A stretch of 64,000 nt of DNA from a virus, in the IMG/VR virus record IMGVR_UViG_3300046513_000221, positions 1-64,000 of that record, one strand, 5' to 3'. Below are positions 1 through 64,000 of the stretch, in pieces; within the stretch, counting starts at the first letter, position 1, and each line of letters opens with the position of its first letter. The translations under genes were made by a program, and so were the position numbers. The notes under the pieces are model-generated. The model saw only the letters and a program-made list of their open reading frames with translations. It made no database searches and was not told the DNA's origin.

Positions 1-237
1 CATGTCGAACTCCTGACCGACGCCGGGAACGTACACGCCCTTAATCGGGCCGAAGGTCTCGTCCTTCTCGAACTGGCAGGTGCCGAGGGTGATGTAGCCG
101 CCCTTGACAGTGACGCTGGTGCGTGCAACGTAGTAGAACACGTTTCCGAACTTCGCGAGGAAGTGGGCCTCGTGCAGGTGACCGCTCAGGGCCACTTGGC
201 CGGTGCGTGGGATCTTGGCGTTTGCTTGAGTGTTCAT
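1..237 (-). CDS. hypothetical protein, N-terminal part only (gene runs off the 5' edge of the window)
   Basis: Minus-strand ATG at 235-237 preceded by AAGGAAAAT; open frame to position 1 translates to MNTQANAKIPRTGQVALSGHLHEAHFLAKFGNVFYYVARTSVTVKGGYITLGTCQFEKDETFGPIKGVYVPGVGQEFDM. This is a different frame from the listed 41..283 ORF. Confidence 0.5.
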   Translation of the reverse strand, partial: MNTQANAKIPRTGQVALSGHLHEAHFLAKFGNVFYYVARTSVTVKGGYITLGTCQFEKDETFGPIKGVYVPGVGQEFDM

Positions 238-384
238 GATATTTTCCTTGGACGGATATAGTTTGATTTGTATGTGAAGACATCCTAAAAAGTCTCCTCT
301 TTCAGTTTGTCTTCACATAGAAATCATATATGCTCACCAGTTTTTCAGATACGGTAGGGAGGATCCTGAGACCCTCCCAATGCA

Positions 385-804
385 TCAGTCGTTGATGTAG
401 CTCACCACCTTGCACGGTGGCAGGTTCTCCACGTCCTTGTTCTTGTAGAACCAAGACAGGTGCGCGTAGGTGTCGTAGATCTTGTTGTACACCTCGGGGC
501 CGAAGCCGAAGAGGGCGAGCTTGCGACGCATGGACTCCAGCATGGCCTCTTCATACATGCGGTACCACGTCACCTCGCCCTCCTGCAGGGCGCGATCCGG
601 GTTGTTCGGATCCTGACGGCAGACGCCGAAGTTGATGATGTCCTTGTCGTTCTCCTCGTCCACCCACAGGAACAGCATGGCGAAGCCGAACTGGCCGAAG
701 ACCTTGACGTCGATGGTTTTGTCGTGGTCGCCCAGCTTCTCCCAGTCCTTTACAGGCACGGTGTAGAAGCCGTCTTTGTCACGATTCTCGGGATTGAGCA
801 GCAT
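385..804 (-). CDS. hypothetical protein (139 aa)
   Basis: ATG start, balanced amino-acid composition, tightly packed with neighbours. Confidence 0.6.
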   Translation of the reverse strand: MLLNPENRDKDGFYTVPVKDWEKLGDHDKTIDVKVFGQFGFAMLFLWVDEENDKDIINFGVCRQDPNNPDRALQEGEVTWYRMYEEAMLESMRRKLALFGFGPEVYNKIYDTYAHLSWFYKNKDVENLPPCKVVSYIND

Positions 805-855
805 AGTACTTTCTTTCTTTGAAGAACCCCTACCGGGTGGTAGGGGTGTTGGTTT

Positions 856-2721
856 TTAATTGCCGAAGCTGTTGATGATCTGCAGCGCTTGGGAGCGATT
901 CAGGACGATCCCTTTGACCTTGAAGTCCACTTCGGAGACCACATGGGTGGTGATCTCCAGACCGTCGTAGTCCACGGTCGTCTCCGCCTCGGAACCGACC
1001 GAGCGCAGGATGGTACCCAAGGCGCTAGTCAGGGACTTCAACTCGGAGAAGCTGAAGGGAACGCCCTTGATCAGGGTGAGTTGCTCGATCAGCAGCTCAT
1101 CGTCGTCTGCCGGTGCCTTGGCTTTGGCGATTGCCGCATCGACCTTGGCGGTTGCATCGATACGACGGCTGCTGGCGAGCAGATCGCTCATGGTCTTGCC
1201 TTTGGTCGGTGCCAAGGTTTCGTCTGGTGCTTTCAACATGGCATCCTTGATGGCGGCGGTTACATTGGACTGCTCGGCGGTGAGCCGAGGGGTGGATGGT
1301 ACCGTCAGGATCGGACGCACCGGGGCCGGTACTTCTTCCTTGACGATCTGATGTACCTCCTGCACATCACCCTCCGCCTCGCCGTCTTCCTTGACGAGGA
1401 ACCAGATGTTGTTGCCGGGGTACTTGTCGACCAGACCCTCCTCCTTCAGACCCTCCATCTTGCGGTGGACGGTGTGCTCCACCACGTCATAGCCCTTGCC
1501 CTCGACGTGGCGCAGGATCGAGATGATGGAGTGGGAGACCTGATCGGAGTCCTCCAGGAACTTCAGGATCGCATCGCGGAGTGGAGGGCGGGTGTCCTCG
1601 TCGTCCGTCATGTCGTTCAGCACCACGCCCGGATCGACGACCAGATCCGCAGGGTAAGGAATGCCGTCCTTCATGCGGTACTTGAAGGCACGCGATCCGG
1701 GGATCGGAGTGCGCTCGAACCAAGCCATCTTCTTGTCGCGGAAGATGTTGCCGATGCGGGTGCCGATGAAGCCCGGACGGAAGCCCGAGTTGTCCAGCAG
1801 CATCTCCACATCCTTGACGGTGTACCACTCCTGATCCTGAGTGACCTTCCAGATGCACTGGTCAAGCGAGTCCTTCCCGGTGATCTGGGTGTCGATAGTT
1901 GCCTGAATGGCAGCGACCGCCTCCTGCTGGTGGGCGTTCAGACCCGGAATCTTCTTGGTAGCGGCCATGTTACGGGCCACCGCCTCGATCGCGGCGTTGA
2001 CCGCTGGAGGGGTATCCGCCAGCTCCTCCAGAACGGTGGTCGCCAGCTTGGAGGACTTGGTCTCGCCCGGAGCCTTGATGCCCTTGCGGAGCGTGTAGTT
2101 CTTCTTGGTGCCGGTGCCACGCGCCTCGTAGTGATTCTTGTGGACGATCGTGGACATGAAGCGCTGGCGGATCACCTGACGGTTGAAGCCCAGCTCACCC
2201 AGCGTCTCGGCCATCTCGTCGAGGATGCGGGACTTGCCATCGGACATGAGCTTCCAGAGGGCGAGGTCGACGGGGTCCAGAGGGTCGATCTTCCACTCGT
2301 TCCCGGCGTATTTCGAATCTTGTTGGACTGTGTTGTGTCCGATCAGCATACGACCGGCTATGTTATGTTGCTGCATCTTACATCCCTTCAACGTATAGAT
2401 GACGGTATTTTTGACCACCGCCTTGATCATCTCCCCGCTGTTAACGAGGAAGTTGAGTATGGTCTCCACCTTGCCGCGCTCAAGCCCTTGTCGTTTCTCC
2501 ACGGAAGCGAACACCTCGTCAACGGTGCGCCCACGGAGGTCGGACATGATCGTCCAGACCAGTGCGGTCGGGTCGATCTCGGGGTCAGTCAGCATGTTAT
2601 CAGTCTCCTCGGCGATATTTTGCCCGGAGCTCTGCCTCTCCTTCATACGTGACACCTTGAACCTATCGCTCATGAGGAAGCGATTCATAAGTCCGGTGAC
2701 GACGTCGTCGGTATCAGCCAC
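856..2721 (-). CDS. large hypothetical protein (621 aa)
   Basis: GTG start at 2719-2721 preceded by GAAGGAGA RBS; protein-like composition, unlike the antisense 889..2652 ORF which is G/L/R/D/V-rich. Confidence 0.65.
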   Translation of the reverse strand: MADTDDVVTGLMNRFLMSDRFKVSRMKERQSSGQNIAEETDNMLTDPEIDPTALVWTIMSDLRGRTVDEVFASVEKRQGLERGKVETILNFLVNSGEMIKAVVKNTVIYTLKGCKMQQHNIAGRMLIGHNTVQQDSKYAGNEWKIDPLDPVDLALWKLMSDGKSRILDEMAETLGELGFNRQVIRQRFMSTIVHKNHYEARGTGTKKNYTLRKGIKAPGETKSSKLATTVLEELADTPPAVNAAIEAVARNMAATKKIPGLNAHQQEAVAAIQATIDTQITGKDSLDQCIWKVTQDQEWYTVKDVEMLLDNSGFRPGFIGTRIGNIFRDKKMAWFERTPIPGSRAFKYRMKDGIPYPADLVVDPGVVLNDMTDDEDTRPPLRDAILKFLEDSDQVSHSIISILRHVEGKGYDVVEHTVHRKMEGLKEEGLVDKYPGNNIWFLVKEDGEAEGDVQEVHQIVKEEVPAPVRPILTVPSTPRLTAEQSNVTAAIKDAMLKAPDETLAPTKGKTMSDLLASSRRIDATAKVDAAIAKAKAPADDDELLIEQLTLIKGVPFSFSELKSLTSALGTILRSVGSEAETTVDYDGLEITTHVVSEVDFKVKGIVLNRSQALQIINSFGN

Positions 2722-2743
2722 TGATAGTCTCCTTCAGGTTTAT

Positions 2744-2992
2744 TTAAAGCTTCCGTACGCGCCCTAGCAGACGGAAGATCCATAGATGCGAGTTGAATCC
2801 GTCGTACGTCCTCAGCTCGCACTTACTGCACTCCACGGCGTCGCCCATGCCACCGCCGCCCTCCTCGATGTCATGGAGGCAGAAGAAACCTTCCGCCTTG
2901 TCTCCCCACCGGATGAACCCGGCGCTGAGCCACACCACGAGAGCGCCGAAGATGCACACCACCAGAATAGCCACTACGGTGAACCTGTCCAT
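2744..2992 (-). CDS. small membrane protein (82 aa, N-terminal TM helix)
   Basis: AAGGAGG RBS before ATG; hydrophobic segment VVAILVVCIFGALVVWLSAGF. Confidence 0.55.
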   Translation of the reverse strand: MDRFTVVAILVVCIFGALVVWLSAGFIRWGDKAEGFFCLHDIEEGGGGMGDAVECSKCELRTYDGFNSHLWIFRLLGRVRKL

Positions 2993-3012
2993 GATCGACC
3001 TCCTTGAAGTTA

Positions 3013-3378
3013 TTACATCGCACCGATGATGACGAAGTTGTCGCCGACCATGATGCGCTCGGCACCGTTGATTTCCTTCTGCAGCGTGTCCAGTTCCTCG
3101 CGTTGCAAGAGGATGTCCTTGACACGCTGGATACGACCTGCCTCACCCAGACCGAACGATGCGCTGTGGACGCGACCTGGATCGCCGTAGTGGACGAAGG
3201 TGCTGTCCCGACCGAAGTCGTAGACCACGTTGTTCTGGTTGATCACCAGCGAGGCGCGCTTGGGGTTCTGCTGCACGGCCTTGCTCGTCGCGAACACATG
3301 CGACGCGTCATTGAACACCTCGCGACCGGCGCGACCGGCGAGTACGATCTTCCTGCCTTCTGCGTTGATAATCGACAT
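3013..3378 (-). CDS. hypothetical protein (121 aa)
   Basis: AAGGGGA RBS + ATG; possibly a distant paralogue of 3390..3773. Confidence 0.6.
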   Translation of the reverse strand: MSIINAEGRKIVLAGRAGREVFNDASHVFATSKAVQQNPKRASLVINQNNVVYDFGRDSTFVHYGDPGRVHSASFGLGEAGRIQRVKDILLQREELDTLQKEINGAERIMVGDNFVIIGAM

Positions 3379-3389
3379 CTTCGATCCCC

Positions 3390-3773
3390 TTACTTGCGGA
3401 CGATGGTGAGCATGCGCTCGCCGACGATGATGCCGACGGCGTTCGTGAGATCAGGGTAGAGCGGCTGCAGCTCCTTCATCGAGAGCAGGGTGATGACGAT
3501 GTCGTCGTAGCTCTCGTGGTGGATGCCGTTGCGCTCCTCCGTGAAGCCCCACTTGTGCGTGACGTCGCCAACGGGGGTGTGCTGAACGTGGTACAGCTCG
3601 GTCGGGGTGAAGTGGAACGACACGTCGCCGTACTCCTGCGACATGATGACGGAGAGGCGCGAAGGATCCTTGATCACCTCGGGGTTCTTCTTGAAGATCG
3701 CCAGTGCCTTACCGAAGATCTCGGCGTTCTGCGCGACGCCCATGTCTACGCGGGTCTGGATGCCTTGGATCAT
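3390..3773 (-). CDS. hypothetical protein (127 aa)
   Basis: ATG start at 3771-3773; coding-like composition. Confidence 0.6.
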   Translation of the reverse strand: MIQGIQTRVDMGVAQNAEIFGKALAIFKKNPEVIKDPSRLSVIMSQEYGDVSFHFTPTELYHVQHTPVGDVTHKWGFTEERNGIHHESYDDIVITLLSMKELQPLYPDLTNAVGIIVGERMLTIVRK

Positions 3774-4485
3774 TTTTCTGTGTTCCCAAATGTGAGTGAT
3801 TACAAAAAATAAGAGAGATGGCCCGATGCCGAAGCACCGAGCCTCTCAACTGCTTCCCTTTTCTGGTGGAGTGGGTCGCTATCTTCTTCTCGTCTGTTGC
3901 TACGTTGGATTTTGAGGTACAGCTGTGTCGTGTGTACTGCCGATACTGCCTTTTCGACCGTGTCCAGTCTACGTTTGGGTTCCACAGGCCACCATTTCGC
4001 CTGAATCGTTAAGCACCGCCTCGTGGCGGCTCTCTGGGTGATGTGATGAGCGCGTTTCAGCCCCATCCGGTACTCGCCCGGTACGTTACTGTGCTACGAG
4101 TCATAGGGAGGAAACCATTTGTCCGTGTCCCTACGAAGTTGATCCCTCAGTCCCCGACGGTCTGAAGAATTTTGATGCAAGAAGTGAGGTTGAGGTGGGT
4201 AGCTTAAAGGCTTCTTCTCCGCTCGTGTGAAGGGGTGGAGAGAAAGGACGCCTCCCTCCTACCCGGAGAGTGGATCCCAATTAGGTGCCTCAGCGAATCG
4301 ATAAGCTGACCCACCGAGGCGAGAACGGTTCTCGAACTAGGTTCGATCCCCATTGGACCGGATTAACGGTAACCCTTTCGGGCTGCTTGAGAACGGGGGT
4401 TCCGTGGAATTCCCCGTAGTTGTTAGATGAACCTTTCAGTCCATCATCGATATAATATATCAACAAGTGACCTGCAGATACGGTC

Positions 4486-5085
4486 CTACCGGTGGGAGAG
4501 GATGAGCACGATCGAGGAGTTGTCCTGCAGCTGAGCCCAGAAGGTGTGGTCGCGACCACGGCCCGAGTCGCCCTCGCGGTAGCCGAAGCAGTGCAAACGC
4601 TCGCCGCTCTTCGTGACGAAGCCCTGCAGCATGTCTGCCAGCTCCGAGTCCTTGTCGCCCTGCTCGATCTTACCGGCGTACAGGAAGTCGCGGTCAGAGA
4701 CGTCGTCCGGAGCCTCGTTGTACTCGCGCATGAAGACGTACGACTTGAAGCCCTGATTCAGCAGGTTCTCGTCCGGATGCTGCTCCGCGAAGTGCTGCTG
4801 GAGGAACGCCTTGAACTTGTCGTCCTGAGACGCCTCCGGTTCCTTGAAGGCCGTCGAGATGACGACCTCAACGTCCAGACCCAGAAGGTCGTTGGCCTTT
4901 CCCGAGTTCGTCGGCGGACGCATCGAGCCGTGCTTGCCGATGTAGTGGCGCAGCTTCGGGTCGGTACCCGTGTCCATCGAGACGGTCGCACCGGCGTTCT
5001 CCAGAGCGTTCTTGATGGACAGACCTGCCTGGAACAGGCACTCGTCACCCGCCCTGGACTTCACTTCAAACAAAATCGCTTTCAT
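4486..5085 (-). CDS. hypothetical protein (about 199 aa)
   Basis: Second ATG (MKAILFEVK...) is preceded by GGGAGTGGG, so preferred over the listed start at 5097. Confidence 0.5.
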   Translation of the reverse strand: MKAILFEVKSRAGDECLFQAGLSIKNALENAGATVSMDTGTDPKLRHYIGKHGSMRPPTNSGKANDLLGLDVEVVISTAFKEPEASQDDKFKAFLQQHFAEQHPDENLLNQGFKSYVFMREYNEAPDDVSDRDFLYAGKIEQGDKDSELADMLQGFVTKSGERLHCFGYREGDSGRGRDHTFWAQLQDNSSIVLILSHR

Positions 5086-5115
5086 ACCCACTCCCATAAG
5101 AAAACCTACCTTGAT

Positions 5116-5457
5116 TTAACGCCTCCCACGGGCGTAACGGTACCGGCTGTACTGCCGGTCATCGTCACCCGCCTTGGAGACTGCCTTTTCCTGCTTCGGC
5201 CTGAGCGCGTCACGCGCCGCAGCCTGTGCCAGCCTCTCCTCCGTCATGGCCTCGGAGACGAGGCGCACTAGGTCGGAGTTCACTTCCTCGTACTGGTCGA
5301 TGAAACCCTGTACGTCAACCGTGTAGTTGCCAGCCGGTCGCCGGACGATCGTTATCGTCAGGTGCGGTCGGCTGGTCTTGAGCTTCTCTATGGCGTACTC
5401 GTAGTACTTGACGTAGCCAGCGAGGAACGGCTCGTAGTATGCGTCGTTGCTGCTCAT
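5116..5457 (-). CDS. hypothetical protein with basic C-terminus (113 aa)
   Basis: ATG start verified; C-terminal RYRYARGRR. Confidence 0.55.
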   Translation of the reverse strand: MSSNDAYYEPFLAGYVKYYEYAIEKLKTSRPHLTITIVRRPAGNYTVDVQGFIDQYEEVNSDLVRLVSEAMTEERLAQAAARDALRPKQEKAVSKAGDDDRQYSRYRYARGRR

Positions 5458-5463
5458 ACCGTC

Positions 5464-6075
5464 TTAGAAGATGAGGTTCAATCCGACGAGCGAACCCACA
5501 ACCAGCAGCACGGCGGCGCAGACCCAGTGCCAGCCGGTCATGGTGTCGTCGGTGGAGAACTTGGTCACCAGCTTGCGGTTGTACAAGCCCCAGAACATCG
5601 CACGGTTCTCGTACTCGGCGCTATCGTACTTCTTACGCAGCAGGAACCACATCGCCAGCGAGTAGGAGAACAGCAGTACGAACGTGCCGAAGAAGACCTT
5701 CAGCAGCGACGCACCGACGATCTTGTAGACGATGATGCCCATAGTGACCTTACCCAGAGGGGTCTGGACGAAGTCGTTAGCCGCCATGCCGATCTCCTTC
5801 GCTGCGGAGACGGCTGCGCGCCCCATGTTGCCGCCCAGATCGCCCCACGCCTCGGCCTCGGTGCGGATGGTCTTCGAGACGTTGGCCGGAGACTTCTCTT
5901 CCTTCTCCAGAGCGGCCACGTTGGCGATCAGAGTCGCCTTCTGCTCCGCCGTCAGCTTGCTCACGTCCAGCGACGAGATGCTGCTCGCGCTGGTCTGGGC
6001 GAACGCCATAGGGCAGAAGAGGATAGCCATGATAGCTATCAGGAGGTACACTGGTTGCATCAGTTTGTCGATCAT
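5464..6075 (-). CDS. membrane protein with N-terminal signal/TM segment and C-terminal TM helices (203 aa)
   Basis: N-terminus LLIAIMAILFCPMAFAQTSA is signal-peptide-like; three further hydrophobic segments. Confidence 0.6.
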   Translation of the reverse strand: MIDKLMQPVYLLIAIMAILFCPMAFAQTSASSISSLDVSKLTAEQKATLIANVAALEKEEKSPANVSKTIRTEAEAWGDLGGNMGRAAVSAAKEIGMAANDFVQTPLGKVTMGIIVYKIVGASLLKVFFGTFVLLFSYSLAMWFLLRKKYDSAEYENRAMFWGLYNRKLVTKFSTDDTMTGWHWVCAAVLLVVGSLVGLNLIF

Positions 6076-6076
6076 T

Positions 6077-6415
6077 TCATTTCTTTCTGATTTCGGTTGC
6101 GTTGCTGTGCCGTCTCACCAGCGCCGTGAAGCGCTTGAGACGAGCTCCTTTGTCCTTCGTACCGAAGACCCGATCCACCAGCTTCTGAACCTCGCCGATT
6201 TCCTTCGAGTCGTGCTCGTGGAAGAGGTCATACTCCTCCTCGGTCACGGTGACCTTCCGTACTTCCATGAAGTGAGTCGCGTCAGCGGTCTTCACCCACA
6301 TGAGATAAATCCCATCGCTCCTCTTGAAGAAGGCGATCTGTTGGGGCGAGGCCTCGACCATCCGGACGAACCGGGTGGTGGGCCAAGCCTCGTACTGCTC
6401 CGGTAGCGCGCTCAT
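6077..6415 (-). CDS. hypothetical protein (112 aa)
   Basis: ATG start; stop 1 nt from the next gene. Confidence 0.55.
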   Translation of the reverse strand: MSALPEQYEAWPTTRFVRMVEASPQQIAFFKRSDGIYLMWVKTADATHFMEVRKVTVTEEEYDLFHEHDSKEIGEVQKLVDRVFGTKDKGARLKRFTALVRRHSNATEIRKK

Positions 6416-6792
6416 ACCTCGTACATACCCGGAGGCATGTATGCGCTACGGTACTCTTTCTCCACCACGCTATGGTACCGGCTGATAGCCACGAGGTTGT
6501 CGACGATCTTGACGACATCGCTGGTCAAGTCGGCGTAGCTGCGGATGTCGGTGGCCGGGTTCAGGCCGAGGCGGTCAGCCGTCTCGTGGTCAACCTCCAT
6601 CGCGTCCTCGCGGAAGAAGACGACACCGCCCGGAACAGCCATCCAGACAGCGTAGAACTTCGAGTTGCGGCGGTAGAACTCCGCGACGAACGAGGACTTG
6701 TGTACCTTCAGTGCCGCCTCCAGATCGATAGCGGTTCCCGGAGGGTGGACCATCAGCGCGCCGTGATACGGCTTGGGTGGTGTCTTGCTCAT
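6412..6792 (-). CDS. hypothetical protein (126 aa)
   Basis: Real start is the internal ATG at 6790-6792, forming an ATGA overlap with the stop of 6789..7790. The listed N-terminal extension to 7041 is P/R/G-rich out-of-frame sequence inside the upstream gene. Confidence 0.5.
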   Translation of the reverse strand: MSKTPPKPYHGALMVHPPGTAIDLEAALKVHKSSFVAEFYRRNSKFYAVWMAVPGGVVFFREDAMEVDHETADRLGLNPATDIRSYADLTSDVVKIVDNLVAISRYHSVVEKEYRSAYMPPGMYEV

Positions 6793-7790
6793 GCGTACAC
6801 CATCGCGTCGTGGTGGAACTTGCGGGACAGCTGGTGGCGCTCGGAGTCGGTACCGCGCACCCGCTGGAAGACCCGGTGGGCGCAGTGGCGTGCCTCCTCC
6901 ATCGTCTGCGAGTTGCTGAGGTGGTCGGTGAAGAAAGCGATCTCCGAAGGCTTGAGTTCCTCCTTGACAGGGCAGAACACGTAGACCATGCCGTCGTGCT
7001 TCAGCCACTTGAGGAGCCGGGTGTTGCCGATCAGATCCCACTCTGCGATCAGGGGCGACTTCAGGGCTTGCAGCATCACCTCACCGTGAGAGAGCTTCAT
7101 GCGGGTGAAGTCCTCCTCCACTGCGGCCATGTGCTTGAAGCGGTTCACCCAGTTGCTCAGAGCCTTGTAGCCCTCGGTGACGCCGCGCTTGTGGTCGGCG
7201 TAGCTCTGCTCGGTGACCTCGTTGATGCGGTTCAGCATCTGAGGCGAGAGCATCGCGGAGGGGTTGCTGAAGAAGTAGACCTTGCCCTCGAACTTGACCC
7301 AGCGGACGGCGCGGTTGTTTCCGCGAGCGTTGTCGCCGGTGTGCATGATGTCGCCGGTCCCGGATGGGGTGGTCTCCACCTCCGGCTTCGCACTGTCCTT
7401 GTACGGTGGGTAGGCCACCTTCGTGTGGTGCAGGACGCGGATCTCCTCGCCCACACGCTCGCCATCGGAGCGACGGTGCAGACGACAGCCCTCGAACAGC
7501 GTCTCGCCGAGGGTGCTGTACATCTCGTGACTCAACTGCGCGGGAGAGTGGTGCGAGGTCTGCTTGACCGGCTCCAGTTCCGCGCCGACCGGACTCATGA
7601 CGTAGAGCTCCGGGTAGTTCACTGCCAATTCCACCTCGCGGCGTACCTCGGACAGTCGTTGTTCGCCTACGCTGTTAACGATCTCCTCGACGCGGCATGT
7701 GTTGGCGAGGAGATCGTAGTGCAGGAAGGCTCGGCCTACCATCTCCCAGTCGTTCTCGGGAAGACGGAGTATGCCATTTGCTTGGATCAT
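6789..7790 (-). CDS. tandem paralogue family member 1 (333 aa)
   Basis: Shares ELAVNYPELY / W-E-x-I/V-G / MYxxL motifs with the three genes immediately downstream on the minus strand; TTTGGGAGTACC RBS. Confidence 0.65.
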   Translation of the reverse strand: MIQANGILRLPENDWEMVGRAFLHYDLLANTCRVEEIVNSVGEQRLSEVRREVELAVNYPELYVMSPVGAELEPVKQTSHHSPAQLSHEMYSTLGETLFEGCRLHRRSDGERVGEEIRVLHHTKVAYPPYKDSAKPEVETTPSGTGDIMHTGDNARGNNRAVRWVKFEGKVYFFSNPSAMLSPQMLNRINEVTEQSYADHKRGVTEGYKALSNWVNRFKHMAAVEEDFTRMKLSHGEVMLQALKSPLIAEWDLIGNTRLLKWLKHDGMVYVFCPVKEELKPSEIAFFTDHLSNSQTMEEARHCAHRVFQRVRGTDSERHQLSRKFHHDAMVYA

Positions 7791-7822
7791 TGCTTGGTAC
7801 TCCCAAAGTGAAACGGTTGTGG

Positions 7823-8593
7823 TTACTGCTTCTGCTCGATGCGGATGAGCTGGTTCTGGATCGCGGCACCGTTGCTGAGGACGATCTGGCGCAGGTAGTG
7901 GAACATGACGTCCCGATTCTCCGACTTCAGGTAGTCCGGATCCTCCATCATGGCCTTGCGGCTCAGACGACGCAGGTACTCGTACTCCTTGGTGTCGATC
8001 GTCACGGCGCGGTTCAGGCTGTCGCCGTCGTTGAAGGCGCGACCCTCCTTCAGGTTCATCATCACCCAGCGCAACGTCATGCGCGAGTCGCCAATGGAGT
8101 TCTGGTCCGGCACCGCGTAGACGAAGAAGTCCGAGAGGCGCGGATCCTCGAAGTTCGGGGAGTAGAGCGAGATCATGATGCGGTGGGTCTCCTGAATCTC
8201 GTCGTACTGCTTCGACCAGTTCTCCTGACGCTTACCGCCCAGCTTCGGCAGGATGTAGGAGACATTCGTCTTCACGTCCGTCATGATGGTGCTCTGCATG
8301 AGCGCGTGCGACAGCACCTTGTACATGAAGTGGGCGTCGTCCGACGTCTCCTCGATCGCGATCAGGGCACGGTCGTTATCGTCGTTGTAACGAACGAGGA
8401 GGAAGCGGTCGGGGTACGACAGCGCCAGCTCGACCGACTTGATGGCCTGGGTCAGACGCGGGTCGTCCATCACCAGATCCGCGAGGGCGATGCCGGACGA
8501 GCGCAGAGGCTCGTACATGGAGGCCATGCCGATCAGCTCCCAGACATTCTGGCTCTTGTTGAAACGACGTACCTTGTTTGCGACTTGGTTCAC
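7823..8593 (-). CDS. tandem paralogue family member 2 (256 aa)
   Basis: GTG start with GGGAG RBS; motifs RFNKSQNVWELIGMA, ELALSYPDRF, MYKVLSHAL. Confidence 0.65.
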   Translation of the reverse strand: MNQVANKVRRFNKSQNVWELIGMASMYEPLRSSGIALADLVMDDPRLTQAIKSVELALSYPDRFLLVRYNDDNDRALIAIEETSDDAHFMYKVLSHALMQSTIMTDVKTNVSYILPKLGGKRQENWSKQYDEIQETHRIMISLYSPNFEDPRLSDFFVYAVPDQNSIGDSRMTLRWVMMNLKEGRAFNDGDSLNRAVTIDTKEYEYLRRLSRKAMMEDPDYLKSENRDVMFHYLRQIVLSNGAAIQNQLIRIEQKQ

Positions 8594-8618
8594 GGTAGTA
8601 CTCCCAAAAGTGATGCGG

Positions 8619-9371
8619 TTAGCGCCGCTGGTTGGCGGCGAGGGCGGCGGTGTAGACTGCGCGGATGCGGTAGATCATGTAGGCGATACCCGGCATCGTC
8701 GAGTAGATCGGATTCAGCTGGGACTCCTTGCGGCTGATGTGGCGCAGGAAGGCGTACTCGGTCTTGTCGATCAGCGCCTTGGAGTGGCCGATGACGTTGA
8801 TGCGACCATTCGCGTAGATCCAGCCGATGATCATGCTGCCGTTGTCCGGGCGCATGGTGTCCGGGTAGGCGTAGATCATGTGGTCGGAGGTCTGAGCGTC
8901 CTCGCTACCGGGCGCGAACTCGGACACCATGATCCGGTGTACGCGGTTCAGGAGCTTCTTGTTCTCCAGCCAGTCAGCGCCGGTGAGGCCGTAGGCGTAA
9001 CGCTCCTCGATACCGACGTCTGCGACATCGTACTTGCCGGAAAGCAGCATCGAGAGGATCTCGTACATCTTCTCCTCGTCCAGCTCCTCGTTGCGGAACC
9101 CGATGAGTTCGCGCTTCGGATCGTTGCACTTGTACAGGTAGAAGCGGCTCGGGTGCGAGCAGATCAGCTCCGCGCTCTTCTCGCAGAACGAGGTGAACTC
9201 GTCCTGCAACACGATGCCGTTGATGTTGGCACCGGACGACAGCATGGGTTCGTGACCGAACGCCTTGCCGATCGTCTCCCAGACGCTTTGACGCTTGTTG
9301 AACTGACGGATGGTGATGCGCTCTTCCTGCCGGACGATGACGGCGAGGTTCTTCTCGGTGGCTACGTTCAT
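8619..9371 (-). CDS. tandem paralogue family member 3 (250 aa)
   Basis: Motifs RQFNKRQSVWETIGKA, ELICSHPSRF, MYEILSMLL. Confidence 0.65.
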   Translation of the reverse strand: MNVATEKNLAVIVRQEERITIRQFNKRQSVWETIGKAFGHEPMLSSGANINGIVLQDEFTSFCEKSAELICSHPSRFYLYKCNDPKRELIGFRNEELDEEKMYEILSMLLSGKYDVADVGIEERYAYGLTGADWLENKKLLNRVHRIMVSEFAPGSEDAQTSDHMIYAYPDTMRPDNGSMIIGWIYANGRINVIGHSKALIDKTEYAFLRHISRKESQLNPIYSTMPGIAYMIYRIRAVYTAALAANQRR

Positions 9372-10168
9372 ACGAAGCGGATCCTTTTGATGGAGGTGTT
9401 TGTGATGAGCTGCTCGTGCATATCTTCAACCTTGCGATCAGGCATCACGACGCTGAGGGTAGAGGTAAGATCTTTGATAATGAAGCTACCATTGACGAGT
9501 ACGTGGTTCAGAATGTGGTACATGCGCTCACCGGGTTCATCAATGTTGGCGCATGTGATGCTCATCCAACTATCGACATCTGCTCGCATGGCAAGTGCGA
9601 AACGATCAGGGTAGTTGAACGCCAGTTCGGCGACTTTGATGCGGTACTCCATCTCCTCTCGGTGTTCATTCATCAGACGATGGACGAACATGCCGCCGTG
9701 GTTGTAGGAGAGGGCTTTGCCCAGAGTCTGCCAGCGGTTAGGGTGGAAGACGAGCAGACGCTTGTTGCCGGGGTTCCTCTCCCAACCGTCACATCCCGCC
9801 AGCCACTCGGCGTTGTCCACATCGTGCTTCGGGTCGTTTAGCTGCCCGATCAGCGCCTCGCTGAAACGGTAGATCGAGTGGAAGTCGCGTTCCCGGATGT
9901 GCTGACCCAGTGCTTCTTTGTAGGAGGAACGGATCAGCCCTGCCGGGATCTTACCGCGAATGATCTCCGCATCGGGATTATCGATGGTACTGGGGATGAC
10001 GCGGGTCACCTCCGGTGCGTCCAGTGCAGCCACGGGGTTGCCAGGAACCGCACTGGACGGCTTACCGAACCCGGTTGGCACGAAGCCGTGGTTGACACCG
10101 TCGATGGCGCTTACGGTCACGTTGTTGTAAGCTTGTGCTTCACCGGGAAGACTTACCTTTTGATTCAT
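9368..10168 (-). CDS. tandem paralogue family member 4 with about 100-aa N-terminal extension (266 aa)
   Basis: Motifs NRWQTLGKA, ELAFNYPDRF, MYHILNHVL; AAGGAAAAG RBS; ATGA overlap with the next gene. Confidence 0.65.
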   Translation of the reverse strand: MNQKVSLPGEAQAYNNVTVSAIDGVNHGFVPTGFGKPSSAVPGNPVAALDAPEVTRVIPSTIDNPDAEIIRGKIPAGLIRSSYKEALGQHIRERDFHSIYRFSEALIGQLNDPKHDVDNAEWLAGCDGWERNPGNKRLLVFHPNRWQTLGKALSYNHGGMFVHRLMNEHREEMEYRIKVAELAFNYPDRFALAMRADVDSWMSITCANIDEPGERMYHILNHVLVNGSFIIKDLTSTLSVVMPDRKVEDMHEQLITNTSIKRIRFV

Positions 10169-10243
10169 GTTGCTTTTCCTTTACCTTCGGTTTCTTTACG
10201 TTTCCCATCTGGCGGCAGTGATCGCACTTGTCAGAGCACTTCT

Positions 10244-10759
10244 TCATGCTTCGTCAGCACCTATGGATTTTGCGGTCGGGAACGGCCAGGCCGCGCACGA
10301 TGCGGCCTGAGCCTTGCGCTTCGCCACCTCGGAGACCTTGGTCATGTACAGCTTCACATCGCGGGAAGCCAAGAGCTTCAGCAAAATGAAGCAACACATG
10401 ACCTCAGTGTCCTCGATACCGTGAGGGATCACCATCGGCTTGGAGGTGTCCATATCCTCCAGATAGATGCCGTCGCCGAACTTGACGCCGGTGTGCATCT
10501 CGTTGCCAATCATGTAGACAACGTCGAAGCTCTTGGCAAAAACGCGATCGGACGCGGATCGCGCCATGTTGATCATCGCTTTCAGCCTATCGGTATCGTT
10601 CGATGCATCGAACCACGGAGTCAGCTTATCGCGGATGTCTTGCATGATATTTTCGCGACCATAGTGCAGCGTACCTGCCACCATTGTGGCGTTACCGGTC
10701 TTCCACTTGTAGGGAATGACTTCGCTGTCGGGCTTTTGATCGATTTCGGTAGTTTGCAT
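10244..10759 (-). CDS. hypothetical protein (171 aa)
   Basis: Real start is MQTTEID at 10757-10759 with AAGGAAGTACC RBS; the listed 230-aa version has a spurious N-terminus. Confidence 0.55.
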   Translation of the reverse strand: MQTTEIDQKPDSEVIPYKWKTGNATMVAGTLHYGRENIMQDIRDKLTPWFDASNDTDRLKAMINMARSASDRVFAKSFDVVYMIGNEMHTGVKFGDGIYLEDMDTSKPMVIPHGIEDTEVMCCFILLKLLASRDVKLYMTKVSEVAKRKAQAASCAAWPFPTAKSIGADEA

Positions 10760-10787
10760 GGTACTTCCTTTCAATTCTGATTGGACT

Positions 10788-10994
10788 TCATTTCTTTTTC
10801 TTTTCCCACAGACCCGTCTGCTCGTTCTTCTCGTAGCCAGACTTAACGGCGGTCCATGCCGTCTTGAAGCAGACGCTCTCATCGAGTTTCCGATCGTGAG
10901 CGGCGTTGAAAGCATGCATGAAGATCTCTTGAGCATGCTCCGGCAGAACGTGCTGGACGTTCGCCGGTAGGTCGTCGATACTATTGTAGGGCAT
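10788..10994 (-). CDS. ChaB-like protein (68 aa)
   Basis: MPYNSIDDLPANVQHVLPEHAQEIFMHAFNAAHD ... KTAWTAVKSGYEK matches the ChaB family signature; AAGGAGAG RBS. The listed ORF begins 20 codons upstream. Confidence 0.6.
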   Translation of the reverse strand: MPYNSIDDLPANVQHVLPEHAQEIFMHAFNAAHDRKLDESVCFKTAWTAVKSGYEKNEQTGLWEKKKK

Positions 10995-11007
10995 GATACT
11001 CTCCTTG

Positions 11008-11862
11008 TTATGGAGTGAAATCAAAGACCTTCGAAGCACAGTAGCGCAGTTCACGCACGAAGGCCGCTTCTGCCGCCGTTCTCACGGACGGTGATTCCAG
11101 GCGCAACTGATTGCAGATACGGGCCGTCTGCCGGAGACGTCCGTAGGCCCAGCGACTCACCACCGCCACCGAGTCGTAGTGGCCCTTCAAGGCACGGATG
11201 CAGTTCTTCCGTACGGCGTCATCCAAGGTAGGACTCTGACGATGGACGGAGTTGAGGTACTTCACCATGAACTGCTGGAGCTGTACCTCGTTCAAGCTGC
11301 TCTGCTCCGGAGTGGCCTGAATGATGATCGACTGCGCCAGAGCGGAGCCGAAGTCAACGTCCAGATCGTCGGGATGACTGATGTATGTGTCACCGCCGTC
11401 CTTGGCGAACAGCACCGCGTAGAAGATGTCCGGCAGGTCATCTTCCTTGGCGATCGGGAATGGAATAACCTTGACGGCCATGCTACGCAGGTGGTCGTTG
11501 AAGGTCTGGATGCCGGTGTAGACCTCCCGGTCGTTCTCGTCCATCCCGCGCATCATGTCAGCGAACTTGCTGATGAACTCCCGACGATACGCCGGAATGA
11601 TGGCGATCGAGGAGAAGCTGAAACCGCAGTCCTCGCGGATGAAGCTCACCAGATCTTCGAAGCTCGAACCCATCTCAGGGTTGGAGCTGTTGAAAGCCAG
11701 CACATCGCAGGACATCGCGAACGCCAGCAGCTGGTTGTATTGGATGATCTCCTGATCCGGAGTCGCCAGCACGAACGGATACGACGACGGCTGCACCCCC
11801 GGATGGAAGATGAAGCTCTCGCCGAAGGGTACCATGTAGTACTCTTGGTCTTTGTCAGACAT
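11008..11862 (-). CDS. hypothetical protein (284 aa)
   Basis: Real start MSDKDQEYY at 11860-11862 with AGGAAAG RBS; the listed upstream extension is A/S/T-rich junk. Confidence 0.55.
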   Translation of the reverse strand: MSDKDQEYYMVPFGESFIFHPGVQPSSYPFVLATPDQEIIQYNQLLAFAMSCDVLAFNSSNPEMGSSFEDLVSFIREDCGFSFSSIAIIPAYRREFISKFADMMRGMDENDREVYTGIQTFNDHLRSMAVKVIPFPIAKEDDLPDIFYAVLFAKDGGDTYISHPDDLDVDFGSALAQSIIIQATPEQSSLNEVQLQQFMVKYLNSVHRQSPTLDDAVRKNCIRALKGHYDSVAVVSRWAYGRLRQTARICNQLRLESPSVRTAAEAAFVRELRYCASKVFDFTP

Positions 11863-12196
11863 GATTTTCTTTCCTGATTGGAGAATGCTTACGCGGAGGC
11901 ATCCAGATGCCCTTGCGGAGAGGACGGTCCTTGTAGCAGTAAATGCGCTTCTCCGTGCGGAAGAAGACGAGGATGCCGCCATCGAACGCATTGTACTTGA
12001 CGTAGCGAGCGCGCTTGCGCGGGTTGTCGCCGCTGTCACCGGCTGGGCCGATACTGCCGACGCCGGGAATGTCGTTGAGACGAGCAATTTCCTTCATGGA
12101 TAGACCGAACTGGCGCATGATGCAACGACCACCGATGAAGCCCTTGCGCTTGCTCTTGAACTTCAGGTAGTTATAGATGCGACGGTTAGCTGACAT
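11855..12196 (-). CDS. small basic protein (113 aa)
   Basis: ATG verified; K/R-rich; overlaps downstream start by 8 nt. Confidence 0.4.
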   Translation of the reverse strand: MSANRRIYNYLKFKSKRKGFIGGRCIMRQFGLSMKEIARLNDIPGVGSIGPAGDSGDNPRKRARYVKYNAFDGGILVFFRTEKRIYCYKDRPLRKGIWMPPRKHSPIRKENHV

Positions 12197-12518
12197 GCTT
12201 GCGGTCTCCCAGCTGTTGGATCATACAACCAAGTCGTCCGAGATCGCACAGGCGACGGTAGACGTACTCCTTGAAGGCAGTGATGCCGAGGTCGGTGATG
12301 CGCCAGTGAGGGATCACCATGCCACTGAACTCTGCATGGTCGAACTCGCCTTCCACGATGAACTTGTTGTCGATCAGACGATAGATCTCGATCGGCGTAC
12401 CGCTCACATCCCGCGTCGGGTTATGAGTCTGGTGCGTGGAGCCAATGTCGCTGACGATCTGCTCCATCACCACGAAATCGGCATCGGTCAGCTTGACGCT
12501 GCGGTCGGTGTTAGCCAT
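12186..12518 (-). CDS. hypothetical protein (110 aa)
   Basis: ATG verified. Confidence 0.55.
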   Translation of the reverse strand: MANTDRSVKLTDADFVVMEQIVSDIGSTHQTHNPTRDVSGTPIEIYRLIDNKFIVEGEFDHAEFSGMVIPHWRITDLGITAFKEYVYRRLCDLGRLGCMIQQLGDRKHVS

Positions 12519-12531
12519 GATACTCTTTCTT

Positions 12532-13389
12532 TTAATCGTTCGAAGTTTCCTTACCGATTTCGCTGTCTTTACCCTGACGGAGCGAAGCCTCGGCGATCAC
12601 CAGCACGGCCTTCAGCTCATCCAGCGTATACTCGCCGTCGAGCCATACGCGACCGCCCTTGCCGGGGCTGACGTACGGCAGACCGGACTTGCAGATGGAG
12701 CCACCGCCGTTGGAGCGCTCGCGGAACTCCTCCTTGGCCTGAGACAGCGACATCGACTTGCCGAGGCAGAAGGTGTGCTCGGTGTCCATGTTGAAGCCCG
12801 GTTGACCGATGCCGGTCAGCATTGGGATGCCCACGAAGTCGCCCGGCTGAGGGATGTTCATGTCCTTGAACACATCATCCCACGTACCGCCCTGAAATTT
12901 GAGAGGCGGATGCTTGTAGGCTTGACCGGGATCGGTTGCCAGTTTGTCAACGATGGGAGTACCGGCGAAGTCTGCCGGGTCGAAGTCCAGCAGCTTGATC
13001 TTGTGAGGGTACATGAAGTTGATGCTCAGGTCGCCGACCGGCGAAGCCTGACTGTCCGGCACGATCTCGAAGCCGTTCTCGCGCTCCATGCGATCGAAGA
13101 TGTGGCGTGCATCCGGTTCATTCTCCGCGTGGCAGAAGAGATCGGTGTACTGACTACGGGTCACCTTGTGCGGACGGCGCTCGATCTGCTCGGTGGAGAT
13201 GACCACTTCGAGATCCTTGTTAACGCGGCTTTCGCTGATGCTCTTCTGGAGAGCACCTTGGATGTCCTGCGGACGGATGTGGGTGGTGTAACCCTTACCT
13301 TTGAGAAGGATGTCGATGACGTGCGCTACTTGCTGACGATTCGAACCTTCGCCGGAGGTCACATGGACGTGTACTTTTTCTTTTTGCAT
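12532..13389 (-). CDS. hypothetical protein (285 aa)
   Basis: Start MQKEKVHVHV at 13387-13389 with AAGGGGA RBS, directly downstream of a terminator. Confidence 0.55.
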   Translation of the reverse strand: MQKEKVHVHVTSGEGSNRQQVAHVIDILLKGKGYTTHIRPQDIQGALQKSISESRVNKDLEVVISTEQIERRPHKVTRSQYTDLFCHAENEPDARHIFDRMERENGFEIVPDSQASPVGDLSINFMYPHKIKLLDFDPADFAGTPIVDKLATDPGQAYKHPPLKFQGGTWDDVFKDMNIPQPGDFVGIPMLTGIGQPGFNMDTEHTFCLGKSMSLSQAKEEFRERSNGGGSICKSGLPYVSPGKGGRVWLDGEYTLDELKAVLVIAEASLRQGKDSEIGKETSND

Positions 13390-13401
13390 TTCGATCCCCT
13401 T

Positions 13402-13432
13402 AAAAAAAGTTGGACGGGCGAACCCGCCCAAC
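13402..13432 (-). terminator. rho-independent terminator (GTTGGGCGGG-UUCG-CCCGTCCAAC followed by a T7 run on the minus strand)
   Basis: 9-bp stem with one mismatch, UUCG tetraloop and A7 on the plus strand, 6 nt after the stop of the pilin-like micro-gene. Confidence 0.65.
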
Positions 13433-13437
13433 TGGTA

Positions 13438-13575
13438 TTACATGAAGCTGGTGATCAGGTTCTTGATCATCGGCCAGAATTTTTCAACCGCGATGGTGCC
13501 GACGATGCCAATGATGGCGAGGACGACGAGCAGTTCGATCAGCGTGAAGCCGTCGTTATTAGGACGCTGCAGCAT
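13438..13575 (-). CDS. type IV prepilin-like micro-protein (45 aa)
   Basis: Not in the ORF track (<60 aa). Minus strand encodes MLQRPNNDG|FTLIELLVVLAIIGIVGTIAVEKFWPMIKNLITSFM. Perfect AAGGAGG RBS 6 nt before the ATG. Has the class III signal peptide: short basic leader, G-1, F+1, E+5, hydrophobic alpha-1 helix. Confidence 0.5.
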   Translation of the reverse strand: MLQRPNNDGFTLIELLVVLAIIGIVGTIAVEKFWPMIKNLITSFM

Positions 13576-14083
13576 CGGAAGCCTCCTTCTTGTTGCTCTC
13601 GACGATCACGGTGGTGATGTTGTAGCCGAAAGCAGCCAGTGGTTGCAGGAACAGACGGAAGCCAGCCTCGTTGCGCTGAGGATTATCGTCCAGGAACTCG
13701 ACTTCAATCGATTCCAGACCGAGCGCGGCAACCAGCTTGTCGGTTTCAGCCTTCAGACCGAAAATGGAAATCCATGCCTTGAAGGAGTCGATTCCGGTCG
13801 AGTGCTGACCGATCTCTTCCATGCTTCCCGGACGGGTGGTTTGCTCGTTGTGCAGGATGTCGCCGATCGCCTTAATCGCATCGGTGACATCCTTGGAGAT
13901 TTCCTTCTCCGATACCACGCCGGACGTGACCAGCTTGTGGATACCGTACCACAGCATCGAGGTCAGGTACGAGTGTACCTTGTACACGGAGTCCGAGACC
14001 GGTACCTCGCGGTCGAAGATGGAAGTCAGAGCGAAATGCTCCGGGGTGCCCAGACGGATCTGGAGCTTTTGAATCAGAGTCAT
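13559..14083 (-). CDS. hypothetical protein (174 aa)
   Basis: ATG verified at 14081-14083. Confidence 0.55.
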   Translation of the reverse strand: MTLIQKLQIRLGTPEHFALTSIFDREVPVSDSVYKVHSYLTSMLWYGIHKLVTSGVVSEKEISKDVTDAIKAIGDILHNEQTTRPGSMEEIGQHSTGIDSFKAWISIFGLKAETDKLVAALGLESIEVEFLDDNPQRNEAGFRLFLQPLAAFGYNITTVIVESNKKEASDAAAS

Positions 14084-14100
14084 GCGTGTTTCCTTGGCGA

Positions 14101-14134
14101 ATTGATAATACCCTAGACCTGCAAAGGTCTAGGG
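14101..14134 (-). terminator. terminator hairpin CCCTAGACC-N6-GGTCTAGGG
   Basis: Perfect 9-bp inverted repeat 10 nt after the stop of 14145..15557; A/T-rich flank. Confidence 0.5.
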
Positions 14135-14144
14135 CGATTTACTT

Positions 14145-15557
14145 TTAGGCAGCTGCCTTGTCGGTGTTGCCACCGATGCGGGACATGACGTTGTCCAGCA
14201 GAGCCTTGCCTTCGGTGGTGCCGCCCAGAGCGGTGACCATGCTGCCGATGGCGCTACCGCCCTTACCGGAGAACATGTCCATCAGGTTGTTGACACCGCC
14301 CTTGATGTCGCCGCCGTTCGCCACGACGGTCATCTTGGCATGGCCCATTGCAGCAGCCATTGCGATGCCAACTTCCTTGTTTGCCGCGACCTGCTCGATG
14401 CTGATCAGGTAGGTCTGGTAGCCCTCGTCGGAGCCGATCTTCTCGGCCAGCGCGATCTGCGCTTCGACAGGAGCCATCAGCGACGCTTTCTGAGCAGCCG
14501 CTTCGGCGGTACCCTTGGCAGTGATACCTTCAGCGTTCTTCAGTGTTGCCTGCAGTTCACCGTCGGCGCGCAGGGTGGCGGCTTCTTTCTCAGCCGTCGC
14601 ATTGGTAACGCGAACCGACTTCTCGGCTTCGGCGTTCACGGTGGCGACTTCCTTGTTTTGAGCTGCCACGATCACTGCGGTCGCCTTGTTGATCTCGGCC
14701 TTCTTGACGGCGTTGACCGACTCGACGGCCATGTTGGCTTCGGCGGTGTTCTTGGCTTCAGCTGCGATACGCTGTTCGGCTTTTTGCTGCTCGATACCGA
14801 TGTCCTGCTGGGTGGTAGCGGAGCGCATACCGACCTCGCGATCCATGTCCTGCTTCGACAGGGCGATGGCGCGGGACTTCTCGATCTCAGCGGTCTCAGC
14901 GGTCTGCTGATTGGCGGCGATGGCTACGCGGGACTCGCGGTCGATGCGCGACTGTTCCTTGCGCATGATGTTGGCGATCACGTTCGAGCCGGGAGCATCG
15001 CGCAGATCCATGAACTCGATGGTCTTCACGGTGGTTACGCCCCACTCCTTCAGCTGCGCCAGTACCTCTTCGGTGAACTGCGAACCCAGCGACGAACGGG
15101 CTTCCATGATCTCTTCCAGAGTGTTGGTCGCCAGAATGCGACGAACAGCACCTTGGATGATCTGCTTCAGTTGGCTGCGCAAATCTTCAACGGAGGTCAC
15201 GCGCTGCGCAGCCAAGTTCGACTGATCGATACGGAAGAAAGCCGCGACGTCAACAACGAACGGCAGACGAGCGGAGTCGTACGCCTCGTAGTCTTTCAGA
15301 TCGATGGTGAAGTTCGATTCCGGCAGCTTGATCACGGTCAGGCCGACGACAGGGATCCAGCTCGGCCACGCGTAGTAGACGTTACCGGAGTCCTTGCTGT
15401 TGCGACCGTACGAGGTCGCGCCCAACTTGTTCTGGACAATGTGGACCATGTTGGTCGGTACGACGACGCGCAGGTTCAGCGCCCACTTGACGGTGAACAG
15501 CGCGATGATTGCCAGAATGATGACTGCGACCAAAATTACGATACCCAGAATTTCCAT
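14145..15557 (-). CDS. SPFH/band-7 (flotillin-like) membrane protein (470 aa)
   Basis: N-terminal TM helix; SPFH-like core (FTIDLKDYEAYDSARLPFVVDVAAFFRIDQ...); long Ala/Glu/Lys-rich coiled-coil; Gly-rich C-terminus. Architecture of flotillin/YqiK. Confidence 0.65.
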   Translation of the reverse strand: MEILGIVILVAVIILAIIALFTVKWALNLRVVVPTNMVHIVQNKLGATSYGRNSKDSGNVYYAWPSWIPVVGLTVIKLPESNFTIDLKDYEAYDSARLPFVVDVAAFFRIDQSNLAAQRVTSVEDLRSQLKQIIQGAVRRILATNTLEEIMEARSSLGSQFTEEVLAQLKEWGVTTVKTIEFMDLRDAPGSNVIANIMRKEQSRIDRESRVAIAANQQTAETAEIEKSRAIALSKQDMDREVGMRSATTQQDIGIEQQKAEQRIAAEAKNTAEANMAVESVNAVKKAEINKATAVIVAAQNKEVATVNAEAEKSVRVTNATAEKEAATLRADGELQATLKNAEGITAKGTAEAAAQKASLMAPVEAQIALAEKIGSDEGYQTYLISIEQVAANKEVGIAMAAAMGHAKMTVVANGGDIKGGVNNLMDMFSGKGGSAIGSMVTALGGTTEGKALLDNVMSRIGGNTDKAAA

Positions 15558-15685
15558 TTTGTTTCTTTCTACTTTTGTCCTTGATTTATGGGATATTCGA
15601 AGGGAAGCCCGTCAGGGTTGTTTCCACTCCGATGACCTGCCCTGCAGGTCTACACCGCCCTCTGTGGAGCGGACCATGTTCTGTC

Positions 15686-16012
15686 TTACATCGACTTCAG
15701 AATCTGCAAGGACATCGCCTGTGGATTCTTCTTCGTCATGATCTCGATCGCCGTCTTCTTGACGCCGATCCATGCCGTCGCGGACAGCATGCTTGGGTAA
15801 TCCGCCAGCTTGCTCGCCCAGCGCAGTCCGGTACCCTCGGTACGGGCCTTGGCCTCGACGATGATCTCGTCGATTTCATTGGGGAAGATTGCGCAGTTGT
15901 ACAGGCGCACGCGCATGTTGGACTCCACGGTCTCCGGAGCCTTGAGGTCCGGCAGTTGGATGCCCGGATCTGCGGTCAGGTCGGCGTTACTCTTCGGGTA
16001 CTGCAGTGCCAT
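15686..16012 (-). CDS. hypothetical protein (108 aa)
   Basis: ATG verified. Confidence 0.5.
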   Translation of the reverse strand: MALQYPKSNADLTADPGIQLPDLKAPETVESNMRVRLYNCAIFPNEIDEIIVEAKARTEGTGLRWASKLADYPSMLSATAWIGVKKTAIEIMTKKNPQAMSLQILKSM

Positions 16013-16296
16013 TACGGGATTTCCTTCGCCATCAGTTGTTGCTTGATAATTCCGCTCATATCTTCTTGCAGAATGCCGTCGAGCTTGTAGTTGGCATTCT
16101 CCGGAGTGGACTTCGAGAGGCGGCGATAAGTGTCCATCATGTCATTCCCCAACTTCAGCACCTCGTCGCTAGGCATCTCGATCGGGATCGGCTGCGGCAT
16201 GTTGAGCTTGCCGGAGACGGTCGATGAAGGTACATCGCGAGGATTGACTCGTACAGTACGGGTGTTGATCCAAACGGTTTTTTCTTGATTACTCAT
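16012..16296 (-). CDS. hypothetical protein (94 aa)
   Basis: AAGGAAG RBS + ATG. Confidence 0.5.
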   Translation of the reverse strand: MSNQEKTVWINTRTVRVNPRDVPSSTVSGKLNMPQPIPIEMPSDEVLKLGNDMMDTYRRLSKSTPENANYKLDGILQEDMSGIIKQQLMAKEIP

Positions 16297-16388
16297 CTTA
16301 CTTCCTTACTCGTTGTGAAAAGCACGGGCGCTAACCCGCTCCCAGCCCAACTCCGCTGGCCTAAGTCTTTGACTCTCAGCCTCGTTTT

Positions 16389-16398
16389 AATTATATAT
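16389..16398 (-). promoter_or_regulatory. AT-rich promoter-like motif (ATATATAATT on minus strand)
   Basis: One copy of a recurring intergenic motif; 93 nt upstream of the 16012..16296 start. Confidence 0.3.
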
Positions 16399-16422
16399 GA
16401 CACAACGCTCAGAAGATTCCGT

Positions 16423-16887
16423 TCAGTGGAATCTCGTGTAGGGCGTCCTTACGTGCTCCGACAGGAAGTACGGCTTATGGGTCAGCTGACCGATAAGGCA
16501 ATTCTCCATGATCTTGTAGGGACGAACGTTCGGGTCGTACATGAAGACGTTGTTCATCTTCGAGTCGATCCGACCGTCGTTCTTCATCAGGAAGAAGCGT
16601 CCGGGATTGTTGACCAGCTGCTCGATGTTCGTCATGAGACCCTTGATGTAGGGCTCACCGATCTTCTTGACGAACATCTCCGGCTTGGGTAGCGCACGCG
16701 GCCCCGGATAGGTCGAGTACGCCAGCATCCGGGTCAGCTCCGTCAGGATATCATCCTTGAACTTGAATGCACCGCTCAAGATCTTCTCCTTTATGGCGGG
16801 GTGGAACGATAGAACGGTACGCAGAAGGTCGCATCGCGACTGTTGGCACCACGACTCATGATCTTGGCTTCCTTCTCGGACATCCAA
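16423..16887 (-). CDS. hypothetical protein (start uncertain)
   Basis: The listed start overlaps the preceding gene by about 97 nt in another frame. The internal ATG at about 16728 is an alternative start. Confidence 0.4.
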   Translation of the reverse strand: MDVREGSQDHESWCQQSRCDLLRTVLSFHPAIKEKILSGAFKFKDDILTELTRMLAYSTYPGPRALPKPEMFVKKIGEPYIKGLMTNIEQLVNNPGRFFLMKNDGRIDSKMNNVFMYDPNVRPYKIMENCLIGQLTHKPYFLSEHVRTPYTRFH

Positions 16888-17540
16888 ACATCCGGCTCAC
16901 GTCCGGCACCTTCCTTATACCACAGTGCCAGCCAGAAGTTACCTTCCGGCGTCTTGGTCACGGCGAAACCGGCGATAGGGACGTCGTCCTCATCGAAGAT
17001 CATCGAGTAGTTGATCGTCGCACTGGCACCGGTAGGATCGGCGGTCAGGACGCTGGTCCATTCCGTCTCGAAGAGTAGAAGGAAGTCCTCGCCGTGGCGT
17101 ACGGCCACCTTCTCCTCGTCGCTGTTGTACTTGTAGAGGACTGACTTGTTCGCCATCGCCCACGTTTCCTTGCCAACGGTGTTCTCAACCGTGTTCTTGC
17201 GATCGGCGTACTTGGGATCTTTCATCATCGCGCCGAGCCAAGCCTGAAGGTTCTCTTCGGTCGCACGCTCACCCTCGTGGTGATCGATGATGTAGTTGGG
17301 CAGATCCTCCCACGCGGCACCGCCGAAGCTGCGCAGGACGCTCTCGGCACGTTGAGCGCGACGCGCCCACTTGTGACGATTCTCCACCAAGCAGGGGATG
17401 CACTCCTTCATCACGCCGACCATCAGCATGGATTCCGGCTTACCGGCGTCGGGGTGAGGGTTGTCGGACATCAGATATCCGCACTTAGGGCAGTGGCCCG
17501 GTTCGACGAATACGCCATTCTCTTTATTTACAGCCTGCAT
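16791..17540 (-). CDS. zinc-ribbon protein (about 249 aa)
   Basis: HCPKCGY ... CIPC four-Cys motif; real start MQAVNKENG with TTTGGGAGCAACC RBS. Confidence 0.55.
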   Translation of the reverse strand: MQAVNKENGVFVEPGHCPKCGYLMSDNPHPDAGKPESMLMVGVMKECIPCLVENRHKWARRAQRAESVLRSFGGAAWEDLPNYIIDHHEGERATEENLQAWLGAMMKDPKYADRKNTVENTVGKETWAMANKSVLYKYNSDEEKVAVRHGEDFLLLFETEWTSVLTADPTGASATINYSMIFDEDDVPIAGFAVTKTPEGNFWLALWYKEGAGREPDVWMSEKEAKIMSRGANSRDATFCVPFYRSTPP

Positions 17541-17560
17541 GGTTGCTCCCAAAGTTGAAA

Positions 17561-17582
17561 AGACCCTAGCCGGAGCTAGGGT
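17561..17582 (-). terminator. terminator hairpin GACCCTAGC-CGGA-GCTAGGGTC + TTTT
   Basis: Perfect 9-bp stem after the stop of 17596..19767, followed by TTTT on the minus strand. Confidence 0.55.
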
Positions 17583-17595
17583 CGATTGGTGTTAC

Positions 17596-19767
17596 TTACA
17601 GGGTACGATTTTCCGGAAAGCTAGATGCTGCAGCCTCCAGGAACAAACGCACCGTGGTGTTGATGTACGCCCTGTTCATCGGGCCGGTACGGGCCAGACG
17701 GACGTTGATCGCACGCGGGTCGATGTGCGGCCACGCGTACTCCAGAACGGACAGTGCTTGCTTCACCGTCAGAGCCGACATGGTACGGCTGCGGATCAGC
17801 TCCGCGAGTTCCCAAGGAGGGGTCTCGGAACTGAAGAACACACCGTTCGCCGCCTCCGCAGGTGCCTTCGGAATGAAGGTGTCCGGGAACTTCACACGGT
17901 TCTTGTGCTGTTCGGCGAACAACTCGAAGTCACGCTTGCGGTTCAGGACATCGACCGCTCCGCTGCCGTGGTTACGGGTCTGCAGCAGATTGATGTAGGT
18001 CTCCAGAGCACTGACAGCCAAGGTGTCCTTGGCACGCAGGATGAAGACCGGCTCGTCGCTCGGGATTGCATGCCCGGTGCTGCGGACGTACAGTACGCCG
18101 TCACTGATCCCGTACTTAGGATCCTGCGACACAGGGAACGTCGCCTTCTTGGTACCGTAGGCGGTGTTCTCGATGTAGCGACGAGACAATTCCTTCATGC
18201 GTAGCAGGACAGCCAGCTCGTGATCGTAGTACGACATGTTGTCGCGACTCTGGTCATCGTCATGCTCGCGAGCGTCCTCGATGTACTTCTTGAACGAATC
18301 GTAGTGCGACACGATGTCCTTCAGAGCCTCGATCGCGCCATAGCTGAAGAACAGTGCACCGTCCACCAGCGGCAGCTTATCGTCGAAGTCCTTGCTGATC
18401 ATGGTCCGCAGAGCCTCGATCATGTAGGGATTGCTGTCAGTGAAGCGTTCCGCGATTTGACTCGCTGCGAAGAACGCATCGTCGCGCCACGCCTGTACCT
18501 CGGCGCGAGTGTAGACACGCTGGCCCTTCTGGAGGGCGCTGCCGTCGCGGTAGTCCTGTGCCAGATTTTTGTCCGCCACCTTGTCCACCGAGCGACCGAT
18601 CTCGGCCAAAACGGTACCAACCTTGTCGCGGATGCCCTCGATGGATACCGACTTCAACACCTCGTCCAAGGCGTTGAGAAGTGCCACCTCTGGCGGCTCG
18701 GAGCGGTAGATGCTGGTCGCCTTGGGGAAGCGGCGGCACAACTCGTCCAACATGTAGCTCAGACGGAGGCTAGGGGTGCCAGCACCGCCATTCTCCAACT
18801 GGTTGATGCGCCACTCCATCCACTTGATGCGGTCGCGTGCGCCGGTGACGACGGCCTCGTGTTGCAGGTCGCCGCGCATCAGCATACGTACCATACCGGC
18901 CATCTCGTCGTGGGACAGATGACCAAAGGCCAGTTCCGACAGCTCCGTGGAGTGCAGAGCGGTGCCGCTCTCGGAAACCGGAACCTGTGGTCCCTCCAGC
19001 AGCTTACGACGCAGATCGTCGGCCTCAGCACGAGATGCCTCCAGAGCCTTGTTCAGGCGATCGACTTCCTTCTCCAGAGCGGAACGACCCGGAGGAGCAC
19101 TGCTGACCTTGCTGTCCTTCAAGTTGAACAGCTGACCGAAGCCGGTCCACTTGCCGTCGTTCCAGTGCTCGACGAAGCGCATGTCGTTTGGCGTGCGGCG
19201 GGTGATGCAGTAGTGGCCGGTGACGCCGTCGGCACGGTCGGTCAGGTACGGAGCGCCGGGGTTTACCATGTCCAGAGGGACCAGATGGAAGCCGACGTTC
19301 AGGTGATTGCCAGTGCCCACGTCGAAGCCGACCTGCGTGTCGGTGATCTCGACGAACTTGCCGAAGAACAGGAATGCCTTGCGGAAGTTCTCGATGGGAG
19401 CAACGCTGTTGATGTCCAGCATGGCCTCGACCTCGTACACCGAGAATGCCTTCGAGTACTCGGCGAATTCCTCGTTCGAGTAGCCACGGTTGACCATCTC
19501 GTTATTGAGCAGGACGGTCAGGCCGGAGCGGAAGTCGATCTGCACACCGCGATCGGTTCCGTGGTCCTCGTCGGTGTTCAGGGAGATGGTCACACGACGT
19601 GCCAGCATGTCTTCGAGCAGCATCCACAACATGTCGTAGACGGCATTGTAGGCTTTTGTAGGATCCTTGAGCTGGAGCTCCACCTCGATCGGAGGGTTGA
19701 AGGCGGTGAAGCTTACACGGACGTTCTGACCCTCTTCGTGGGGCAGGATTTTATACGAGAAAAGCAT
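17596..19767 (-). CDS. large hypothetical protein (723 aa)
   Basis: Listed start is TTG; first ATG (MLFSYKILPHEEG) at 19765-19767 with TTTGGGAGTACAA RBS. Confidence 0.65.
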   Translation of the reverse strand: MLFSYKILPHEEGQNVRVSFTAFNPPIEVELQLKDPTKAYNAVYDMLWMLLEDMLARRVTISLNTDEDHGTDRGVQIDFRSGLTVLLNNEMVNRGYSNEEFAEYSKAFSVYEVEAMLDINSVAPIENFRKAFLFFGKFVEITDTQVGFDVGTGNHLNVGFHLVPLDMVNPGAPYLTDRADGVTGHYCITRRTPNDMRFVEHWNDGKWTGFGQLFNLKDSKVSSAPPGRSALEKEVDRLNKALEASRAEADDLRRKLLEGPQVPVSESGTALHSTELSELAFGHLSHDEMAGMVRMLMRGDLQHEAVVTGARDRIKWMEWRINQLENGGAGTPSLRLSYMLDELCRRFPKATSIYRSEPPEVALLNALDEVLKSVSIEGIRDKVGTVLAEIGRSVDKVADKNLAQDYRDGSALQKGQRVYTRAEVQAWRDDAFFAASQIAERFTDSNPYMIEALRTMISKDFDDKLPLVDGALFFSYGAIEALKDIVSHYDSFKKYIEDAREHDDDQSRDNMSYYDHELAVLLRMKELSRRYIENTAYGTKKATFPVSQDPKYGISDGVLYVRSTGHAIPSDEPVFILRAKDTLAVSALETYINLLQTRNHGSGAVDVLNRKRDFELFAEQHKNRVKFPDTFIPKAPAEAANGVFFSSETPPWELAELIRSRTMSALTVKQALSVLEYAWPHIDPRAINVRLARTGPMNRAYINTTVRLFLEAAASSFPENRTL

Positions 19768-19781
19768 TTGTACTCCCAAAA

Positions 19782-20261
19782 TTATTCGTGATCTTCGTCT
19801 GCCGGTTCCATCTCAACGAGGCGGATACCGTAGTCTTTGTTGTCGCCGTTCATGCCGACAGTCTTGTGGATGAACAGGAGGCGACGGAGGATCTCCACCG
19901 CATCGCCGTTCAGGTTGATGCCGTTCAGCAGCTGGTTGCGGATCTGATCGCCCTCGCGGACGAGACTGGCGCTGTTCTCCTCCAGATGCTCAGGAATCTC
20001 CTTCTCATCGACGATGCGAGGAGCCAGCTCCATACGGAACTTCTCCATCAGCTTGAGCTTCTCCTCGTCGCGGACCTGCCAGATGTGCTCGATCATGGCG
20101 TCCTTACCGCGCAGACCGCCCTCGATCCGCTTGGCCTTGGCGAGGATCCCGGCCTCGTCGCTCTCGTTTGCGACCACATGGATCACGGACGGGAAACCCG
20201 GTGCGGCGCACCAGAACTCCACGCGGTAGTACTCCATCGGCTTACGTGCAAATAAACTCAT
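19782..20261 (-). CDS. hypothetical protein (159 aa)
   Basis: ATG verified. Confidence 0.55.
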   Translation of the reverse strand: MSLFARKPMEYYRVEFWCAAPGFPSVIHVVANESDEAGILAKAKRIEGGLRGKDAMIEHIWQVRDEEKLKLMEKFRMELAPRIVDEKEIPEHLEENSASLVREGDQIRNQLLNGINLNGDAVEILRRLLFIHKTVGMNGDNKDYGIRLVEMEPADEDHE

Positions 20262-20303
20262 AGCTCTACTTCCAATTAAAAAGTCAACGCATAACCCATA
20301 TGA

Positions 20304-20312
20304 ATAATATAT
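20304..20312 (-). promoter_or_regulatory. AT-rich promoter-like motif (ATATATTAT on minus strand)
   Basis: Intergenic; 43 nt upstream of the 19782..20261 start. Confidence 0.35.
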
Positions 20313-20336
20313 GAGCTATGCGTCTTTCAGATCGAT

Positions 20337-21509
20337 TTACGCCGCCAGAGCGAACATGTCGTCAACTGGACCCGGCAGCGGTTTGGCGTCCTTCAGGTCG
20401 GTCTTGGTCTTGGTCAGAGGATCATCGACCAGACTGCGAGCACGACCGCGCTGAGAACCCTTGCTGCTGCGGGTCTTGCAACCGCCGCCGACGCGCTTCG
20501 TGAACTTGAAGAAGTCCTCCGGGATGAAGGCAGTCAGGGTCTTCGTCTCGGCGTCATAAACGAAGGATGCATTGATGCCGACTTGTACCTCGTCGAACTT
20601 CTCCAGATCTGGCTCGGAGATATTCGACTGCGCCAGAGTCGAGGACTGTACTGCGCCCTGTGCCGTCAGCTTGAAGCCCTTCGGATGGGCCTTCAGCACC
20701 AACATCTGGTTCTTGTCCAGCTCGACGGAGATGTTGCGACCATTGTTGGCGTCGTCGATGTACAGGGAGTCAGCAATCTCCTTGACCATCTTCGAGCCGA
20801 AGGTCACGGTCAGACGACCGAGATTATCGCCCTTGATCTTGCGGTTGTAGCTATAAAACAGCTTCGCCACGATGCGATGATGGTTCGGATACACCGAGTC
20901 CATCAGGAACTTCACCGGGTCGGCGCGGATCAGAGCGATCTGGTCGCTAAACCACAGGCGCAGCTCTGGGTATTTCAGCTGGTTGACCAGACGCGTGTAG
21001 ATTGCCAGATACTCCTTGCCGGATTGGATGATACGGTATCCGGTGCCACGGGAGCCGTCGTTCGTGAAGACCATCTCATGGATGTCGAAGAACGGATGTT
21101 CAGCCAGCGGTGTCTTGCGAGAGCAGCTGTAGAGCGACTTCATGCCGAAGCCGGTCTGCGTGATCTTCATCGCGCCACCCTTCTTACCCTTGCTCTTGAA
21201 CCACAAAGGGATAACCGGGGCGTAACGCTTACCTTCCTTCAGATCGGGGGCCGGGAAGCGGGTACCGGTGTCCATCTGACCGTGACCGTCAGCGGCCAGA
21301 GTCATGGCCCAGATACGGGTGAAGAGTCCTTCGTTGCCGTTCCCGGCACCGTTGCTCTTGCGCAGCCCCTTCGTCACCAGCTCCAGCGATGGCAGCGCGA
21401 TGCGGGACATCGCTCGGAGGATCGGGTCGTTGCGCGAGATCGTCGGCAGGTTCTTAAAGCGGAAGGTGTCCTCGACGCCTTCGATGGTTGCTTGATTGGT
21501 GTCTTTCAT
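20337..21509 (-). CDS. hypothetical protein with basic C-terminal region (390 aa)
   Basis: ATG verified; no recognisable catalytic motif. Confidence 0.6.
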   Translation of the reverse strand: MKDTNQATIEGVEDTFRFKNLPTISRNDPILRAMSRIALPSLELVTKGLRKSNGAGNGNEGLFTRIWAMTLAADGHGQMDTGTRFPAPDLKEGKRYAPVIPLWFKSKGKKGGAMKITQTGFGMKSLYSCSRKTPLAEHPFFDIHEMVFTNDGSRGTGYRIIQSGKEYLAIYTRLVNQLKYPELRLWFSDQIALIRADPVKFLMDSVYPNHHRIVAKLFYSYNRKIKGDNLGRLTVTFGSKMVKEIADSLYIDDANNGRNISVELDKNQMLVLKAHPKGFKLTAQGAVQSSTLAQSNISEPDLEKFDEVQVGINASFVYDAETKTLTAFIPEDFFKFTKRVGGGCKTRSSKGSQRGRARSLVDDPLTKTKTDLKDAKPLPGPVDDMFALAA

Positions 21510-22252
21510 TTTTCTTCTTTCTTCATTGGTAGAGTGATGACGCCGGTGAGAGGATTCAGGATCTGGTCGGACTGTCCGCGAAGCGACAGATCGATCTTGC
21601 CCTTGAAGAATTCCTTCTCGTGGTATGCCACCCCCATGAGGTCTCGCAGTGCGGGTAGTTCGTAGGAGAAGAAGCCAGCCCAGTACATCTGGAAGCAGCT
21701 GCTCTCGAACTCCTTCTCGGAGAACGAGTCCTTACCCTTCTTGACAACGCCATGGACGTTGCCGGTGTCGAATATCACATGAGTTCCTCGTCGGAGTGGA
21801 ACCCTTACTCCCGAGAGCGGGAAAAGCAGATCCCACTCCTCGTCATCTTCCATCCAGTGGACGAAGAAAGCCTTGTCGGCGAACAGCTCGTAGCTAGTGT
21901 CTACGTGAAAAAAAGAACCTTCACACGCGTTCAGCGCGGGTTCACTACACTTGTCGTTATCTTCACACAACAGCCCCACCTCCTCCGCCCGTAGGCGGAG
22001 GAGGTTAGTGTAGGGATTTGGGGATGCTATGTGTGACGTGAAGACGTCACCGGTACCGGCCAGTGGGTTGGCCGCGTGAAGTTGGTCGATCCAAGAAGCA
22101 TAGAGCTCCTCGTTAATCGCTGGTGTGTCGATATGAGCGGTAATCACTTTGAGGCTCACATTGCGGGCATTCCCCTTGGGGAGCGCAACGTAGAGTTGAT
22201 TCGCTACATCGACACCCTTTTGTATTCCAGGTATCGCACTACTATCCATCAT
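21506..22252 (-). CDS. hypothetical protein with HxD...H motif (possible 2OG-Fe(II) oxygenase-like, 248 aa)
   Basis: FHVDTS ... THVIFDTGNVHG resembles a 2-His-1-carboxylate facial triad. Weak evidence. Confidence 0.5.
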   Translation of the reverse strand: MMDSSAIPGIQKGVDVANQLYVALPKGNARNVSLKVITAHIDTPAINEELYASWIDQLHAANPLAGTGDVFTSHIASPNPYTNLLRLRAEEVGLLCEDNDKCSEPALNACEGSFFHVDTSYELFADKAFFVHWMEDDEEWDLLFPLSGVRVPLRRGTHVIFDTGNVHGVVKKGKDSFSEKEFESSCFQMYWAGFFSYELPALRDLMGVAYHEKEFFKGKIDLSLRGQSDQILNPLTGVITLPMKKEEK

Positions 22253-22368
22253 TCACCTCTACACACAAATACTCCCAAATAGTCATCGGTTCGGTGGTCA
22301 CAGCCGTGATCCGTACTGGCATCTAGCTATTCCCTTCGTACTGAAGGAATTCGAAGTCGTGACTATTT

Positions 22369-22788
22369 CTAAACATGGATCGAATTACCTTGCCTAACGG
22401 TAACTTTTCGATCCTGCGCGTGTAATGATGCACCCGTTGAGTGCATGCCCAACGCATGACGCCGATGTTGAACATCCGTGACGTCATCTCCCGGAGATCC
22501 GGGACCGGAACCATCTTCTACCGACTCGCACCCAAGCGCTCGGTCTCCCACCACGGCCATGCAGCCAACGGGATGGTGAAGACGGGTGTTGTAGACTTCA
22601 CCTTTCGGTGTCGCCTCCTGAAGCAGCTGTTCTACCGCCGCTTTGGTGTTGGTATCGCCGACTTTGATGTCGACTAACGGGAAACCATCCGATACAGCAT
22701 GGACGGAATGGGTGCTACCGTTGAGGGAGGTCGTGACCTCTGCCTCGGGCGCTGCTAAACTAGCGCCTTCTTTTATACCGGAACACAC
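22369..22788 (-). CDS. doubtful ORF inside a 1-kb ORF-poor island
   Basis: Longest ORF in 22253-23319; no RBS; mediocre composition. Confidence 0.15.
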   Translation of the reverse strand: MCSGIKEGASLAAPEAEVTTSLNGSTHSVHAVSDGFPLVDIKVGDTNTKAAVEQLLQEATPKGEVYNTRLHHPVGCMAVVGDRALGCESVEDGSGPGSPGDDVTDVQHRRHALGMHSTGASLHAQDRKVTVRQGNSIHV

Positions 22789-23319
22789 AAAATACCTCTA
22801 CTGAAGCATACTGCAATGATACTCTCGGAGTTAGGCAACGACTTCTTACCGTTCCGTGGTTGCAGGGAAATCCTGCACTTGCGACCGATTCGCTTACACT
22901 TGACTTGGATGCCACACATCCGTTGTTGCCAAGTAGGGAATTCACGGCCTTGTATTTGGCGCTAGCATCTTTCCGGGACACAGCTGGTTCACGTACCTGC
23001 GACGGGTGAGAACGCCCGGTACCTTACGAAAAACCATCACGCCTTGCCCTTCCGGGCTGTATCACGAGTACGGAGACGAACCGGGTCTCACCCCGATTTG
23101 ATCGTCTCCGCGCCTGAAGGATCCTACTCTCCAGACTAGCCCCGTGTTGTTGATGAAACGACATCCCTCTCTTGAGTTCAGCCGTACCTCCACGTCACGC
23201 CATCGCCGGAACTCCGGTTGCGCGTGGAATTGTATGAAGTACCTCCGATTACGGATTAACATCCGATCGTCGAACGAGTCCGTCAGGTATCAGGCCTCCA
23301 ATCGACGACCACCAGTACT

Positions 23320-23706
23320 CTACAGATCTTGCATAATCTCTGCCATGGTGCGTGATGCACCGACGAAGCACATTGTCTTACCGAAGCTATCATCGTACGT
23401 ATGCTCAGAATCGAGCATACGCTTCCACATGGCGTGATTGTACGCCATAGCGTACTCACCGTAGTAGAAGTCCTGCCGGATGATCACGGTCTTCCAACCG
23501 CGCTTCGATGCGAACTGTGCTGCCGTCACAACCAACTCATCGTCAGATACCTTGCGCGAGACAAGGCCATCAAACGGGAGCAGTACAACCCTGATGGAGC
23601 GGCGACCTACACCGCTCACAATGTACGACGGATGGATATCCAATCCGTACGGACGGCGGGTTTGATCCGCGTCACGTTTCTGTCTCACGATGTGAGGCTG
23701 TTTCAT
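23320..23706 (-). CDS. ASKRGWK-motif family protein A (128 aa)
   Basis: GGGAGA RBS; paralogue of 28806..29129 (shared ...AAxxASKRGWKxVIxxxDxxYGExA...NxAM...). Confidence 0.55.
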   Translation of the reverse strand: MKQPHIVRQKRDADQTRRPYGLDIHPSYIVSGVGRRSIRVVLLPFDGLVSRKVSDDELVVTAAQFASKRGWKTVIIRQDFYYGEYAMAYNHAMWKRMLDSEHTYDDSFGKTMCFVGASRTMAEIMQDL

Positions 23707-23766
23707 ACTTCTTTTCTCCCAGAGGCTTATGTAGCCACGAACAGGCGGGTCTCCCCGCCCTCAGAA

Positions 23767-24324
23767 TTACTTTTTGAGCCGCTTCAGCTCGTAGAACTGG
23801 CACAGGTCGCTGACGAACTCGTTCTTGGTCGCATCTTCGATGATGTCTTCCAGCAATGCAAAGGTATGATTCACCCGCATTCTTACATCACCCGGTGCCG
23901 TGAACTCGACGTTCTCCTCGTTGAGGACGAAGAACGCTTGTCGGATGGCCGACATCATGCGGAAGATCAACGGCAGAGCCTTGTGCAGCTCGTCGTGGGT
24001 TCCCATGATGCTCTGAACGACCTCGATGTACTTGCGGTCCTGCATGGCAAGCACGTCATCAGCCTTACCCATCAGCTGCTTGTAGATCTCGCGCTGCTCT
24101 ACCGGTACACGTCCCTCAGTGTACTCGGTGTGCATGTGCGCCACGGCGGTCTTGATGACGCCGGAGAAATCAGCCAGTTGGCAGGACTTTGCCGCCACAA
24201 GGGCTTCCAAATGTTGAGCGCGTTTGTTCGCTTCTTCATAGCGTGCCCAGCCTTGATCAGCCGAGAGTTGCAGGGCTGCAATTACACGATGCAGACGGGT
24301 CTCTTCTTCGTTTTTGACTTCCAT
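23767..24324 (-). CDS. hypothetical protein (185 aa)
   Basis: Start MEVKNEEE at 24322-24324; the listed 5' extension is unlikely. Confidence 0.55.
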   Translation of the reverse strand: MEVKNEEETRLHRVIAALQLSADQGWARYEEANKRAQHLEALVAAKSCQLADFSGVIKTAVAHMHTEYTEGRVPVEQREIYKQLMGKADDVLAMQDRKYIEVVQSIMGTHDELHKALPLIFRMMSAIRQAFFVLNEENVEFTAPGDVRMRVNHTFALLEDIIEDATKNEFVSDLCQFYELKRLKK

Positions 24325-24388
24325 GATGCTCCCATAGGTACTAAATTCTTGAGTTTTCGAGTCTCCACTCGGATTTCTCTTCATTTTT

Positions 24389-24397
24389 ATAATATAT
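24389..24397 (-). promoter_or_regulatory. AT-rich promoter-like motif (ATATATTATA on minus strand)
   Basis: Intergenic; 65 nt upstream of the 23767..24324 start. Confidence 0.35.
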
Positions 24398-24430
24398 TCC
24401 CGGATGCCACGTCAATTTCGTTTTTGACGT

Positions 24431-24706
24431 TTAGGCTGGCACCGGGGCTTTTGCGGAGGCCTTGAAGGTCTTCAACGCTTGTTTCTGCCACTGCCAGAAC
24501 CATTCGCGATCCTCTTGCGAGTACATGCGCTCGTAGTCGGCAGTGGTCTTGTTATACACCATCTCAGCATGCGATGGGGCGGGTTTTTGGGTCTTCTCGC
24601 ATATTCGCTTGATGTTTTGCTTCTTCTCTTGAGCATCTTTCTCGATAGCAGCAGCCAGATCGCAGCCGTCAGCGTAGAAGACGTCTTTGTAGACCTTGAG
24701 TTTCAT
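24431..24706 (-). CDS. hypothetical protein (91 aa)
   Basis: AAGGAGAG RBS + ATG at 24704-24706. Confidence 0.5.
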   Translation of the reverse strand: MKLKVYKDVFYADGCDLAAAIEKDAQEKKQNIKRICEKTQKPAPSHAEMVYNKTTADYERMYSQEDREWFWQWQKQALKTFKASAKAPVPA

Positions 24707-24714
24707 CACTCTCC

Positions 24715-25281
24715 TTACACAATGTTGGGGTTGTCTACATGGGCGAAACGCATGTTGCTCGGATGCGGAACGCCCTCGATTGCCACGGTACCGCGACCCT
24801 TGGAACTGAGGTACTTCTCCAGATGGTTGCGACGCACATAGGCGTGGCCGGGAATGCCCGGAGGCAGGGGATCGCCTTCCTTCACGCCGGTCTGGTCAAT
24901 CTCGACAACACCGACGCGACCTGCGGTCAGGATGACCTTCTGGCCCTCGTAGGTACCCATAGCGACAGCGCTGGTCTGCTTGCCACTGATGACGAAGCCG
25001 TCGTGGGCGATCAGGACGTCCTCATCCGTGGTCTCACGGACGAAGAAGAACTTCGGGTTCGAGAAGTTCGTCTCGGTGCGCTCGGAATTCTGGAAATAAC
25101 GAATCCCGGTGATCATCACCTCGACAGTGGCGTCGCGTTCCGGCATCTGCCGCATACGGTCGAACAGGCACAGAATGCCCACGTACTCGTAGCTGACTTT
25201 GCCGTCAACGTTCTCCACCCCGCTCAGTTTCGCAATGACCTTATCCTTCTCGAAACGGTCGGGTTTGGTCGTTACTTTCAT
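24715..25281 (-). CDS. hypothetical protein (188 aa)
   Basis: ATG verified. Confidence 0.55.
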   Translation of the reverse strand: MKVTTKPDRFEKDKVIAKLSGVENVDGKVSYEYVGILCLFDRMRQMPERDATVEVMITGIRYFQNSERTETNFSNPKFFFVRETTDEDVLIAHDGFVISGKQTSAVAMGTYEGQKVILTAGRVGVVEIDQTGVKEGDPLPPGIPGHAYVRRNHLEKYLSSKGRGTVAIEGVPHPSNMRFAHVDNPNIV

Positions 25282-25386
25282 TTTGTACTCCCTTTATGTG
25301 TACTCTTGGAATCCCCTGTTACCCTCGGATCCACTCAGGTTTGTTTACCCATCCCGGCCAATTTCGGGATGGATTACTTCGGAACC

Positions 25387-25659
25387 CTAGTCAGTACTAC
25401 CGGGCCGACTAGGGTGTTTCTGGATCAGTTCCTCGACCAGCTCTTTGAAGGCTTTCTTGTCCTTCGCGAGCAGGTTCCGGAACCGATTACGTAGACTGAA
25501 GGCCTCTTGGCCCCTGATCCACTTGGACTGAAAGTTCTTTCCCGATTTGTCAGTCAGGAAGACGTACAGTTCACCGGCACCGCCATGGACGGAATGATGA
25601 GGCAGCTTGTTCCAAGCACCAGTTTCAAGACGCTCTGCTGCTTTGATCTTGCGACTCAT
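25387..25659 (-). CDS. hypothetical protein (90 aa)
   Basis: GGAGA RBS + ATG. Confidence 0.5.
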   Translation of the reverse strand: MSRKIKAAERLETGAWNKLPHHSVHGGAGELYVFLTDKSGKNFQSKWIRGQEAFSLRNRFRNLLAKDKKAFKELVEELIQKHPSRPGSTD

Positions 25660-25898
25660 TTATTCTCCACTTCGGTCATTTCCTTGATATCGGACATCGA
25701 TACTAGCGTACCGCTGATGTCGAGACGACGGCGGAAGACGCCGAGTACCTTCCCGCTTTGAGGGAAGAAGTAACCACGTCCGCTCTTGTCGATGTCCTGA
25801 TCTCGGAGGTATTTCACGTTCTTTCCGATCAAGGCTTTCGCCTCGACGGAAGTTGTGGGGCGAACGTTAGCCCCGGTAAGTATCCTGCAGTCTGCCAT
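25656..25898 (-). CDS. hypothetical protein (80 aa)
   Basis: ATGA overlap with the next gene. Confidence 0.45.
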   Translation of the reverse strand: MADCRILTGANVRPTTSVEAKALIGKNVKYLRDQDIDKSGRGYFFPQSGKVLGVFRRRLDISGTLVSMSDIKEMTEVENK

Positions 25899-25899
25899 T

Positions 25900-26667
25900 T
25901 CAGGTAACGTTCAGATGATGCACGTTGGCGCGCTTGGTGATGGCCCCGATGTTGTCGAGGGTCATCTGGATCAGCAGCGCGGTATCCGCGTCTCCCTCGT
26001 CGCGCATCTTGTCGAGGTTGACTTGGCTCATGGCCGAGAAGGTGGAGAGCTTCAGGACGCTCATGTTACGGTTCAGCTTCCCCAGCTCCGTGTTCAGGGC
26101 TGGGTCGGCAGAGTGGTCATGAGCGTAGTTGTAGTTCATGCGGGTGTCACGCCACGTATCCGGACGCTTGTAGTCCCAGGCCCGTGCGAAGACGTAACCG
26201 ATGTCATCGGCATCGTCCAGCGAGAAGCCGAAGCCGCCGAGGTTGACCGCGTCGAACGCCTTGCTTTCCTTCTTCCAACGCTGCCAACGCAGGAACGGTC
26301 CCCAGACCTGCTCGTGGCAGGTACCTTCCGGCGCGTAGATCACGAAGTTCTCGTCGATGGTGGCGAAGTTGTGGGTCTTGGTGTAGCCCCGGAACTCCTC
26401 GCTGCCGTCGATCAGTTTATTGATCATTTCCATCTCGTTAGCCGAGGCACCGATGAGCAGGTACTTACGGATTTTGATGGAGCGCTCAGTCAGGGGAGAT
26501 GCGGTCAAGACGAAGCCGCGATCGCTGCCGTGCTGGATGACGCTGACGGACTGGGCTGGGCCGATGTTGGCGACCGCCATCTTGTACTCCTTCAGCTTGT
26601 CCGGCGCGGAGCCGATGCTGTGGATGGTGGCGGAGGCGATATCGGTTTTACGCAGTGGCAAAGACAT
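25900..26667 (-). CDS. hypothetical protein (255 aa)
   Basis: AAGGGAAAAA RBS + ATG. Confidence 0.6.
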   Translation of the reverse strand: MSLPLRKTDIASATIHSIGSAPDKLKEYKMAVANIGPAQSVSVIQHGSDRGFVLTASPLTERSIKIRKYLLIGASANEMEMINKLIDGSEEFRGYTKTHNFATIDENFVIYAPEGTCHEQVWGPFLRWQRWKKESKAFDAVNLGGFGFSLDDADDIGYVFARAWDYKRPDTWRDTRMNYNYAHDHSADPALNTELGKLNRNMSVLKLSTFSAMSQVNLDKMRDEGDADTALLIQMTLDNIGAITKRANVHHLNVT

Positions 26668-26769
26668 GGTTTTTCCCTTCGAAAGTGTATGGATGAGGGT
26701 ATGCCCTTGATGGCATACCCACTTTGTATTAGTCTACTAAATCTATGACTTAGACTGTTACTTTTCGGA

Positions 26770-26901
26770 CTACGAGTCCGCGTACGGACGGATAACACCC
26801 GGTTTCTTCCGGTTGCCAGAGCCGTACGCATCCATCACATCGGGGATTGGTACGAATTCGTTTGCGCCCTTGTTGAGCAGGCGGCTTGCATTGCTTTCCA
26901 T
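26770..26901 (-). CDS. possible micro-protein (43 aa)
   Basis: Internal ATG MESNASRLL preceded by TTTGGGAGTATTT RBS; the listed 69-aa version overlaps the upstream gene. Confidence 0.3.
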   Translation of the reverse strand: MESNASRLLNKGANEFVPIPDVMDAYGSGNRKKPGVIRPYADS

Positions 26902-26953
26902 AAATACTCCCAAATATTGCAAAAGAACGTGGTTAGAGACGCTCTGCTCTTTG

Positions 26954-27442
26954 CTACTTCGCCGCCACCATACCCTCATAGCGAGCGAATTCCTTCTCCT
27001 CCAAACTGCCGGTTTCGATGACCGTCAGGCCCATCAGTTCCGCCAGCTCCTTCGACTTCTTCTCTGCCTCGCTCATCGTGAGGCAGGAGATCTCGACAAC
27101 CTTACGGTCGGTCTCGATCTGGATTACGCCAGCCGAGCCGTGATCTGGATGATCATAGACGCGGATAACGGTCTTCTCCGTACGGGTATTGGCGCTCGGT
27201 TGACGACTCGCCTCAGTCAGAGCCTTCTTCATGGTTGTCACCATGCCCCAGACATCGGCACGAGCTTTGTTGAAACGGTTGCGGCTTTCAGTGATCAAGC
27301 CCGGAGAGGTCTCCGCTTTGGGATTCTCCAGACCACCCAATTCCTTAGCCGCGCGTTCAAAGGCGGTAAGGATGTTGCGCTGATTGTCGCTCAATATGAC
27401 GCGACGTGGACCTTTTTCACCTACACGTTTTTCTTGGTGCAT
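26954..27442 (-). CDS. hypothetical protein (162 aa)
   Basis: GGAGAAA RBS + ATG. Confidence 0.55.
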   Translation of the reverse strand: MHQEKRVGEKGPRRVILSDNQRNILTAFERAAKELGGLENPKAETSPGLITESRNRFNKARADVWGMVTTMKKALTEASRQPSANTRTEKTVIRVYDHPDHGSAGVIQIETDRKVVEISCLTMSEAEKKSKELAELMGLTVIETGSLEEKEFARYEGMVAAK

Positions 27443-27532
27443 TGTATTTCTCCGCTACTTTTACAGCACTACTTTATTATTAAACCTCGAATTTTCTAGT
27501 CGAGGGTGACTCTTGCAGAACGCTTCTTTGTA

Positions 27533-27877
27533 TTAACGGTTACGCTTCTTGGACTTCTTGACGATCTTCGCCGTCGTCTTGCGCTCATCCTTCGAGCGTT
27601 TCTTCTTGTTGTTGCCGTAGCGGATACGGCGCTGGGCCTCGGTCTCGTACGACTCGTCCTGAGTCGCGTCTTCGCCCATGTAATCTTCGTGCTCCGGGTT
27701 GCGGTGATTCAGCATTGCTTTAAGCCTTTCTTCGTCGATAGACGATTCAAAATTGGTGATCAGGATTTGCTCACCTCGTTGGTAGGCTTCCATCGCGAGA
27801 CGCATCTGGAAGTCGGTGCGGATGACGCTGGGGCATCGTCCACTCCAGTGCATATCAGAAATCGTTGCGACGTTCAT
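27533..27877 (-). CDS. protein with GNNKK...SKKRNR basic C-terminal tail (114 aa)
   Basis: C-terminus RIRYGNNKKKRSKDERKTTAKIVKKSKKRNR. Confidence 0.5.
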   Translation of the reverse strand: MNVATISDMHWSGRCPSVIRTDFQMRLAMEAYQRGEQILITNFESSIDEERLKAMLNHRNPEHEDYMGEDATQDESYETEAQRRIRYGNNKKKRSKDERKTTAKIVKKSKKRNR

Positions 27878-28338
27878 CGGCGATTCCTTTGCTTCGAGGC
27901 TTTCGCCATTTTCTTCTTGATCGAACGATCAACATGCCACTTCTTGTTGTTACCGGATCGACGCTGCTCGGTGAGAGCACCCTTGAAGGCCTCGTGTACC
28001 GGTGGCAGCTGACCTTCCGCTCCGACGTAGTTGAAGCTCTCGATCTTGAGGGCGTCCATCATAGCCTCGGTGATACGAGGTCCGACACCACCGAAGCCGA
28101 TGATGTTCGCCTCTCGTTCGTTCAGTTCCTCTCGGGACTTGGCGACGAAGCTACCGAGGCTGTCGATGACGATGATGCTACCGGTCTCGATCGCCTTCTC
28201 CATCTCCGCCTTCAGCTTCTCAACATCGAGATTCGGCATCGGGTGGTTCTGGTTGTGGCGCTCGATGGCCTCAATGGTCTGCTGCATCCGTATCCCGGAA
28301 CCGTCAGTGTCGTAGTCGAGGGTGATGACTTCAGACAT
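27874..28338 (-). CDS. protein with GNNKK...SKQRNRR basic C-terminal tail (154 aa)
   Basis: C-terminus QRRSGNNKKWHVDRSIKKKMAKASKQRNRR is homologous to the tail of the adjacent gene; ATGA overlap. Confidence 0.55.
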   Translation of the reverse strand: MSEVITLDYDTDGSGIRMQQTIEAIERHNQNHPMPNLDVEKLKAEMEKAIETGSIIVIDSLGSFVAKSREELNEREANIIGFGGVGPRITEAMMDALKIESFNYVGAEGQLPPVHEAFKGALTEQRRSGNNKKWHVDRSIKKKMAKASKQRNRR

Positions 28339-28780
28339 TCACCACCTCTTCATCGATTGCCCTCATGCGCTTCAGCGATTCCTCGCTGAACACGCCCTTC
28401 CCAGCGAACCTTCCGCCAGTCATCTTCAGCCAAGCTTCCTCTTCCGTCGCCACAACTGCGGTGGCACGGATCTCGGTCATTCGCTTCGAAGGCACGGTGC
28501 TGTCGAAGGCATCCGTACGGCTCTTCAGGTAGACGCCGCGTTTCACGTCGATGATGTGATCGCAGACGAAAGACAGCTTGACAGGAAGATCATCGATCCT
28601 GGTATCCTCGATCAACCACACCTGACCTCCGTGGTGACGACTGAGCATGAAGATCAGGTCGGTACGCCTCTGAAACTTCGCTGCAGGAGCTTGCTCAGGG
28701 GTCTTCACAAAGTAGCGACGGAATGCCAAGGCCGCTACGACAAATACCAGCAGGACTAATATCGGGGTTACGAAATCCAT
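28331..28780 (-). CDS. N-terminally membrane-anchored protein (149 aa)
   Basis: Real start MDFVTPILVLLVFVVAALAF at 28778-28780; the listed 5' extension is spurious. Confidence 0.5.
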   Translation of the reverse strand: MDFVTPILVLLVFVVAALAFRRYFVKTPEQAPAAKFQRRTDLIFMLSRHHGGQVWLIEDTRIDDLPVKLSFVCDHIIDVKRGVYLKSRTDAFDSTVPSKRMTEIRATAVVATEEEAWLKMTGGRFAGKGVFSEESLKRMRAIDEEVVNV

Positions 28781-28805
28781 TGTAAGTCTCTTTCTTCTAG
28801 TTCTA

Positions 28806-29129
28806 TTAACCGTTTGCCATGCCACTATCGCCGACGTAGCCGATAGTGATGCCGCCGTAACGATGACCCTTCCAGACGTCAATGCACATCGCCAGATTGA
28901 AGATCTCGGCTTCCTCGCCGTACAGGTTATCGGGGTGAACGATGACCTTCTTCCAACCGCGCTTGCTTGCTTCCAGAGCCGCCAGCTTGATCAGATCCTC
29001 TTCCTCCATACGCCACTCGACGATGTGGAAGGGGTGCATCACCACAACGACTGCGCGCTTGCCGTAGCCGCGTACGAGGTGTTGGAACCGGTGCTGGTAC
29101 ATCTTTTGTTTCTTCTCGATGGTTATCAT
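28806..29129 (-). CDS. ASKRGWK-motif family protein B (107 aa)
   Basis: Start MITIEKK with GGGAGTAAC RBS (the listed start is TTG 4 codons upstream); paralogue of 23320..23706. Confidence 0.55.
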   Translation of the reverse strand: MITIEKKQKMYQHRFQHLVRGYGKRAVVVVMHPFHIVEWRMEEEDLIKLAALEASKRGWKKVIVHPDNLYGEEAEIFNLAMCIDVWKGHRYGGITIGYVGDSGMANG

Positions 29130-29144
29130 CGTTACTCCCAATGG

Positions 29145-29498
29145 TTAGAAATTGTTTGCCACCCAGCTGTCGCGCTCCCGGTCGGAGGCGAATGCCTTTG
29201 GATGACGTACTGCGAACAGCTCGAACTCCGGTCCCACATCGTCCCTCAGAACGTAGTGGGTGCCGTTGGCGCTCTCGTAGATTACACGGTTCGCCATGTC
29301 GATCCCGGCTGTGTCGTGCCGGAAGTCGTCGATACGGATCTCGTCATCATCCATTTTGCGCAGAGCCTGATGGGTGAGCTGGAGACGCGTCAGGATGATT
29401 GCCTTGAACGTGACCGGGGGTCTGTACTTCTGCTGTGGACCAAGGTCTTGCCGCAGACTGCCGATGTGTACCGGCTTGTTTTCTTCGATAGTTTTCAT
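29145..29498 (-). CDS. hypothetical protein (117 aa)
   Basis: Real start MKTIEENKP at 29496-29498; the listed 198-aa version runs into the upstream gene in another frame. Confidence 0.5.
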   Translation of the reverse strand: MKTIEENKPVHIGSLRQDLGPQQKYRPPVTFKAIILTRLQLTHQALRKMDDDEIRIDDFRHDTAGIDMANRVIYESANGTHYVLRDDVGPEFELFAVRHPKAFASDRERDSWVANNF

Positions 29499-29571
29499 TA
29501 TTATATTGATTGAAGAGGACCGCCATTCCGTAGGGACAGCGGTCGAAGGCCTTGACGACCTTCGCGCTTCC

Positions 29572-30645
29572 TTACATGAACAGGGTGGAGACCTCGACAC
29601 GATTGTCGAAGGCCGTGATGTTGTAGTGATCGAAGTCCGAACGCGACACCTTGTTGGCGGCTGCGAACTGGCTCTCGACCTTGAGGATGTCTTCGTCGGC
29701 CAGCAGATTGACGTGCTCAAACACGTCGAACAGCGCGACACGGGCCTTCATGGTCTCGATGTCGGCGTCCAGCACATCGAAATCCTTGAGGATGTCGTAG
29801 TCGTTGAACTTGCTGTGGGTCTGCTTGATCTTGTTGATCAGGTCGATGGCCTTCTTCGACTTGTACTTGGCGATCATCGGGACGTCGTCGGTGCCCACCA
29901 GATTGCCGTACAGTTGGATGAACGAATCGCTCGTCTTCAGCTCGTCGCCGTGCTTCACCGCGTACTTGTGCTTCTCGTACAGGTAGTTGAAGTAGCCGTT
30001 CGTCGTGACCATCTTGGAGTTCTCACCTGCCGGGTGCAGGTTGAAGAAGCCCTTGAAGCACTGCGAGTACTGCTGGATCAGTGGATCATTGCTGATGAAG
30101 ACGTTGTACTTCGACTGCGTCAGCACGTTCGGATCCTGACGCTGAGAGAGCGCTGGGATCACAGAAAGATCCACATCATCGGTGTTGACGACGAACAGAT
30201 CCGGGATGCAGTTGGCGAAGCGCGCCATTTTCTCGCCGATGAAGCCGAGGTAGGCCGGTTTGACGGTCTTCTCGATGATCGTCTTGCTCCAGTCCGGCGC
30301 GATGGCGGTCTTGTACTTGTCCGGGGTCTTACCGCTGTCGAACATGAGGACGACCTGCAGGTTGCAATTGCGCTTCTCGACGAAGTAGCGCTTGTAGTGG
30401 ACGATGAAGTTCAGCGTCTCAGCAATGACCTTGTTGGAGTCGGTCACGAACTCGGAGGTCACCATGTCAGCGTAGTACTTGATGCGCATGATGTCCATGA
30501 TGTATTTCATGTCGATGAACAGCGTGACAGAGGTCTCGATCACGCGCTCAGCGAACAGCTCATCCAGAACGGAGTACTTGACCTTCTTGCGATTGAAGGC
30601 GAAGCCGAAGCTGCTGTTCTCGTCTTGATTGCCGTGGTAACTCAT
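29572..30645 (-). CDS. T4 RNase H / FEN-family 5'-3' exonuclease-like protein (357 aa)
   Basis: Acidic clusters in FEN-like order (VVLMFDSGKTP ... VVNTDDVDLSVIPAL ...) resembling T4 rnh; AAAGGAAAT RBS. Confidence 0.6.
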   Translation of the reverse strand: MSYHGNQDENSSFGFAFNRKKVKYSVLDELFAERVIETSVTLFIDMKYIMDIMRIKYYADMVTSEFVTDSNKVIAETLNFIVHYKRYFVEKRNCNLQVVLMFDSGKTPDKYKTAIAPDWSKTIIEKTVKPAYLGFIGEKMARFANCIPDLFVVNTDDVDLSVIPALSQRQDPNVLTQSKYNVFISNDPLIQQYSQCFKGFFNLHPAGENSKMVTTNGYFNYLYEKHKYAVKHGDELKTSDSFIQLYGNLVGTDDVPMIAKYKSKKAIDLINKIKQTHSKFNDYDILKDFDVLDADIETMKARVALFDVFEHVNLLADEDILKVESQFAAANKVSRSDFDHYNITAFDNRVEVSTLFM

Positions 30646-30671
30646 AATATTTCCTTTGGATTGAAGTCTTT

Positions 30672-30917
30672 TTATTTTGCTTTGATCGCCACTGCTTGGC
30701 AGTCCACATCGTCCGGGTCGGCGAAGTTGCGGATCTCCTCGCGGTAGATCTCGCCCTTGCGCTCGGTACTGTCAGCCCAGTCAGTGTGGATGGTCAGGGC
30801 ATCCGGCCCGTAGGAGATGAGAAAGTCGCCGTCTGCCAGCTCGCCGTTCTCGTCGGCACATTGCACCTTGATCTTCTGTCCCGGTTTGAGCAGGACGATC
30901 ATTTCGTTAGAGCTCAT
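30672..30917 (-). CDS. hypothetical protein (81 aa)
   Basis: AAGGGAAA RBS + ATG. Confidence 0.5.
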   Translation of the reverse strand: MSSNEMIVLLKPGQKIKVQCADENGELADGDFLISYGPDALTIHTDWADSTERKGEIYREEIRNFADPDDVDCQAVAIKAK

Positions 30918-30953
30918 TAGTTTCCCTTTAGATTCTAGTCACAGTCAAACCTA

Positions 30954-30962
30954 TAATATATC
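30954..30962 (-). promoter_or_regulatory. AT-rich promoter-like motif (ATATATTATAGG on minus strand)
   Basis: Intergenic; 37 nt upstream of the 30672..30917 start. Confidence 0.35.
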
Positions 30963-31090
30963 TCACACAAGAGTTTAGTTCCGATTCTCGCGTTATCGTC
31001 TTTTTGACTGTAGTGAATAAAAAAGACGGGGTAACTGAGGGTCTCTACCGGGAAACTAGTCCGCAGTATGACCCTCAGCTATCCGTCCAT

Positions 31091-31675
31091 TTAGATGCTC
31101 ACCTTGATGGCGTTGTAGAGCGAAAGGTACGGTTCGACGAGACTTTTGGCACGCACCGAGTCATCGTTGACATCGCAGGGGTGTACGCTGACCTCGTCGA
31201 GCTTCTCCCTGATGACTTTCTGAGCAGCGGCCAACAGGCCAGTGGCCTTGTGTACTGCATCCCGCTGTTCCCAGCCGTTCAGCCAGATGTTTTGAACTGG
31301 CATGAGACCCAGTGATCTCTCAACCCTTTTGTATGCTTCCTGACAGATGGCATCCACACAGGGATGCTTTATCAGGAGTTCATCCGACCAGTCCCGCTTG
31401 CCGGAGAAGTATAGGCAGAGCTGCTGAACCCGTTCCTTGTATGCGATCATGAAGGGGATCGAGAACCAAGCAATCTCCTCCGACGCGAGGGTGACGATCA
31501 TCTCGAAACCCTTGTACGGATCGCTGCCCGGTTGCAGAATACACATGGCGTTCCGAGCAGAATGAATGATCTCGCGCAGGTTCTCGCGGACGCTCTCGAT
31601 GTTGAACCATTCGATGCGATTCAACGAGAATTCGATCTTGGAAGCGAAGGCTAGACATTCCTGTTTGATCTTCAT
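31091..31675 (-). CDS. hypothetical protein (194 aa)
   Basis: ATG verified. Confidence 0.55.
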   Translation of the reverse strand: MKIKQECLAFASKIEFSLNRIEWFNIESVRENLREIIHSARNAMCILQPGSDPYKGFEMIVTLASEEIAWFSIPFMIAYKERVQQLCLYFSGKRDWSDELLIKHPCVDAICQEAYKRVERSLGLMPVQNIWLNGWEQRDAVHKATGLLAAAQKVIREKLDEVSVHPCDVNDDSVRAKSLVEPYLSLYNAIKVSI

Positions 31676-32316
31676 CGCCGCCCCAGCTTCTTCTCAGCAG
31701 CTTGGATGGCCCCGCGAATAGTACCGTGGCTCTCGGCACGGTTGTGGTGCCACATCAGCTCCAGCTCCTTGGGGTTGTCGGCCTTGCGGATGGTCAGGCC
31801 GGTGTACGAATCCTTCGCCAGCTCTTCGATGAAATTGATGAGATCGGTGTCGTCATTGTCCTCCGGGATCGCGTGCGCCTTGATGGCACCGGCGATAGCT
31901 GCTGCAGAACGATCCGGGTTCTCGATCAAGAACTCGTCCATGCCAACGATGACTGGATTACCTTTTACATCGGCGAACAGCTTGGCCTTGTAATCATTGT
32001 CGAACAGACGACGGATCTTGAGCGCTGCCAATGCATGATCCTGCAGAGAGATCTCGATGAAGTCCGGAATGCCCTCGATCTGCGACTCCGAAGGCTGGAA
32101 CCACAGTGATTTGTACTGCGTGACCGCATGGCGCTTGGCTTTCTCAGCGGTGTGCATGATGCGGCGGCTCTGGCCGAGGTTGTAACCCAATTCGTAAGCC
32201 TCGGAGTGATCCGGGTTACCGTGAGGGGTCTTGAAGATGTCCATACCGTCTCCGGCAAGGCCGTGGCCCATACCGGATTCGTAGGCATCAACGATCATAA
32301 AAACGTTGGATGGCAT
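31672..32316 (-). CDS. hypothetical protein (214 aa)
   Basis: ATG verified; ATGA overlap. Confidence 0.55.
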   Translation of the reverse strand: MPSNVFMIVDAYESGMGHGLAGDGMDIFKTPHGNPDHSEAYELGYNLGQSRRIMHTAEKAKRHAVTQYKSLWFQPSESQIEGIPDFIEISLQDHALAALKIRRLFDNDYKAKLFADVKGNPVIVGMDEFLIENPDRSAAAIAGAIKAHAIPEDNDDTDLINFIEELAKDSYTGLTIRKADNPKELELMWHHNRAESHGTIRGAIQAAEKKLGRR

Positions 32317-32323
32317 GATTACC

Positions 32324-32953
32324 TTATTGAGTTTTGATCAGCTCGTACTTCTCTTCGAACTCACCTTCGGTCAGGGCGAACGAGTCGGTACCTTCTCCGA
32401 TGACCCAGTCGCCGACGCTCAGGGTGAAGTCACCGATCAGGTGAACCTGCTTGCCGTACATGGTCTCCGACAGGATGTACTGGTGAACAGACGGATCGCC
32501 CTTGTACTGGACCGCCTTGACCTCGTCGCCAGCCGGGACGGGCTTGGTGCGTGCGATGATCGGCTTGCCGAGGATGATGTTGGCGCACAGCTTGCTGTCC
32601 TCCTGACGGTTCATCAGGTCGATGACGTACCAGAGGATCTTCATGATGTCCTCGCGACTGCGGCGACCGCCATACACGGTGAAGATCTTCTGGTCACCGC
32701 GTCGGATGGTCTGGTGGCCCGTTGCAGTCCAGATCCTCGACACCGGTTTCTCGCTAGGAGCGATGAAACCCTTGTGCAGATCAACCAGCAGTTGAGCGTA
32801 CTTCACGCGGTCCTTGACGCCGAGCGTGGCGTGCATCGAGATAATCTGTTGGCCGGACTTGAGATCGCTGATTGACCAAGCATATTTACGACCGTGAGCC
32901 AACTCCGGGCAGACCCACTCCCCTGCTCCGTCCAGCTTATTGAACTGCGCCAT
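32324..32953 (-). CDS. hypothetical protein (209 aa)
   Basis: Coding-like composition. Confidence 0.55.
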   Translation of the reverse strand: MAQFNKLDGAGEWVCPELAHGRKYAWSISDLKSGQQIISMHATLGVKDRVKYAQLLVDLHKGFIAPSEKPVSRIWTATGHQTIRRGDQKIFTVYGGRRSREDIMKILWYVIDLMNRQEDSKLCANIILGKPIIARTKPVPAGDEVKAVQYKGDPSVHQYILSETMYGKQVHLIGDFTLSVGDWVIGEGTDSFALTEGEFEEKYELIKTQ

Positions 32954-33281
32954 CGCGTTTCTCCTCGATATGTTTGGGGTTTGTGTTCTCAGCGTTGCCG
33001 CTGAACCCGAACGGACACTTGCCGCCCGTGGTCACATCGGTTTGGTGCTCGATGGAGGCTTCGAATCGCTTCGAGTTCTCCTTGGGCTTCTTGCCGCCGA
33101 AGGCATCGATGATCATGGCGAACGGGAGCCACACCGGAATGGTGATGATGAGCCACTTGCACAGCATCAGGCAAACGTATAAGATTGCCGGGATGATGGT
33201 GTATAAGACCCACGGCTTCGTCAGTACTTCGAGATCGTAGATCCAGAGGTTGACGAGGATGGTGATGAGTTTGTCGAGCAT
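32937..33281 (-). CDS. two-TM membrane protein (114 aa)
   Basis: AAGGAAGTACC RBS; hydrophobic segments ILVNLWIY ... and LIITIPVWLPFAMII. Confidence 0.5.
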   Translation of the reverse strand: MLDKLITILVNLWIYDLEVLTKPWVLYTIIPAILYVCLMLCKWLIITIPVWLPFAMIIDAFGGKKPKENSKRFEASIEHQTDVTTGGKCPFGFSGNAENTNPKHIEEKRDGAVQ

Positions 33282-33290
33282 GGTACTTCC

Positions 33291-34094
33291 TTATTTGATG
33301 TCTTTGAGGGAGTTCAACAGCTCCCACATGGCGTTGCGTTCGTGGGCCGGGATGCCGCTGGAGCCTCCCAAGACCGCCTGTTCGTACTTGCGCAGCAGAG
33401 CCAGCATCAGCGGTGCGGCGTTCACCAGCGCCTCGATGCGGGTGTTCTGCTCCTTGCTGTTGGCCGGGTTGGACTCGTCGCCACCGGAGTACAGGACGTT
33501 GTCGCCGTCCTCGTCCTTGACGAACATGAACTGGAACTCGCAGTCCAGCAGCGGCCACTCGAAGTCGCCGTCAAATACGCAGCGCTTCTTGTTGACGACC
33601 TTGGCCGGAGCCAGTTCGTAGTCCGATTCGATCTTCAGTTCGAACGGCAGCTTGTTGTTGTATCCGGACTCGATCTCGTCCTGTAGGGTGTTGGTCTCTT
33701 CATCGACGCGTACCCAGTGATAGACGCGACCGGCGTCGTCGTCCTCGACGTTCACGATGTACGCGAGGTAGCTGTCTTTCGGAACGACGGAATTACCGAA
33801 GGACGAGTTGTACTCGTTCACGGTGACGAAGGTACCCGGCATCATCTGGACCACCGGAGCCGGGTTCGGATCCACCCAATCGCGATCCTCGCGCTCGATC
33901 CACTCCAGACCGGCCACACCGGCATAGACCTGCTGGTCGTTACCGGCGATATCGACGGTCACGAAGCCGCTGCTTGCGGCACTGCGAGGCTTCTGGAAGG
34001 ACACGATCTTCACCTTGCCTTCGTGGTTGTGCAGCGATACCTCGTCGCCTACCTTCGCCTCGCGGCTGTGGTCGTTCTCATACACGATGCGCAT
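33291..34094 (-). CDS. hypothetical protein (267 aa)
   Basis: GAGGAGA RBS + ATG. Confidence 0.55.
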   Translation of the reverse strand: MRIVYENDHSREAKVGDEVSLHNHEGKVKIVSFQKPRSAASSGFVTVDIAGNDQQVYAGVAGLEWIEREDRDWVDPNPAPVVQMMPGTFVTVNEYNSSFGNSVVPKDSYLAYIVNVEDDDAGRVYHWVRVDEETNTLQDEIESGYNNKLPFELKIESDYELAPAKVVNKKRCVFDGDFEWPLLDCEFQFMFVKDEDGDNVLYSGGDESNPANSKEQNTRIEALVNAAPLMLALLRKYEQAVLGGSSGIPAHERNAMWELLNSLKDIK

Positions 34095-34578
34095 TTGCGG
34101 TCTCCTCGTTGATTTTCTTCATTTGTGCTTCGGTCAGCGCGAGACGCGCCATAGGGATCATCCATGTCAGATCTGGAACGATCTTGTGGGAGGCGCAGTT
34201 CAGCGTCCAATAGCCGAGGTCGTTGCAGTCCAGTTCGATGCAGTAGAGATCCTCGTCTGCCGGATTGTCAACCATCTCCAGAGCGGTGATGTTCGGCAGT
34301 TCGATGGCGTAGCACCAGATGATGTAGTCCGGCTCTTCGACGATGTGGAAGCGAACCCACTGTTCCTTCACCGTATCGACGCCGGTCTCCTCGCGGAACT
34401 CACGCATCATCGCACCGACAGGACTCTCGTGAGGCTCTTTCTTGCCGCCCTGACCGTTGTACTTGTCGATCAAGTTCATCGGACCGCGATTCTTCAGCTG
34501 CAACAGCACCTGATCCAGATCACCGGCCTCGAACGGGAAACCCAACACGTATTGTTGCTTCTTGGAATTTTCAAACAT
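34078..34578 (-). CDS. Nudix hydrolase (166 aa)
   Basis: Perfect Nudix box GGKKEPHESPVGAMMREFREETGV (Gx5Ex7REUxEExGU); GAGGAG RBS. Confidence 0.75.
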   Translation of the reverse strand: MFENSKKQQYVLGFPFEAGDLDQVLLQLKNRGPMNLIDKYNGQGGKKEPHESPVGAMMREFREETGVDTVKEQWVRFHIVEEPDYIIWCYAIELPNITALEMVDNPADEDLYCIELDCNDLGYWTLNCASHKIVPDLTWMIPMARLALTEAQMKKINEETANAHRV

Positions 34579-34579
34579 C

Positions 34580-34945
34580 TCAGCACTCCTCTTCTTCTAT
34601 GTGACGACGAGTCTTGCGCTTGCGGCGCTCGTCGATGATTTTCATTACTTTACGGATGATATTGTCGCCGTGACACTCCTTCGGAGCGCACCAGCACATC
34701 AAGGCGATATCTTCACCTGCTTCTACCCTGTCGGCCAAGGAGTTCAATTCCTTCCTGATGGCCCAGTCCTTCTCGTACAGCTCGTCCAGTCGGACGGCAT
34801 GTTCGCGGATGCACTTGCCCCGCTCGTGTTCGAACACGAGCCTCACCGGATTCTCCAGAAGGCTCGGTCTACTGATCTTCACCACAGTCTCGTGCTTGAG
34901 AGGCTTGGTGCCTCCCACGCGAGCGCTAACGACTCGGATTCCCAT
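34580..34945 (-). CDS. small protein with MCWCAPKECHGD motif (DUF4326-like by recollection) and basic C-terminus (121 aa)
   Basis: C-x-C ... C-H-G-D cluster near the C-terminus; KRKTRRH tail. Confidence 0.5.
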   Translation of the reverse strand: MGIRVVSARVGGTKPLKHETVVKISRPSLLENPVRLVFEHERGKCIREHAVRLDELYEKDWAIRKELNSLADRVEAGEDIALMCWCAPKECHGDNIIRKVMKIIDERRKRKTRRHIEEEEC

Positions 34946-35375
34946 CGACGGACTTCCAGTTCGGGGTCCACACGGATCCCGTATACTCGTCGGACTTATA
35001 ACCTGCCTTGGTCAGAAAATCTGCCACCTTACGCTCACCGACGTTGTAGTCACGGTTGCGGTCGGCATGGTTGTCAGTCACGAATGTTGCATGCGCCTCG
35101 ATGGCTTTCGTGATCTCATTCCAATCAGGATCTCTGCGGCAGCTGCGATTCCCCTCAGCAGAGATGAAGACCCAATCATCGCCGGTGTACTGACCGCAGT
35201 TAGCAAGGTTGCCAGCGAAGCGGCGGTAGCGGTCGGAGGACGAGCGCAGCGAACCTTGGCCGATGAACTTGTTGCAACGTGCTGCCTTCTTCATGTCCTT
35301 CTCGAAGTATGGCGACTGCGCGTCCGGAGGGAGTTCGCGGAGGCGGCGAACGAGAATGCTCTTATTTATAATCAT
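34926..35375 (-). CDS. hypothetical protein (149 aa)
   Basis: Start MIINKSIL at 35373-35375. Confidence 0.5.
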   Translation of the reverse strand: MIINKSILVRRLRELPPDAQSPYFEKDMKKAARCNKFIGQGSLRSSSDRYRRFAGNLANCGQYTGDDWVFISAEGNRSCRRDPDWNEITKAIEAHATFVTDNHADRNRDYNVGERKVADFLTKAGYKSDEYTGSVWTPNWKSVDGNPSR

Positions 35376-35427
35376 AATCTCTCCAAAATGAAGGTCGCTA
35401 TGGCGATGAACCATAGCGACCCTTGGA

Positions 35428-36873
35428 TTAGTGTACGTTCTTCGGATCTTCGAAGAACATGTCCTTCACGTTCGTGCAGAACGGCACGATGGTACCGCTC
35501 AAGCCCGGATCACCGGACGAGGACGCATTCAGCGACAGGTTGCCGAGGAACGACTCGTGGATGCTGCGGTACTTGACCAGAACGTTACCACCGTTCGCAC
35601 CGAGGGACTGAGCGCCACGCGCCGACCACTTCAGTGCCACGTTGAACAGGTTCAGCGTGTTGGTGATGTTGGAGTAGCGCAGCAGCTCGTTGGTGATCAG
35701 GCGCTTGACGAGGAACATCGCGCCGATGTTGCTGAACACCGTCTCCAGACGCTTCATGTCGATGTTGCGGCTGTTCAGGATGCGGACGGTGATCTCGGAC
35801 CACTTGATCAGCAGCGGGAAGATCAGGTACTCGTACAGGCGCAGACGGCGCGTGTAGATGTTGAGGCTGTCCAGCTGGTGCAGCTCTTCGTAGTTCCATG
35901 CCATGTAGCGCACGACATCGAAGGTGCTCTGCTTACCGTCATCCGGCAGCTCGCGCAGGTTCTTCTTGGTACGCTCGTCGAGGATGCGCTCCAGCGACAT
36001 GATGGCCTTGTCTGCCTTCTCCAGCTTGGAGGTCGGCGAGGTCAGGATCTTACGACGCCAGAAGTCGCCGGACGCCAGACTAGTGGACTTCTTCACGTTC
36101 TCCAGCACATGATGCAGGGAAATCACGAGGTTGCGGAAGTTGGCATCGGACTGCAGACGCTCCTTGTTGACCACCATCGTCATGGTCTTGCTCGGATGGA
36201 AGTACTCGAAGTCGCTGTCCACCTCGACCTCTTGATCATTGAAGACGAACACGTCCTCATCCAGCTTCATCAGACGCATGGTCTCCTCGAAGCCGTACTT
36301 GATGAAGAAGTAGATGAAGAAGTTCTTGAATGCGTTGATGTTGTTCGAGCGGGTCTTGAAGAAGTCCAGCAGGAACACCTTACCGTTGTAGTCGGTGCCG
36401 CCGTTCGACTGGATGGTCGTCTGCTTGTGGCGAACGCCCAACGGCATCAGCAGCGTCTTCAGGAAGATACCATTGCGCACGTTGTAGAAGTTCTTGTCTG
36501 CAACCTGCAGGATCGCGTAGTAGCGGTTCCCGTTCAGGATGAAGAAGTAGTCGTCGACCAGCTTCGGGATGAACAGGTGCAGAGCGCGCTCCTTCTTCTC
36601 ACCCTCCCACTCGATCATGAACCGGGCCTCGATCAGGTCCAGACGCGATTCCTCGATCGAGATGGTCTGCTTCGAGATGTACTTGTGGCACTCCTCCTCG
36701 TTGATGCGCTTCATGTCGAGGAACTTGATGCCGGGGATCGAGTTCAGCGTCGAGAACAGGTCGCGGAAGTAGCTGTCGATGTCCTCGCGTTGACGGATGT
36801 AGATCAGGTCTTCATTGAACTTCTCCGGGTTGTCTGCCTGGAACTTCTTGTAGAATTGGGTTTGGATGTCCAT
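35428..36873 (-). CDS. candidate multisubunit RNA polymerase beta-subunit N-terminal fragment (481 aa)
   Basis: Real start MDIQTQFYKK with AAGGAG RBS. C-terminal LGANGG ... RSIHESFLGNLSLNASSSGDPGLSGTIVP resembles the beta fork-loop region (LGPGGL ... [24 protein letters not shown]). Lies a few genes from the beta'-like gene. The product call is tentative. Confidence 0.6.
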   Translation of the reverse strand: MDIQTQFYKKFQADNPEKFNEDLIYIRQREDIDSYFRDLFSTLNSIPGIKFLDMKRINEEECHKYISKQTISIEESRLDLIEARFMIEWEGEKKERALHLFIPKLVDDYFFILNGNRYYAILQVADKNFYNVRNGIFLKTLLMPLGVRHKQTTIQSNGGTDYNGKVFLLDFFKTRSNNINAFKNFFIYFFIKYGFEETMRLMKLDEDVFVFNDQEVEVDSDFEYFHPSKTMTMVVNKERLQSDANFRNLVISLHHVLENVKKSTSLASGDFWRRKILTSPTSKLEKADKAIMSLERILDERTKKNLRELPDDGKQSTFDVVRYMAWNYEELHQLDSLNIYTRRLRLYEYLIFPLLIKWSEITVRILNSRNIDMKRLETVFSNIGAMFLVKRLITNELLRYSNITNTLNLFNVALKWSARGAQSLGANGGNVLVKYRSIHESFLGNLSLNASSSGDPGLSGTIVPFCTNVKDMFFEDPKNVH

Positions 36874-36881
36874 GCTGCTCC

Positions 36882-37139
36882 TTAGCGAACGTTCTTGTAG
36901 GCTTCCAGAACTGCCGCCTTGACGACCTCCGGTGCTGCGGTGAAGTAGTCGGCAACCATCGCCACGGTCCACTTGGAGCCGTTGCGCGGTGCCGAGCCGG
37001 TCATGTAGAATGCCAGCTTGTCGGAGATGACGCGCCAATGACGTTCAGTGATCTCTTCCATCTTGAGGCCGAGAAACTCAGCGACTTCCTCTGCGTGGTA
37101 GATGTAGCTGTGGGTTACCAGCCCGGATACGATAGCCAT
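36882..37139 (-). CDS. hypothetical protein (85 aa)
   Basis: ATG verified. Confidence 0.45.
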   Translation of the reverse strand: MAIVSGLVTHSYIYHAEEVAEFLGLKMEEITERHWRVISDKLAFYMTGSAPRNGSKWTVAMVADYFTAAPEVVKAAVLEAYKNVR

Positions 37140-37636
37140 TATGATTCTTCCTCGGTTATAACTCTTTTGTGCTTATTGACTAGCACGAAGTCTGGATCAT
37201 TCCTGATCCTCCACAGCTCGGTCGCCTGACAGGCATGACCGCTCTGGCCGAACTTGTCGGATAATCCCGATGCGTCACGTATGACCGCGTACAGCTTCGG
37301 GTTTTCCCTTATGTATTCATCCCAGAGCCGAGAGTACAGAACTCGTACCTCGTCCGGGTTTAGCGGCACTTTGCCTTTGGCGAACTTCCAGCCCATGCCA
37401 CTGATGTTGCCCTCGAAGACCTTCGATGCTTGATAGATCTCCTCGATACTTCTGTTGCCGCGAGAGCGGATCCTCGCATAGAAGGCTGAGAGCCTGCAGT
37501 CCCCTTGAGAACTGCATTCGAGAAACGGCGACTCTCCGTGGCTTATCACACCGATTTTCCCATACTCGTAATCAACTGTTCGTCTGGCATCCGGAATCGA
37601 TTGCCAAAACGTGATTGGTATGCATAGGTCTTCCAA
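37139..37636 (-). CDS. hypothetical protein, possibly NADAR/YbiA-like (165 aa, start uncertain)
   Basis: Weak similarity of PFLECSS ... SIEEIYQASKVFEG to the NADAR core (SNF ... EHyfQAxKF). An alternative GTG start at 37549 would remove the overlap with 37546..37800. Confidence 0.4.
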   Translation of the reverse strand: MEDLCIPITFWQSIPDARRTVDYEYGKIGVISHGESPFLECSSQGDCRLSAFYARIRSRGNRSIEEIYQASKVFEGNISGMGWKFAKGKVPLNPDEVRVLYSRLWDEYIRENPKLYAVIRDASGLSDKFGQSGHACQATELWRIRNDPDFVLVNKHKRVITEEES

Positions 37637-37800
37637 AGTTCACGGTTTTCCAGCATGTCTTTGAACGGGAAATGCTCAGAATTATCCTGCAGAAGGAACA
37701 CATACTGGATGTCGCCGGTCACAAGATACATATTCCGGGCAAGCAGGGATGTCTTCGTGCTCAGCATCCCTGCAGCGGTGTTCAGATCCAGAATACTCAT
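37546..37800 (-). CDS. doubtful small ORF (84 aa)
   Basis: ATGA overlap with the upstream gene, but it overlaps the 5' end of 37139..37636 by about 90 nt. Confidence 0.25.
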   Translation of the reverse strand: MSILDLNTAAGMLSTKTSLLARNMYLVTGDIQYVFLLQDNSEHFPFKDMLENRELWKTYAYQSRFGNRFRMPDEQLITSMGKSV

Positions 37801-38123
37801 GCCATACCTCGCTTCCACTTAGGGATCTTGGGCTTCTTGGCCTTCTGGAACACGGCCCCGGTAGGGTTGGCTGCACCCTGCCAGCGCGCCTTGGTGGCTT
37901 GCTTGACGGACACCTCCATCTTACCGCCCTCCTTGTAGAGCCAACGCCAGCCATCCCAGAACAGCCGCTCGATGTTCTTGGCCAGATTCGAAGCCTCCAC
38001 ATTGTACCAACCCGGTTCGGTCGGCGATACCACGGTCGCGTCGAACCAGTCGGAATCAGGCGGGAGACCACATGCAGCGGCGACGGTCTTAGGCATTGGT
38101 TTACGCTTGGGAATTACTGCCAT
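37797..38123 (-). CDS. hypothetical protein (108 aa)
   Basis: Trp-rich; basic C-terminus. Confidence 0.5.
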   Translation of the reverse strand: MAVIPKRKPMPKTVAAACGLPPDSDWFDATVVSPTEPGWYNVEASNLAKNIERLFWDGWRWLYKEGGKMEVSVKQATKARWQGAANPTGAVFQKAKKPKIPKWKRGMA

Positions 38124-38580
38124 CTTCCTCTCCGAGGTTCACGTTCACGGACTCCCACTTCTCGATCAGGTCGCACACGACCATGAAGTTGGGGTGCATC
38201 AGGTGGTCCTCGTCGGAGCCGACGACATCGGCCAGCCAGTCGCCGAGGTAGTGAATCCGGTCGAAATCCTGCTCGTTCTCGATGACATAGTCCTTGGTGA
38301 GGGCCATGATATCGTCCGGCAGACTGCGCCCGAATTTCTGCTTGTAGTGGACCGAGTTCGGCTCACGGTTGCCGATGTTCACCGTCAGGATGTCGGCCAG
38401 CAGATGGATCGGGAAGATGCGCGAGAATACGCGACGCACATCGTTCAGGTTGGAGTGCTGCATGCACTCGCCGTCCGGCATCACCGGATCCTTGAACATG
38501 TAGCAGTGCAGTTCAGGATTGTCGTTCAACTTCTTGTGAGTGCAGCTTTCGCACTTCAGCATGTCTTGAGTTTCGGCCAA
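38101..38580 (-). CDS. Cys-rich (putative zinc-binding) protein (159 aa)
   Basis: TTG start 6 nt after a perfect AAGGAG RBS; CESCTHK ... HCYMF ... GECMQH. Confidence 0.5.
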   Translation of the reverse strand: MAETQDMLKCESCTHKKLNDNPELHCYMFKDPVMPDGECMQHSNLNDVRRVFSRIFPIHLLADILTVNIGNREPNSVHYKQKFGRSLPDDIMALTKDYVIENEQDFDRIHYLGDWLADVVGSDEDHLMHPNFMVVCDLIEKWESVNVNLGEEDGSNSQA

Positions 38581-38595
38581 GATCTACTCCTTGAG

Positions 38596-38634
38596 TTAAA
38601 ATAATCGGAGGATGACCTTTTCGGGTCATCCTCC
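38596..38634 (-). terminator. terminator hairpin GGAGGATGACC-N6-GGTCATCCTCC + T-rich tail
   Basis: 11-bp perfect stem downstream of the beta'-like gene, followed by GATTATTTTAA on the minus strand. Confidence 0.5.
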
Positions 38635-38708
38635 TCTCAGTTCGGCATCTATTATAACGCCATTTTCGGTTTTACGCTATGCAACTTAACAACAGTCGAT
38701 ATCACTGC

Positions 38709-38718
38709 TATTATATAT
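38709..38718 (-). promoter_or_regulatory. AT-rich promoter-like motif (ATATATAATA on minus strand)
   Basis: Intergenic between the beta' gene stop and 38580. Confidence 0.3.
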
Positions 38719-38739
38719 GTGCAAAACGTCGCACGAAAA

Positions 38740-40308
38740 TTACTCCTTGGTGAGCATGTACAGTGCCAGACCACCCTCACGATGGATGCCCCGGATGAAG
38801 TTACCCTGAGTATCCATATAGTTCATCGGCGAGAACATGATCTTTTCCGCCTCGATGTTGGCCTCTGCGGAGAACAGACCTGCCACACGCATCGTGTCGC
38901 CGTCGTAGTCACCACCGAGACCCTTCATGTATGCGAAGTTCGGTACGTAGGTGTCGATCCACTGGATCTTGTCTTCGAGGATCGTGTTCTTACCATCGGT
39001 CGGGAAGAACGGGTAGTCCTTGAAGTTCTTGTTACCGGTTCCGCCCTCGCTCACCAGACCGGACACGTCCACGGTTTTCTCCGTGGTCAGGATCTTCACC
39101 CGGCAGGTGATGACGGACTCGGGACCAGTCACCGGGAAGCGGGTGGCGATTACGTGCTTGTCGCGGCACACGTCGATCGCGGCGTCGTACAGGAAGTCGG
39201 TCAGTGTGTAGTGGCGATCCGGCAGACCCTTGATACCCTCGATGTTTTTCATGATCGGAGTGCGATCACCGACGCCGTTCAGACGAAAGGCCTGAGTACG
39301 GATCCGCTTAGTCTTGTCCTTGATGTAGCCGTTCACGATCTTCTGGATGTTCGCGGACGAGATGGTCTCGTACACGGTGTCCTGTAGGTCGTAGCGTTCG
39401 TCACCCTCCAGTACGATCGATGCCGAGTGCTCGTACTCATGGAAGAAGTCTTCGATCCACTTGATGATGAACGGATAGAACAGGTTCAGTGCCAGATGGA
39501 GCGGTACCCCGAAGTAGTTGTATGGGATCTGCTGCGTCTCGGGGGTGTTGCTCTTGATCTGCGAGCAGGAGAGCACGCCGATGGTCGAGTAGTCGATGGA
39601 CTTACCCATGATGGCCTGACGGATCACGCCCTTCTTACCGGCGATCTTCTGAGTCAGTTCCTTATGGATCTCGACCAGCAGGTTCTGCACGGAGGATTGG
39701 GTGATGTAGCTGTTCTCGAAGATGATGGCCTCCGAGGTGGCGGCATTCAGGAGCTTGATGTACAGGGCGTTGACACCCTCCACAGTGATCTTCTTGGAGC
39801 CGGACTGACTGGAGAAGTTCACATCGCGGTAGTAGGCAGGGATGACCAGCCACTTGTCGAGGAAGATCTCATCGAACTTGAGCATGTTGAGCAGCTCGTC
39901 CTTCTTCTCGCGGCTAGCGTTGATAGTACCTTCCTTCACCCACTTGATCTTCTTCCAGTTCTTGACGAAGAAGTCGATGCCGCACTCACCCTGCTCCGGG
40001 TCGTCGGACACAACGAGGTTGCCGAACTGGTCGAGCCGGACGTACTTGTCACCAGCCAGAACGAGCGGCAGCGCACGAAACATCTGGAAGATGGTGATGT
40101 ACACCATCGGGTGAAAGAACTTACGACGGAGATCGATAAAGCCGAAGTTGTTCTTACGCTCTTCCGAGCCGAACTTACCGAAGATCTTTGTCGAGAACAG
40201 ACCGTCCTCGCTTGGGAGTCCATCCGATCCGAGATAGAAGCGGTTGTTTACTTGCTCGCAGCCGTTCACACGGATGAACTCGTTCATGTTGAATGCGTCT
40301 AATTGCAT
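38740..40308 (-). CDS. multisubunit RNA polymerase beta'-like subunit, N-terminal fragment (522 aa)
   Basis: KGLGGDYDGDTMRVAG is the universal NADFDGD Mg-binding motif, sitting near the C-terminus as in split beta' N-fragments; RFPVTGPESV region; AAGGGAAAG RBS. Confidence 0.7.
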   Translation of the reverse strand: MQLDAFNMNEFIRVNGCEQVNNRFYLGSDGLPSEDGLFSTKIFGKFGSEERKNNFGFIDLRRKFFHPMVYITIFQMFRALPLVLAGDKYVRLDQFGNLVVSDDPEQGECGIDFFVKNWKKIKWVKEGTINASREKKDELLNMLKFDEIFLDKWLVIPAYYRDVNFSSQSGSKKITVEGVNALYIKLLNAATSEAIIFENSYITQSSVQNLLVEIHKELTQKIAGKKGVIRQAIMGKSIDYSTIGVLSCSQIKSNTPETQQIPYNYFGVPLHLALNLFYPFIIKWIEDFFHEYEHSASIVLEGDERYDLQDTVYETISSANIQKIVNGYIKDKTKRIRTQAFRLNGVGDRTPIMKNIEGIKGLPDRHYTLTDFLYDAAIDVCRDKHVIATRFPVTGPESVITCRVKILTTEKTVDVSGLVSEGGTGNKNFKDYPFFPTDGKNTILEDKIQWIDTYVPNFAYMKGLGGDYDGDTMRVAGLFSAEANIEAEKIMFSPMNYMDTQGNFIRGIHREGGLALYMLTKE

Positions 40309-40447
40309 GATGCTTTCCCTTGATTGGTTGGGTTATCTAAAGTACTGTTACTCTTTAAACTAAAGGAGTTTTGTCGGTAATTACCTGAAAGCACCAGCTG
40401 TGCGCAAACAGTTGGTTAGATCCCACTAACCAACCGAGTCAATCCAC

Positions 40448-40879
40448 ATGGACTTCATTTTCGAACTCATCAAGTTAGTCTTCACGATGGTGCAATTCAC
40501 AAACATCGTCCTGTCCTGCATCTTGATCTTCTCCGGAATCGCGCTGTTCCGGTACATCAAGCAGGCACTTCGAGGATTCGACAGGTGGATTCACCTGATC
40601 GTGGTGCTGCAAGTGGCCGTGTGCCTCCTGCTGCTATCCATCTACGAAGTGAAGAGTGCAGAGACCGTCATAAAGACGGCCTTGTATTCAAGTTTTGCGT
40701 ATCAATTCTCCATCTTCGCGCTGCTGGTCATAAACGCCCTGTTCCAATCCGGCATCTACAAGTTCTTCTCGGAGAAACATTGCGACGTGACGCTCTTGGG
40801 CAACATCCTCAAGATCATCCACAGCCAGAGCAACGTGAGCGTCAAACCTTCGAACGAAGGCGAAGCCTCCGCAACCTAG
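40448..40879 (+). CDS. polytopic membrane protein (143 aa, about 4 TM)
   Basis: ATG verified; four hydrophobic helices. Confidence 0.55.
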   Translation: MDFIFELIKLVFTMVQFTNIVLSCILIFSGIALFRYIKQALRGFDRWIHLIVVLQVAVCLLLLSIYEVKSAETVIKTALYSSFAYQFSIFALLVINALFQSGIYKFFSEKHCDVTLLGNILKIIHSQSNVSVKPSNEGEASAT

Positions 40880-40894
40880 GAATACGTTTCTACC

Positions 40895-41422
40895 ATGAGC
40901 AAGCAAGGCTTTATTACTGAAGAAGGGGTGTACTACGAGTCTATGACGCAAATTAACGCATCGGACGCACCTGTCCCTCTTCGCCCGAGTGAAGACGATG
41001 TCTTCACGAACGGAACATGGATCTCGAACCGCCGCGCCAGCCGCCAGCAGCAGTTCGACTTCCAGACCCAGCCTACGGTTCGGGAGATCCCGCAACCAGC
41101 TTCTCAGGATAGCTCGTCGCGTGATATAAACACTTACAGGATCGGCGAGGACACGCAGTTCAAGTTCAAGCTGAAGGACATCGTCATCGTGGTGGCATTC
41201 ATCGTCTCGATCGCAATTAGCTGGAATAACTCCGACACGCGCATGACGCGTACCGAGGAGAAGCTCTCCCAGCTCAAGAGCGATCTGGTTCAGCTCAAGA
41301 GCGATCTGAGTGAATCGATGAAAAAGAACGATGAACTCTGGCGTCGCCAAGAGGACATGAACCGTACCCTGTCGCAGCAGATCTTCAACGAGTTCCGCGA
41401 TCGCACAGGACAACACAAGTAA
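40895..41422 (+). CDS. single-pass membrane protein with C-terminal coiled coil (175 aa)
   Basis: TM segment IVIVVAFIVSIAISW followed by a LSQLKSDLVQLKSDLSESMKK heptad region. Confidence 0.55.
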   Translation: MSKQGFITEEGVYYESMTQINASDAPVPLRPSEDDVFTNGTWISNRRASRQQQFDFQTQPTVREIPQPASQDSSSRDINTYRIGEDTQFKFKLKDIVIVVAFIVSIAISWNNSDTRMTRTEEKLSQLKSDLVQLKSDLSESMKKNDELWRRQEDMNRTLSQQIFNEFRDRTGQHK

Positions 41423-41467
41423 AAAAAAAGACACCCATAGCCCCGGAAAGGGCTATGGGTTCTTTTT
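41421..41467. terminator. bidirectional terminator A9-ACCCATAGCCC-N6-GGGCTATGGGT-T5 between convergent genes
   Basis: 11-bp perfect stem flanked by an A-run and a T-run. Confidence 0.7.
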
Positions 41468-42230
41468 AATGATCCCAGGCCAAGTACTGGCCGTCATCGA
41501 GAACGTGCTCGTTCTCGGGATCGTACAGGCGATGGGTGTTGGGGTTCACGCGCAGCTCGGTGTCATACCAGAAGATGCCTACCTGATGCTCGCGCTTCAG
41601 ATCCAACTCCATAGGAATGTCCACGTTGTGGCGCAGACGCGGCAGGAAGAACTCCTTGCCGTGCGAGTCGGTGTTCTCGATGACATCGACGATGTTGTAC
41701 GTTGCGTCATCGGCGAACGAGGTGTAAATGACATCATGCTCCTTCATGGCCTCGGATTTCTTCTGCTTGCCCTCGGTCAGGATGAAGCGCACCTTGACAC
41801 CGGCGCTCTTGAACGGTTCCATGATGCGGTCGAGCATCCGGATCTTGCTCGCCGTGACCGGGTAGGACACATCCACGCAGCTCGTGATGACGGTGATGCT
41901 GTTCAGCACGTCATGCTGGAGCATCTGGCGCAGCAGATGGTAGTACGCCGACGTCTGCAGGTTGTCGTAGAAATTCGGATCGTAGAAAAATTTGTTCAGC
42001 ATCAGCTTGCCCAGTTCAGGATACTTCTTCTCGAAGTCCTCTTCAAAGTGGGTAAGGATTGGGTACTGGAGGCGGTTAGCCGGGTTCGAGTTGATTGCCG
42101 AACTGAACTGCGTCTCGGACAATGCACCACGAAGCTTCGTGTCGTTAAGGATAACCTTCACCCATGGAGTGCTGCAGTCAACCAGCACATCGTCCATATC
42201 GGTGGCTATGTCGAATTTCTTATTCGTCAT
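41466..42230 (-). CDS. HAD-superfamily phosphatase, 5'(3')-deoxyribonucleotidase-like (254 aa)
   Basis: Motif I DIATDMDDVLVD (DxDxV) and later SFADDATYN (DD). Confidence 0.5.
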   Translation of the reverse strand: MTNKKFDIATDMDDVLVDCSTPWVKVILNDTKLRGALSETQFSSAINSNPANRLQYPILTHFEEDFEKKYPELGKLMLNKFFYDPNFYDNLQTSAYYHLLRQMLQHDVLNSITVITSCVDVSYPVTASKIRMLDRIMEPFKSAGVKVRFILTEGKQKKSEAMKEHDVIYTSFADDATYNIVDVIENTDSHGKEFFLPRLRHNVDIPMELDLKREHQVGIFWYDTELRVNPNTHRLYDPENEHVLDDGQYLAWDH

Positions 42231-42235
42231 TTTCT

Positions 42236-42280
42236 CAGGAAAAAATAAAAGCGATAGCCACCAGATCGGTGGCTATCGCT
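42236..42280 (-). terminator. terminator AGCGATAGCCACC-N5-GGTGGCTATCGCT + TTTATTTTTT
   Basis: 13-bp stem 20 nt after the stop of 42302..43048. Confidence 0.65.
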
Positions 42281-42301
42281 AGTTACTTAGACGCTACAGG
42301 A

Positions 42302-43048
42302 TTACTCCTGGAACTCGTCGGACAGGTTGGTCTTCTTGGCACCGGCCTTGCCGCTCGGCTTGCCGGACGACTCTTCGCCGCCTTCTTCGCTATCTTCTTC
42401 GATGGCGCGACGGGCAGGCTTCTTGCCAGCGGACTGGTAGCTACTACCGCCGCCACCATTGCGCTTGGCACCGTGTGCCGAAACGCCGAATGCGTTGTCG
42501 ATCACTGCGTTGAAGAACTCGACCAGCAGCAGCATGTCGATTTCCTGCGTGTCTTCGATCACATCGTTGTCGGCGGTCTTGAACTCGGAGGTGGCGCGCT
42601 GCATGATGTGGAACATCTTCTGCTCGCCGTCGTCCTTGGTCTGGGTCAGCTTCAGGACGAACTCGCCGAAGAAGTTGCCGCCCAGCTTGATCGCGTTCGG
42701 CTTGAAGATCGTGAAGGTACGCGGCGACTTCTCGTTGCCGAACTTCATGGTGAAGCTCTTCAGCGCGCCGTCTTCGTCGGCCAGCAGATCCTGCACGCCC
42801 TTGCGGCCCAGCAGGGCAGCTTGCGCGTCGATCATGAAGTTCATCTTCTCGTCGTAGTCGTAGACGTTGTCGCCCTTCTTCGGTTCCTTGTTCAGGAACT
42901 CGTCGAAGATCGGTGCCAGCGAGATCAGCGAGCCGCCGTTGACCAGCGTGAAGTTCATTGCCGAGAATTGGCGCTCGTAGGAGTTCACGTCACTCTTCGA
43001 GTAGACGGATTGGCGGCGTTGGTTTGGTTGTTGACGGTCGTCGGACAT
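42302..43048 (-). CDS. hypothetical protein with Gly/Ser/Glu-rich C-terminal tail (248 aa)
   Basis: Start MSDDRQQPNQ at 43046-43048. Confidence 0.55.
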   Translation of the reverse strand: MSDDRQQPNQRRQSVYSKSDVNSYERQFSAMNFTLVNGGSLISLAPIFDEFLNKEPKKGDNVYDYDEKMNFMIDAQAALLGRKGVQDLLADEDGALKSFTMKFGNEKSPRTFTIFKPNAIKLGGNFFGEFVLKLTQTKDDGEQKMFHIMQRATSEFKTADNDVIEDTQEIDMLLLVEFFNAVIDNAFGVSAHGAKRNGGGGSSYQSAGKKPARRAIEEDSEEGGEESSGKPSGKAGAKKTNLSDEFQE

Positions 43049-43117
43049 GGTATTTCCTATTGAATTGATTTGGGATTTATGGAACTTGATCAATTTAGGG
43101 TGATCAACCCTTTACCT

Positions 43118-43867
43118 CTACTTACCTGTTCGATTGTGTAAATCGTGCAGGTGGAATTTGTAGATGAAGTCGTACTCGCTATTTCCGTAGCTGACGTACA
43201 GACGATTCATGCCGACGTGGAGCTGCATGTACTCCTCCGTTTCGGTCTTTTTGTTCTTCAATTTCTCGAAGTTGTGCAGACAGATGAGCGTCTTGTTCTC
43301 CAGCGAGAGGCCGAGCTTGGTCTCATGCAGGTGGATGTCACCGTCGATGATCTCCATGAAGACGAACAGGTTCTGGACCAGTTGCTTCTTCAGGTCGACG
43401 ATCTCGATGATGTCGTTCATGACGATATCACCTTCCTTGACGATGTCGCCATCGTAGTACAGGTTCGCTTTCTTGCAGTCCAGTTCTTTCAACGAGCTGG
43501 TGGGCTCGTCGGACAGGAGGCTCATGTCGATCTTCCCGGTGAACTTTACCGGGAACTCCTCACCGTTGCAGGTGAACCCGCGTTCGTTGAGGTACATGTC
43601 TGGCACGTACTTCTTGTTATCGGCACCGATGAGCTGCTTCTTGTGCAAGCTCAAGAAGGTGTACAGTTTCTTACCGTCTTCGATGAAGATGTACCGTGGC
43701 ATCTCATCTTCGACCTCGATCTTGAAGCTGTCGCAGCTGATCAAGATATCGGACTGACCATCGTTCGAGATGATGGTCTGCTCGACTAGGTCGAAATAGT
43801 ACGGGTTGTTCTTTACATACTGATTTACCTCGTAAAGCTTTTTCGAGTCGATTAGGATTGGTTTCAT
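43118..43867 (-). CDS. hypothetical protein (249 aa)
   Basis: ATG verified. Confidence 0.55.
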   Translation of the reverse strand: MKPILIDSKKLYEVNQYVKNNPYYFDLVEQTIISNDGQSDILISCDSFKIEVEDEMPRYIFIEDGKKLYTFLSLHKKQLIGADNKKYVPDMYLNERGFTCNGEEFPVKFTGKIDMSLLSDEPTSSLKELDCKKANLYYDGDIVKEGDIVMNDIIEIVDLKKQLVQNLFVFMEIIDGDIHLHETKLGLSLENKTLICLHNFEKLKNKKTETEEYMQLHVGMNRLYVSYGNSEYDFIYKFHLHDLHNRTGK

Positions 43868-43919
43868 GTCAAATCTCTATGTGAGTAATAGATTGTTGGA
43901 TCGTCTCACTCACACCAAA

Positions 43920-43928
43920 ATAATATAT
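43920..43928 (-). promoter_or_regulatory. AT-rich promoter-like motif (ATATATTATTTT on minus strand)
   Basis: 53 nt upstream of the 43118..43867 start. Confidence 0.35.
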
Positions 43929-43978
43929 CCGAGATCTTTCATTCAGAAATTGCTCCTGTTCATCCGATGCCCTAGAGA

Positions 43979-44013
43979 ATAAAAAATCCGAAAGCCCGGT
44001 GAGGGGCTTTCGG
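43979..44013 (-). terminator. terminator CCGAAAGCCC-N6-GGGCTTTCGG + ATTTTTTAT
   Basis: 10-bp stem after the stop of 44042..44695. Confidence 0.65.
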
Positions 44014-44041
44014 AGAGGCTACATCTCAGGAGCTTGCTACG

Positions 44042-44695
44042 TTACTGGAGGTCGTTCTTCACGGTGGCCGGTTTCTTGGCGGTCACCGACATGTCGGCGG
44101 CGTCGTGCGCCGCTGCCGCTTGAGGACGCAGCTGCAGGGTCTTCTCTTTGCCGGTGCGGAAGGTCTCTTCGGTATGGTCATCCTTCACGATCTTGTATTT
44201 GTCCAGATCGATGTGCGGATAGCCGCCGAAGCTCAAGAAGAACGAACGTGGTGCGGTGTTCAGACCGACTTCGTATGCACGCTTGACATCGATCAGACGG
44301 GTCTGAGCGTTCTTGAACTCGTCGCGACCAGCTTCGATCATGTTCATCAGCTTGCGGTACAGTTCGGTGTCCAACGTAGGATTTTGTTCCTTGATGGACA
44401 GGAATGCGGCGCGGCTACCGTCCGGGCCGTAGCGACCGGAGATCGATGCCTTCACCAGCTCGGCCATGTCGTTCTTGGCCATTTCCGGGATCTGCGTGCT
44501 GGTCATGACCTTTTGCGAGTAGTTCGCCAGAACGTTCTGGTTGTCCTCGTAAGCTGCTTTGATCAGGGCTTCCTGACGGTTGGCCCAGTTGCTCGCGGAG
44601 AAGTACGCGATGACCAGTGCGACCAGTGCGGCGACGATCACGCCGACGATGGCCAAGGCGATGATGCCAGCGCTACCTTGTTGATTCTTTTTCAT
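44042..44695 (-). CDS. N-terminally anchored membrane protein (217 aa)
   Basis: TM helix IIALAIVGVIVAALVALVIAYF; soluble domain of about 190 aa. Confidence 0.55.
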   Translation of the reverse strand: MKKNQQGSAGIIALAIVGVIVAALVALVIAYFSASNWANRQEALIKAAYEDNQNVLANYSQKVMTSTQIPEMAKNDMAELVKASISGRYGPDGSRAAFLSIKEQNPTLDTELYRKLMNMIEAGRDEFKNAQTRLIDVKRAYEVGLNTAPRSFFLSFGGYPHIDLDKYKIVKDDHTEETFRTGKEKTLQLRPQAAAAHDAADMSVTAKKPATVKNDLQ

Positions 44696-44719
44696 TTGTG
44701 TTGCCTTTCTTTTCGGGGT

Positions 44720-45805
44720 TTAAAAACGACGGTACTTGTACGGCGATGCGTTCTTCTGAACGAAGATCGCAGCCGCGATGCAGGATACTACTGACAGGAA
44801 GAGCGTGATGAAGATAGCCCAGCCATCGACCTCAATGTCATCCTTGAGGTACTCGAAGTCCTTCATGCTCTTACGAACGAAGGTGGTGCGGGTGTGCTCC
44901 GTCATCTTCTCGATGATCTTCTCGCGGTCGATAGTGCCAACATCGAGGATCGCTTCCCGAAGATTTACCTTGAAGTCCTCGCGGTCTGTCCACGAGATCA
45001 CGCGCACCCAACTGATCTTCGGGTACTCCTCGGTTCCGATTACGATGATGACATCGTTCTTCTTGCCGCCGAGCCACTCGTGCTCGACCTTCGAGGCGTA
45101 TCCGGGATTACCGGTCTTCGCGACGACTACTACAAAGTTGACCTGCTTCGTGGCACCCAGCTTCCGCAGGGCCATCGAGATATCGACATTCCACTTCTGC
45201 AAGTCGGGCATTGCCAGACCTACCTGCATAACGCGGTCGATCTTGTAGTAGTCATAAATGCTCTTGGGATATGGAGGAACGGGCATCTCCATCTTTGTGT
45301 ATCCCTTGTTGTGGTACAGAGACTTCTCTGCACCCTTGATGTAGTTAATGAAGATGTGATCCTTCGACACCGGGTCGCCCTTGTTGATCACGGTCCAGCG
45401 GCGAGGCTCGTTCAGACCCTGACGGTCGATGCGGTCGATATCGAAATCACCGATAGTCGTCTTGGCTGTCCAGTCCACATCGTAGCGGTGTTCGTAGCAG
45501 GTCTGACAACTCTTGTGGGTCGTCGTGTTGCCATTGGAATCCTTGGATGTTGTGTAGGTGCAGTTGCATTCGTAGGAATGCGAGCAGCTAACCTCCTCGC
45601 GAACCTTACTGACGATCTCGCCATTCCAGATCTCTACATCGGCATTCTTGCTCATTACGGCCAGACCCCAGCCCATAACGACCACAATACAGCCGAGTGC
45701 GATGATCCCGAGTACCATGCCGATTGAGAGATCCTTCCCGAAGAAGACCTTGTAGATCAGGACGGCGACGATGGGAACCAACATCATGAGAAGCAGCGTT
45801 TCCAA
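44720..45805 (-). CDS. Cys-rich polytopic membrane protein (about 361 aa, start uncertain)
   Basis: Two N-terminal TM helices and one C-terminal; CSHSYECNCTY ... CQTCYEH cluster. The TTG at 45803-45805 lies 9 nt after AAGGAG; ATG alternatives at 45787 and 45784; the listed GTG start is at 45850. Confidence 0.5.
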   Translation of the reverse strand: METLLLMMLVPIVAVLIYKVFFGKDLSIGMVLGIIALGCIVVVMGWGLAVMSKNADVEIWNGEIVSKVREEVSCSHSYECNCTYTTSKDSNGNTTTHKSCQTCYEHRYDVDWTAKTTIGDFDIDRIDRQGLNEPRRWTVINKGDPVSKDHIFINYIKGAEKSLYHNKGYTKMEMPVPPYPKSIYDYYKIDRVMQVGLAMPDLQKWNVDISMALRKLGATKQVNFVVVVAKTGNPGYASKVEHEWLGGKKNDVIIVIGTEEYPKISWVRVISWTDREDFKVNLREAILDVGTIDREKIIEKMTEHTRTTFVRKSMKDFEYLKDDIEVDGWAIFITLFLSVVSCIAAAIFVQKNASPYKYRRF

Positions 45806-45849
45806 TTTATTATTCTCCTTTGAGGGGCGACTCTCGCCGCCCCGTTTCA

Positions 45850-47535
45850 CTATGCCAGCAGCGCCTCCAGATCGACGATGACGTCGTTGACGTCAGGCAG
45901 ACCGAGGAGTTCCTTGCCGATTCGGATGATATCGTTCTCGGCGATGAGGCCGGGGATGATATCGTCGAGTTCCGGACGCTTGTCGCACATGATCTTGCCG
46001 ATCATGGTGTCCGCATCGATGTTACCTGCCAGAATGATCGATGGATACATGGACGATAAGTCCTCGTCCACAATATTCTCGAAGATGCGATTGGAGCGCT
46101 TGCCATCCTTGCTGATGACGATGCCGACGGCGTCCATCATCTCAGGCAGAGCCACGAATGCACCCTTGAACTTCTTCTTCTCTTCCTCTTCCTTCAGACG
46201 GTTGTGGTTGTTGGACAGGAGGAAACCCTCCTTCTCCAGAACCATCGCCGCGAAGTTACGGATCGAGGTGGTCTTGGTCATGACCTTGTTGAAGCGGGTC
46301 GCGGTCATCAGGCCCATGTTGTACAGCAGGTCGATGTCGTTGTTCTGCTCTTCGAGCTGATACAGACGGAACGAGTCATACATCGAGTACTTGAGGAAGC
46401 TCTCGTAGTTGATGTACATCGCGTCCGTGATCTCGCCCTCGTACTCATACTTACCTTCGATCCCCTCGTCGATCAGGATCGCATCCAGAGCGTACGATTC
46501 GCGCTTGCCCATCGTCGCCCGGATCTTGGCGAACTGCTCCTGCATCTCGACGAACTGCGAGTAACCTGCAACCTCCAGCTTGGTGTTCCGCTTGGTGAAG
46601 TCGGTTGCGAAGGAATCGTTCTCGATCCATGTGGACTTGTACGGCAGCTCCTTTGGACACATCACCTCTTCAGGCTTTAGCTTCAGTCGGAGCATACGGT
46701 TCTTCATGGTTACCAAGTCGAACCCGGCGTTCCAAGCACCCATGAAGTCGGGTTTGTCACGCTTCACGATCTTGAAGAAGTCCTTCAGCAGCTCCGCCTC
46801 ATCGTCGTAGATGTGTACCTCGATCGCACGCACCTTGGCGTAATCGATCTTGGAGTTTGGATCCTTCTCGTTCATCTCGTCGATGACCTGAGAGATCCAC
46901 TCATCGCCGTATTCTGCGAATGCTTCAAGGAAGTCCATCTGAGATTGGTTGTTCTCGTTCTTCAGGATGAACGAGTGGATGGTCATCGTCGGCTGGTGGA
47001 TGTACGAGATCATCGACACCGGACATGGAGCCAGCTCTGGTTCAGGAAACTCCCTGTACTCCGACACATCGACCTCAATATCGTAGAACGCCTTGGTGAT
47101 CGGCAGGACTGCGATCTGGTGACGGTTGCGGTCGAGCCACTCACGCGTCTTGTAGTCTGCCAGATCCATGTCCGTCAGGTGCAGGTTGTTGTCCTTGTGG
47201 AGGTTACGGAGTTCCTTCCACTTACCGTTGTTCTTACAAGCCTTGTAGAAGTCCATCTGGTCGGAGGCCTTAGCCATCTCATACTGCAGATTGTCGAACT
47301 TCACGGTTATCGGCTCGACCTTGTCGAACTCGATGTAATTCGCTGCCTTCTTCAGCCTGAACTCGTCCTTGGTAATGTAGAACGTGTAGGACGGATCCTC
47401 CTCGATCTCGAATTGCTTCTTGATCGTACCATCCGGTTGAAGTACGCTCTCCACATAGATGATCTTGGAGTGCTGGCGATTGTTGTCGTCACGATCGCGA
47501 ACGTGCAAGACGTTCGATAGCTGTTTTCCGCTCAT
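45850..47535 (-). CDS. family-B DNA polymerase, N-terminal part (3'-5' exonuclease domain + polymerase motif A, 561 aa)
   Basis: Exo I YDIEVD; Exo II WNAGFDLVTM; Exo III YSMYDSFRLYQL; motif A DLSSMYPSIILAGN. The protein ends about 70 aa after motif A. Confidence 0.75.
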   Translation of the reverse strand: MSGKQLSNVLHVRDRDDNNRQHSKIIYVESVLQPDGTIKKQFEIEEDPSYTFYITKDEFRLKKAANYIEFDKVEPITVKFDNLQYEMAKASDQMDFYKACKNNGKWKELRNLHKDNNLHLTDMDLADYKTREWLDRNRHQIAVLPITKAFYDIEVDVSEYREFPEPELAPCPVSMISYIHQPTMTIHSFILKNENNQSQMDFLEAFAEYGDEWISQVIDEMNEKDPNSKIDYAKVRAIEVHIYDDEAELLKDFFKIVKRDKPDFMGAWNAGFDLVTMKNRMLRLKLKPEEVMCPKELPYKSTWIENDSFATDFTKRNTKLEVAGYSQFVEMQEQFAKIRATMGKRESYALDAILIDEGIEGKYEYEGEITDAMYINYESFLKYSMYDSFRLYQLEEQNNDIDLLYNMGLMTATRFNKVMTKTTSIRNFAAMVLEKEGFLLSNNHNRLKEEEEKKKFKGAFVALPEMMDAVGIVISKDGKRSNRIFENIVDEDLSSMYPSIILAGNIDADTMIGKIMCDKRPELDDIIPGLIAENDIIRIGKELLGLPDVNDVIVDLEALLA

Positions 47536-47586
47536 TGGTTTCCTATAAGTACATTTTAATCATTACTCTTATCACTAAAAACATGT

Positions 47587-47614
47587 ACCGCTTCCGGAGC
47601 GGTCCCGTTTTTTT
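47587..47614. other. hairpin ACCGCT-N5-AGCGGT followed by T7, in the 5' region of the DNA polymerase N-fragment gene
   Basis: 6-bp stem plus CCCGTTTTTTT on the plus strand; T5 on the minus strand after the same stem. Confidence 0.35.
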
Positions 47615-47727
47615 ATTTATTATTTATAATTATTTAAATTCGCGACACGTACGCGCGCGCGAGAAAGTCATTCGAGCTCCACCAGCTGACCGGAAGTCCA
47701 CTGAAAATGTGATGCTTAACAACCCAA

Positions 47728-47736
47728 TAATATATA
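47728..47736. promoter_or_regulatory. AT-rich promoter-like motif in divergent region (AATAATATATA)
   Basis: Between the 47535 (-) start and the 47777 (+) start; the following AT-rich block 47610-47660 also looks promoter-like. Confidence 0.3.
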
Positions 47737-47776
47737 CTCGAAACACCGGTAAGAAAACGGTGCATCTGGAGCAATC

Positions 47777-48625
47777 ATGGCAGAAACAGGAAATCAAGTC
47801 GCCACCACAGGTCAGTCCTTCAGTAATACTGAGCTGACCCTGCGCGACATCATAGCACAGAATACATTCTCGGACAACGAGGCGATGTTGAAGCAGGAGC
47901 TGACAGAGGCCAATGAGCTCTTCACTCTTGTCAAGGGACTGCTGATGGACGAGGTAGGCGAGATCGCCAAACCGGCCACCCCTCAGCGCATGGGTACGGT
48001 GCAGCAGACCAAGCGTCGCAACATGATGTTCATCTCAAGTCAGACGACGAACCTGATCAGCATCAAGAACCTTAAGATGTCGCTGATCACGAAGCTCAGC
48101 GGCCTCCAGCAGGACCAGCTGGATCGTAACATCAGGGCGCTCTCCCAGATCGCCAAAGAGAACAAGATCGAGGATTCCGAGAGCAACCCAACGGCGGTTC
48201 TGGACTTCATCCTCAACAACCTCAACATCACGATCCCAATCGCCCCGGCTCTCCGGGCGCAGATGGGACTGCGGCCAGCCCACGACATCTCCGCCGAAGT
48301 CGATCTGGACTCGATCATCGATGCCGAGGAGGCAAGGGAGAACGAGTTCAAGCAGGAAAAGACCTCGTTCACCGCACCGCCTCCGAAGAAGCTGGTGAAG
48401 CCGAAGGTGGAACCCAAGGTCGAGGAACCGCTCTACAAACTGGCGTACGACGACGCTGGGAACACCCTCGTCTACAACGTGGAAGAGGACAAGATGGTCG
48501 TGGTCGATGGTGGCTACGAGATCATCAAGGAGCTGCAGTCTGACGAATACGAGGTTGACGTCCTCCCGGACGGCTCGTACTACGACAAGCACACCAACAC
48601 ACTAATCGAACTCATAGGAGAATAA
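47777..48625 (+). CDS. hypothetical protein, first gene of plus-strand late block (282 aa)
   Basis: GGAG RBS + ATG; GC3-rich codon usage. Confidence 0.55.
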   Translation: MAETGNQVATTGQSFSNTELTLRDIIAQNTFSDNEAMLKQELTEANELFTLVKGLLMDEVGEIAKPATPQRMGTVQQTKRRNMMFISSQTTNLISIKNLKMSLITKLSGLQQDQLDRNIRALSQIAKENKIEDSESNPTAVLDFILNNLNITIPIAPALRAQMGLRPAHDISAEVDLDSIIDAEEARENEFKQEKTSFTAPPPKKLVKPKVEPKVEEPLYKLAYDDAGNTLVYNVEEDKMVVVDGGYEIIKELQSDEYEVDVLPDGSYYDKHTNTLIELIGE

Positions 48626-48627
48626 CG

Positions 48628-49176
48628 ATGGCTACCGATTACTTCATGCCGAACTACAACCAGCTGCTCAAGGACGAGGGAGAGTTCAGCAACAACAAGA
48701 ACGATTCCGGCGGCGCTACCCGCTGGGGTGTCACCGAGAAGGTGGCACGCGCCCACGGCTACACTGGCCGCATGGAAGACCTCCCGCTGGAGACAGCGAA
48801 GGTCATCTACAAGGAACAGTACTGGGACATCAACAAGCTGGACGACATCGCCGCCCTCTCCCCGGAGATCGCGTCGAAGATCTTCAATGCCGGTGTAAAC
48901 TGCGGTGTGACGCGCCCAATCAAGTGGCTGCAACGCGCTCTGAACGTCCTGAACGGACGCGGCGAATTCTTTTCCGACATCTCCGCTGACGGCGTGTCCG
49001 GCAAGATGACCGTGTTCGCACTGTCCAGCTTCCTCAAGAAGCGCGGCACTATGGGCGTAACCGTCCTGATGCGTCTGCTGAATGACCAGCAAGGCGTCTA
49101 CTACGTCGAGTGCGCAGAGGGTAACGACAAGAACGAGGACTTCGTCTTCGGCTGGGTCGCTAACCGCGTCGCGTAA
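48628..49176 (+). CDS. GH108-family lysozyme-like protein (182 aa)
   Basis: DEGEFSNNKNDSGGATRWGVTEKVARAHGY matches the GH108 N-terminal signature (EGGY.NDP.D.GG.T..GIT); AGGAGA RBS. Confidence 0.65.
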   Translation: MATDYFMPNYNQLLKDEGEFSNNKNDSGGATRWGVTEKVARAHGYTGRMEDLPLETAKVIYKEQYWDINKLDDIAALSPEIASKIFNAGVNCGVTRPIKWLQRALNVLNGRGEFFSDISADGVSGKMTVFALSSFLKKRGTMGVTVLMRLLNDQQGVYYVECAEGNDKNEDFVFGWVANRVA

Positions 49177-49186
49177 GGGATAGGAC

Positions 49187-49840
49187 ATGGCACTTTTCCT
49201 GAATGAAAGCACTCTCCTTCAGTACAAACTGATGGACGAGAAGCTGCTCTCCGAGGCCGTTACCGACCCGGAAGCCGGGGCTGATCCGAAGGATTCCAAG
49301 GATCCTAAAGAGAGCTCCGATGACAAGACCGCGACCGATGTGTCTGCCGATGCGAAGGACGCCGCTGCGGTCCCTACCGACTCTGGCGATGATGCACCAC
49401 CAGCCGGTGATCCACCTGCGGATGATTCCGATAGTGGTGATGACGAAGATGACGGCGGTGACGATCCTGCCACCCCACCCTCCTCCTTCCAGACCCGGAA
49501 AACGATCGGTGGCGTGGAAGTGGAAGACACTGCCCTCAACCGTCGCTACCTCTTCAACCAGTTCCAAGAGATCATTAAGATCCACGAGAACTTGCTGGAG
49601 TTCGTCACCAACATGACGGTGAAATTCCCAAATGACAAAAAGCGACTCCAGCTGCTCGGACAGATCAAAGAGAAATCCGAGTTCGATCTGCGCATGCTTA
49701 ACAACGCTCTAGACGATCAGATCTTTGTCGGCATGGACATCACCTCGCTGTTCGCGCTGTACAAGATCTACTTTAACGACGCCTCAAGCGCCCTTAGAGT
49801 GATCAAACTTGTTCTTAACTACCAACCGATAAAATCGTAG
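49187..49840 (+). CDS. acidic low-complexity protein, scaffold-like (217 aa)
   Basis: Asp/Glu/Pro/Ser-rich N-half immediately upstream of the capsid-like gene. Confidence 0.5.
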   Translation: MALFLNESTLLQYKLMDEKLLSEAVTDPEAGADPKDSKDPKESSDDKTATDVSADAKDAAAVPTDSGDDAPPAGDPPADDSDSGDDEDDGGDDPATPPSSFQTRKTIGGVEVEDTALNRRYLFNQFQEIIKIHENLLEFVTNMTVKFPNDKKRLQLLGQIKEKSEFDLRMLNNALDDQIFVGMDITSLFALYKIYFNDASSALRVIKLVLNYQPIKS

Positions 49841-49979
49841 GTTCTTCGGCGGCGGTCTCCAAAAAATGCTACCGCCGAACTAAATTGACCCTAACATTCA
49901 GATAGAATGCAGCCTTCAGAGGGCTGTGTAAGTTGATTTAGGATAACCTAAACCTCTTTTACTTTTAAGGAAGAATCAC

Positions 49980-51563
49980 ATGTCTATCAGCTACGATACC
50001 GTCCACCAAAGCACCGTGGGCAGCAAAGTCTCCGCCATTCTGGAAAAACTGCCAGCGATCAACGAATCGTTCGCAGCAGAAGGCCTGAACGTCCTGAACG
50101 AAGGTTTCTCGGAAGTTGCTGCTAACAAGCACTACTACGAAGACTACGTCACCAAGCTGAGCGAAGGTCTGGACCCGGTAGCTGCCGCCCAGTTCCAATC
50201 GCTGGCCGACACCACCCGTACCCAGATCCTGCAAGAAAGCTCGATCTCGGGCATCAACCCGATCACCGCACTGGCGCTGCCGATGCTGCGCGTGGCATGG
50301 CCAAAAACCTCGATCCGCGAAGGCTTCCCGACCGAACCGGTCATGCAGCCGAAGTTCAAGGTGACCTGGCTGAAGCCGTACTTCATCGACGCTTCGACCA
50401 ACGAAAAGATCTTCATGCCTGCTGGCATCAGCAAGCGTAAAGACCTGTTCAAGCTGAAAATGCTGCAGGAAACCCCAATTCTGGTCGGCGCTGCCGGTCT
50501 GAACGGCTACGACCTGCTGACCCCTGTCGGCGCGAACGCATCGCTGGGCGACGAAATCGATCCGAACTTCTCGATCAGCGGCGTGACCTTCAAGGCACTG
50601 GACGCAACCGGCGCTAACCCGGTCAACGTCACCGTGGACGTCGAGTTCGAACTGGACACCAACATCGACGTGATCGAAGGCACCGCCTCCGGCAAGCACA
50701 CCGATGGTACCGACAACAAAGTTCGCGTGTTCGCGAAACTGAACCGTCGTGACGGCCAGATGGACGTCGTCGGTCTGGGCCGCGAAGTCGTCAGCGTAAC
50801 CGTCAAGGGCTACCTGTCGTCCGAAGCCAACAACCGCGCTACCCAAGTCGGTTTCGACGTTACGTCGGACGAGACCGTCATCGGTACCGGCCAACCGATC
50901 GAATCGCCGATCAACATCCAGCAGATGACCGACACGATGGCGATGTACAACATCGACTCGACCGTCAAGACGCTGGAAATCATGTCCACCGCGCTGGCAC
51001 AATCGACCGATCTGGAAGGCATCGACTTCCTGGAGCGTCGCTTCATGCTGGGCCTGAAACTGCAGACCGAGTTCGACGTGAACCCACCTGCCAACTTCCA
51101 GCTGGGCAACACCGCATGGCGCGAAGAGATCAAGATCAAGATCGACAATCTCGTGACCCGTCTGATGCAGTCCACCAACATCACCGCTGGCTCGGTCGTG
51201 ATCTTCGGCAACCCGCTGGACACGCAGATCCTGTCGAACGTGAAGTGGATGTACTCCGGCGAAGACCAGCCTAACGGCGTCAACATCGAGTACCGCGTCG
51301 GTAACTACACCTCCGGCGTGACGAACTACAAGGTTCTGTCGTCGTTCAACTTCGGTCAAGGCGAGCTGTACGTCGCGTTCCTGCCATCCACCCCGGATCA
51401 GGCGACGCTGAAGTACTACCCGTACTCGTTCAACGTTGTGCGCGGCACCGCCTCGCCTAACCGCACGTTCAACCCTGCTGTTCAGATGATCAAACGCCAC
51501 GTCTTCAAGGAGTACTCCTCGATGGTCGGCAAGATCAAGATCAAGAACAACAACGGCCTGTAA
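49980..51563 (+). CDS. putative major capsid protein (527 aa)
   Basis: Extreme codon bias (CTG, CCG, GGC, ATC ... dominate). AAGGAAG RBS; strong terminator immediately downstream; position in the structural module. Fold not verified. Confidence 0.65.
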   Translation: MSISYDTVHQSTVGSKVSAILEKLPAINESFAAEGLNVLNEGFSEVAANKHYYEDYVTKLSEGLDPVAAAQFQSLADTTRTQILQESSISGINPITALALPMLRVAWPKTSIREGFPTEPVMQPKFKVTWLKPYFIDASTNEKIFMPAGISKRKDLFKLKMLQETPILVGAAGLNGYDLLTPVGANASLGDEIDPNFSISGVTFKALDATGANPVNVTVDVEFELDTNIDVIEGTASGKHTDGTDNKVRVFAKLNRRDGQMDVVGLGREVVSVTVKGYLSSEANNRATQVGFDVTSDETVIGTGQPIESPINIQQMTDTMAMYNIDSTVKTLEIMSTALAQSTDLEGIDFLERRFMLGLKLQTEFDVNPPANFQLGNTAWREEIKIKIDNLVTRLMQSTNITAGSVVIFGNPLDTQILSNVKWMYSGEDQPNGVNIEYRVGNYTSGVTNYKVLSSFNFGQGELYVAFLPSTPDQATLKYYPYSFNVVRGTASPNRTFNPAVQMIKRHVFKEYSSMVGKIKIKNNNGL

Positions 51564-51579
51564 CCTGCGTTGATAAACT

Positions 51580-51614
51580 CCCGCTACCTCAAAAGGGTAG
51601 CGGGGTTTTTCTTT
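51580..51614 (+). terminator. terminator CCCGCTACC-N6-GGTAGCGGG + TTTTTCTTT
   Basis: 9-bp stem plus T-run after the capsid-like gene. Confidence 0.75.
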
Positions 51615-51664
51615 GCCTCGTCTCGAATCGGCTAACTAAGTATTAGTGGTAACGACTAGGAGGC

Positions 51665-52555
51665 ATGACCATGAACCACCCAAGCAATTTTACTCAAGAG
51701 CTGCACGCATATGCCGAACAGGCAGGTTGCGGTCTCACCACGCTGAGTTCCGATGTGATCGATGGCTACGTCATCGACATCGCCGACCCGGCCAGCCGCG
51801 TGGCTATCAACCTCGTACCCCTGAACGGGATCGAGAGTCCAGACAACAGGTTGCTCGAAATGTCCATGAAGGCACATGAGAACAACTTCACACTCTATCA
51901 CGTCTTCGAATCGGACTGGATGCATCGTCGCTCAGTCCTGATGAAGAAGATCGACTCCCTTCTCGGGATTGGCAGCGAAGAGAAAACGATCTACCGCTCG
52001 AAAAAGTGTGAGATCCGGCGCATCGATGAGAAGACCTTCCGGGAATTCTTCCGCACCAATTCGGTCGCGGTAACATCGAAAGCCGATAAGTACTTCGGAA
52101 TGTATCCGATCGACAAGCAAGACACAACACTGGTCGCGGCGATCGCCGTTAAGAACCTGAAGAAGGATCCGAACGGCTCCATCATCACGTCCTATGTGAC
52201 CAACCTCGACCACAAGGTCGTTGGTGCTTTTGGCAAGTTCGTGGGATACCTGAAGGGCGGCAAGAACTACTGTCTGTACCACGCGGATCTCCGCTGGTTG
52301 GACCTGCGTTCGACCTTCCTCAACAAGGCTTCCATGAAGTTCGTCAAGGTGTCGGAGCCACTGCGCTTCGCCTACACCCAGAGCATCAAGAAGCTCCACC
52401 TGCTGAACGGGATGACCCGCGAGAGTCTTTCGTCCCGCGTATCCTTGTCGAAGCCGTACGATACACGGCTCTCGATTGAGGATAATCTGGCAGCGAATGA
52501 CTTCAGCTTCATCCGCGATGCTGGCTGTATGATCTTCTCCTCGAAGAAGAACTGA
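51665..52555 (+). CDS. hypothetical protein in its own terminator-flanked unit (296 aa)
   Basis: AGGAGG RBS; terminators on both sides; less biased codon usage than the capsid gene. Confidence 0.55.
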   Translation: MTMNHPSNFTQELHAYAEQAGCGLTTLSSDVIDGYVIDIADPASRVAINLVPLNGIESPDNRLLEMSMKAHENNFTLYHVFESDWMHRRSVLMKKIDSLLGIGSEEKTIYRSKKCEIRRIDEKTFREFFRTNSVAVTSKADKYFGMYPIDKQDTTLVAAIAVKNLKKDPNGSIITSYVTNLDHKVVGAFGKFVGYLKGGKNYCLYHADLRWLDLRSTFLNKASMKFVKVSEPLRFAYTQSIKKLHLLNGMTRESLSSRVSLSKPYDTRLSIEDNLAANDFSFIRDAGCMIFSSKKN

Positions 52556-52560
52556 AAAAC

Positions 52561-52598
52561 CCGCTAGACCCCGAGAGGTCTAGCGGTTTTCATTTTAC
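52561..52598. terminator. bidirectional terminator CCGCTAGACC-N6-GGTCTAGCGG + TTTTCATTTT
   Basis: 10-bp stem; A5 upstream and T-run downstream. Confidence 0.7.
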
Positions 52599-53011
52599 TT
52601 CTTGGCCATCGGCTGCGGTACCGCACCCTGCATGAACTGGCGTGCGCGAGCAACGGCCTTCGAGCCGTACTTGCGATGGATCAGTTCGCGCAGCTGCAGA
52701 CGGATGCCGTTGTACTTGGCGTACTTGGCATACAGGGCGTCGCCCTTGGCTTTCGCCAGCAGCAGAGCCTGACGGTGGGCCAGGTTGTTGGTCTTGGCTT
52801 GACGGTTCAGGTGGACGATGATGTTCTGCTCGGACAGAGCTTTGATCACGACTTCCTCGTCCAGTGCTTGGAAAGCACCGGCCATCTTGCGCATCGCCAG
52901 CTCTTCGTCCAGCGGCAGTTCCACTTCAGGGGCAGCGCCCGGAGCGCCGGTTTGGACTGCGGTCTCAGCCAGCAGGTCTTGCAACAGTTTCGTCGACATA
53001 TGTGACTCCAT
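52595..53011 (-). CDS. hypothetical protein (138 aa)
   Basis: ATG at 53009-53011; Ala/Lys-rich. Confidence 0.5.
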   Translation of the reverse strand: MESHMSTKLLQDLLAETAVQTGAPGAAPEVELPLDEELAMRKMAGAFQALDEEVVIKALSEQNIIVHLNRQAKTNNLAHRQALLLAKAKGDALYAKYAKYNGIRLQLRELIHRKYGSKAVARARQFMQGAVPQPMAKK

Positions 53012-53145
53012 AAGTTGGGGTGTTAAGCGTCACCGTCCCACGTCTGGGAGACGTAAATCCCTTCAGATGAAATGAGACAGTTACTTTCTAATTAGATGTT
53101 AGGCTTGCGAAAAAATAAAATAGCCAATCACAAGAACGGATACGT

Positions 53146-53157
53146 GTATATATAATA
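53146..53157 (+). promoter_or_regulatory. AT-rich promoter-like motif (TATATATAATAT) upstream of the DNA polymerase C-fragment gene
   Basis: 55 nt upstream of the 53212 ATG in a divergent intergenic region. Confidence 0.3.
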
Positions 53158-53211
53158 TGGATGTATGAGTTAGAAGCATCCTCGAATGAATTTTGAAAGG
53201 AAGGTTAGTGT

Positions 53212-55176
53212 ATGAGCGGAGTCTACCATGACAAATATTTCGAGACGCTGGAACGGCGTCTCAGCCTCGTCTGCGGCGAACTCAGCGACGAGGATCGTGC
53301 AAAGCTCCGGGAGCGCATCTGGGCGATGCGCAAGCCAATCGAACTGACGATCGAAAACAACTACAAAGACACATGGATCGATACCAACTCGGAAGAGATC
53401 CTCAACATCATCTACGACAAGAAGCCGAACATCTCCGGCTATGGCGTACTGTTCAACCACAAGCCGAACATCCCCGGTCGCGTTCTGGACTTCCTGCTGA
53501 AGGAACGTAAGGTCAAGAAGAACAAGATGTTCGACCACCTGAACGACGACGACAAGACCATGTACAACAAGCTGGACGTGGAGCAGAAGGTGCTCAAGGT
53601 TCTGGCGAATGCGTACTACGGTGCGTTCGGTCAGCGTTCGTTCCACTTCTTCAATCCGTTCCTTGGTCCATCAGTGACCTACACGGGTCAGCACATCATT
53701 CTGAGCGCGATTCTCGGCTTCGAATCGTTCATGTCGGACAACTTCGCGTTCTTCACGTTCGACCAGCTGCTGAAGTACGTGGACAACATCACTCAGGAGT
53801 TCGACGCCGAGCTGACGGCTCTGGACGAGAAGGTCACCGTCGAGCAGGTGTACGCTCGTCTGTCCGGCAAGTGCAACTTCGAGCTGACCGAGGAGCAGCA
53901 GATGGTGCTGGGCGGCGTCCTCGATGACATGCCTTACACCCAGCTGGAGCGTCTGTTCCTCAAGAACAACCTGTTCTTCCTGCTGCGTAACTCCACGGAG
54001 GTGCGTGACATCTTCGGTGAGTGCTTCAGTTCGGAATTCCTCGATCCAGACCATCCTCCGAAGGAGATCGCTGAGAACGTCGAGGCACTGAACGAGTACT
54101 TCAGCTACTTCGTCTCCTATCCGTACCAGTGGGACGACAAGTACGAGACTGCGCAGAATATCAAACGCAAAACCGTGCTGATCTCCGACACGGACTCCAC
54201 ATTCCTCAATATGGATCCTGCCGTCAAGTGGTACGAGGAAACGTTTGGTGTCAAGCTTGATAAAGTGGGCAAGATCAACGTCTGCAACATCATGGTATAC
54301 AACGTTACGAAGTTCATCGAGAAGGTGTTCTACCAGCTTACGACGAACCTGAACGTGAAGGAGAACATGCGTTCGAAGATCAATATGAAATCCGAGTTCA
54401 ACTTCTCCCGGATCATCTTGACTAAGAACAAGAAGCAGTATGCAGGTCAGATCGTTCTACAAGAAGGCAAGCTGCTCGGTAAGCCCAAGTTCGCGGTCGT
54501 CGGCCTGTCAATCAAGAAGGTCGGTACTCCTAAGATCGCTCGCAAGCGGTTCAATGACATTCTCGAAAAGGACATGTTGTTGGCCGACGTCATCGATCCG
54601 CTGGTACCGTTCATGAAGTTCATGGAGTTCGAGCGCGACATCAACAACTCGCTCCGGGCCGGTGAGTCGAGCTTCCTGAAACCGGCGCGCTTCACCGCTG
54701 AACGCGCCTACAAGAAGCCATTCACTCAGCAGACCGTTCGCGGCGTACGCCTCTGGAATGCTATCTTCCCCAACAGGAAGATCCCTAACTTCACCTCCGT
54801 CAATATGCTGAAGCTGCGTAAGTACTCGCTGCCGAAGTTCGAAGTGGACAAGGATGGCGAACCGGTAGAGAACGTCAACAAGGAAGTCGACATTCTGGAA
54901 TTCATGGAGGAGATTGCTAAGCTGAATCTCGCCGAGAATATTCTGGAGGGCATCGCCGAGTTCATCCAGACCCCGGAGATCGGCAACTACGGCATCGACG
55001 TGATCGCCATTCCGAAGGACATCGACCAGTTCCCGGAGGAGCTGGTTCCTCTGGCCGACATCAGTTCCATCATCAACGACAACATGAAGAATGGTAACAT
55101 CCTTCTGGAGTCCATTGGGTTCAAGGTAATCAAGAGCCTGAAGTACGATACGGTGAGTAACATCATCGAGATCTAA
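53212..55176 (+). CDS. family-B DNA polymerase, C-terminal part (motifs B and C, thumb; 654 aa)
   Basis: Motif B KVLANAYYGAFG (KxxxNSxYG); motif C LISDTDSTF (DTDS); GAAAGGAAGG RBS. Confidence 0.75.
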   Translation: MSGVYHDKYFETLERRLSLVCGELSDEDRAKLRERIWAMRKPIELTIENNYKDTWIDTNSEEILNIIYDKKPNISGYGVLFNHKPNIPGRVLDFLLKERKVKKNKMFDHLNDDDKTMYNKLDVEQKVLKVLANAYYGAFGQRSFHFFNPFLGPSVTYTGQHIILSAILGFESFMSDNFAFFTFDQLLKYVDNITQEFDAELTALDEKVTVEQVYARLSGKCNFELTEEQQMVLGGVLDDMPYTQLERLFLKNNLFFLLRNSTEVRDIFGECFSSEFLDPDHPPKEIAENVEALNEYFSYFVSYPYQWDDKYETAQNIKRKTVLISDTDSTFLNMDPAVKWYEETFGVKLDKVGKINVCNIMVYNVTKFIEKVFYQLTTNLNVKENMRSKINMKSEFNFSRIILTKNKKQYAGQIVLQEGKLLGKPKFAVVGLSIKKVGTPKIARKRFNDILEKDMLLADVIDPLVPFMKFMEFERDINNSLRAGESSFLKPARFTAERAYKKPFTQQTVRGVRLWNAIFPNRKIPNFTSVNMLKLRKYSLPKFEVDKDGEPVENVNKEVDILEFMEEIAKLNLAENILEGIAEFIQTPEIGNYGIDVIAIPKDIDQFPEELVPLADISSIINDNMKNGNILLESIGFKVIKSLKYDTVSNIIEI

Positions 55177-55181
55177 CCGTC

Positions 55182-55220
55182 AGGGAGGGGCTTCGGCCTC
55201 TCCCTTTCTTTTTTTTTTTA
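55182..55220 (+). terminator. terminator AGGGAGGGGC-UUCG-GCCTCTCCCT + T15
   Basis: 10-bp stem, UUCG tetraloop, very long T-run. Confidence 0.8.
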
Positions 55221-55236
55221 TGACAGAAAACTAAAA

Positions 55237-55674
55237 ATGAACCAAGTCACAGTAATCAATCCCGACCTGTCCAACATCGATCTGGTCGCGGACCAAGCAA
55301 ACAGAATCAAGATCAGCGCTATGGTCACCTACTTCGAGACCGACGAGGGAAAGATTCTGTTACAGGAACTCAACGCCAAGAAGTTCGAATACGTCCTCGT
55401 CAACGAGGCGGAGACGAATCTGGTTGATCCGACCTTCGAGGGTAACATCGTGAACTCCGCCATCAACGTTATCACGGATGGCGAGACTTCCATGTACTCC
55501 CTCATGCAGGAGCCGGATCGCAACAAGATCGTCAGGATCTACTTCCTGCCCTACGCTACAACCTCGTCGGTCTTCCGGGAGTTCATCGACGAGTACCTGT
55601 CCGATGATGGTCTGGACGACGAGGATGAGATCTACACGCCTCCCTACATGGTCGAAGGCAAGTACCTGAACTAA
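55237..55674 (+). CDS. hypothetical acidic protein (145 aa)
   Basis: ATG verified. Confidence 0.5.
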   Translation: MNQVTVINPDLSNIDLVADQANRIKISAMVTYFETDEGKILLQELNAKKFEYVLVNEAETNLVDPTFEGNIVNSAINVITDGETSMYSLMQEPDRNKIVRIYFLPYATTSSVFREFIDEYLSDDGLDDEDEIYTPPYMVEGKYLN

Positions 55675-55679
55675 ACGAA

Positions 55680-55716
55680 AACCGGGATGAGCTCACTTTG
55701 GCTCATCCCGGTTTAA
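55680..55716 (+). terminator. terminator AACCGGGATGAGC-N7-GCTCATCCCGGTT
   Basis: 13-bp stem after 55237..55674; weak T-tail. Confidence 0.5.
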
Positions 55717-55781
55717 TACTCTACCTATCGATTTACGGCCATCAGCCAACATAAGAATAACCTAATTCCAATGGAATACCT

Positions 55782-56294
55782 ATGCAAAACGTATCCGAAC
55801 TGAAGGGAACCTTCGATCGGCTTCCGGTATCAACAGGCAACTACTCCCTCTACGAGCGGCTGCTAGCTCTCGACCAGAGCGTCTTCAAGCCTCTGATGGA
55901 AGAGATCCTCGCCGGAAGACTGGATATCGAGGATACCCGCCCTCTCTTCAACGTAAACATCCGGGAGATCGTCAGCGCCGCTGAGAAGATCTCGACCAAC
56001 AAGATCATTCAGACGCCAGATGACCTGCGCCGGAACCTTGTCAACCGCGTTTTCAGTCCCAACGATGTGATCAAGGAAGTGACTCTTCCAAGAATCGACA
56101 TCATGGATCTCAAGATGCAGATCTCGGAGCAGTACACCGCTAAGACCGGTGACGTACTGACCGACGCCCAGATGCAAGTCATCCTCGTGGCCGTAGACCT
56201 GACGAGAGACATCTCCGCTACAAGCGGTAGCTCGAAGGAAGAACAGCAGATCTACGTCAACGCAATGTCAGCCAAACCACTTACGGAGTTCTAA
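55782..56294 (+). CDS. hypothetical protein (170 aa)
   Basis: ATG verified. Confidence 0.5.
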   Translation: MQNVSELKGTFDRLPVSTGNYSLYERLLALDQSVFKPLMEEILAGRLDIEDTRPLFNVNIREIVSAAEKISTNKIIQTPDDLRRNLVNRVFSPNDVIKEVTLPRIDIMDLKMQISEQYTAKTGDVLTDAQMQVILVAVDLTRDISATSGSSKEEQQIYVNAMSAKPLTEF

Positions 56295-57338
56295 ATGTCC
56301 GCAGAATTACTCATCACCCAGAACGAACTCGATCAGTACCTCGCCGGTCTCGATCTGAGTACGGCCCTGAACAACCGCGTCTTCAACGCCATCCAGCTCC
56401 TAACGGCGTCGCTGTACAACGATACACTGTACTACCTTGTCATCGGCAAGCTGACGCCGGAGCGTCTGGACACGATCCCGATCAACAATGCTTCCATCAA
56501 GGTATTGCTGGACAGCCTGTCCGGTGCCGACGAGAGCGTCCTCGCACGCAAGCGTGTGTACGAGAAGTTCCATGATGATCTGCCGCTGTATCGCGGATTC
56601 ATCAAGAAAATGAATCAGACCTCGCCGCAGTTCTTCTTCCGTATGCAGCAGCCCAACACGAACTTCATCACGGAGCTGACCCTCGACAAGACGGGTCTTG
56701 ACCCGACGAAGTTTACCGGTCTCTTCGAGACCAAGACCAAGTACAACCAGATCATCGCCCAGACTCGCCTGAGTGCCGAGTACGTGGAGCTGGCCGCTTA
56801 CGCCCAGACCCACAGCTTCTCCCGGCTCCTGACCTTGATCGAGAACGAGCTGAACGCCTTCCGGCTGATTACCGTCGTGAACACCTCTGTTCAGAGTCAG
56901 ATTCCCGCTGACACCAGTCTGCTCGGGTACATCCTGCGCGGCGTGTTCACGGATCCTTTCCGCGTCGGTTTCATCGACAACATCAACTACGCGCTGATGC
57001 GCATGGTGGACAAGTACGATCAGGACACGTCGAAGACGGGGGTTGTCGGTATCAAGAACGCATGGTTGACGGACACTTGGGAGAATGTGTTCCTCTCACA
57101 AACCAGTGCCGAATTCATTGAGAAATTGGGTCGTACGTCGTACATCCGCTACGTACTTCCCAATGTCTACGGAACGGTCTACTTCACCCCCGACGAGATC
57201 GCGGCCGAATCCGCTGCGCACAGTACGATCATTTCCGGCGTGGAGACATCCAGTGGCGTGATGGATTTGGCTTACAAGTACCTGATAAAGGTGGTGATCC
57301 AGATCCGCCTCAACATGACACCGCTGTCGGTCATCTAA
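56295..57338 (+). CDS. hypothetical protein (347 aa)
   Basis: TAAATG stop-start junction with the previous gene. Confidence 0.55.
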   Translation: MSAELLITQNELDQYLAGLDLSTALNNRVFNAIQLLTASLYNDTLYYLVIGKLTPERLDTIPINNASIKVLLDSLSGADESVLARKRVYEKFHDDLPLYRGFIKKMNQTSPQFFFRMQQPNTNFITELTLDKTGLDPTKFTGLFETKTKYNQIIAQTRLSAEYVELAAYAQTHSFSRLLTLIENELNAFRLITVVNTSVQSQIPADTSLLGYILRGVFTDPFRVGFIDNINYALMRMVDKYDQDTSKTGVVGIKNAWLTDTWENVFLSQTSAEFIEKLGRTSYIRYVLPNVYGTVYFTPDEIAAESAAHSTIISGVETSSGVMDLAYKYLIKVVIQIRLNMTPLSVI

Positions 57339-57348
57339 GGAGAAAAGA

Positions 57349-58410
57349 ATGACTTTAACCAAAGAGCAACTGCGGGCTTTCGTGGACGATCAGATCAACT
57401 CCCGGAACTTCCTGCTGTTCGCTAAGCTGCTCAACATCGGCAACCAGACGAACTTCCAGCGCGTAGTGGAGCTGCTGTACAACAACCAGATCAACTACTT
57501 CATGCTGAATGATCTGAGGATCATCGACGACCAGAGCATCTCGAACTTCCTCGCTCAGTACGATCTGAACGCCAACCCGACCATCCTGTTCGCCGCCGGG
57601 AACGGCGTCTTCATCGCGGAGCGGTGGCTTTCGGGACGGTTCGACGGCAAGGCCTTCGACTACATCAACGATGTCATCACCGCATTCAACTCCGGTGCGA
57701 ACGACAACTACCTCAACGATCGCAAGTACGTCCAGATCAAGCGTCCGGCTGTGCTGGTCGGGGATAAGGACTTCCGCTCTTACAGTTCCGATGTGGAGCT
57801 GCGAAACTCGTTCCATGAGAAGGTGGTCCTCCCACTGCTGGCGAAGTACGGCGTGACTGACATCCGCCAGCTGTTCCCCCTCAGCGCGGCTTATCCGGTC
57901 ACATCGCCGTTCCCGACCTCGATTCAGGGCAAGTACGAGTCGATCTTCGGCAGTATCCTGCCCTACCTGAACAACGCCGACCTCATCCGCGTCTTCCTGA
58001 CGGTGAACGACGATAGCTCGATGCTCGACCGCTTCCTCGTCGAGATGACTGAGATCAGTAACTTCCAGACCGTCAGCGAATCGACCATGAGCACCCACAG
58101 GTTCCACCTGTTTGAGCTCTCCGCGATCCAGCGTCCCTACAACGACGTGGAGACTAGCCTTCAGGAGCGGAACCTGCACGAGTTCCGTTTTCCTGTGGCT
58201 AAACTCTCGGAGAACTTCTCGCAAATGATGTACAGTGCAGAGTTGGTGCGACTGGCGAAGGCATACGGCGGTGACGCCGAGTACTTCAATAGCTACATCG
58301 CAGATCTGAAGGGGTTGGCTGCAACTATCATGAAATTCAATGAGTTTGCGAAGGATGTGTACGCTAACATCTTAAATAGTATTAAACTAATCAACTCGAA
58401 CGGAAATTAG
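57349..58410 (+). CDS. hypothetical protein (353 aa)
   Basis: AAGGAGAAAAG RBS. Confidence 0.55.
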   Translation: MTLTKEQLRAFVDDQINSRNFLLFAKLLNIGNQTNFQRVVELLYNNQINYFMLNDLRIIDDQSISNFLAQYDLNANPTILFAAGNGVFIAERWLSGRFDGKAFDYINDVITAFNSGANDNYLNDRKYVQIKRPAVLVGDKDFRSYSSDVELRNSFHEKVVLPLLAKYGVTDIRQLFPLSAAYPVTSPFPTSIQGKYESIFGSILPYLNNADLIRVFLTVNDDSSMLDRFLVEMTEISNFQTVSESTMSTHRFHLFELSAIQRPYNDVETSLQERNLHEFRFPVAKLSENFSQMMYSAELVRLAKAYGGDAEYFNSYIADLKGLAATIMKFNEFAKDVYANILNSIKLINSNGN

Positions 58411-58415
58411 TTGCA

Positions 58416-60878
58416 ATGAAAAAGAATTCGGACCAAAAACTGAAGGTCAGCGCAAGCGCCGTCAAGGCCTTGGAGTCGCTCTCGAAGAGCAACAACAAGC
58501 TTTTGACCGCGCAGGACGGTATCCCTGATATCATGCTCAACGCCGGTTCCAAGACCGAGCGGCTGGGCAAGAACCTCAACTCCGTCATCGCCAGAGCCTA
58601 TAACAACTTCGTGGGACTGGGACAGGACGTCAACGCCCATGAGGTGAACCAACTGCTGGCGCTCTCGAAACGTAAGGGCGACAAGCGTTCCACCAACGTG
58701 AAGAAGCAGCTGGAGGATTTCAAGAAATCCGTCGGCACCAACGACCAAGCCGCGATGCTCGTGCAGCAACGCAAGACCTACAAGGCTAGTCTCTACAGCT
58801 CTTACGACCTCATCCTCAACATCATCCCCAAGATGAAGCTGGCAGTCAACACGATCGCCAACAGCATCATCTCTCCGGACGACTTCAGCAAGCACAGCTT
58901 CGCCTCGATGTTCAACGAGACCCGGATGAGCAAGGAGAACATCGATGTGACCAAGGAGCGGGTCAAGGATCTGCTCAAGAAGCACAAGATCGAGGACGAG
59001 CTGAAGGCCGATGTGGTTGACGCACTCGTCAAGGGCGAGAAGTTCTTCGCCGTCCTTTCCATGAACGACGAGATCAAGTCGCTCCTGAAGGAGAATGCCG
59101 ACACCGAGAAGGATGGTGGCTACGAGACCCTCAAGGGTTCCTGCGGCTCCATGCTCAACGAGGCGGCAATGCATCGCGACGAGGGCTACATGGTCGAGGA
59201 AGGCCTCGCCCTCTTCAGCGAGAGCAAGGACGAGAAAGATCAGACCAAGGTCGCCGAGAAGCGCAAGAAGTTCGTGGACGACCTCGACGAGTTCCTGCAC
59301 GAGAACCTGATCATCGGCGACAGCAAGAACTTCCTCGCAGAGCATCTGGAGCAGGAAACCGAACTCAACGAGAGCGCGATCTTCCAGCGCTACAGCCAGA
59401 ACGCAAATGACACGCCAGAGAAGACGGATACTACTTCCGGCCTCGACGGTCTGCGTCTCAGCACCGACAGCGCAGTGCTGAAGCGTCTGGATGCCGACAA
59501 CGTGGTCAAACTGGAGTACGATGGTCGTACCTACGGCTATATCTACCTCGATGTGGTCAAGTCAGACAAGAACGACAAGACCACCAAGCCGGGTGCCGCA
59601 AGCAGCTCCGGTGGCATGATGGCGGGTAACTCCAACAGCGTGACCTCGTCGATTCAGGGTGTCCTGTACTCGGCCAACGATGTCGATCGCGGCATCAACA
59701 ATACCGGTCAAAAATCCGGTCAGGTTCTGAACGATCCGAAGCTGGCGTTCATCGCCGATGCCTTCGTGAATCGTCTGAGCCAGAAGGAAAACATCCGTCT
59801 GATCCGGAAGAACGAGCAGCTGAAATACATGATCTACCATTCGCTGATCACGAAGCGGATCACGAAGGACGAGAAGATGCGCATCATCTTCTTCTCGGCG
59901 AATGAAGTCGTTCACATCGACCGCAAAGAATCGATCTTCGACAACATTCTCTTCTTCGCGAAGATGTACATCGCGACCCTGATCACCATTCTGATGCAGA
60001 ACATCGTACGCGGCGCAGACAAGCGCGCCTACTACATCGACATCGGCTTGGAGAACGACGCCGCCAACGCGGTGAACGACGTGATCCGGAGCGTGAAGGC
60101 CAAGGACATCGCTAACCTCCACAACATGGACATCGGTTCCGTGCTGAACGTCCTCGGCGAGTTCAACGACTACTACATGCCGACCATCGACGGCGAGAAG
60201 CCTATCACGATGGAGACGATCGAGGGTCTGAGCAACGTATCGCTCGACAACGATTTCCTCAACTGGCTGTCCAACAATATCTTCTCCGGTATCGGTCTGC
60301 CATCGGCGTACCTGACCGAAGTCGAGAACGTGGACTTCGCCAAGACGCTGGGTATGCAGTCGGCACGCTTCATCCGCGACATCATCGCGGAGCAGATCAT
60401 CTTCGGCAAGGGCTACTCCGAGTTGCTGCAGAAGCTGTACCTGATCGAGCACGGCGACCCTCGCAAGAAGGCCGCTGCTGCCAAGTCGGACGGCTCGACC
60501 CCGGAAGATGGAAAGAAGAGCAAGGAGAAAGACGACGATGTGCTGTTGGACATTGAGTCCCTCTGCGTCAAGTTCCCCTCCCCGGTCAGTCTCAACATGA
60601 CCAACCTGAACGACCAGCTGAACAACCTCAACATGCTCGTCGAGACCCTCGGCGACATCATCGATGTACCGGAGGCCGACAAGGCCATCGGTCAGACCGC
60701 ATTCAAGCGAGAAATGTACAAGAAATTCTTGTCCAACCTCGACTGGGAAGCGGTGGAGGAGATCATGAAGAAGGTCCAGCAGGAGGTGATCAAATCTAAG
60801 CTGAATCCGGCTAATGCCCCGGCAGATGCAGCTCCACCTGCGGGAGCGGACGACGGCAGCGAAGACGACGCACCATAA
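58416..60878 (+). CDS. large structural-module protein, possibly portal (820 aa)
   Basis: Size, acidic Ala/Pro/Asp-rich C-terminal tail, position before the sheath/tube genes and near the capsid gene. Function not verified. Confidence 0.6.
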   Translation: MKKNSDQKLKVSASAVKALESLSKSNNKLLTAQDGIPDIMLNAGSKTERLGKNLNSVIARAYNNFVGLGQDVNAHEVNQLLALSKRKGDKRSTNVKKQLEDFKKSVGTNDQAAMLVQQRKTYKASLYSSYDLILNIIPKMKLAVNTIANSIISPDDFSKHSFASMFNETRMSKENIDVTKERVKDLLKKHKIEDELKADVVDALVKGEKFFAVLSMNDEIKSLLKENADTEKDGGYETLKGSCGSMLNEAAMHRDEGYMVEEGLALFSESKDEKDQTKVAEKRKKFVDDLDEFLHENLIIGDSKNFLAEHLEQETELNESAIFQRYSQNANDTPEKTDTTSGLDGLRLSTDSAVLKRLDADNVVKLEYDGRTYGYIYLDVVKSDKNDKTTKPGAASSSGGMMAGNSNSVTSSIQGVLYSANDVDRGINNTGQKSGQVLNDPKLAFIADAFVNRLSQKENIRLIRKNEQLKYMIYHSLITKRITKDEKMRIIFFSANEVVHIDRKESIFDNILFFAKMYIATLITILMQNIVRGADKRAYYIDIGLENDAANAVNDVIRSVKAKDIANLHNMDIGSVLNVLGEFNDYYMPTIDGEKPITMETIEGLSNVSLDNDFLNWLSNNIFSGIGLPSAYLTEVENVDFAKTLGMQSARFIRDIIAEQIIFGKGYSELLQKLYLIEHGDPRKKAAAAKSDGSTPEDGKKSKEKDDDVLLDIESLCVKFPSPVSLNMTNLNDQLNNLNMLVETLGDIIDVPEADKAIGQTAFKREMYKKFLSNLDWEAVEEIMKKVQQEVIKSKLNPANAPADAAPPAGADDGSEDDAP

Positions 60879-60892
60879 GAAGTAATGTAAAC

Positions 60893-60926
60893 CCCCATAG
60901 ACCGATTAAGGTCTATGGGGATTCTT
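60893..60926 (+). terminator. terminator CCCCATAGACC-N6-GGTCTATGGGG
   Basis: 11-bp stem 15 nt after the stop. Confidence 0.65.
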
Positions 60927-61075
60927 ACACAAGCTTACGTCCATCGTCAGCATTTTTAGCGCGGAGGCTACAGGTCGATGCGCAAGGCTTCCTCTAAGGA
61001 GCAACAGGTTGGGCGCAGACGCTGCGAGTCCACCGCGACAGGGACTATAGGTATGTTAGGAACTGAAACTGAAGA

Positions 61076-61104
61076 GCCAATAGACCCCGGAGGATCTATT
61101 GGCT
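61076..61104 (-). terminator. terminator hairpin GCCAATAGA-N11-TCTATTGGC for the convergent minus-strand gene
   Basis: 9-bp stem 10 nt after the stop of 61115..61897. Confidence 0.45.
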
Positions 61105-61114
61105 TTCAGTCCGA

Positions 61115-61897
61115 TTAGGCCGAAGGGACCGAGGTTGCTACCTCGCTCATGTTCAGGTAATCGTTCTCGTTGTAGAACTTGTAGGTGGACGACTGCGACA
61201 TCTGGGAAGCTGCGAATTTCTCCACAGCGCCGCCGATGTTCATGTAACCCTTGAAGTCCTGTGTCGGCTCGGCGAACTCATGCGAACCCGATTCGAAGTT
61301 GAAGTGGTCCAGGATGATCTTCGTCGGCATGACGTTGGTGTACAGCGCAGCGAACTCGATGTTCGAGCCGTCCGGGCCGTTGCCGAAGTTGTCGGCGTCG
61401 GGACGCGTGACAACGTACAGCAGAATGCCGGTGTGGTTCGACGAGTGGTACGCCAGACCCGATTTCTTCGGATAGGTAGCGATACCCGTCTTCGGATCAC
61501 GGATGCCGGAAACCCACTCGTTGTAGTACTTGGTCTCAGGCGAGCCGGACTTTTCCTGATACTTCAGGGAGAAGCCTTCGGCCTTCTGGACGGTACCCTT
61601 CGCGTGCGAGGTCTCGTTGTTGGTGAAGCCCGACGTGATAGCGCCGGTATCCATCGTCATGTCGCTCAGGCCCGACAGAGCCTTGAAGTTGCGCTCGGAC
61701 AGCTGCTTGAACTCGCGGCCCTCGTCGGTGCCGATCCATTTAGGGACTTTGATCCACTTGATGAATGCGTAACCGGAGACGTACGGGTCTTTGGTGTTTT
61801 CGCCGGTGGCGACGTAGCCGTTGAAGAACGACGCCAGACCGGGATCGACCTTGTGGCTGGTGAGCGAGGTGTCGCGCACCATGTTATCGTTTGCCAT
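61115..61897 (-). CDS. putative tail tube protein (260 aa)
   Basis: Size and position immediately downstream of the sheath-like gene; biased codon usage. Confidence 0.6.
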   Translation of the reverse strand: MANDNMVRDTSLTSHKVDPGLASFFNGYVATGENTKDPYVSGYAFIKWIKVPKWIGTDEGREFKQLSERNFKALSGLSDMTMDTGAITSGFTNNETSHAKGTVQKAEGFSLKYQEKSGSPETKYYNEWVSGIRDPKTGIATYPKKSGLAYHSSNHTGILLYVVTRPDADNFGNGPDGSNIEFAALYTNVMPTKIILDHFNFESGSHEFAEPTQDFKGYMNIGGAVEKFAASQMSQSSTYKFYNENDYLNMSEVATSVPSA

Positions 61898-61917
61898 TTC
61901 GATGACCTTTCTGCTGA

Positions 61918-63705
61918 TTAGCGGTTGATGATGAAGTCGGCGAAGATCCGCTCGATCAGACCGTTGAAGGTCAGCTCAACCTGCACACGCACGATCTTTT
62001 GCTGCTTATCGTAGTCGGATGCGTAAACGGTCGCCTTGATGGTCGAGCAAGCACGGTTGCTCACCCACTTCTTCAGGTAACTGTTCAGGTTGTAGGACAT
62101 CGCCTCGTGGGTGATGTCATCGTTGAACTCGTCGCGGTATTCGTCGACGAGTTGCTCGACGTCACGCTTGATACGGAACAGCGCACGAACGTTGTTCAGG
62201 TTCGACAGGGCCGAGTTGACGGTCTGCGAGGTCAGCTGGGTACCGAGATTGACGCGTTTAGGGTCTTTCTCGATGTAGTTGATCTGCTTCTTGTACAGGG
62301 TCTCTTTCCATGCCTCGTTCGGGAAGAAGTTGATGGCTTCGTAGCCCGAGATCACGCCGCGACGTGGACCTGCGAAGGACCAGTGTACGCCGAACTTGTC
62401 GTCGTGCGGGGCGATCTTCTTCGCGAGGAAGTAAGGCGTGGTGACCTTGACGTTCTGGCCGGTGTACTCGTCGTAGACCACGAAGTCCTGTGCGAAGATC
62501 GCGGTGGCGAACGAGGACATACCGATCGAGTTGGTGCGGAAGTCCACGGTCTGCTGCTCATTGGCTTGGAAGCCGCAGTCCAGCAGTGCCACGCAGTCGC
62601 CACGGATGTCCGTAGCCATCTGCGACATGGCGTTCTTCACGGCGGCGCTGTTGTTGCCGTCCAGCATCAGGTCGAACAGGTATTGCTTCTTGTCGGTCGC
62701 GTTGGAGTCCAGCTGGCCGGTGTAGGCTTTGATCAGCAGGGAGTCTTCCGAGTTGCCACCGGTCCAGGTACCTTCCGAGCCGCCCGAGATGTGATTCACG
62801 GTCTTCAGGTCAGCGGCGGTGTCGTCGGTGACTTGGTTATCGGCCAGACCAGCGGTCAGCGGAGTCGCGAACTTGACAGCTTGGTGGATACCTTGTGCGA
62901 CGGACACGCCGTTACGCTCGGCACCGAAGAAGATGTCCAGATGCAGCGGGTTCACAGTATCCGTAGGATTGATGAACTCGCGGATGGTATCGATCAGATC
63001 CTTGCGGTCGAGGACGCGGAAGGTAGTCGAGTACTTGTTGACCACGTTGGCCCAGTACATGGATTCGCGGTTGCGGTCCTTGGCGGTAGGCTCGAACGAA
63101 ACGGTGTATGGACCATCGATGATGGTGTCCACGCCGACCGTGTTCTTCGCGGCGATCTCGAAGGTGTACGTACGGAAGTCGTAGGTACCGTCCAGCGAGT
63201 CCAGCAGCGAGATGCGGAAGCCCAGATCTTCGTAGGCTTTGCCGCGACCGACAGGCATCAGGACGCCCAGCGGGTAGGACACGAAGGTGGCATCGGTCAC
63301 CGGGTCAGCGCCCAGCAGGGTCTGCATCGCGGCGACGGAGGTCGCGCCCGGTACAGTCGTCAGCGTTGGCTTGACGATGTTGGTCAGGCCATCCTGACCG
63401 CAAGCGACGCTCAGCATCGCGTTGGCGTACAGGCCGTCTTCCGGCAGAATGCGGATGAAGTAGGCTTCGCCGCCAGCTTTCAGATGCTCGAACACGTTGT
63501 AGAGCGTCTGGCCGGTTTCCGACATATCGGGTTCACCGAAGTAGAACTTCGCCTCGCCGACGGAGGTCAGGCGCACCAGTTTGTTGTCTGGGCCTTTGGT
63601 TGCTTTACCGCATGCAAACAGGACGGTCGAGCCCTCAGCCGTCTGGAAGACGAAGGAGTTGTCGATGATCCTGGAATGCACTGAAGGGTGGAGATATTCA
63701 GGCAT
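61918..63705 (-). CDS. putative contractile tail sheath protein (595 aa)
   Basis: Size, AAGGAAAG RBS, highly biased codons, followed by a tube-sized gene. Sheath fold not verified. Confidence 0.65.
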   Translation of the reverse strand: MPEYLHPSVHSRIIDNSFVFQTAEGSTVLFACGKATKGPDNKLVRLTSVGEAKFYFGEPDMSETGQTLYNVFEHLKAGGEAYFIRILPEDGLYANAMLSVACGQDGLTNIVKPTLTTVPGATSVAAMQTLLGADPVTDATFVSYPLGVLMPVGRGKAYEDLGFRISLLDSLDGTYDFRTYTFEIAAKNTVGVDTIIDGPYTVSFEPTAKDRNRESMYWANVVNKYSTTFRVLDRKDLIDTIREFINPTDTVNPLHLDIFFGAERNGVSVAQGIHQAVKFATPLTAGLADNQVTDDTAADLKTVNHISGGSEGTWTGGNSEDSLLIKAYTGQLDSNATDKKQYLFDLMLDGNNSAAVKNAMSQMATDIRGDCVALLDCGFQANEQQTVDFRTNSIGMSSFATAIFAQDFVVYDEYTGQNVKVTTPYFLAKKIAPHDDKFGVHWSFAGPRRGVISGYEAINFFPNEAWKETLYKKQINYIEKDPKRVNLGTQLTSQTVNSALSNLNNVRALFRIKRDVEQLVDEYRDEFNDDITHEAMSYNLNSYLKKWVSNRACSTIKATVYASDYDKQQKIVRVQVELTFNGLIERIFADFIINR

Positions 63706-63879
63706 GTTTCTTTCCTTAGAGAAAGTGGTTATTGACTTCCAAAAGTCGGTGTTACGATAAACTTTGGAATGCGATCTAATCTACTGTTTGGCAGTAAGAC
63801 GTACTATTCGATTGCTTTTCAGACCCGCCGCGACAGCGAAGGCTCTGGTTCAAATACGCAATCGGGAATCCCCCGTAGA

Positions 63880-63987
63880 TCACGCGAATTTCGGATGATT
63901 CCTCAAGAACTCCTCCTGATGACGCAGTTTCGCCTCATTCTGCTGAATGGTGTGCTCGTAGCTCTTCCGAAGAGCGTATTGAGTCAT
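63880..63987 (-). CDS. possible micro-ORF (35 aa) at the window edge
   Basis: Minus-strand ATG at 63985-63987 encodes MTQYALRKSYEHTIQQNEAKLRHQEEFLRNHPKFA. No upstream context available. Confidence 0.15.
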   Translation of the reverse strand: MTQYALRKSYEHTIQQNEAKLRHQEEFLRNHPKFA

Positions 63988-64000
63988 AAGCAGTGAATCG

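Follow-up and report, generated by a model that had tools for sequence, protein, structure and literature searches.

Two genes on opposite strands of the window, a 64,000-nt stretch of viral DNA, each encode part of a family-B DNA polymerase, and raise the question of whether their products work as one enzyme. The genes, polN (45850..47535, minus strand, 561 aa) and polC (53212..55176, plus strand, 654 aa), lie 5,676 bp apart with a capsid gene between them, as an earlier note on this DNA had described. The split polymerase proposed in that note held up; a segment said to be shared by both halves and the supposed rarity of the layout did not. The most probable answer (about 85%) is that polN and polC pair as subunits of a single replicative family-B DNA polymerase with a heterodimeric active site.

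polN, the N-terminal subunit, consists of an N-terminal domain, a 3'-5' exonuclease, a palm strand with motif A and a C-terminal tail. It matched PF03104 (E 1.1e-10) and the 'DNA polymerase' family phrog_3011 (E 3.2e-71), was 43% identical to phiR1-37 g170, and aligned with residues 80-433 of RB69 gp43. Alignment to the RB69 exonuclease region placed Exo I (FYDIEVD, 47068..47088, minus strand, aa 150-156) with D152 and E154, and its D-I-E was at least 95% conserved among 40 family members. Exo II (GAWNAGFDL, 46714..46740, minus strand, aa 266-274) and Exo III (YSMYDSFRL, 46363..46389, minus strand, aa 383-391) were placed by RB69 alignment and family conservation. Motif A, DEDLSSMYPSII (46033..46068, minus strand, aa 490-501), was conserved across the family, and residue-by-residue alignment to RB69 'sfDLTSLYPSII' equated D492 with RB69 D411. 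Only 60 aa remain after motif A. All four motifs that the note had assigned to polN were thus located.

In the alignments, neither RB69 nor Thermococcus had an equivalent of the polN tail (45853..45999, minus strand, aa 513-561). The tail contains an IG..LLGLP element, of which the 'LP' was at least 80% conserved in the family, and it aligned with ORF96c of Vibrio phage BONAISHI (IGNKVLGLP). It was predicted to form three short helices in a model of the fused halves (see below). We propose that the tail is a docking element.

polC, the C-terminal subunit, begins with a head and fingers bearing motif B, continues through a long helical insert to palm motif C, and ends with KKxY and the thumb. 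It matched PF00136 (aa 87-166, E 4.3e-11), PF20286 (divDNApol, E 1e-42) and phrog_2927 (E 1.2e-92), and was 39% identical to phiR1-37 g167+g164 and 35% to the AR9 protein. Motif B, KVLANAYYGAFG (53596..53631, plus strand, aa 129-140), aligned to motif B of Sulfolobus and Thermococcus, and its K, N and G were conserved in the family. Motif C (LISDTDSTF, 54178..54204, plus strand, aa 323-331) contains D326 and D328, and its DTDS was at least 95% conserved in 59 homologues. The KKxY motif (NKKQYAG, 54427..54447, plus strand) lies at aa 406-412 as KKQY. These matches bore out the assignment of motif B, motif C and the thumb to polC. polC has no motif A, and a DxxSLYPS-like element was absent from its first 86 residues.

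Motifs B and C of polC are 198 aa apart, compared with about 60 aa in RB69. Between them lies a poorly conserved insert of about 145 aa (53737..54171, plus strand), which was modelled as all-helical. Such a long insert is typical of the 'divergent PolB' of jumbo phages encoding RNA polymerases (PMC7824862).

The polC head (53212..53478, plus strand, aa 1-89), 5' of the fingers helix, fell outside the alignments to solved PolBs. In the fusion model it formed two helices, a beta-hairpin and a helix, with pLDDT of about 80-95. We propose the head as the partner of the polN tail. The similar IIPG...K..KKxKM segment that the note had pointed out in both halves was attributable to chance. The best local alignment of tail and head scored 25, which was reached by 42% of shuffles; conservation of the polN 'IIPG' was not found in the family, and the polC IPG..L..R..KK.KM stretch is the N-terminal fingers helix usual in family-B polymerases.

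In Thermococcus numbering, the polN alignment ended at residue 424, and the polC alignment began at 445 and continued onwards. Judged from these alignments and those to RB69 gp43, the polymerase has a single break, as had been claimed, with zero overlap and every motif accounted for. The break falls after motif A and before the base of the fingers, within an insertion of about 100 aa that is specific to this lineage. BONAISHI ORF96c (576 aa, from a phiKZ-like phage) aligned with polN, motif A and tail included, and therefore has the identical break point.

The split was found throughout the clade. All 42 N-type matches were 435-650 aa long, all 71 C-type matches were at most 711 aa, and of the best 150 representatives from an exhaustive search, 149 were at most 736 aa. 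Across 40 N-type and 59 C-type homologues, with identities as low as about 27-30%, the catalytic residues were kept, and each complete relative genome contained one matching place for each half. There was also a natural single ORF, P0192 (1,279 aa), in which a polN-like part, the tail, the head and a polC-like part follow in this order, with tail and head contiguous.

AlphaFold2 was given polN(20-561) joined end-to-end to polC. The model had a pLDDT of 90.9 and a pTM of 0.85, with disorder limited to junction residues 540-544, and its TM-score to full-length RB69 gp43 was 0.65-0.70 (normalised to the target). The fusion is thus confidently predicted to adopt an RB69 gp43-like enzyme fold. Because the alignment was unpaired and the covalent link artificial, the placement of the halves may reflect AlphaFold's knowledge of the PolB fold rather than co-evolution.

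In the proposed enzyme, polN would contribute the N-terminal domain, the proofreading exonuclease and the palm strand with the motif A aspartate D492, and polC the fingers (motif B K129), the motif C aspartates D326 and D328, KKxY and the thumb. With motif A in polN and motifs B and C in polC, the catalytic centre would be formed only in the heterodimer. The polN tail and polC head would fold together and hold the subunits, and the two chains are expected to assemble physically. A limited literature search turned up no biochemical or structural work on split polymerases of the AR9 or phiKZ type.

An alternative is that the two proteins act apart, polN as a free-standing proofreading exonuclease and polC complete alone or with another partner. 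The phiKZ-type enzymes were first described in this way ('exonuclease and polymerase in two chains'), with a polymerase lacking a fused exonuclease and the exonuclease encoded elsewhere (PMC3201878, PMC7824862). The N terminus of PhiPA3 gp047 also contains, by eye, a weak motif-A-like string, DQALYLSAM. However, motif A was missing from polC and was present and conserved in polN. While the published phiKZ-type scheme has both catalytic aspartates in the polymerase chain (PMC3201878), motif A was in the N-type chain of both the window and the phiKZ-like phage BONAISHI. The canonical order of elements in P0192 also argues against separate action, which we consider improbable.

The heterodimer would require both genes to be expressed, and each was found to have signals of its own. 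The early promoter motif of the AR9-type virion RNA polymerase, TATATATWAT-N6-G (consensus from PMC5312081), had 9 matches in the window with at most one mismatch, against 0.10 expected. Only two copies were perfect, one 5' of each polymerase gene: TATATATTAT-N6-G (47720..47736, minus strand), 185 nt upstream of polN, and TATATATAAT-N6-G (53147..53163, plus strand), 49 nt upstream of polC. The motif was also found 5' of the polN and polC units in loci L009, L004, L002 and L003 and in phiR1-37.

An intrinsic terminator-like hairpin with a T run (55182..55205, plus strand) immediately follows polC, which makes polC a one-gene unit. In the polN leader, a G+C-rich hairpin with A and T runs on its flanks (47587..47603), terminator-like in both directions, sits between the early motif and the start codon; the structure of the whole leader was not unusual (z = -1.09). 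This hairpin and the 185-nt distance speak against the proposed reading. AR9 gp152 has been named the catalytic subunit, and gp132 an exonuclease that has part of a catalytic domain; expression of both begins early, and the early promoter before g152 was mapped by primer extension (PMC5312081). We suggest that the injected virion RNA polymerase would read the early motif copy at each gene, so that two separate transcription units would yield both subunits at the same time. This agrees with the earlier claim of two polypeptides that come from different transcription units and would have to assemble.

The halves might instead be joined after expression into one polypeptide, by a split intein or by RNA trans-splicing. 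Split genes of phage replication modules are often tied to introns, inteins and homing endonucleases; in phiR1-37 a homing endonuclease gene adjoins g170, and the C half is interrupted again. Against this, profile searches found no intein or Hint domain in polN or polC, and no Rfam family, group I and II introns included, reached threshold across the window; an intron or intein insertion had likewise been discounted in the note. In P0192, the tail of about 60 aa and the head of about 86 aa persist as ordinary protein, and so are not intein halves; polN and polC each come with a start, a promoter motif and a terminator of their own. Joining of this kind is very unlikely.

No third polB was found within the 64 kb; the whole genome probably exceeds 200 kb, and another polymerase may be encoded in the rest of it. 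Decay of one or both genes after a recent rearrangement or assembly error, with replication by another enzyme, is equally hard to credit even though only part of the genome is visible and rearrangements are frequent in this group (PMC5105663), since both ORFs are full length against more than 100 homologues with all catalytic motifs intact, the divergent layout recurs in the isolate phiR1-37 and in independent metagenome contigs from different samples, and in other datasets there are proteins with 95% identity to polN and with 100% identity to part of polC.

Between the two subunit genes, the rightward array begins with a homologue of phiR1-37 g169 of unassigned function (47777..48625, plus strand), which gave a tblastn match to locus L001 (32% identity over 114 aa, E 7.7e-12) and was kept beside the polN unit in L002 and L004-L009. 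An AR9-type late promoter-like AACA-N6-TAA (47718..47730, plus strand) lies 59 nt upstream, back to back with the polN early motif. An endolysin gene follows (48628..49176, plus strand; GH108, PF05838, E 8.9e-21; PG_binding_3, PF09374, E 3.9e-14), then an acidic 217-aa ORF (49187..49840, plus strand) that had no family match in profile searches and is conserved 5' of the capsid gene, with same-position homologues in L002, L004 and L008. The major head protein (49980..51563, plus strand, 527 aa; phrog_20655, E 1.8e-164) shared 46% identity with phiR1-37 g135 and 36% with the AR9 major head protein. Its gene has a late promoter-like motif, AACATTCAGATAG (49893..49905, plus strand), 87 nt upstream and an intrinsic terminator-like hairpin with a T run (51579..51605, plus strand) at its 3' side.

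The next ORF (51665..52555, plus strand, 296 aa) resembles phage homing endonucleases in its C-terminal part only (phrog_3339, E 1.2e-16, profile positions 251-535 of 536); a Pfam search gave no match, and homologues occupy the same position in L003 (50% identity) and L007 (24%). A bidirectional terminator-like hairpin (52561..52586) separates it from a convergent virion structural protein gene (52595..53011, minus strand; phrog_26909), the homologue of phiR1-37 g168, with a late promoter-like motif, AACATCTAATTAG (53088..53100, minus strand), 89 nt upstream. The latter ORF matched L001 (tblastn E 2e-21) and the AR9 locus L015 (E 9e-9), where its homologue is a virion protein gene and the divergent neighbour of the polymerase catalytic subunit gene.

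The closest isolate was phiR1-37, with the same break point, the same divergent orientation (g170 on the plus strand, g167/g164 on the minus strand) and identities of 43% (N) and 39% (C). It has g169 and g168 between the halves and g163 and g162 downstream of the C half, as does the window, and shares the early promoter motif upstream of g170. However, its halves are 1.9 kb apart with the capsid gene g135 about 25 kb off, and in the window the endolysin, acidic, capsid and homing-endonuclease-like ORFs lie between the g169 and g168 homologues. The phiR1-37 C half is also cut into g167 and g164, whereas polC is one ORF. The note had raised the question of whether an inversion separated the halves, and comparison of the loci made it unnecessary. 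The comparison points to a late-gene block, from endolysin to capsid gene, sitting between two already divergent halves.

AR9/PBS1 and the Staphylococcus jumbo phages (AR9 gp132 + gp152) have the same two subunits and the same break, at 32-35% identity. In AR9, an early promoter precedes the C-half gene, and the homologue of the ORF at 52595 diverges from it, as in the window. In these phages, unlike the window, one strand encodes both halves, 9-21 kb separate them, and the C-half gene lies upstream of the N-half gene. The phiKZ-like split 'divergent PolB' (Kazlauskas and Venclovas 2011; Iyer et al. 2021) was only about 25% identical; it shares PF20286 and the long helical insert before motif C with polC (PMC7824862), and PhiPA3 gp047 aligned with polC from motif C to the C terminus.

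Other natural two-polypeptide PolBs differ in the break. In the T4-related Aeromonas phages 25, 31, 44RR and 65, gp43 is split at the finger tip into 43A and 43B, which co-purify and are active (PMC2988022); the two genes are collinear, separated by 2 bp to 3 kb, and a homing endonuclease or an untranslated spacer is associated with them (PMC3061061). In the window, the break lies instead between motif A and the fingers base, and the genes are divergent. The split PolB of Methanothermobacter thermautotrophicus (Kelman et al. 1999), with genes 85 kb apart, is broken in the palm about 83 residues past the Pfu finger-tip site, and that of Rhodothermus phage RM378 between the N-terminal and palm domains (PMC3061061). 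Both break points differ from that of the window; in both cases the genes are unlinked, which provides a precedent for distant halves.

The separated, inverted arrangement had been considered unusual. Rather, it is the rule in the AR9/phiR1-37 lineage: polymerases encoded by two genes at distant loci occur in phiR1-37, Bacillus AR9/PBS1, Staphylococcus jumbo phages, more than 100 metagenomic relatives and a phiKZ-like Vibrio phage, with divergent halves also in the metagenomic relatives L004, L007 and L009. Split polymerases are in print for AR9 (PMC5312081) and phiKZ-like phages (PMC3201878, PMC5105663). The window comes from a phage related to the giant phages phiR1-37 and AR9. Its polymerase belongs to the type known from jumbo phages with multisubunit RNA polymerase genes, in both the AR9/PBS1/phiR1-37 lineage and phiKZ-like phages. 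The two-gene, opposite-strand polymerase is real, and is the normal, already described state of this phage group.

The first half of the polymerase, polN (45850..47535, minus strand), was a long uninterrupted ORF of 561 aa that matched the PolB exonuclease domain PF03104 (E 1.1e-10) and aligned with residues 80-433 of RB69 gp43. In this alignment Exo I (DxE; FYDIEVD, aa 150-156), Exo II (Nx2-3F/YD; GAWNAGFDL, aa 266-274) and Exo III (Yx3D; YSMYDSFRL, aa 383-391) were all found, and all were kept in 40 homologues. Motif A (DxxSLYPS; DEDLSSMYPSII) lay at aa 490-501, with D492 opposite RB69 D411. Like the N-type (exonuclease) subunits of the group, which are about 550-650 aa long, polN ended soon after motif A. 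The 42 homologues from metagenomes ranged from 435 to 650 aa, and polN aligned end to end with phiR1-37 g170, AR9 gp132 and BONAISHI ORF96c.

The second half, polC (53212..55176, plus strand), was also a long uninterrupted ORF, of 654 aa. It matched PF20286 (divDNApol; E 1e-42), which models a 'divergent family B polymerase', and also PF00136 at aa 87-166, and the Thermococcus and Sulfolobus PolBs aligned to it from the first fingers helix on. It contained motif B (Kx3NSxYG; KVLANAYYGAFG, aa 129-140), motif C (DTDS; LISDTDSTF, aa 323-331) and KKxY (KKQY, aa 406-412), and a 145-aa helical insert before motif C at aa 176-320. The divergent PolB clade has been defined in the literature together with the long helical insert that its members carry (PMC7824862). 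None of 71 metagenomic homologues of polC was longer than 711 aa. Both halves had the coding signature of the genome, with GC3 about 0.80 and GC2 about 0.28. Over the whole window, codon third positions were about 80% G+C and second positions 27-40%, and the proteins were rich in K, N, I, E and D; as a result, numerous spurious long ORFs appear on the other strand.

The complete family-B motif set (Exo I-III, A, B, C and KKxY) was obtained only from polN and polC together. In Thermococcus numbering polN ended at 424 and polC started at 445. This placed a single break after the motif A strand and before the fingers, with no element duplicated or missing, and agreed with the earlier note, which had read the two genes as one split polymerase. 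The catalytic residues were all kept in 40 N-type and 59 C-type sequences, even where identity fell to 27-30%. Family HMMs detected no further polB-like ORF in any of the six frames of the 64-kb window. The separation of the halves on opposite strands, put at about 5.7 kb, was also confirmed: they lay 5,676 bp apart and pointed away from each other. The proposal that two polypeptides from two transcription units would assemble into one enzyme is well supported by comparative evidence. In the literature searched, nothing relevant was found on the biochemistry of a jumbo-phage split PolB or of the PBS2 polymerase.

A similar IIPG...KKxKM segment had been noted in both halves near the break. Local alignment of the last 70 aa of polN with the first 125 aa of polC gave a best score of 25, which was reached by 42% of shuffled controls. 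The IIPG of polN was not conserved in the family, and the IPG..LL.ER...KK.M of polC was a normal fingers helix. The shared segment could not be told from chance.

Motif A and the fingers helix were about 146 aa apart in the window (60 aa of polN tail and 86 aa of polC head) and about 157 aa apart in the single-chain relative P0192, against about 35 aa in Thermococcus and about 55 aa in RB69. This spacing indicated an insertion of about 100 aa in the clade, with the break inside it. Past motif A, conserved residues in polN were found only in the C-terminal tail (aa 513-561), in an IG..LGLP element.

A fusion of polN(20-561) joined directly to polC was modelled from 90 aligned homologues of the N or C type; the alignment was unpaired and the link artificial. 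The model reached a mean pLDDT of 90.9 and a pTM of 0.85, with pLDDT below 50 only at residues 540-544, the artificial junction. The predicted structure of this artificial fusion contained the family-B fold (N-terminal domain, exonuclease, palm, fingers and thumb). Its best Foldseek matches in the PDB were to full-length RB69 gp43, with target-normalised TM-scores of 0.65-0.70 and E about 1e-28 to 4e-29. The polN tail and the N-terminal head of polC (aa 1-89) were both predicted as ordered helices and a hairpin. We infer that the tail and head would form a module serving as the docking interface of polN and polC.

A natural single-chain relative was found. P0192, a 1,279-aa ORF on a JGI metagenome contig (L013, 2404-6243), carried the whole polymerase. 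Its residues 67-560 corresponded to polN 44-512 (34% identity) and its residues 674-1278 to polC 49-653 (29% identity). Tail and head were contiguous in it, between the polN-like and polC-like parts. It was the sole fused case among the best 150 representatives. In a neighbour-joining tree, which was rough and carried no support values, P0192 was nested among the split forms and BONAISHI was basal. This placement suggests a secondary re-fusion. The single-chain version is also a possible construct for biochemistry.

We interpreted the break as one that spares the canonical PolB elements by lying within the insertion of about 100 aa. Tail and head would then be an interlocking mini-domain that assembles the two-chain catalytic centre and is occasionally re-fused, as in P0192. 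We hold this reading tentatively, at a probability of about 0.45.

Other forms of split were compared. PolB is split at the finger tip in T4-related phages, with 2 bp to 3 kb between the genes, in the palm in Methanothermobacter, with genes 85 kb apart, and between the N-terminal and palm domains in phage RM378 (PMC2988022, PMC3061061). A T4-type split gp43 (43A/43B) would have its break at the finger tip and its cistrons collinear and adjacent (PMC3061061); here the break lay before the fingers and the genes were divergent. A split intein or trans-spliced gene was rejected: neither half had an intein (Hint) domain, and the tail and head were retained in the fused P0192. The statement of the earlier note that the split was not an intron or intein insertion held, as there was no intein domain and no Rfam match, introns included, in the window. 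No tRNAs were found either.

The polymerase of phiKZ has been described as a 'split subunit DNA polymerase' (PMC5105663). In phiKZ-like phages the exonuclease and the polymerase are on separate chains, and both catalytic aspartates have been placed on the polymerase chain (PMC3201878). In the phiKZ-like Vibrio phage BONAISHI, on the other hand, motif A was on the N-type chain. Its ORF96c (576 aa) aligned with polN 237-547 over motif A (DIDITSGYPT) and the tail (IGNKVLGLP, vs IGKELLGLP in polN). This alignment indicated that the break point is common to the window and at least one phiKZ-like phage. In PhiPA3, gp047 (L010:1307-3457) aligned with polC from motif C to the C-terminal end. At about aa 28-40 it had a sequence, 'NDQALYLSAMTGD', that was faintly motif A-like.

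When the 9.3-kb region was compared by megablast with 50,697 phage records, no match appeared at the nucleotide level; the phage is thus not a sequenced isolate. At the protein level the closest isolate was Yersinia phage phiR1-37, with 43% identity in the N half and 39% in the C half. Other near isolates were Bacillus AR9, PBS1 and BpSp, the Staphylococcus jumbo phages S6, MarsHill and PALS_2, and Listeria LPJP1. These isolates are jumbo phages of the lineage with genes for multisubunit RNA polymerases; AR9 and phiR1-37 are uridine-containing (PMC5312081). In the 64 kb visible, the window likewise contained RNA polymerase genes, an AR9/phiR1-37-type capsid and AR9-type early and late promoter motifs.

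Every such isolate genome gave one match for each half, at separate genes. In phiR1-37 the halves were divergent and 1.9 kb apart, the N half being g170 (plus strand) and the C half g167 plus g164 (minus strand). Both halves were on the minus strand 15 kb apart in AR9 and PBS1, and on the same strand in BpSp (9 kb apart) and in the Staphylococcus phages (16-21 kb apart, with the C half upstream). The AR9 subunits show continuous expression (PMC5312081). The isolates already carried the annotations 'DNA polymerase exonuclease subunit' and 'catalytic subunit', and the polymerase of the window is a new, divergent member of this known kind. HMMER, run exhaustively on 1.84 billion representatives, found 237 matches at E <= 1e-30, and 149 of the 150 best representatives were at most 736 aa long.

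Some relatives had further changes within a half. The C half of phiR1-37 had a second break, between motif C and KKxY, and its two genes, g167 and g164, were about 330 bp from each other (L001:5850-8173). P0054, P0060, P0087, P0089, P0091, P0093, P0096, P0097, P0099 and P0101 were among the short metagenomic C-type proteins of 405-474 aa, several of which may be three-piece variants like phiR1-37. In some Staphylococcus phages an HNH endonuclease gene lay inside the N-half region.

The metagenomic loci showed how the layout varies. L009 (40% identity) had the phiR1-37 layout, with divergent halves 2.4 kb apart that were separated solely by homologues of g168 and g169. In L004 and L007 (52-58% identity) we saw the layout of the window, with the lysin and capsid gene between divergent halves. 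In L005 (52% identity) the lysin-capsid block adjoined polN, and the contig stopped short of polC. In L008 (ENA contig MUNK22-1...scaffold_135, 47% identical) polC and the downstream structural genes were on the polN strand, so this block is inverted relative to the window. L002 and L003 had additional genes between the promoter and polN or polC. Those between the early promoter motif and polC in L003 included a nucleoside 2-deoxyribosyltransferase gene (PF05014; L003:8241-9118); in the window no gene lay at this place.

The earlier note had called the separated, inverted layout unusual and raised an inversion as what might have separated the halves. The label 'unusual' was not supported: across the AR9/phiR1-37 lineage the split proved to be the rule, and comparison of synteny in relatives gave no need to invoke an inversion that parted two once adjacent halves. 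The parsimonious reading is that an old divergent pair would have acquired a late-gene block between its halves in the sub-lineage of the window.

Rightward from polN, the interval between the halves began with a homologue of phiR1-37 g169 (ORF 47777, plus strand), followed by a GH108/PG_binding_3 endolysin (Pfam domains), an acidic ORF of unassigned function and the major head protein, which matched phrog_20655 (E 1.8e-164) and shared 46% identity with phiR1-37 g135. The last of these confirmed that the halves surround a capsid gene module. Next came a homing-endonuclease-like ORF of 296 aa (51665-52555, plus strand), which matched only the C-terminal part of phrog_3339 (positions 251-535 of 536). 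The last gene was ORF 52595 (minus strand), for a virion protein with homology to phiR1-37 g168. No Pfam nuclease domain was found in ORF 51665. Its homologues occurred at the equivalent place in L003 and L007, so a domesticated remnant may describe it better than a mobile gene. No homology was detected between ORF 51665 and the homing endonuclease g171 of phiR1-37, or between ORF 49187 and phiR1-37 g134.

The main strand switch of the window was at 47.5 kb, where the AT skew changed sign. Genes to the left were nearly all on the minus strand; those from 47777 to 60878 were on the plus strand. The leftward genes included an RNA polymerase beta-like ORF (38740..40308; phrog_2986, E 5.7e-96), a second polymerase-like ORF (35428..37038; phrog_2943) and an SPFH/Band 7 protein (14145-15557; PF01145), all on the minus strand. 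On the right were a virion structural protein (58416-60878, plus strand; phrog_3004) and the tail sheath gene (61918-63705, minus strand; phrog_19666).

In AR9 the virion RNA polymerase reads early promoters with the consensus AAATATATATTAT-N6-G (PMC5312081). With at most one mismatch, TATATATWAT-N6-G occurred in nine copies in the window, compared with 0.10 expected, all co-oriented with the surrounding genes. Only two copies were perfect: one 185 nt upstream of polN (47736..47720, minus strand) and one 49 nt upstream of polC (53147..53163, plus strand). The seven one-mismatch copies (ATATATWAT-N6-G; 4445-4461, 16383-16399, 20297-20313, 24382-24398, 30946-30962, 38703-38719 and 43913-43929) were all on the minus strand, co-directional with the leftward gene array. 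In relatives the early motif was found upstream of both units in L009 and L004, of phiR1-37 g170, of the polN unit in L002 and of the polC unit in L003.

A terminator-like hairpin lay directly 3' of polC (55182-55205), and polN shared one base, at 45850, with the next gene. The 185-nt polN leader (47536-47720) had a G+C-rich hairpin between A and T runs (47587-47603) with the look of a bidirectional terminator, and a 13-codon ORF after GGTGGAG (47669-47683, minus strand). These could be an attenuator, or be without function. As a structured RNA the leader was rejected, its folding energy not being unusual (z = -1.09).

The AR9 late consensus for the non-virion RNA polymerase, AACA-N6-TA[AG], had only 11 copies on both strands of the window, at 40407, 47718, 49700, 49893 and 55748 (plus) and 63788, 61057, 53100, 43130, 40349 and 23148 (minus). 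Eight of them preceded the start of a co-oriented gene by 34-89 nt, a strong position bias; we estimated that only about 5% of positions qualify as such upstream sites. The genes concerned were ORF 47777, the capsid gene, ORF 55782, the tail sheath gene, ORF 52595, ORF 40448, ORF 42302..43093 and the RNA polymerase beta-like ORF. For phiR1-37, PMC5312081 states that a late consensus had not been found. 'TTAACA' as an extended late-promoter core showed no enrichment, and a sigma-70 promoter scan gave fewer matches than in shuffled sequence.

From the motif positions, an early and a late promoter motif met divergently at each polymerase half. On the polC side, a cassette with a virion protein gene leftward from a late motif and polC rightward from an early motif was common to the window and AR9. 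In AR9 an early promoter is annotated at this cassette, and the virion protein encoded next to it is a homologue of ORF 52595.

The split alone matters little, as it is a known hallmark of RNA-polymerase-encoding jumbo phages. The window adds a divergent relative of phiR1-37, high in GC3 and apparently uncultured, in which AR9-type early and late promoter motifs are now recognisable. The comparison adds a break that leaves motif A on the exonuclease chain and is common from AR9-like phages to one phiKZ-like phage.
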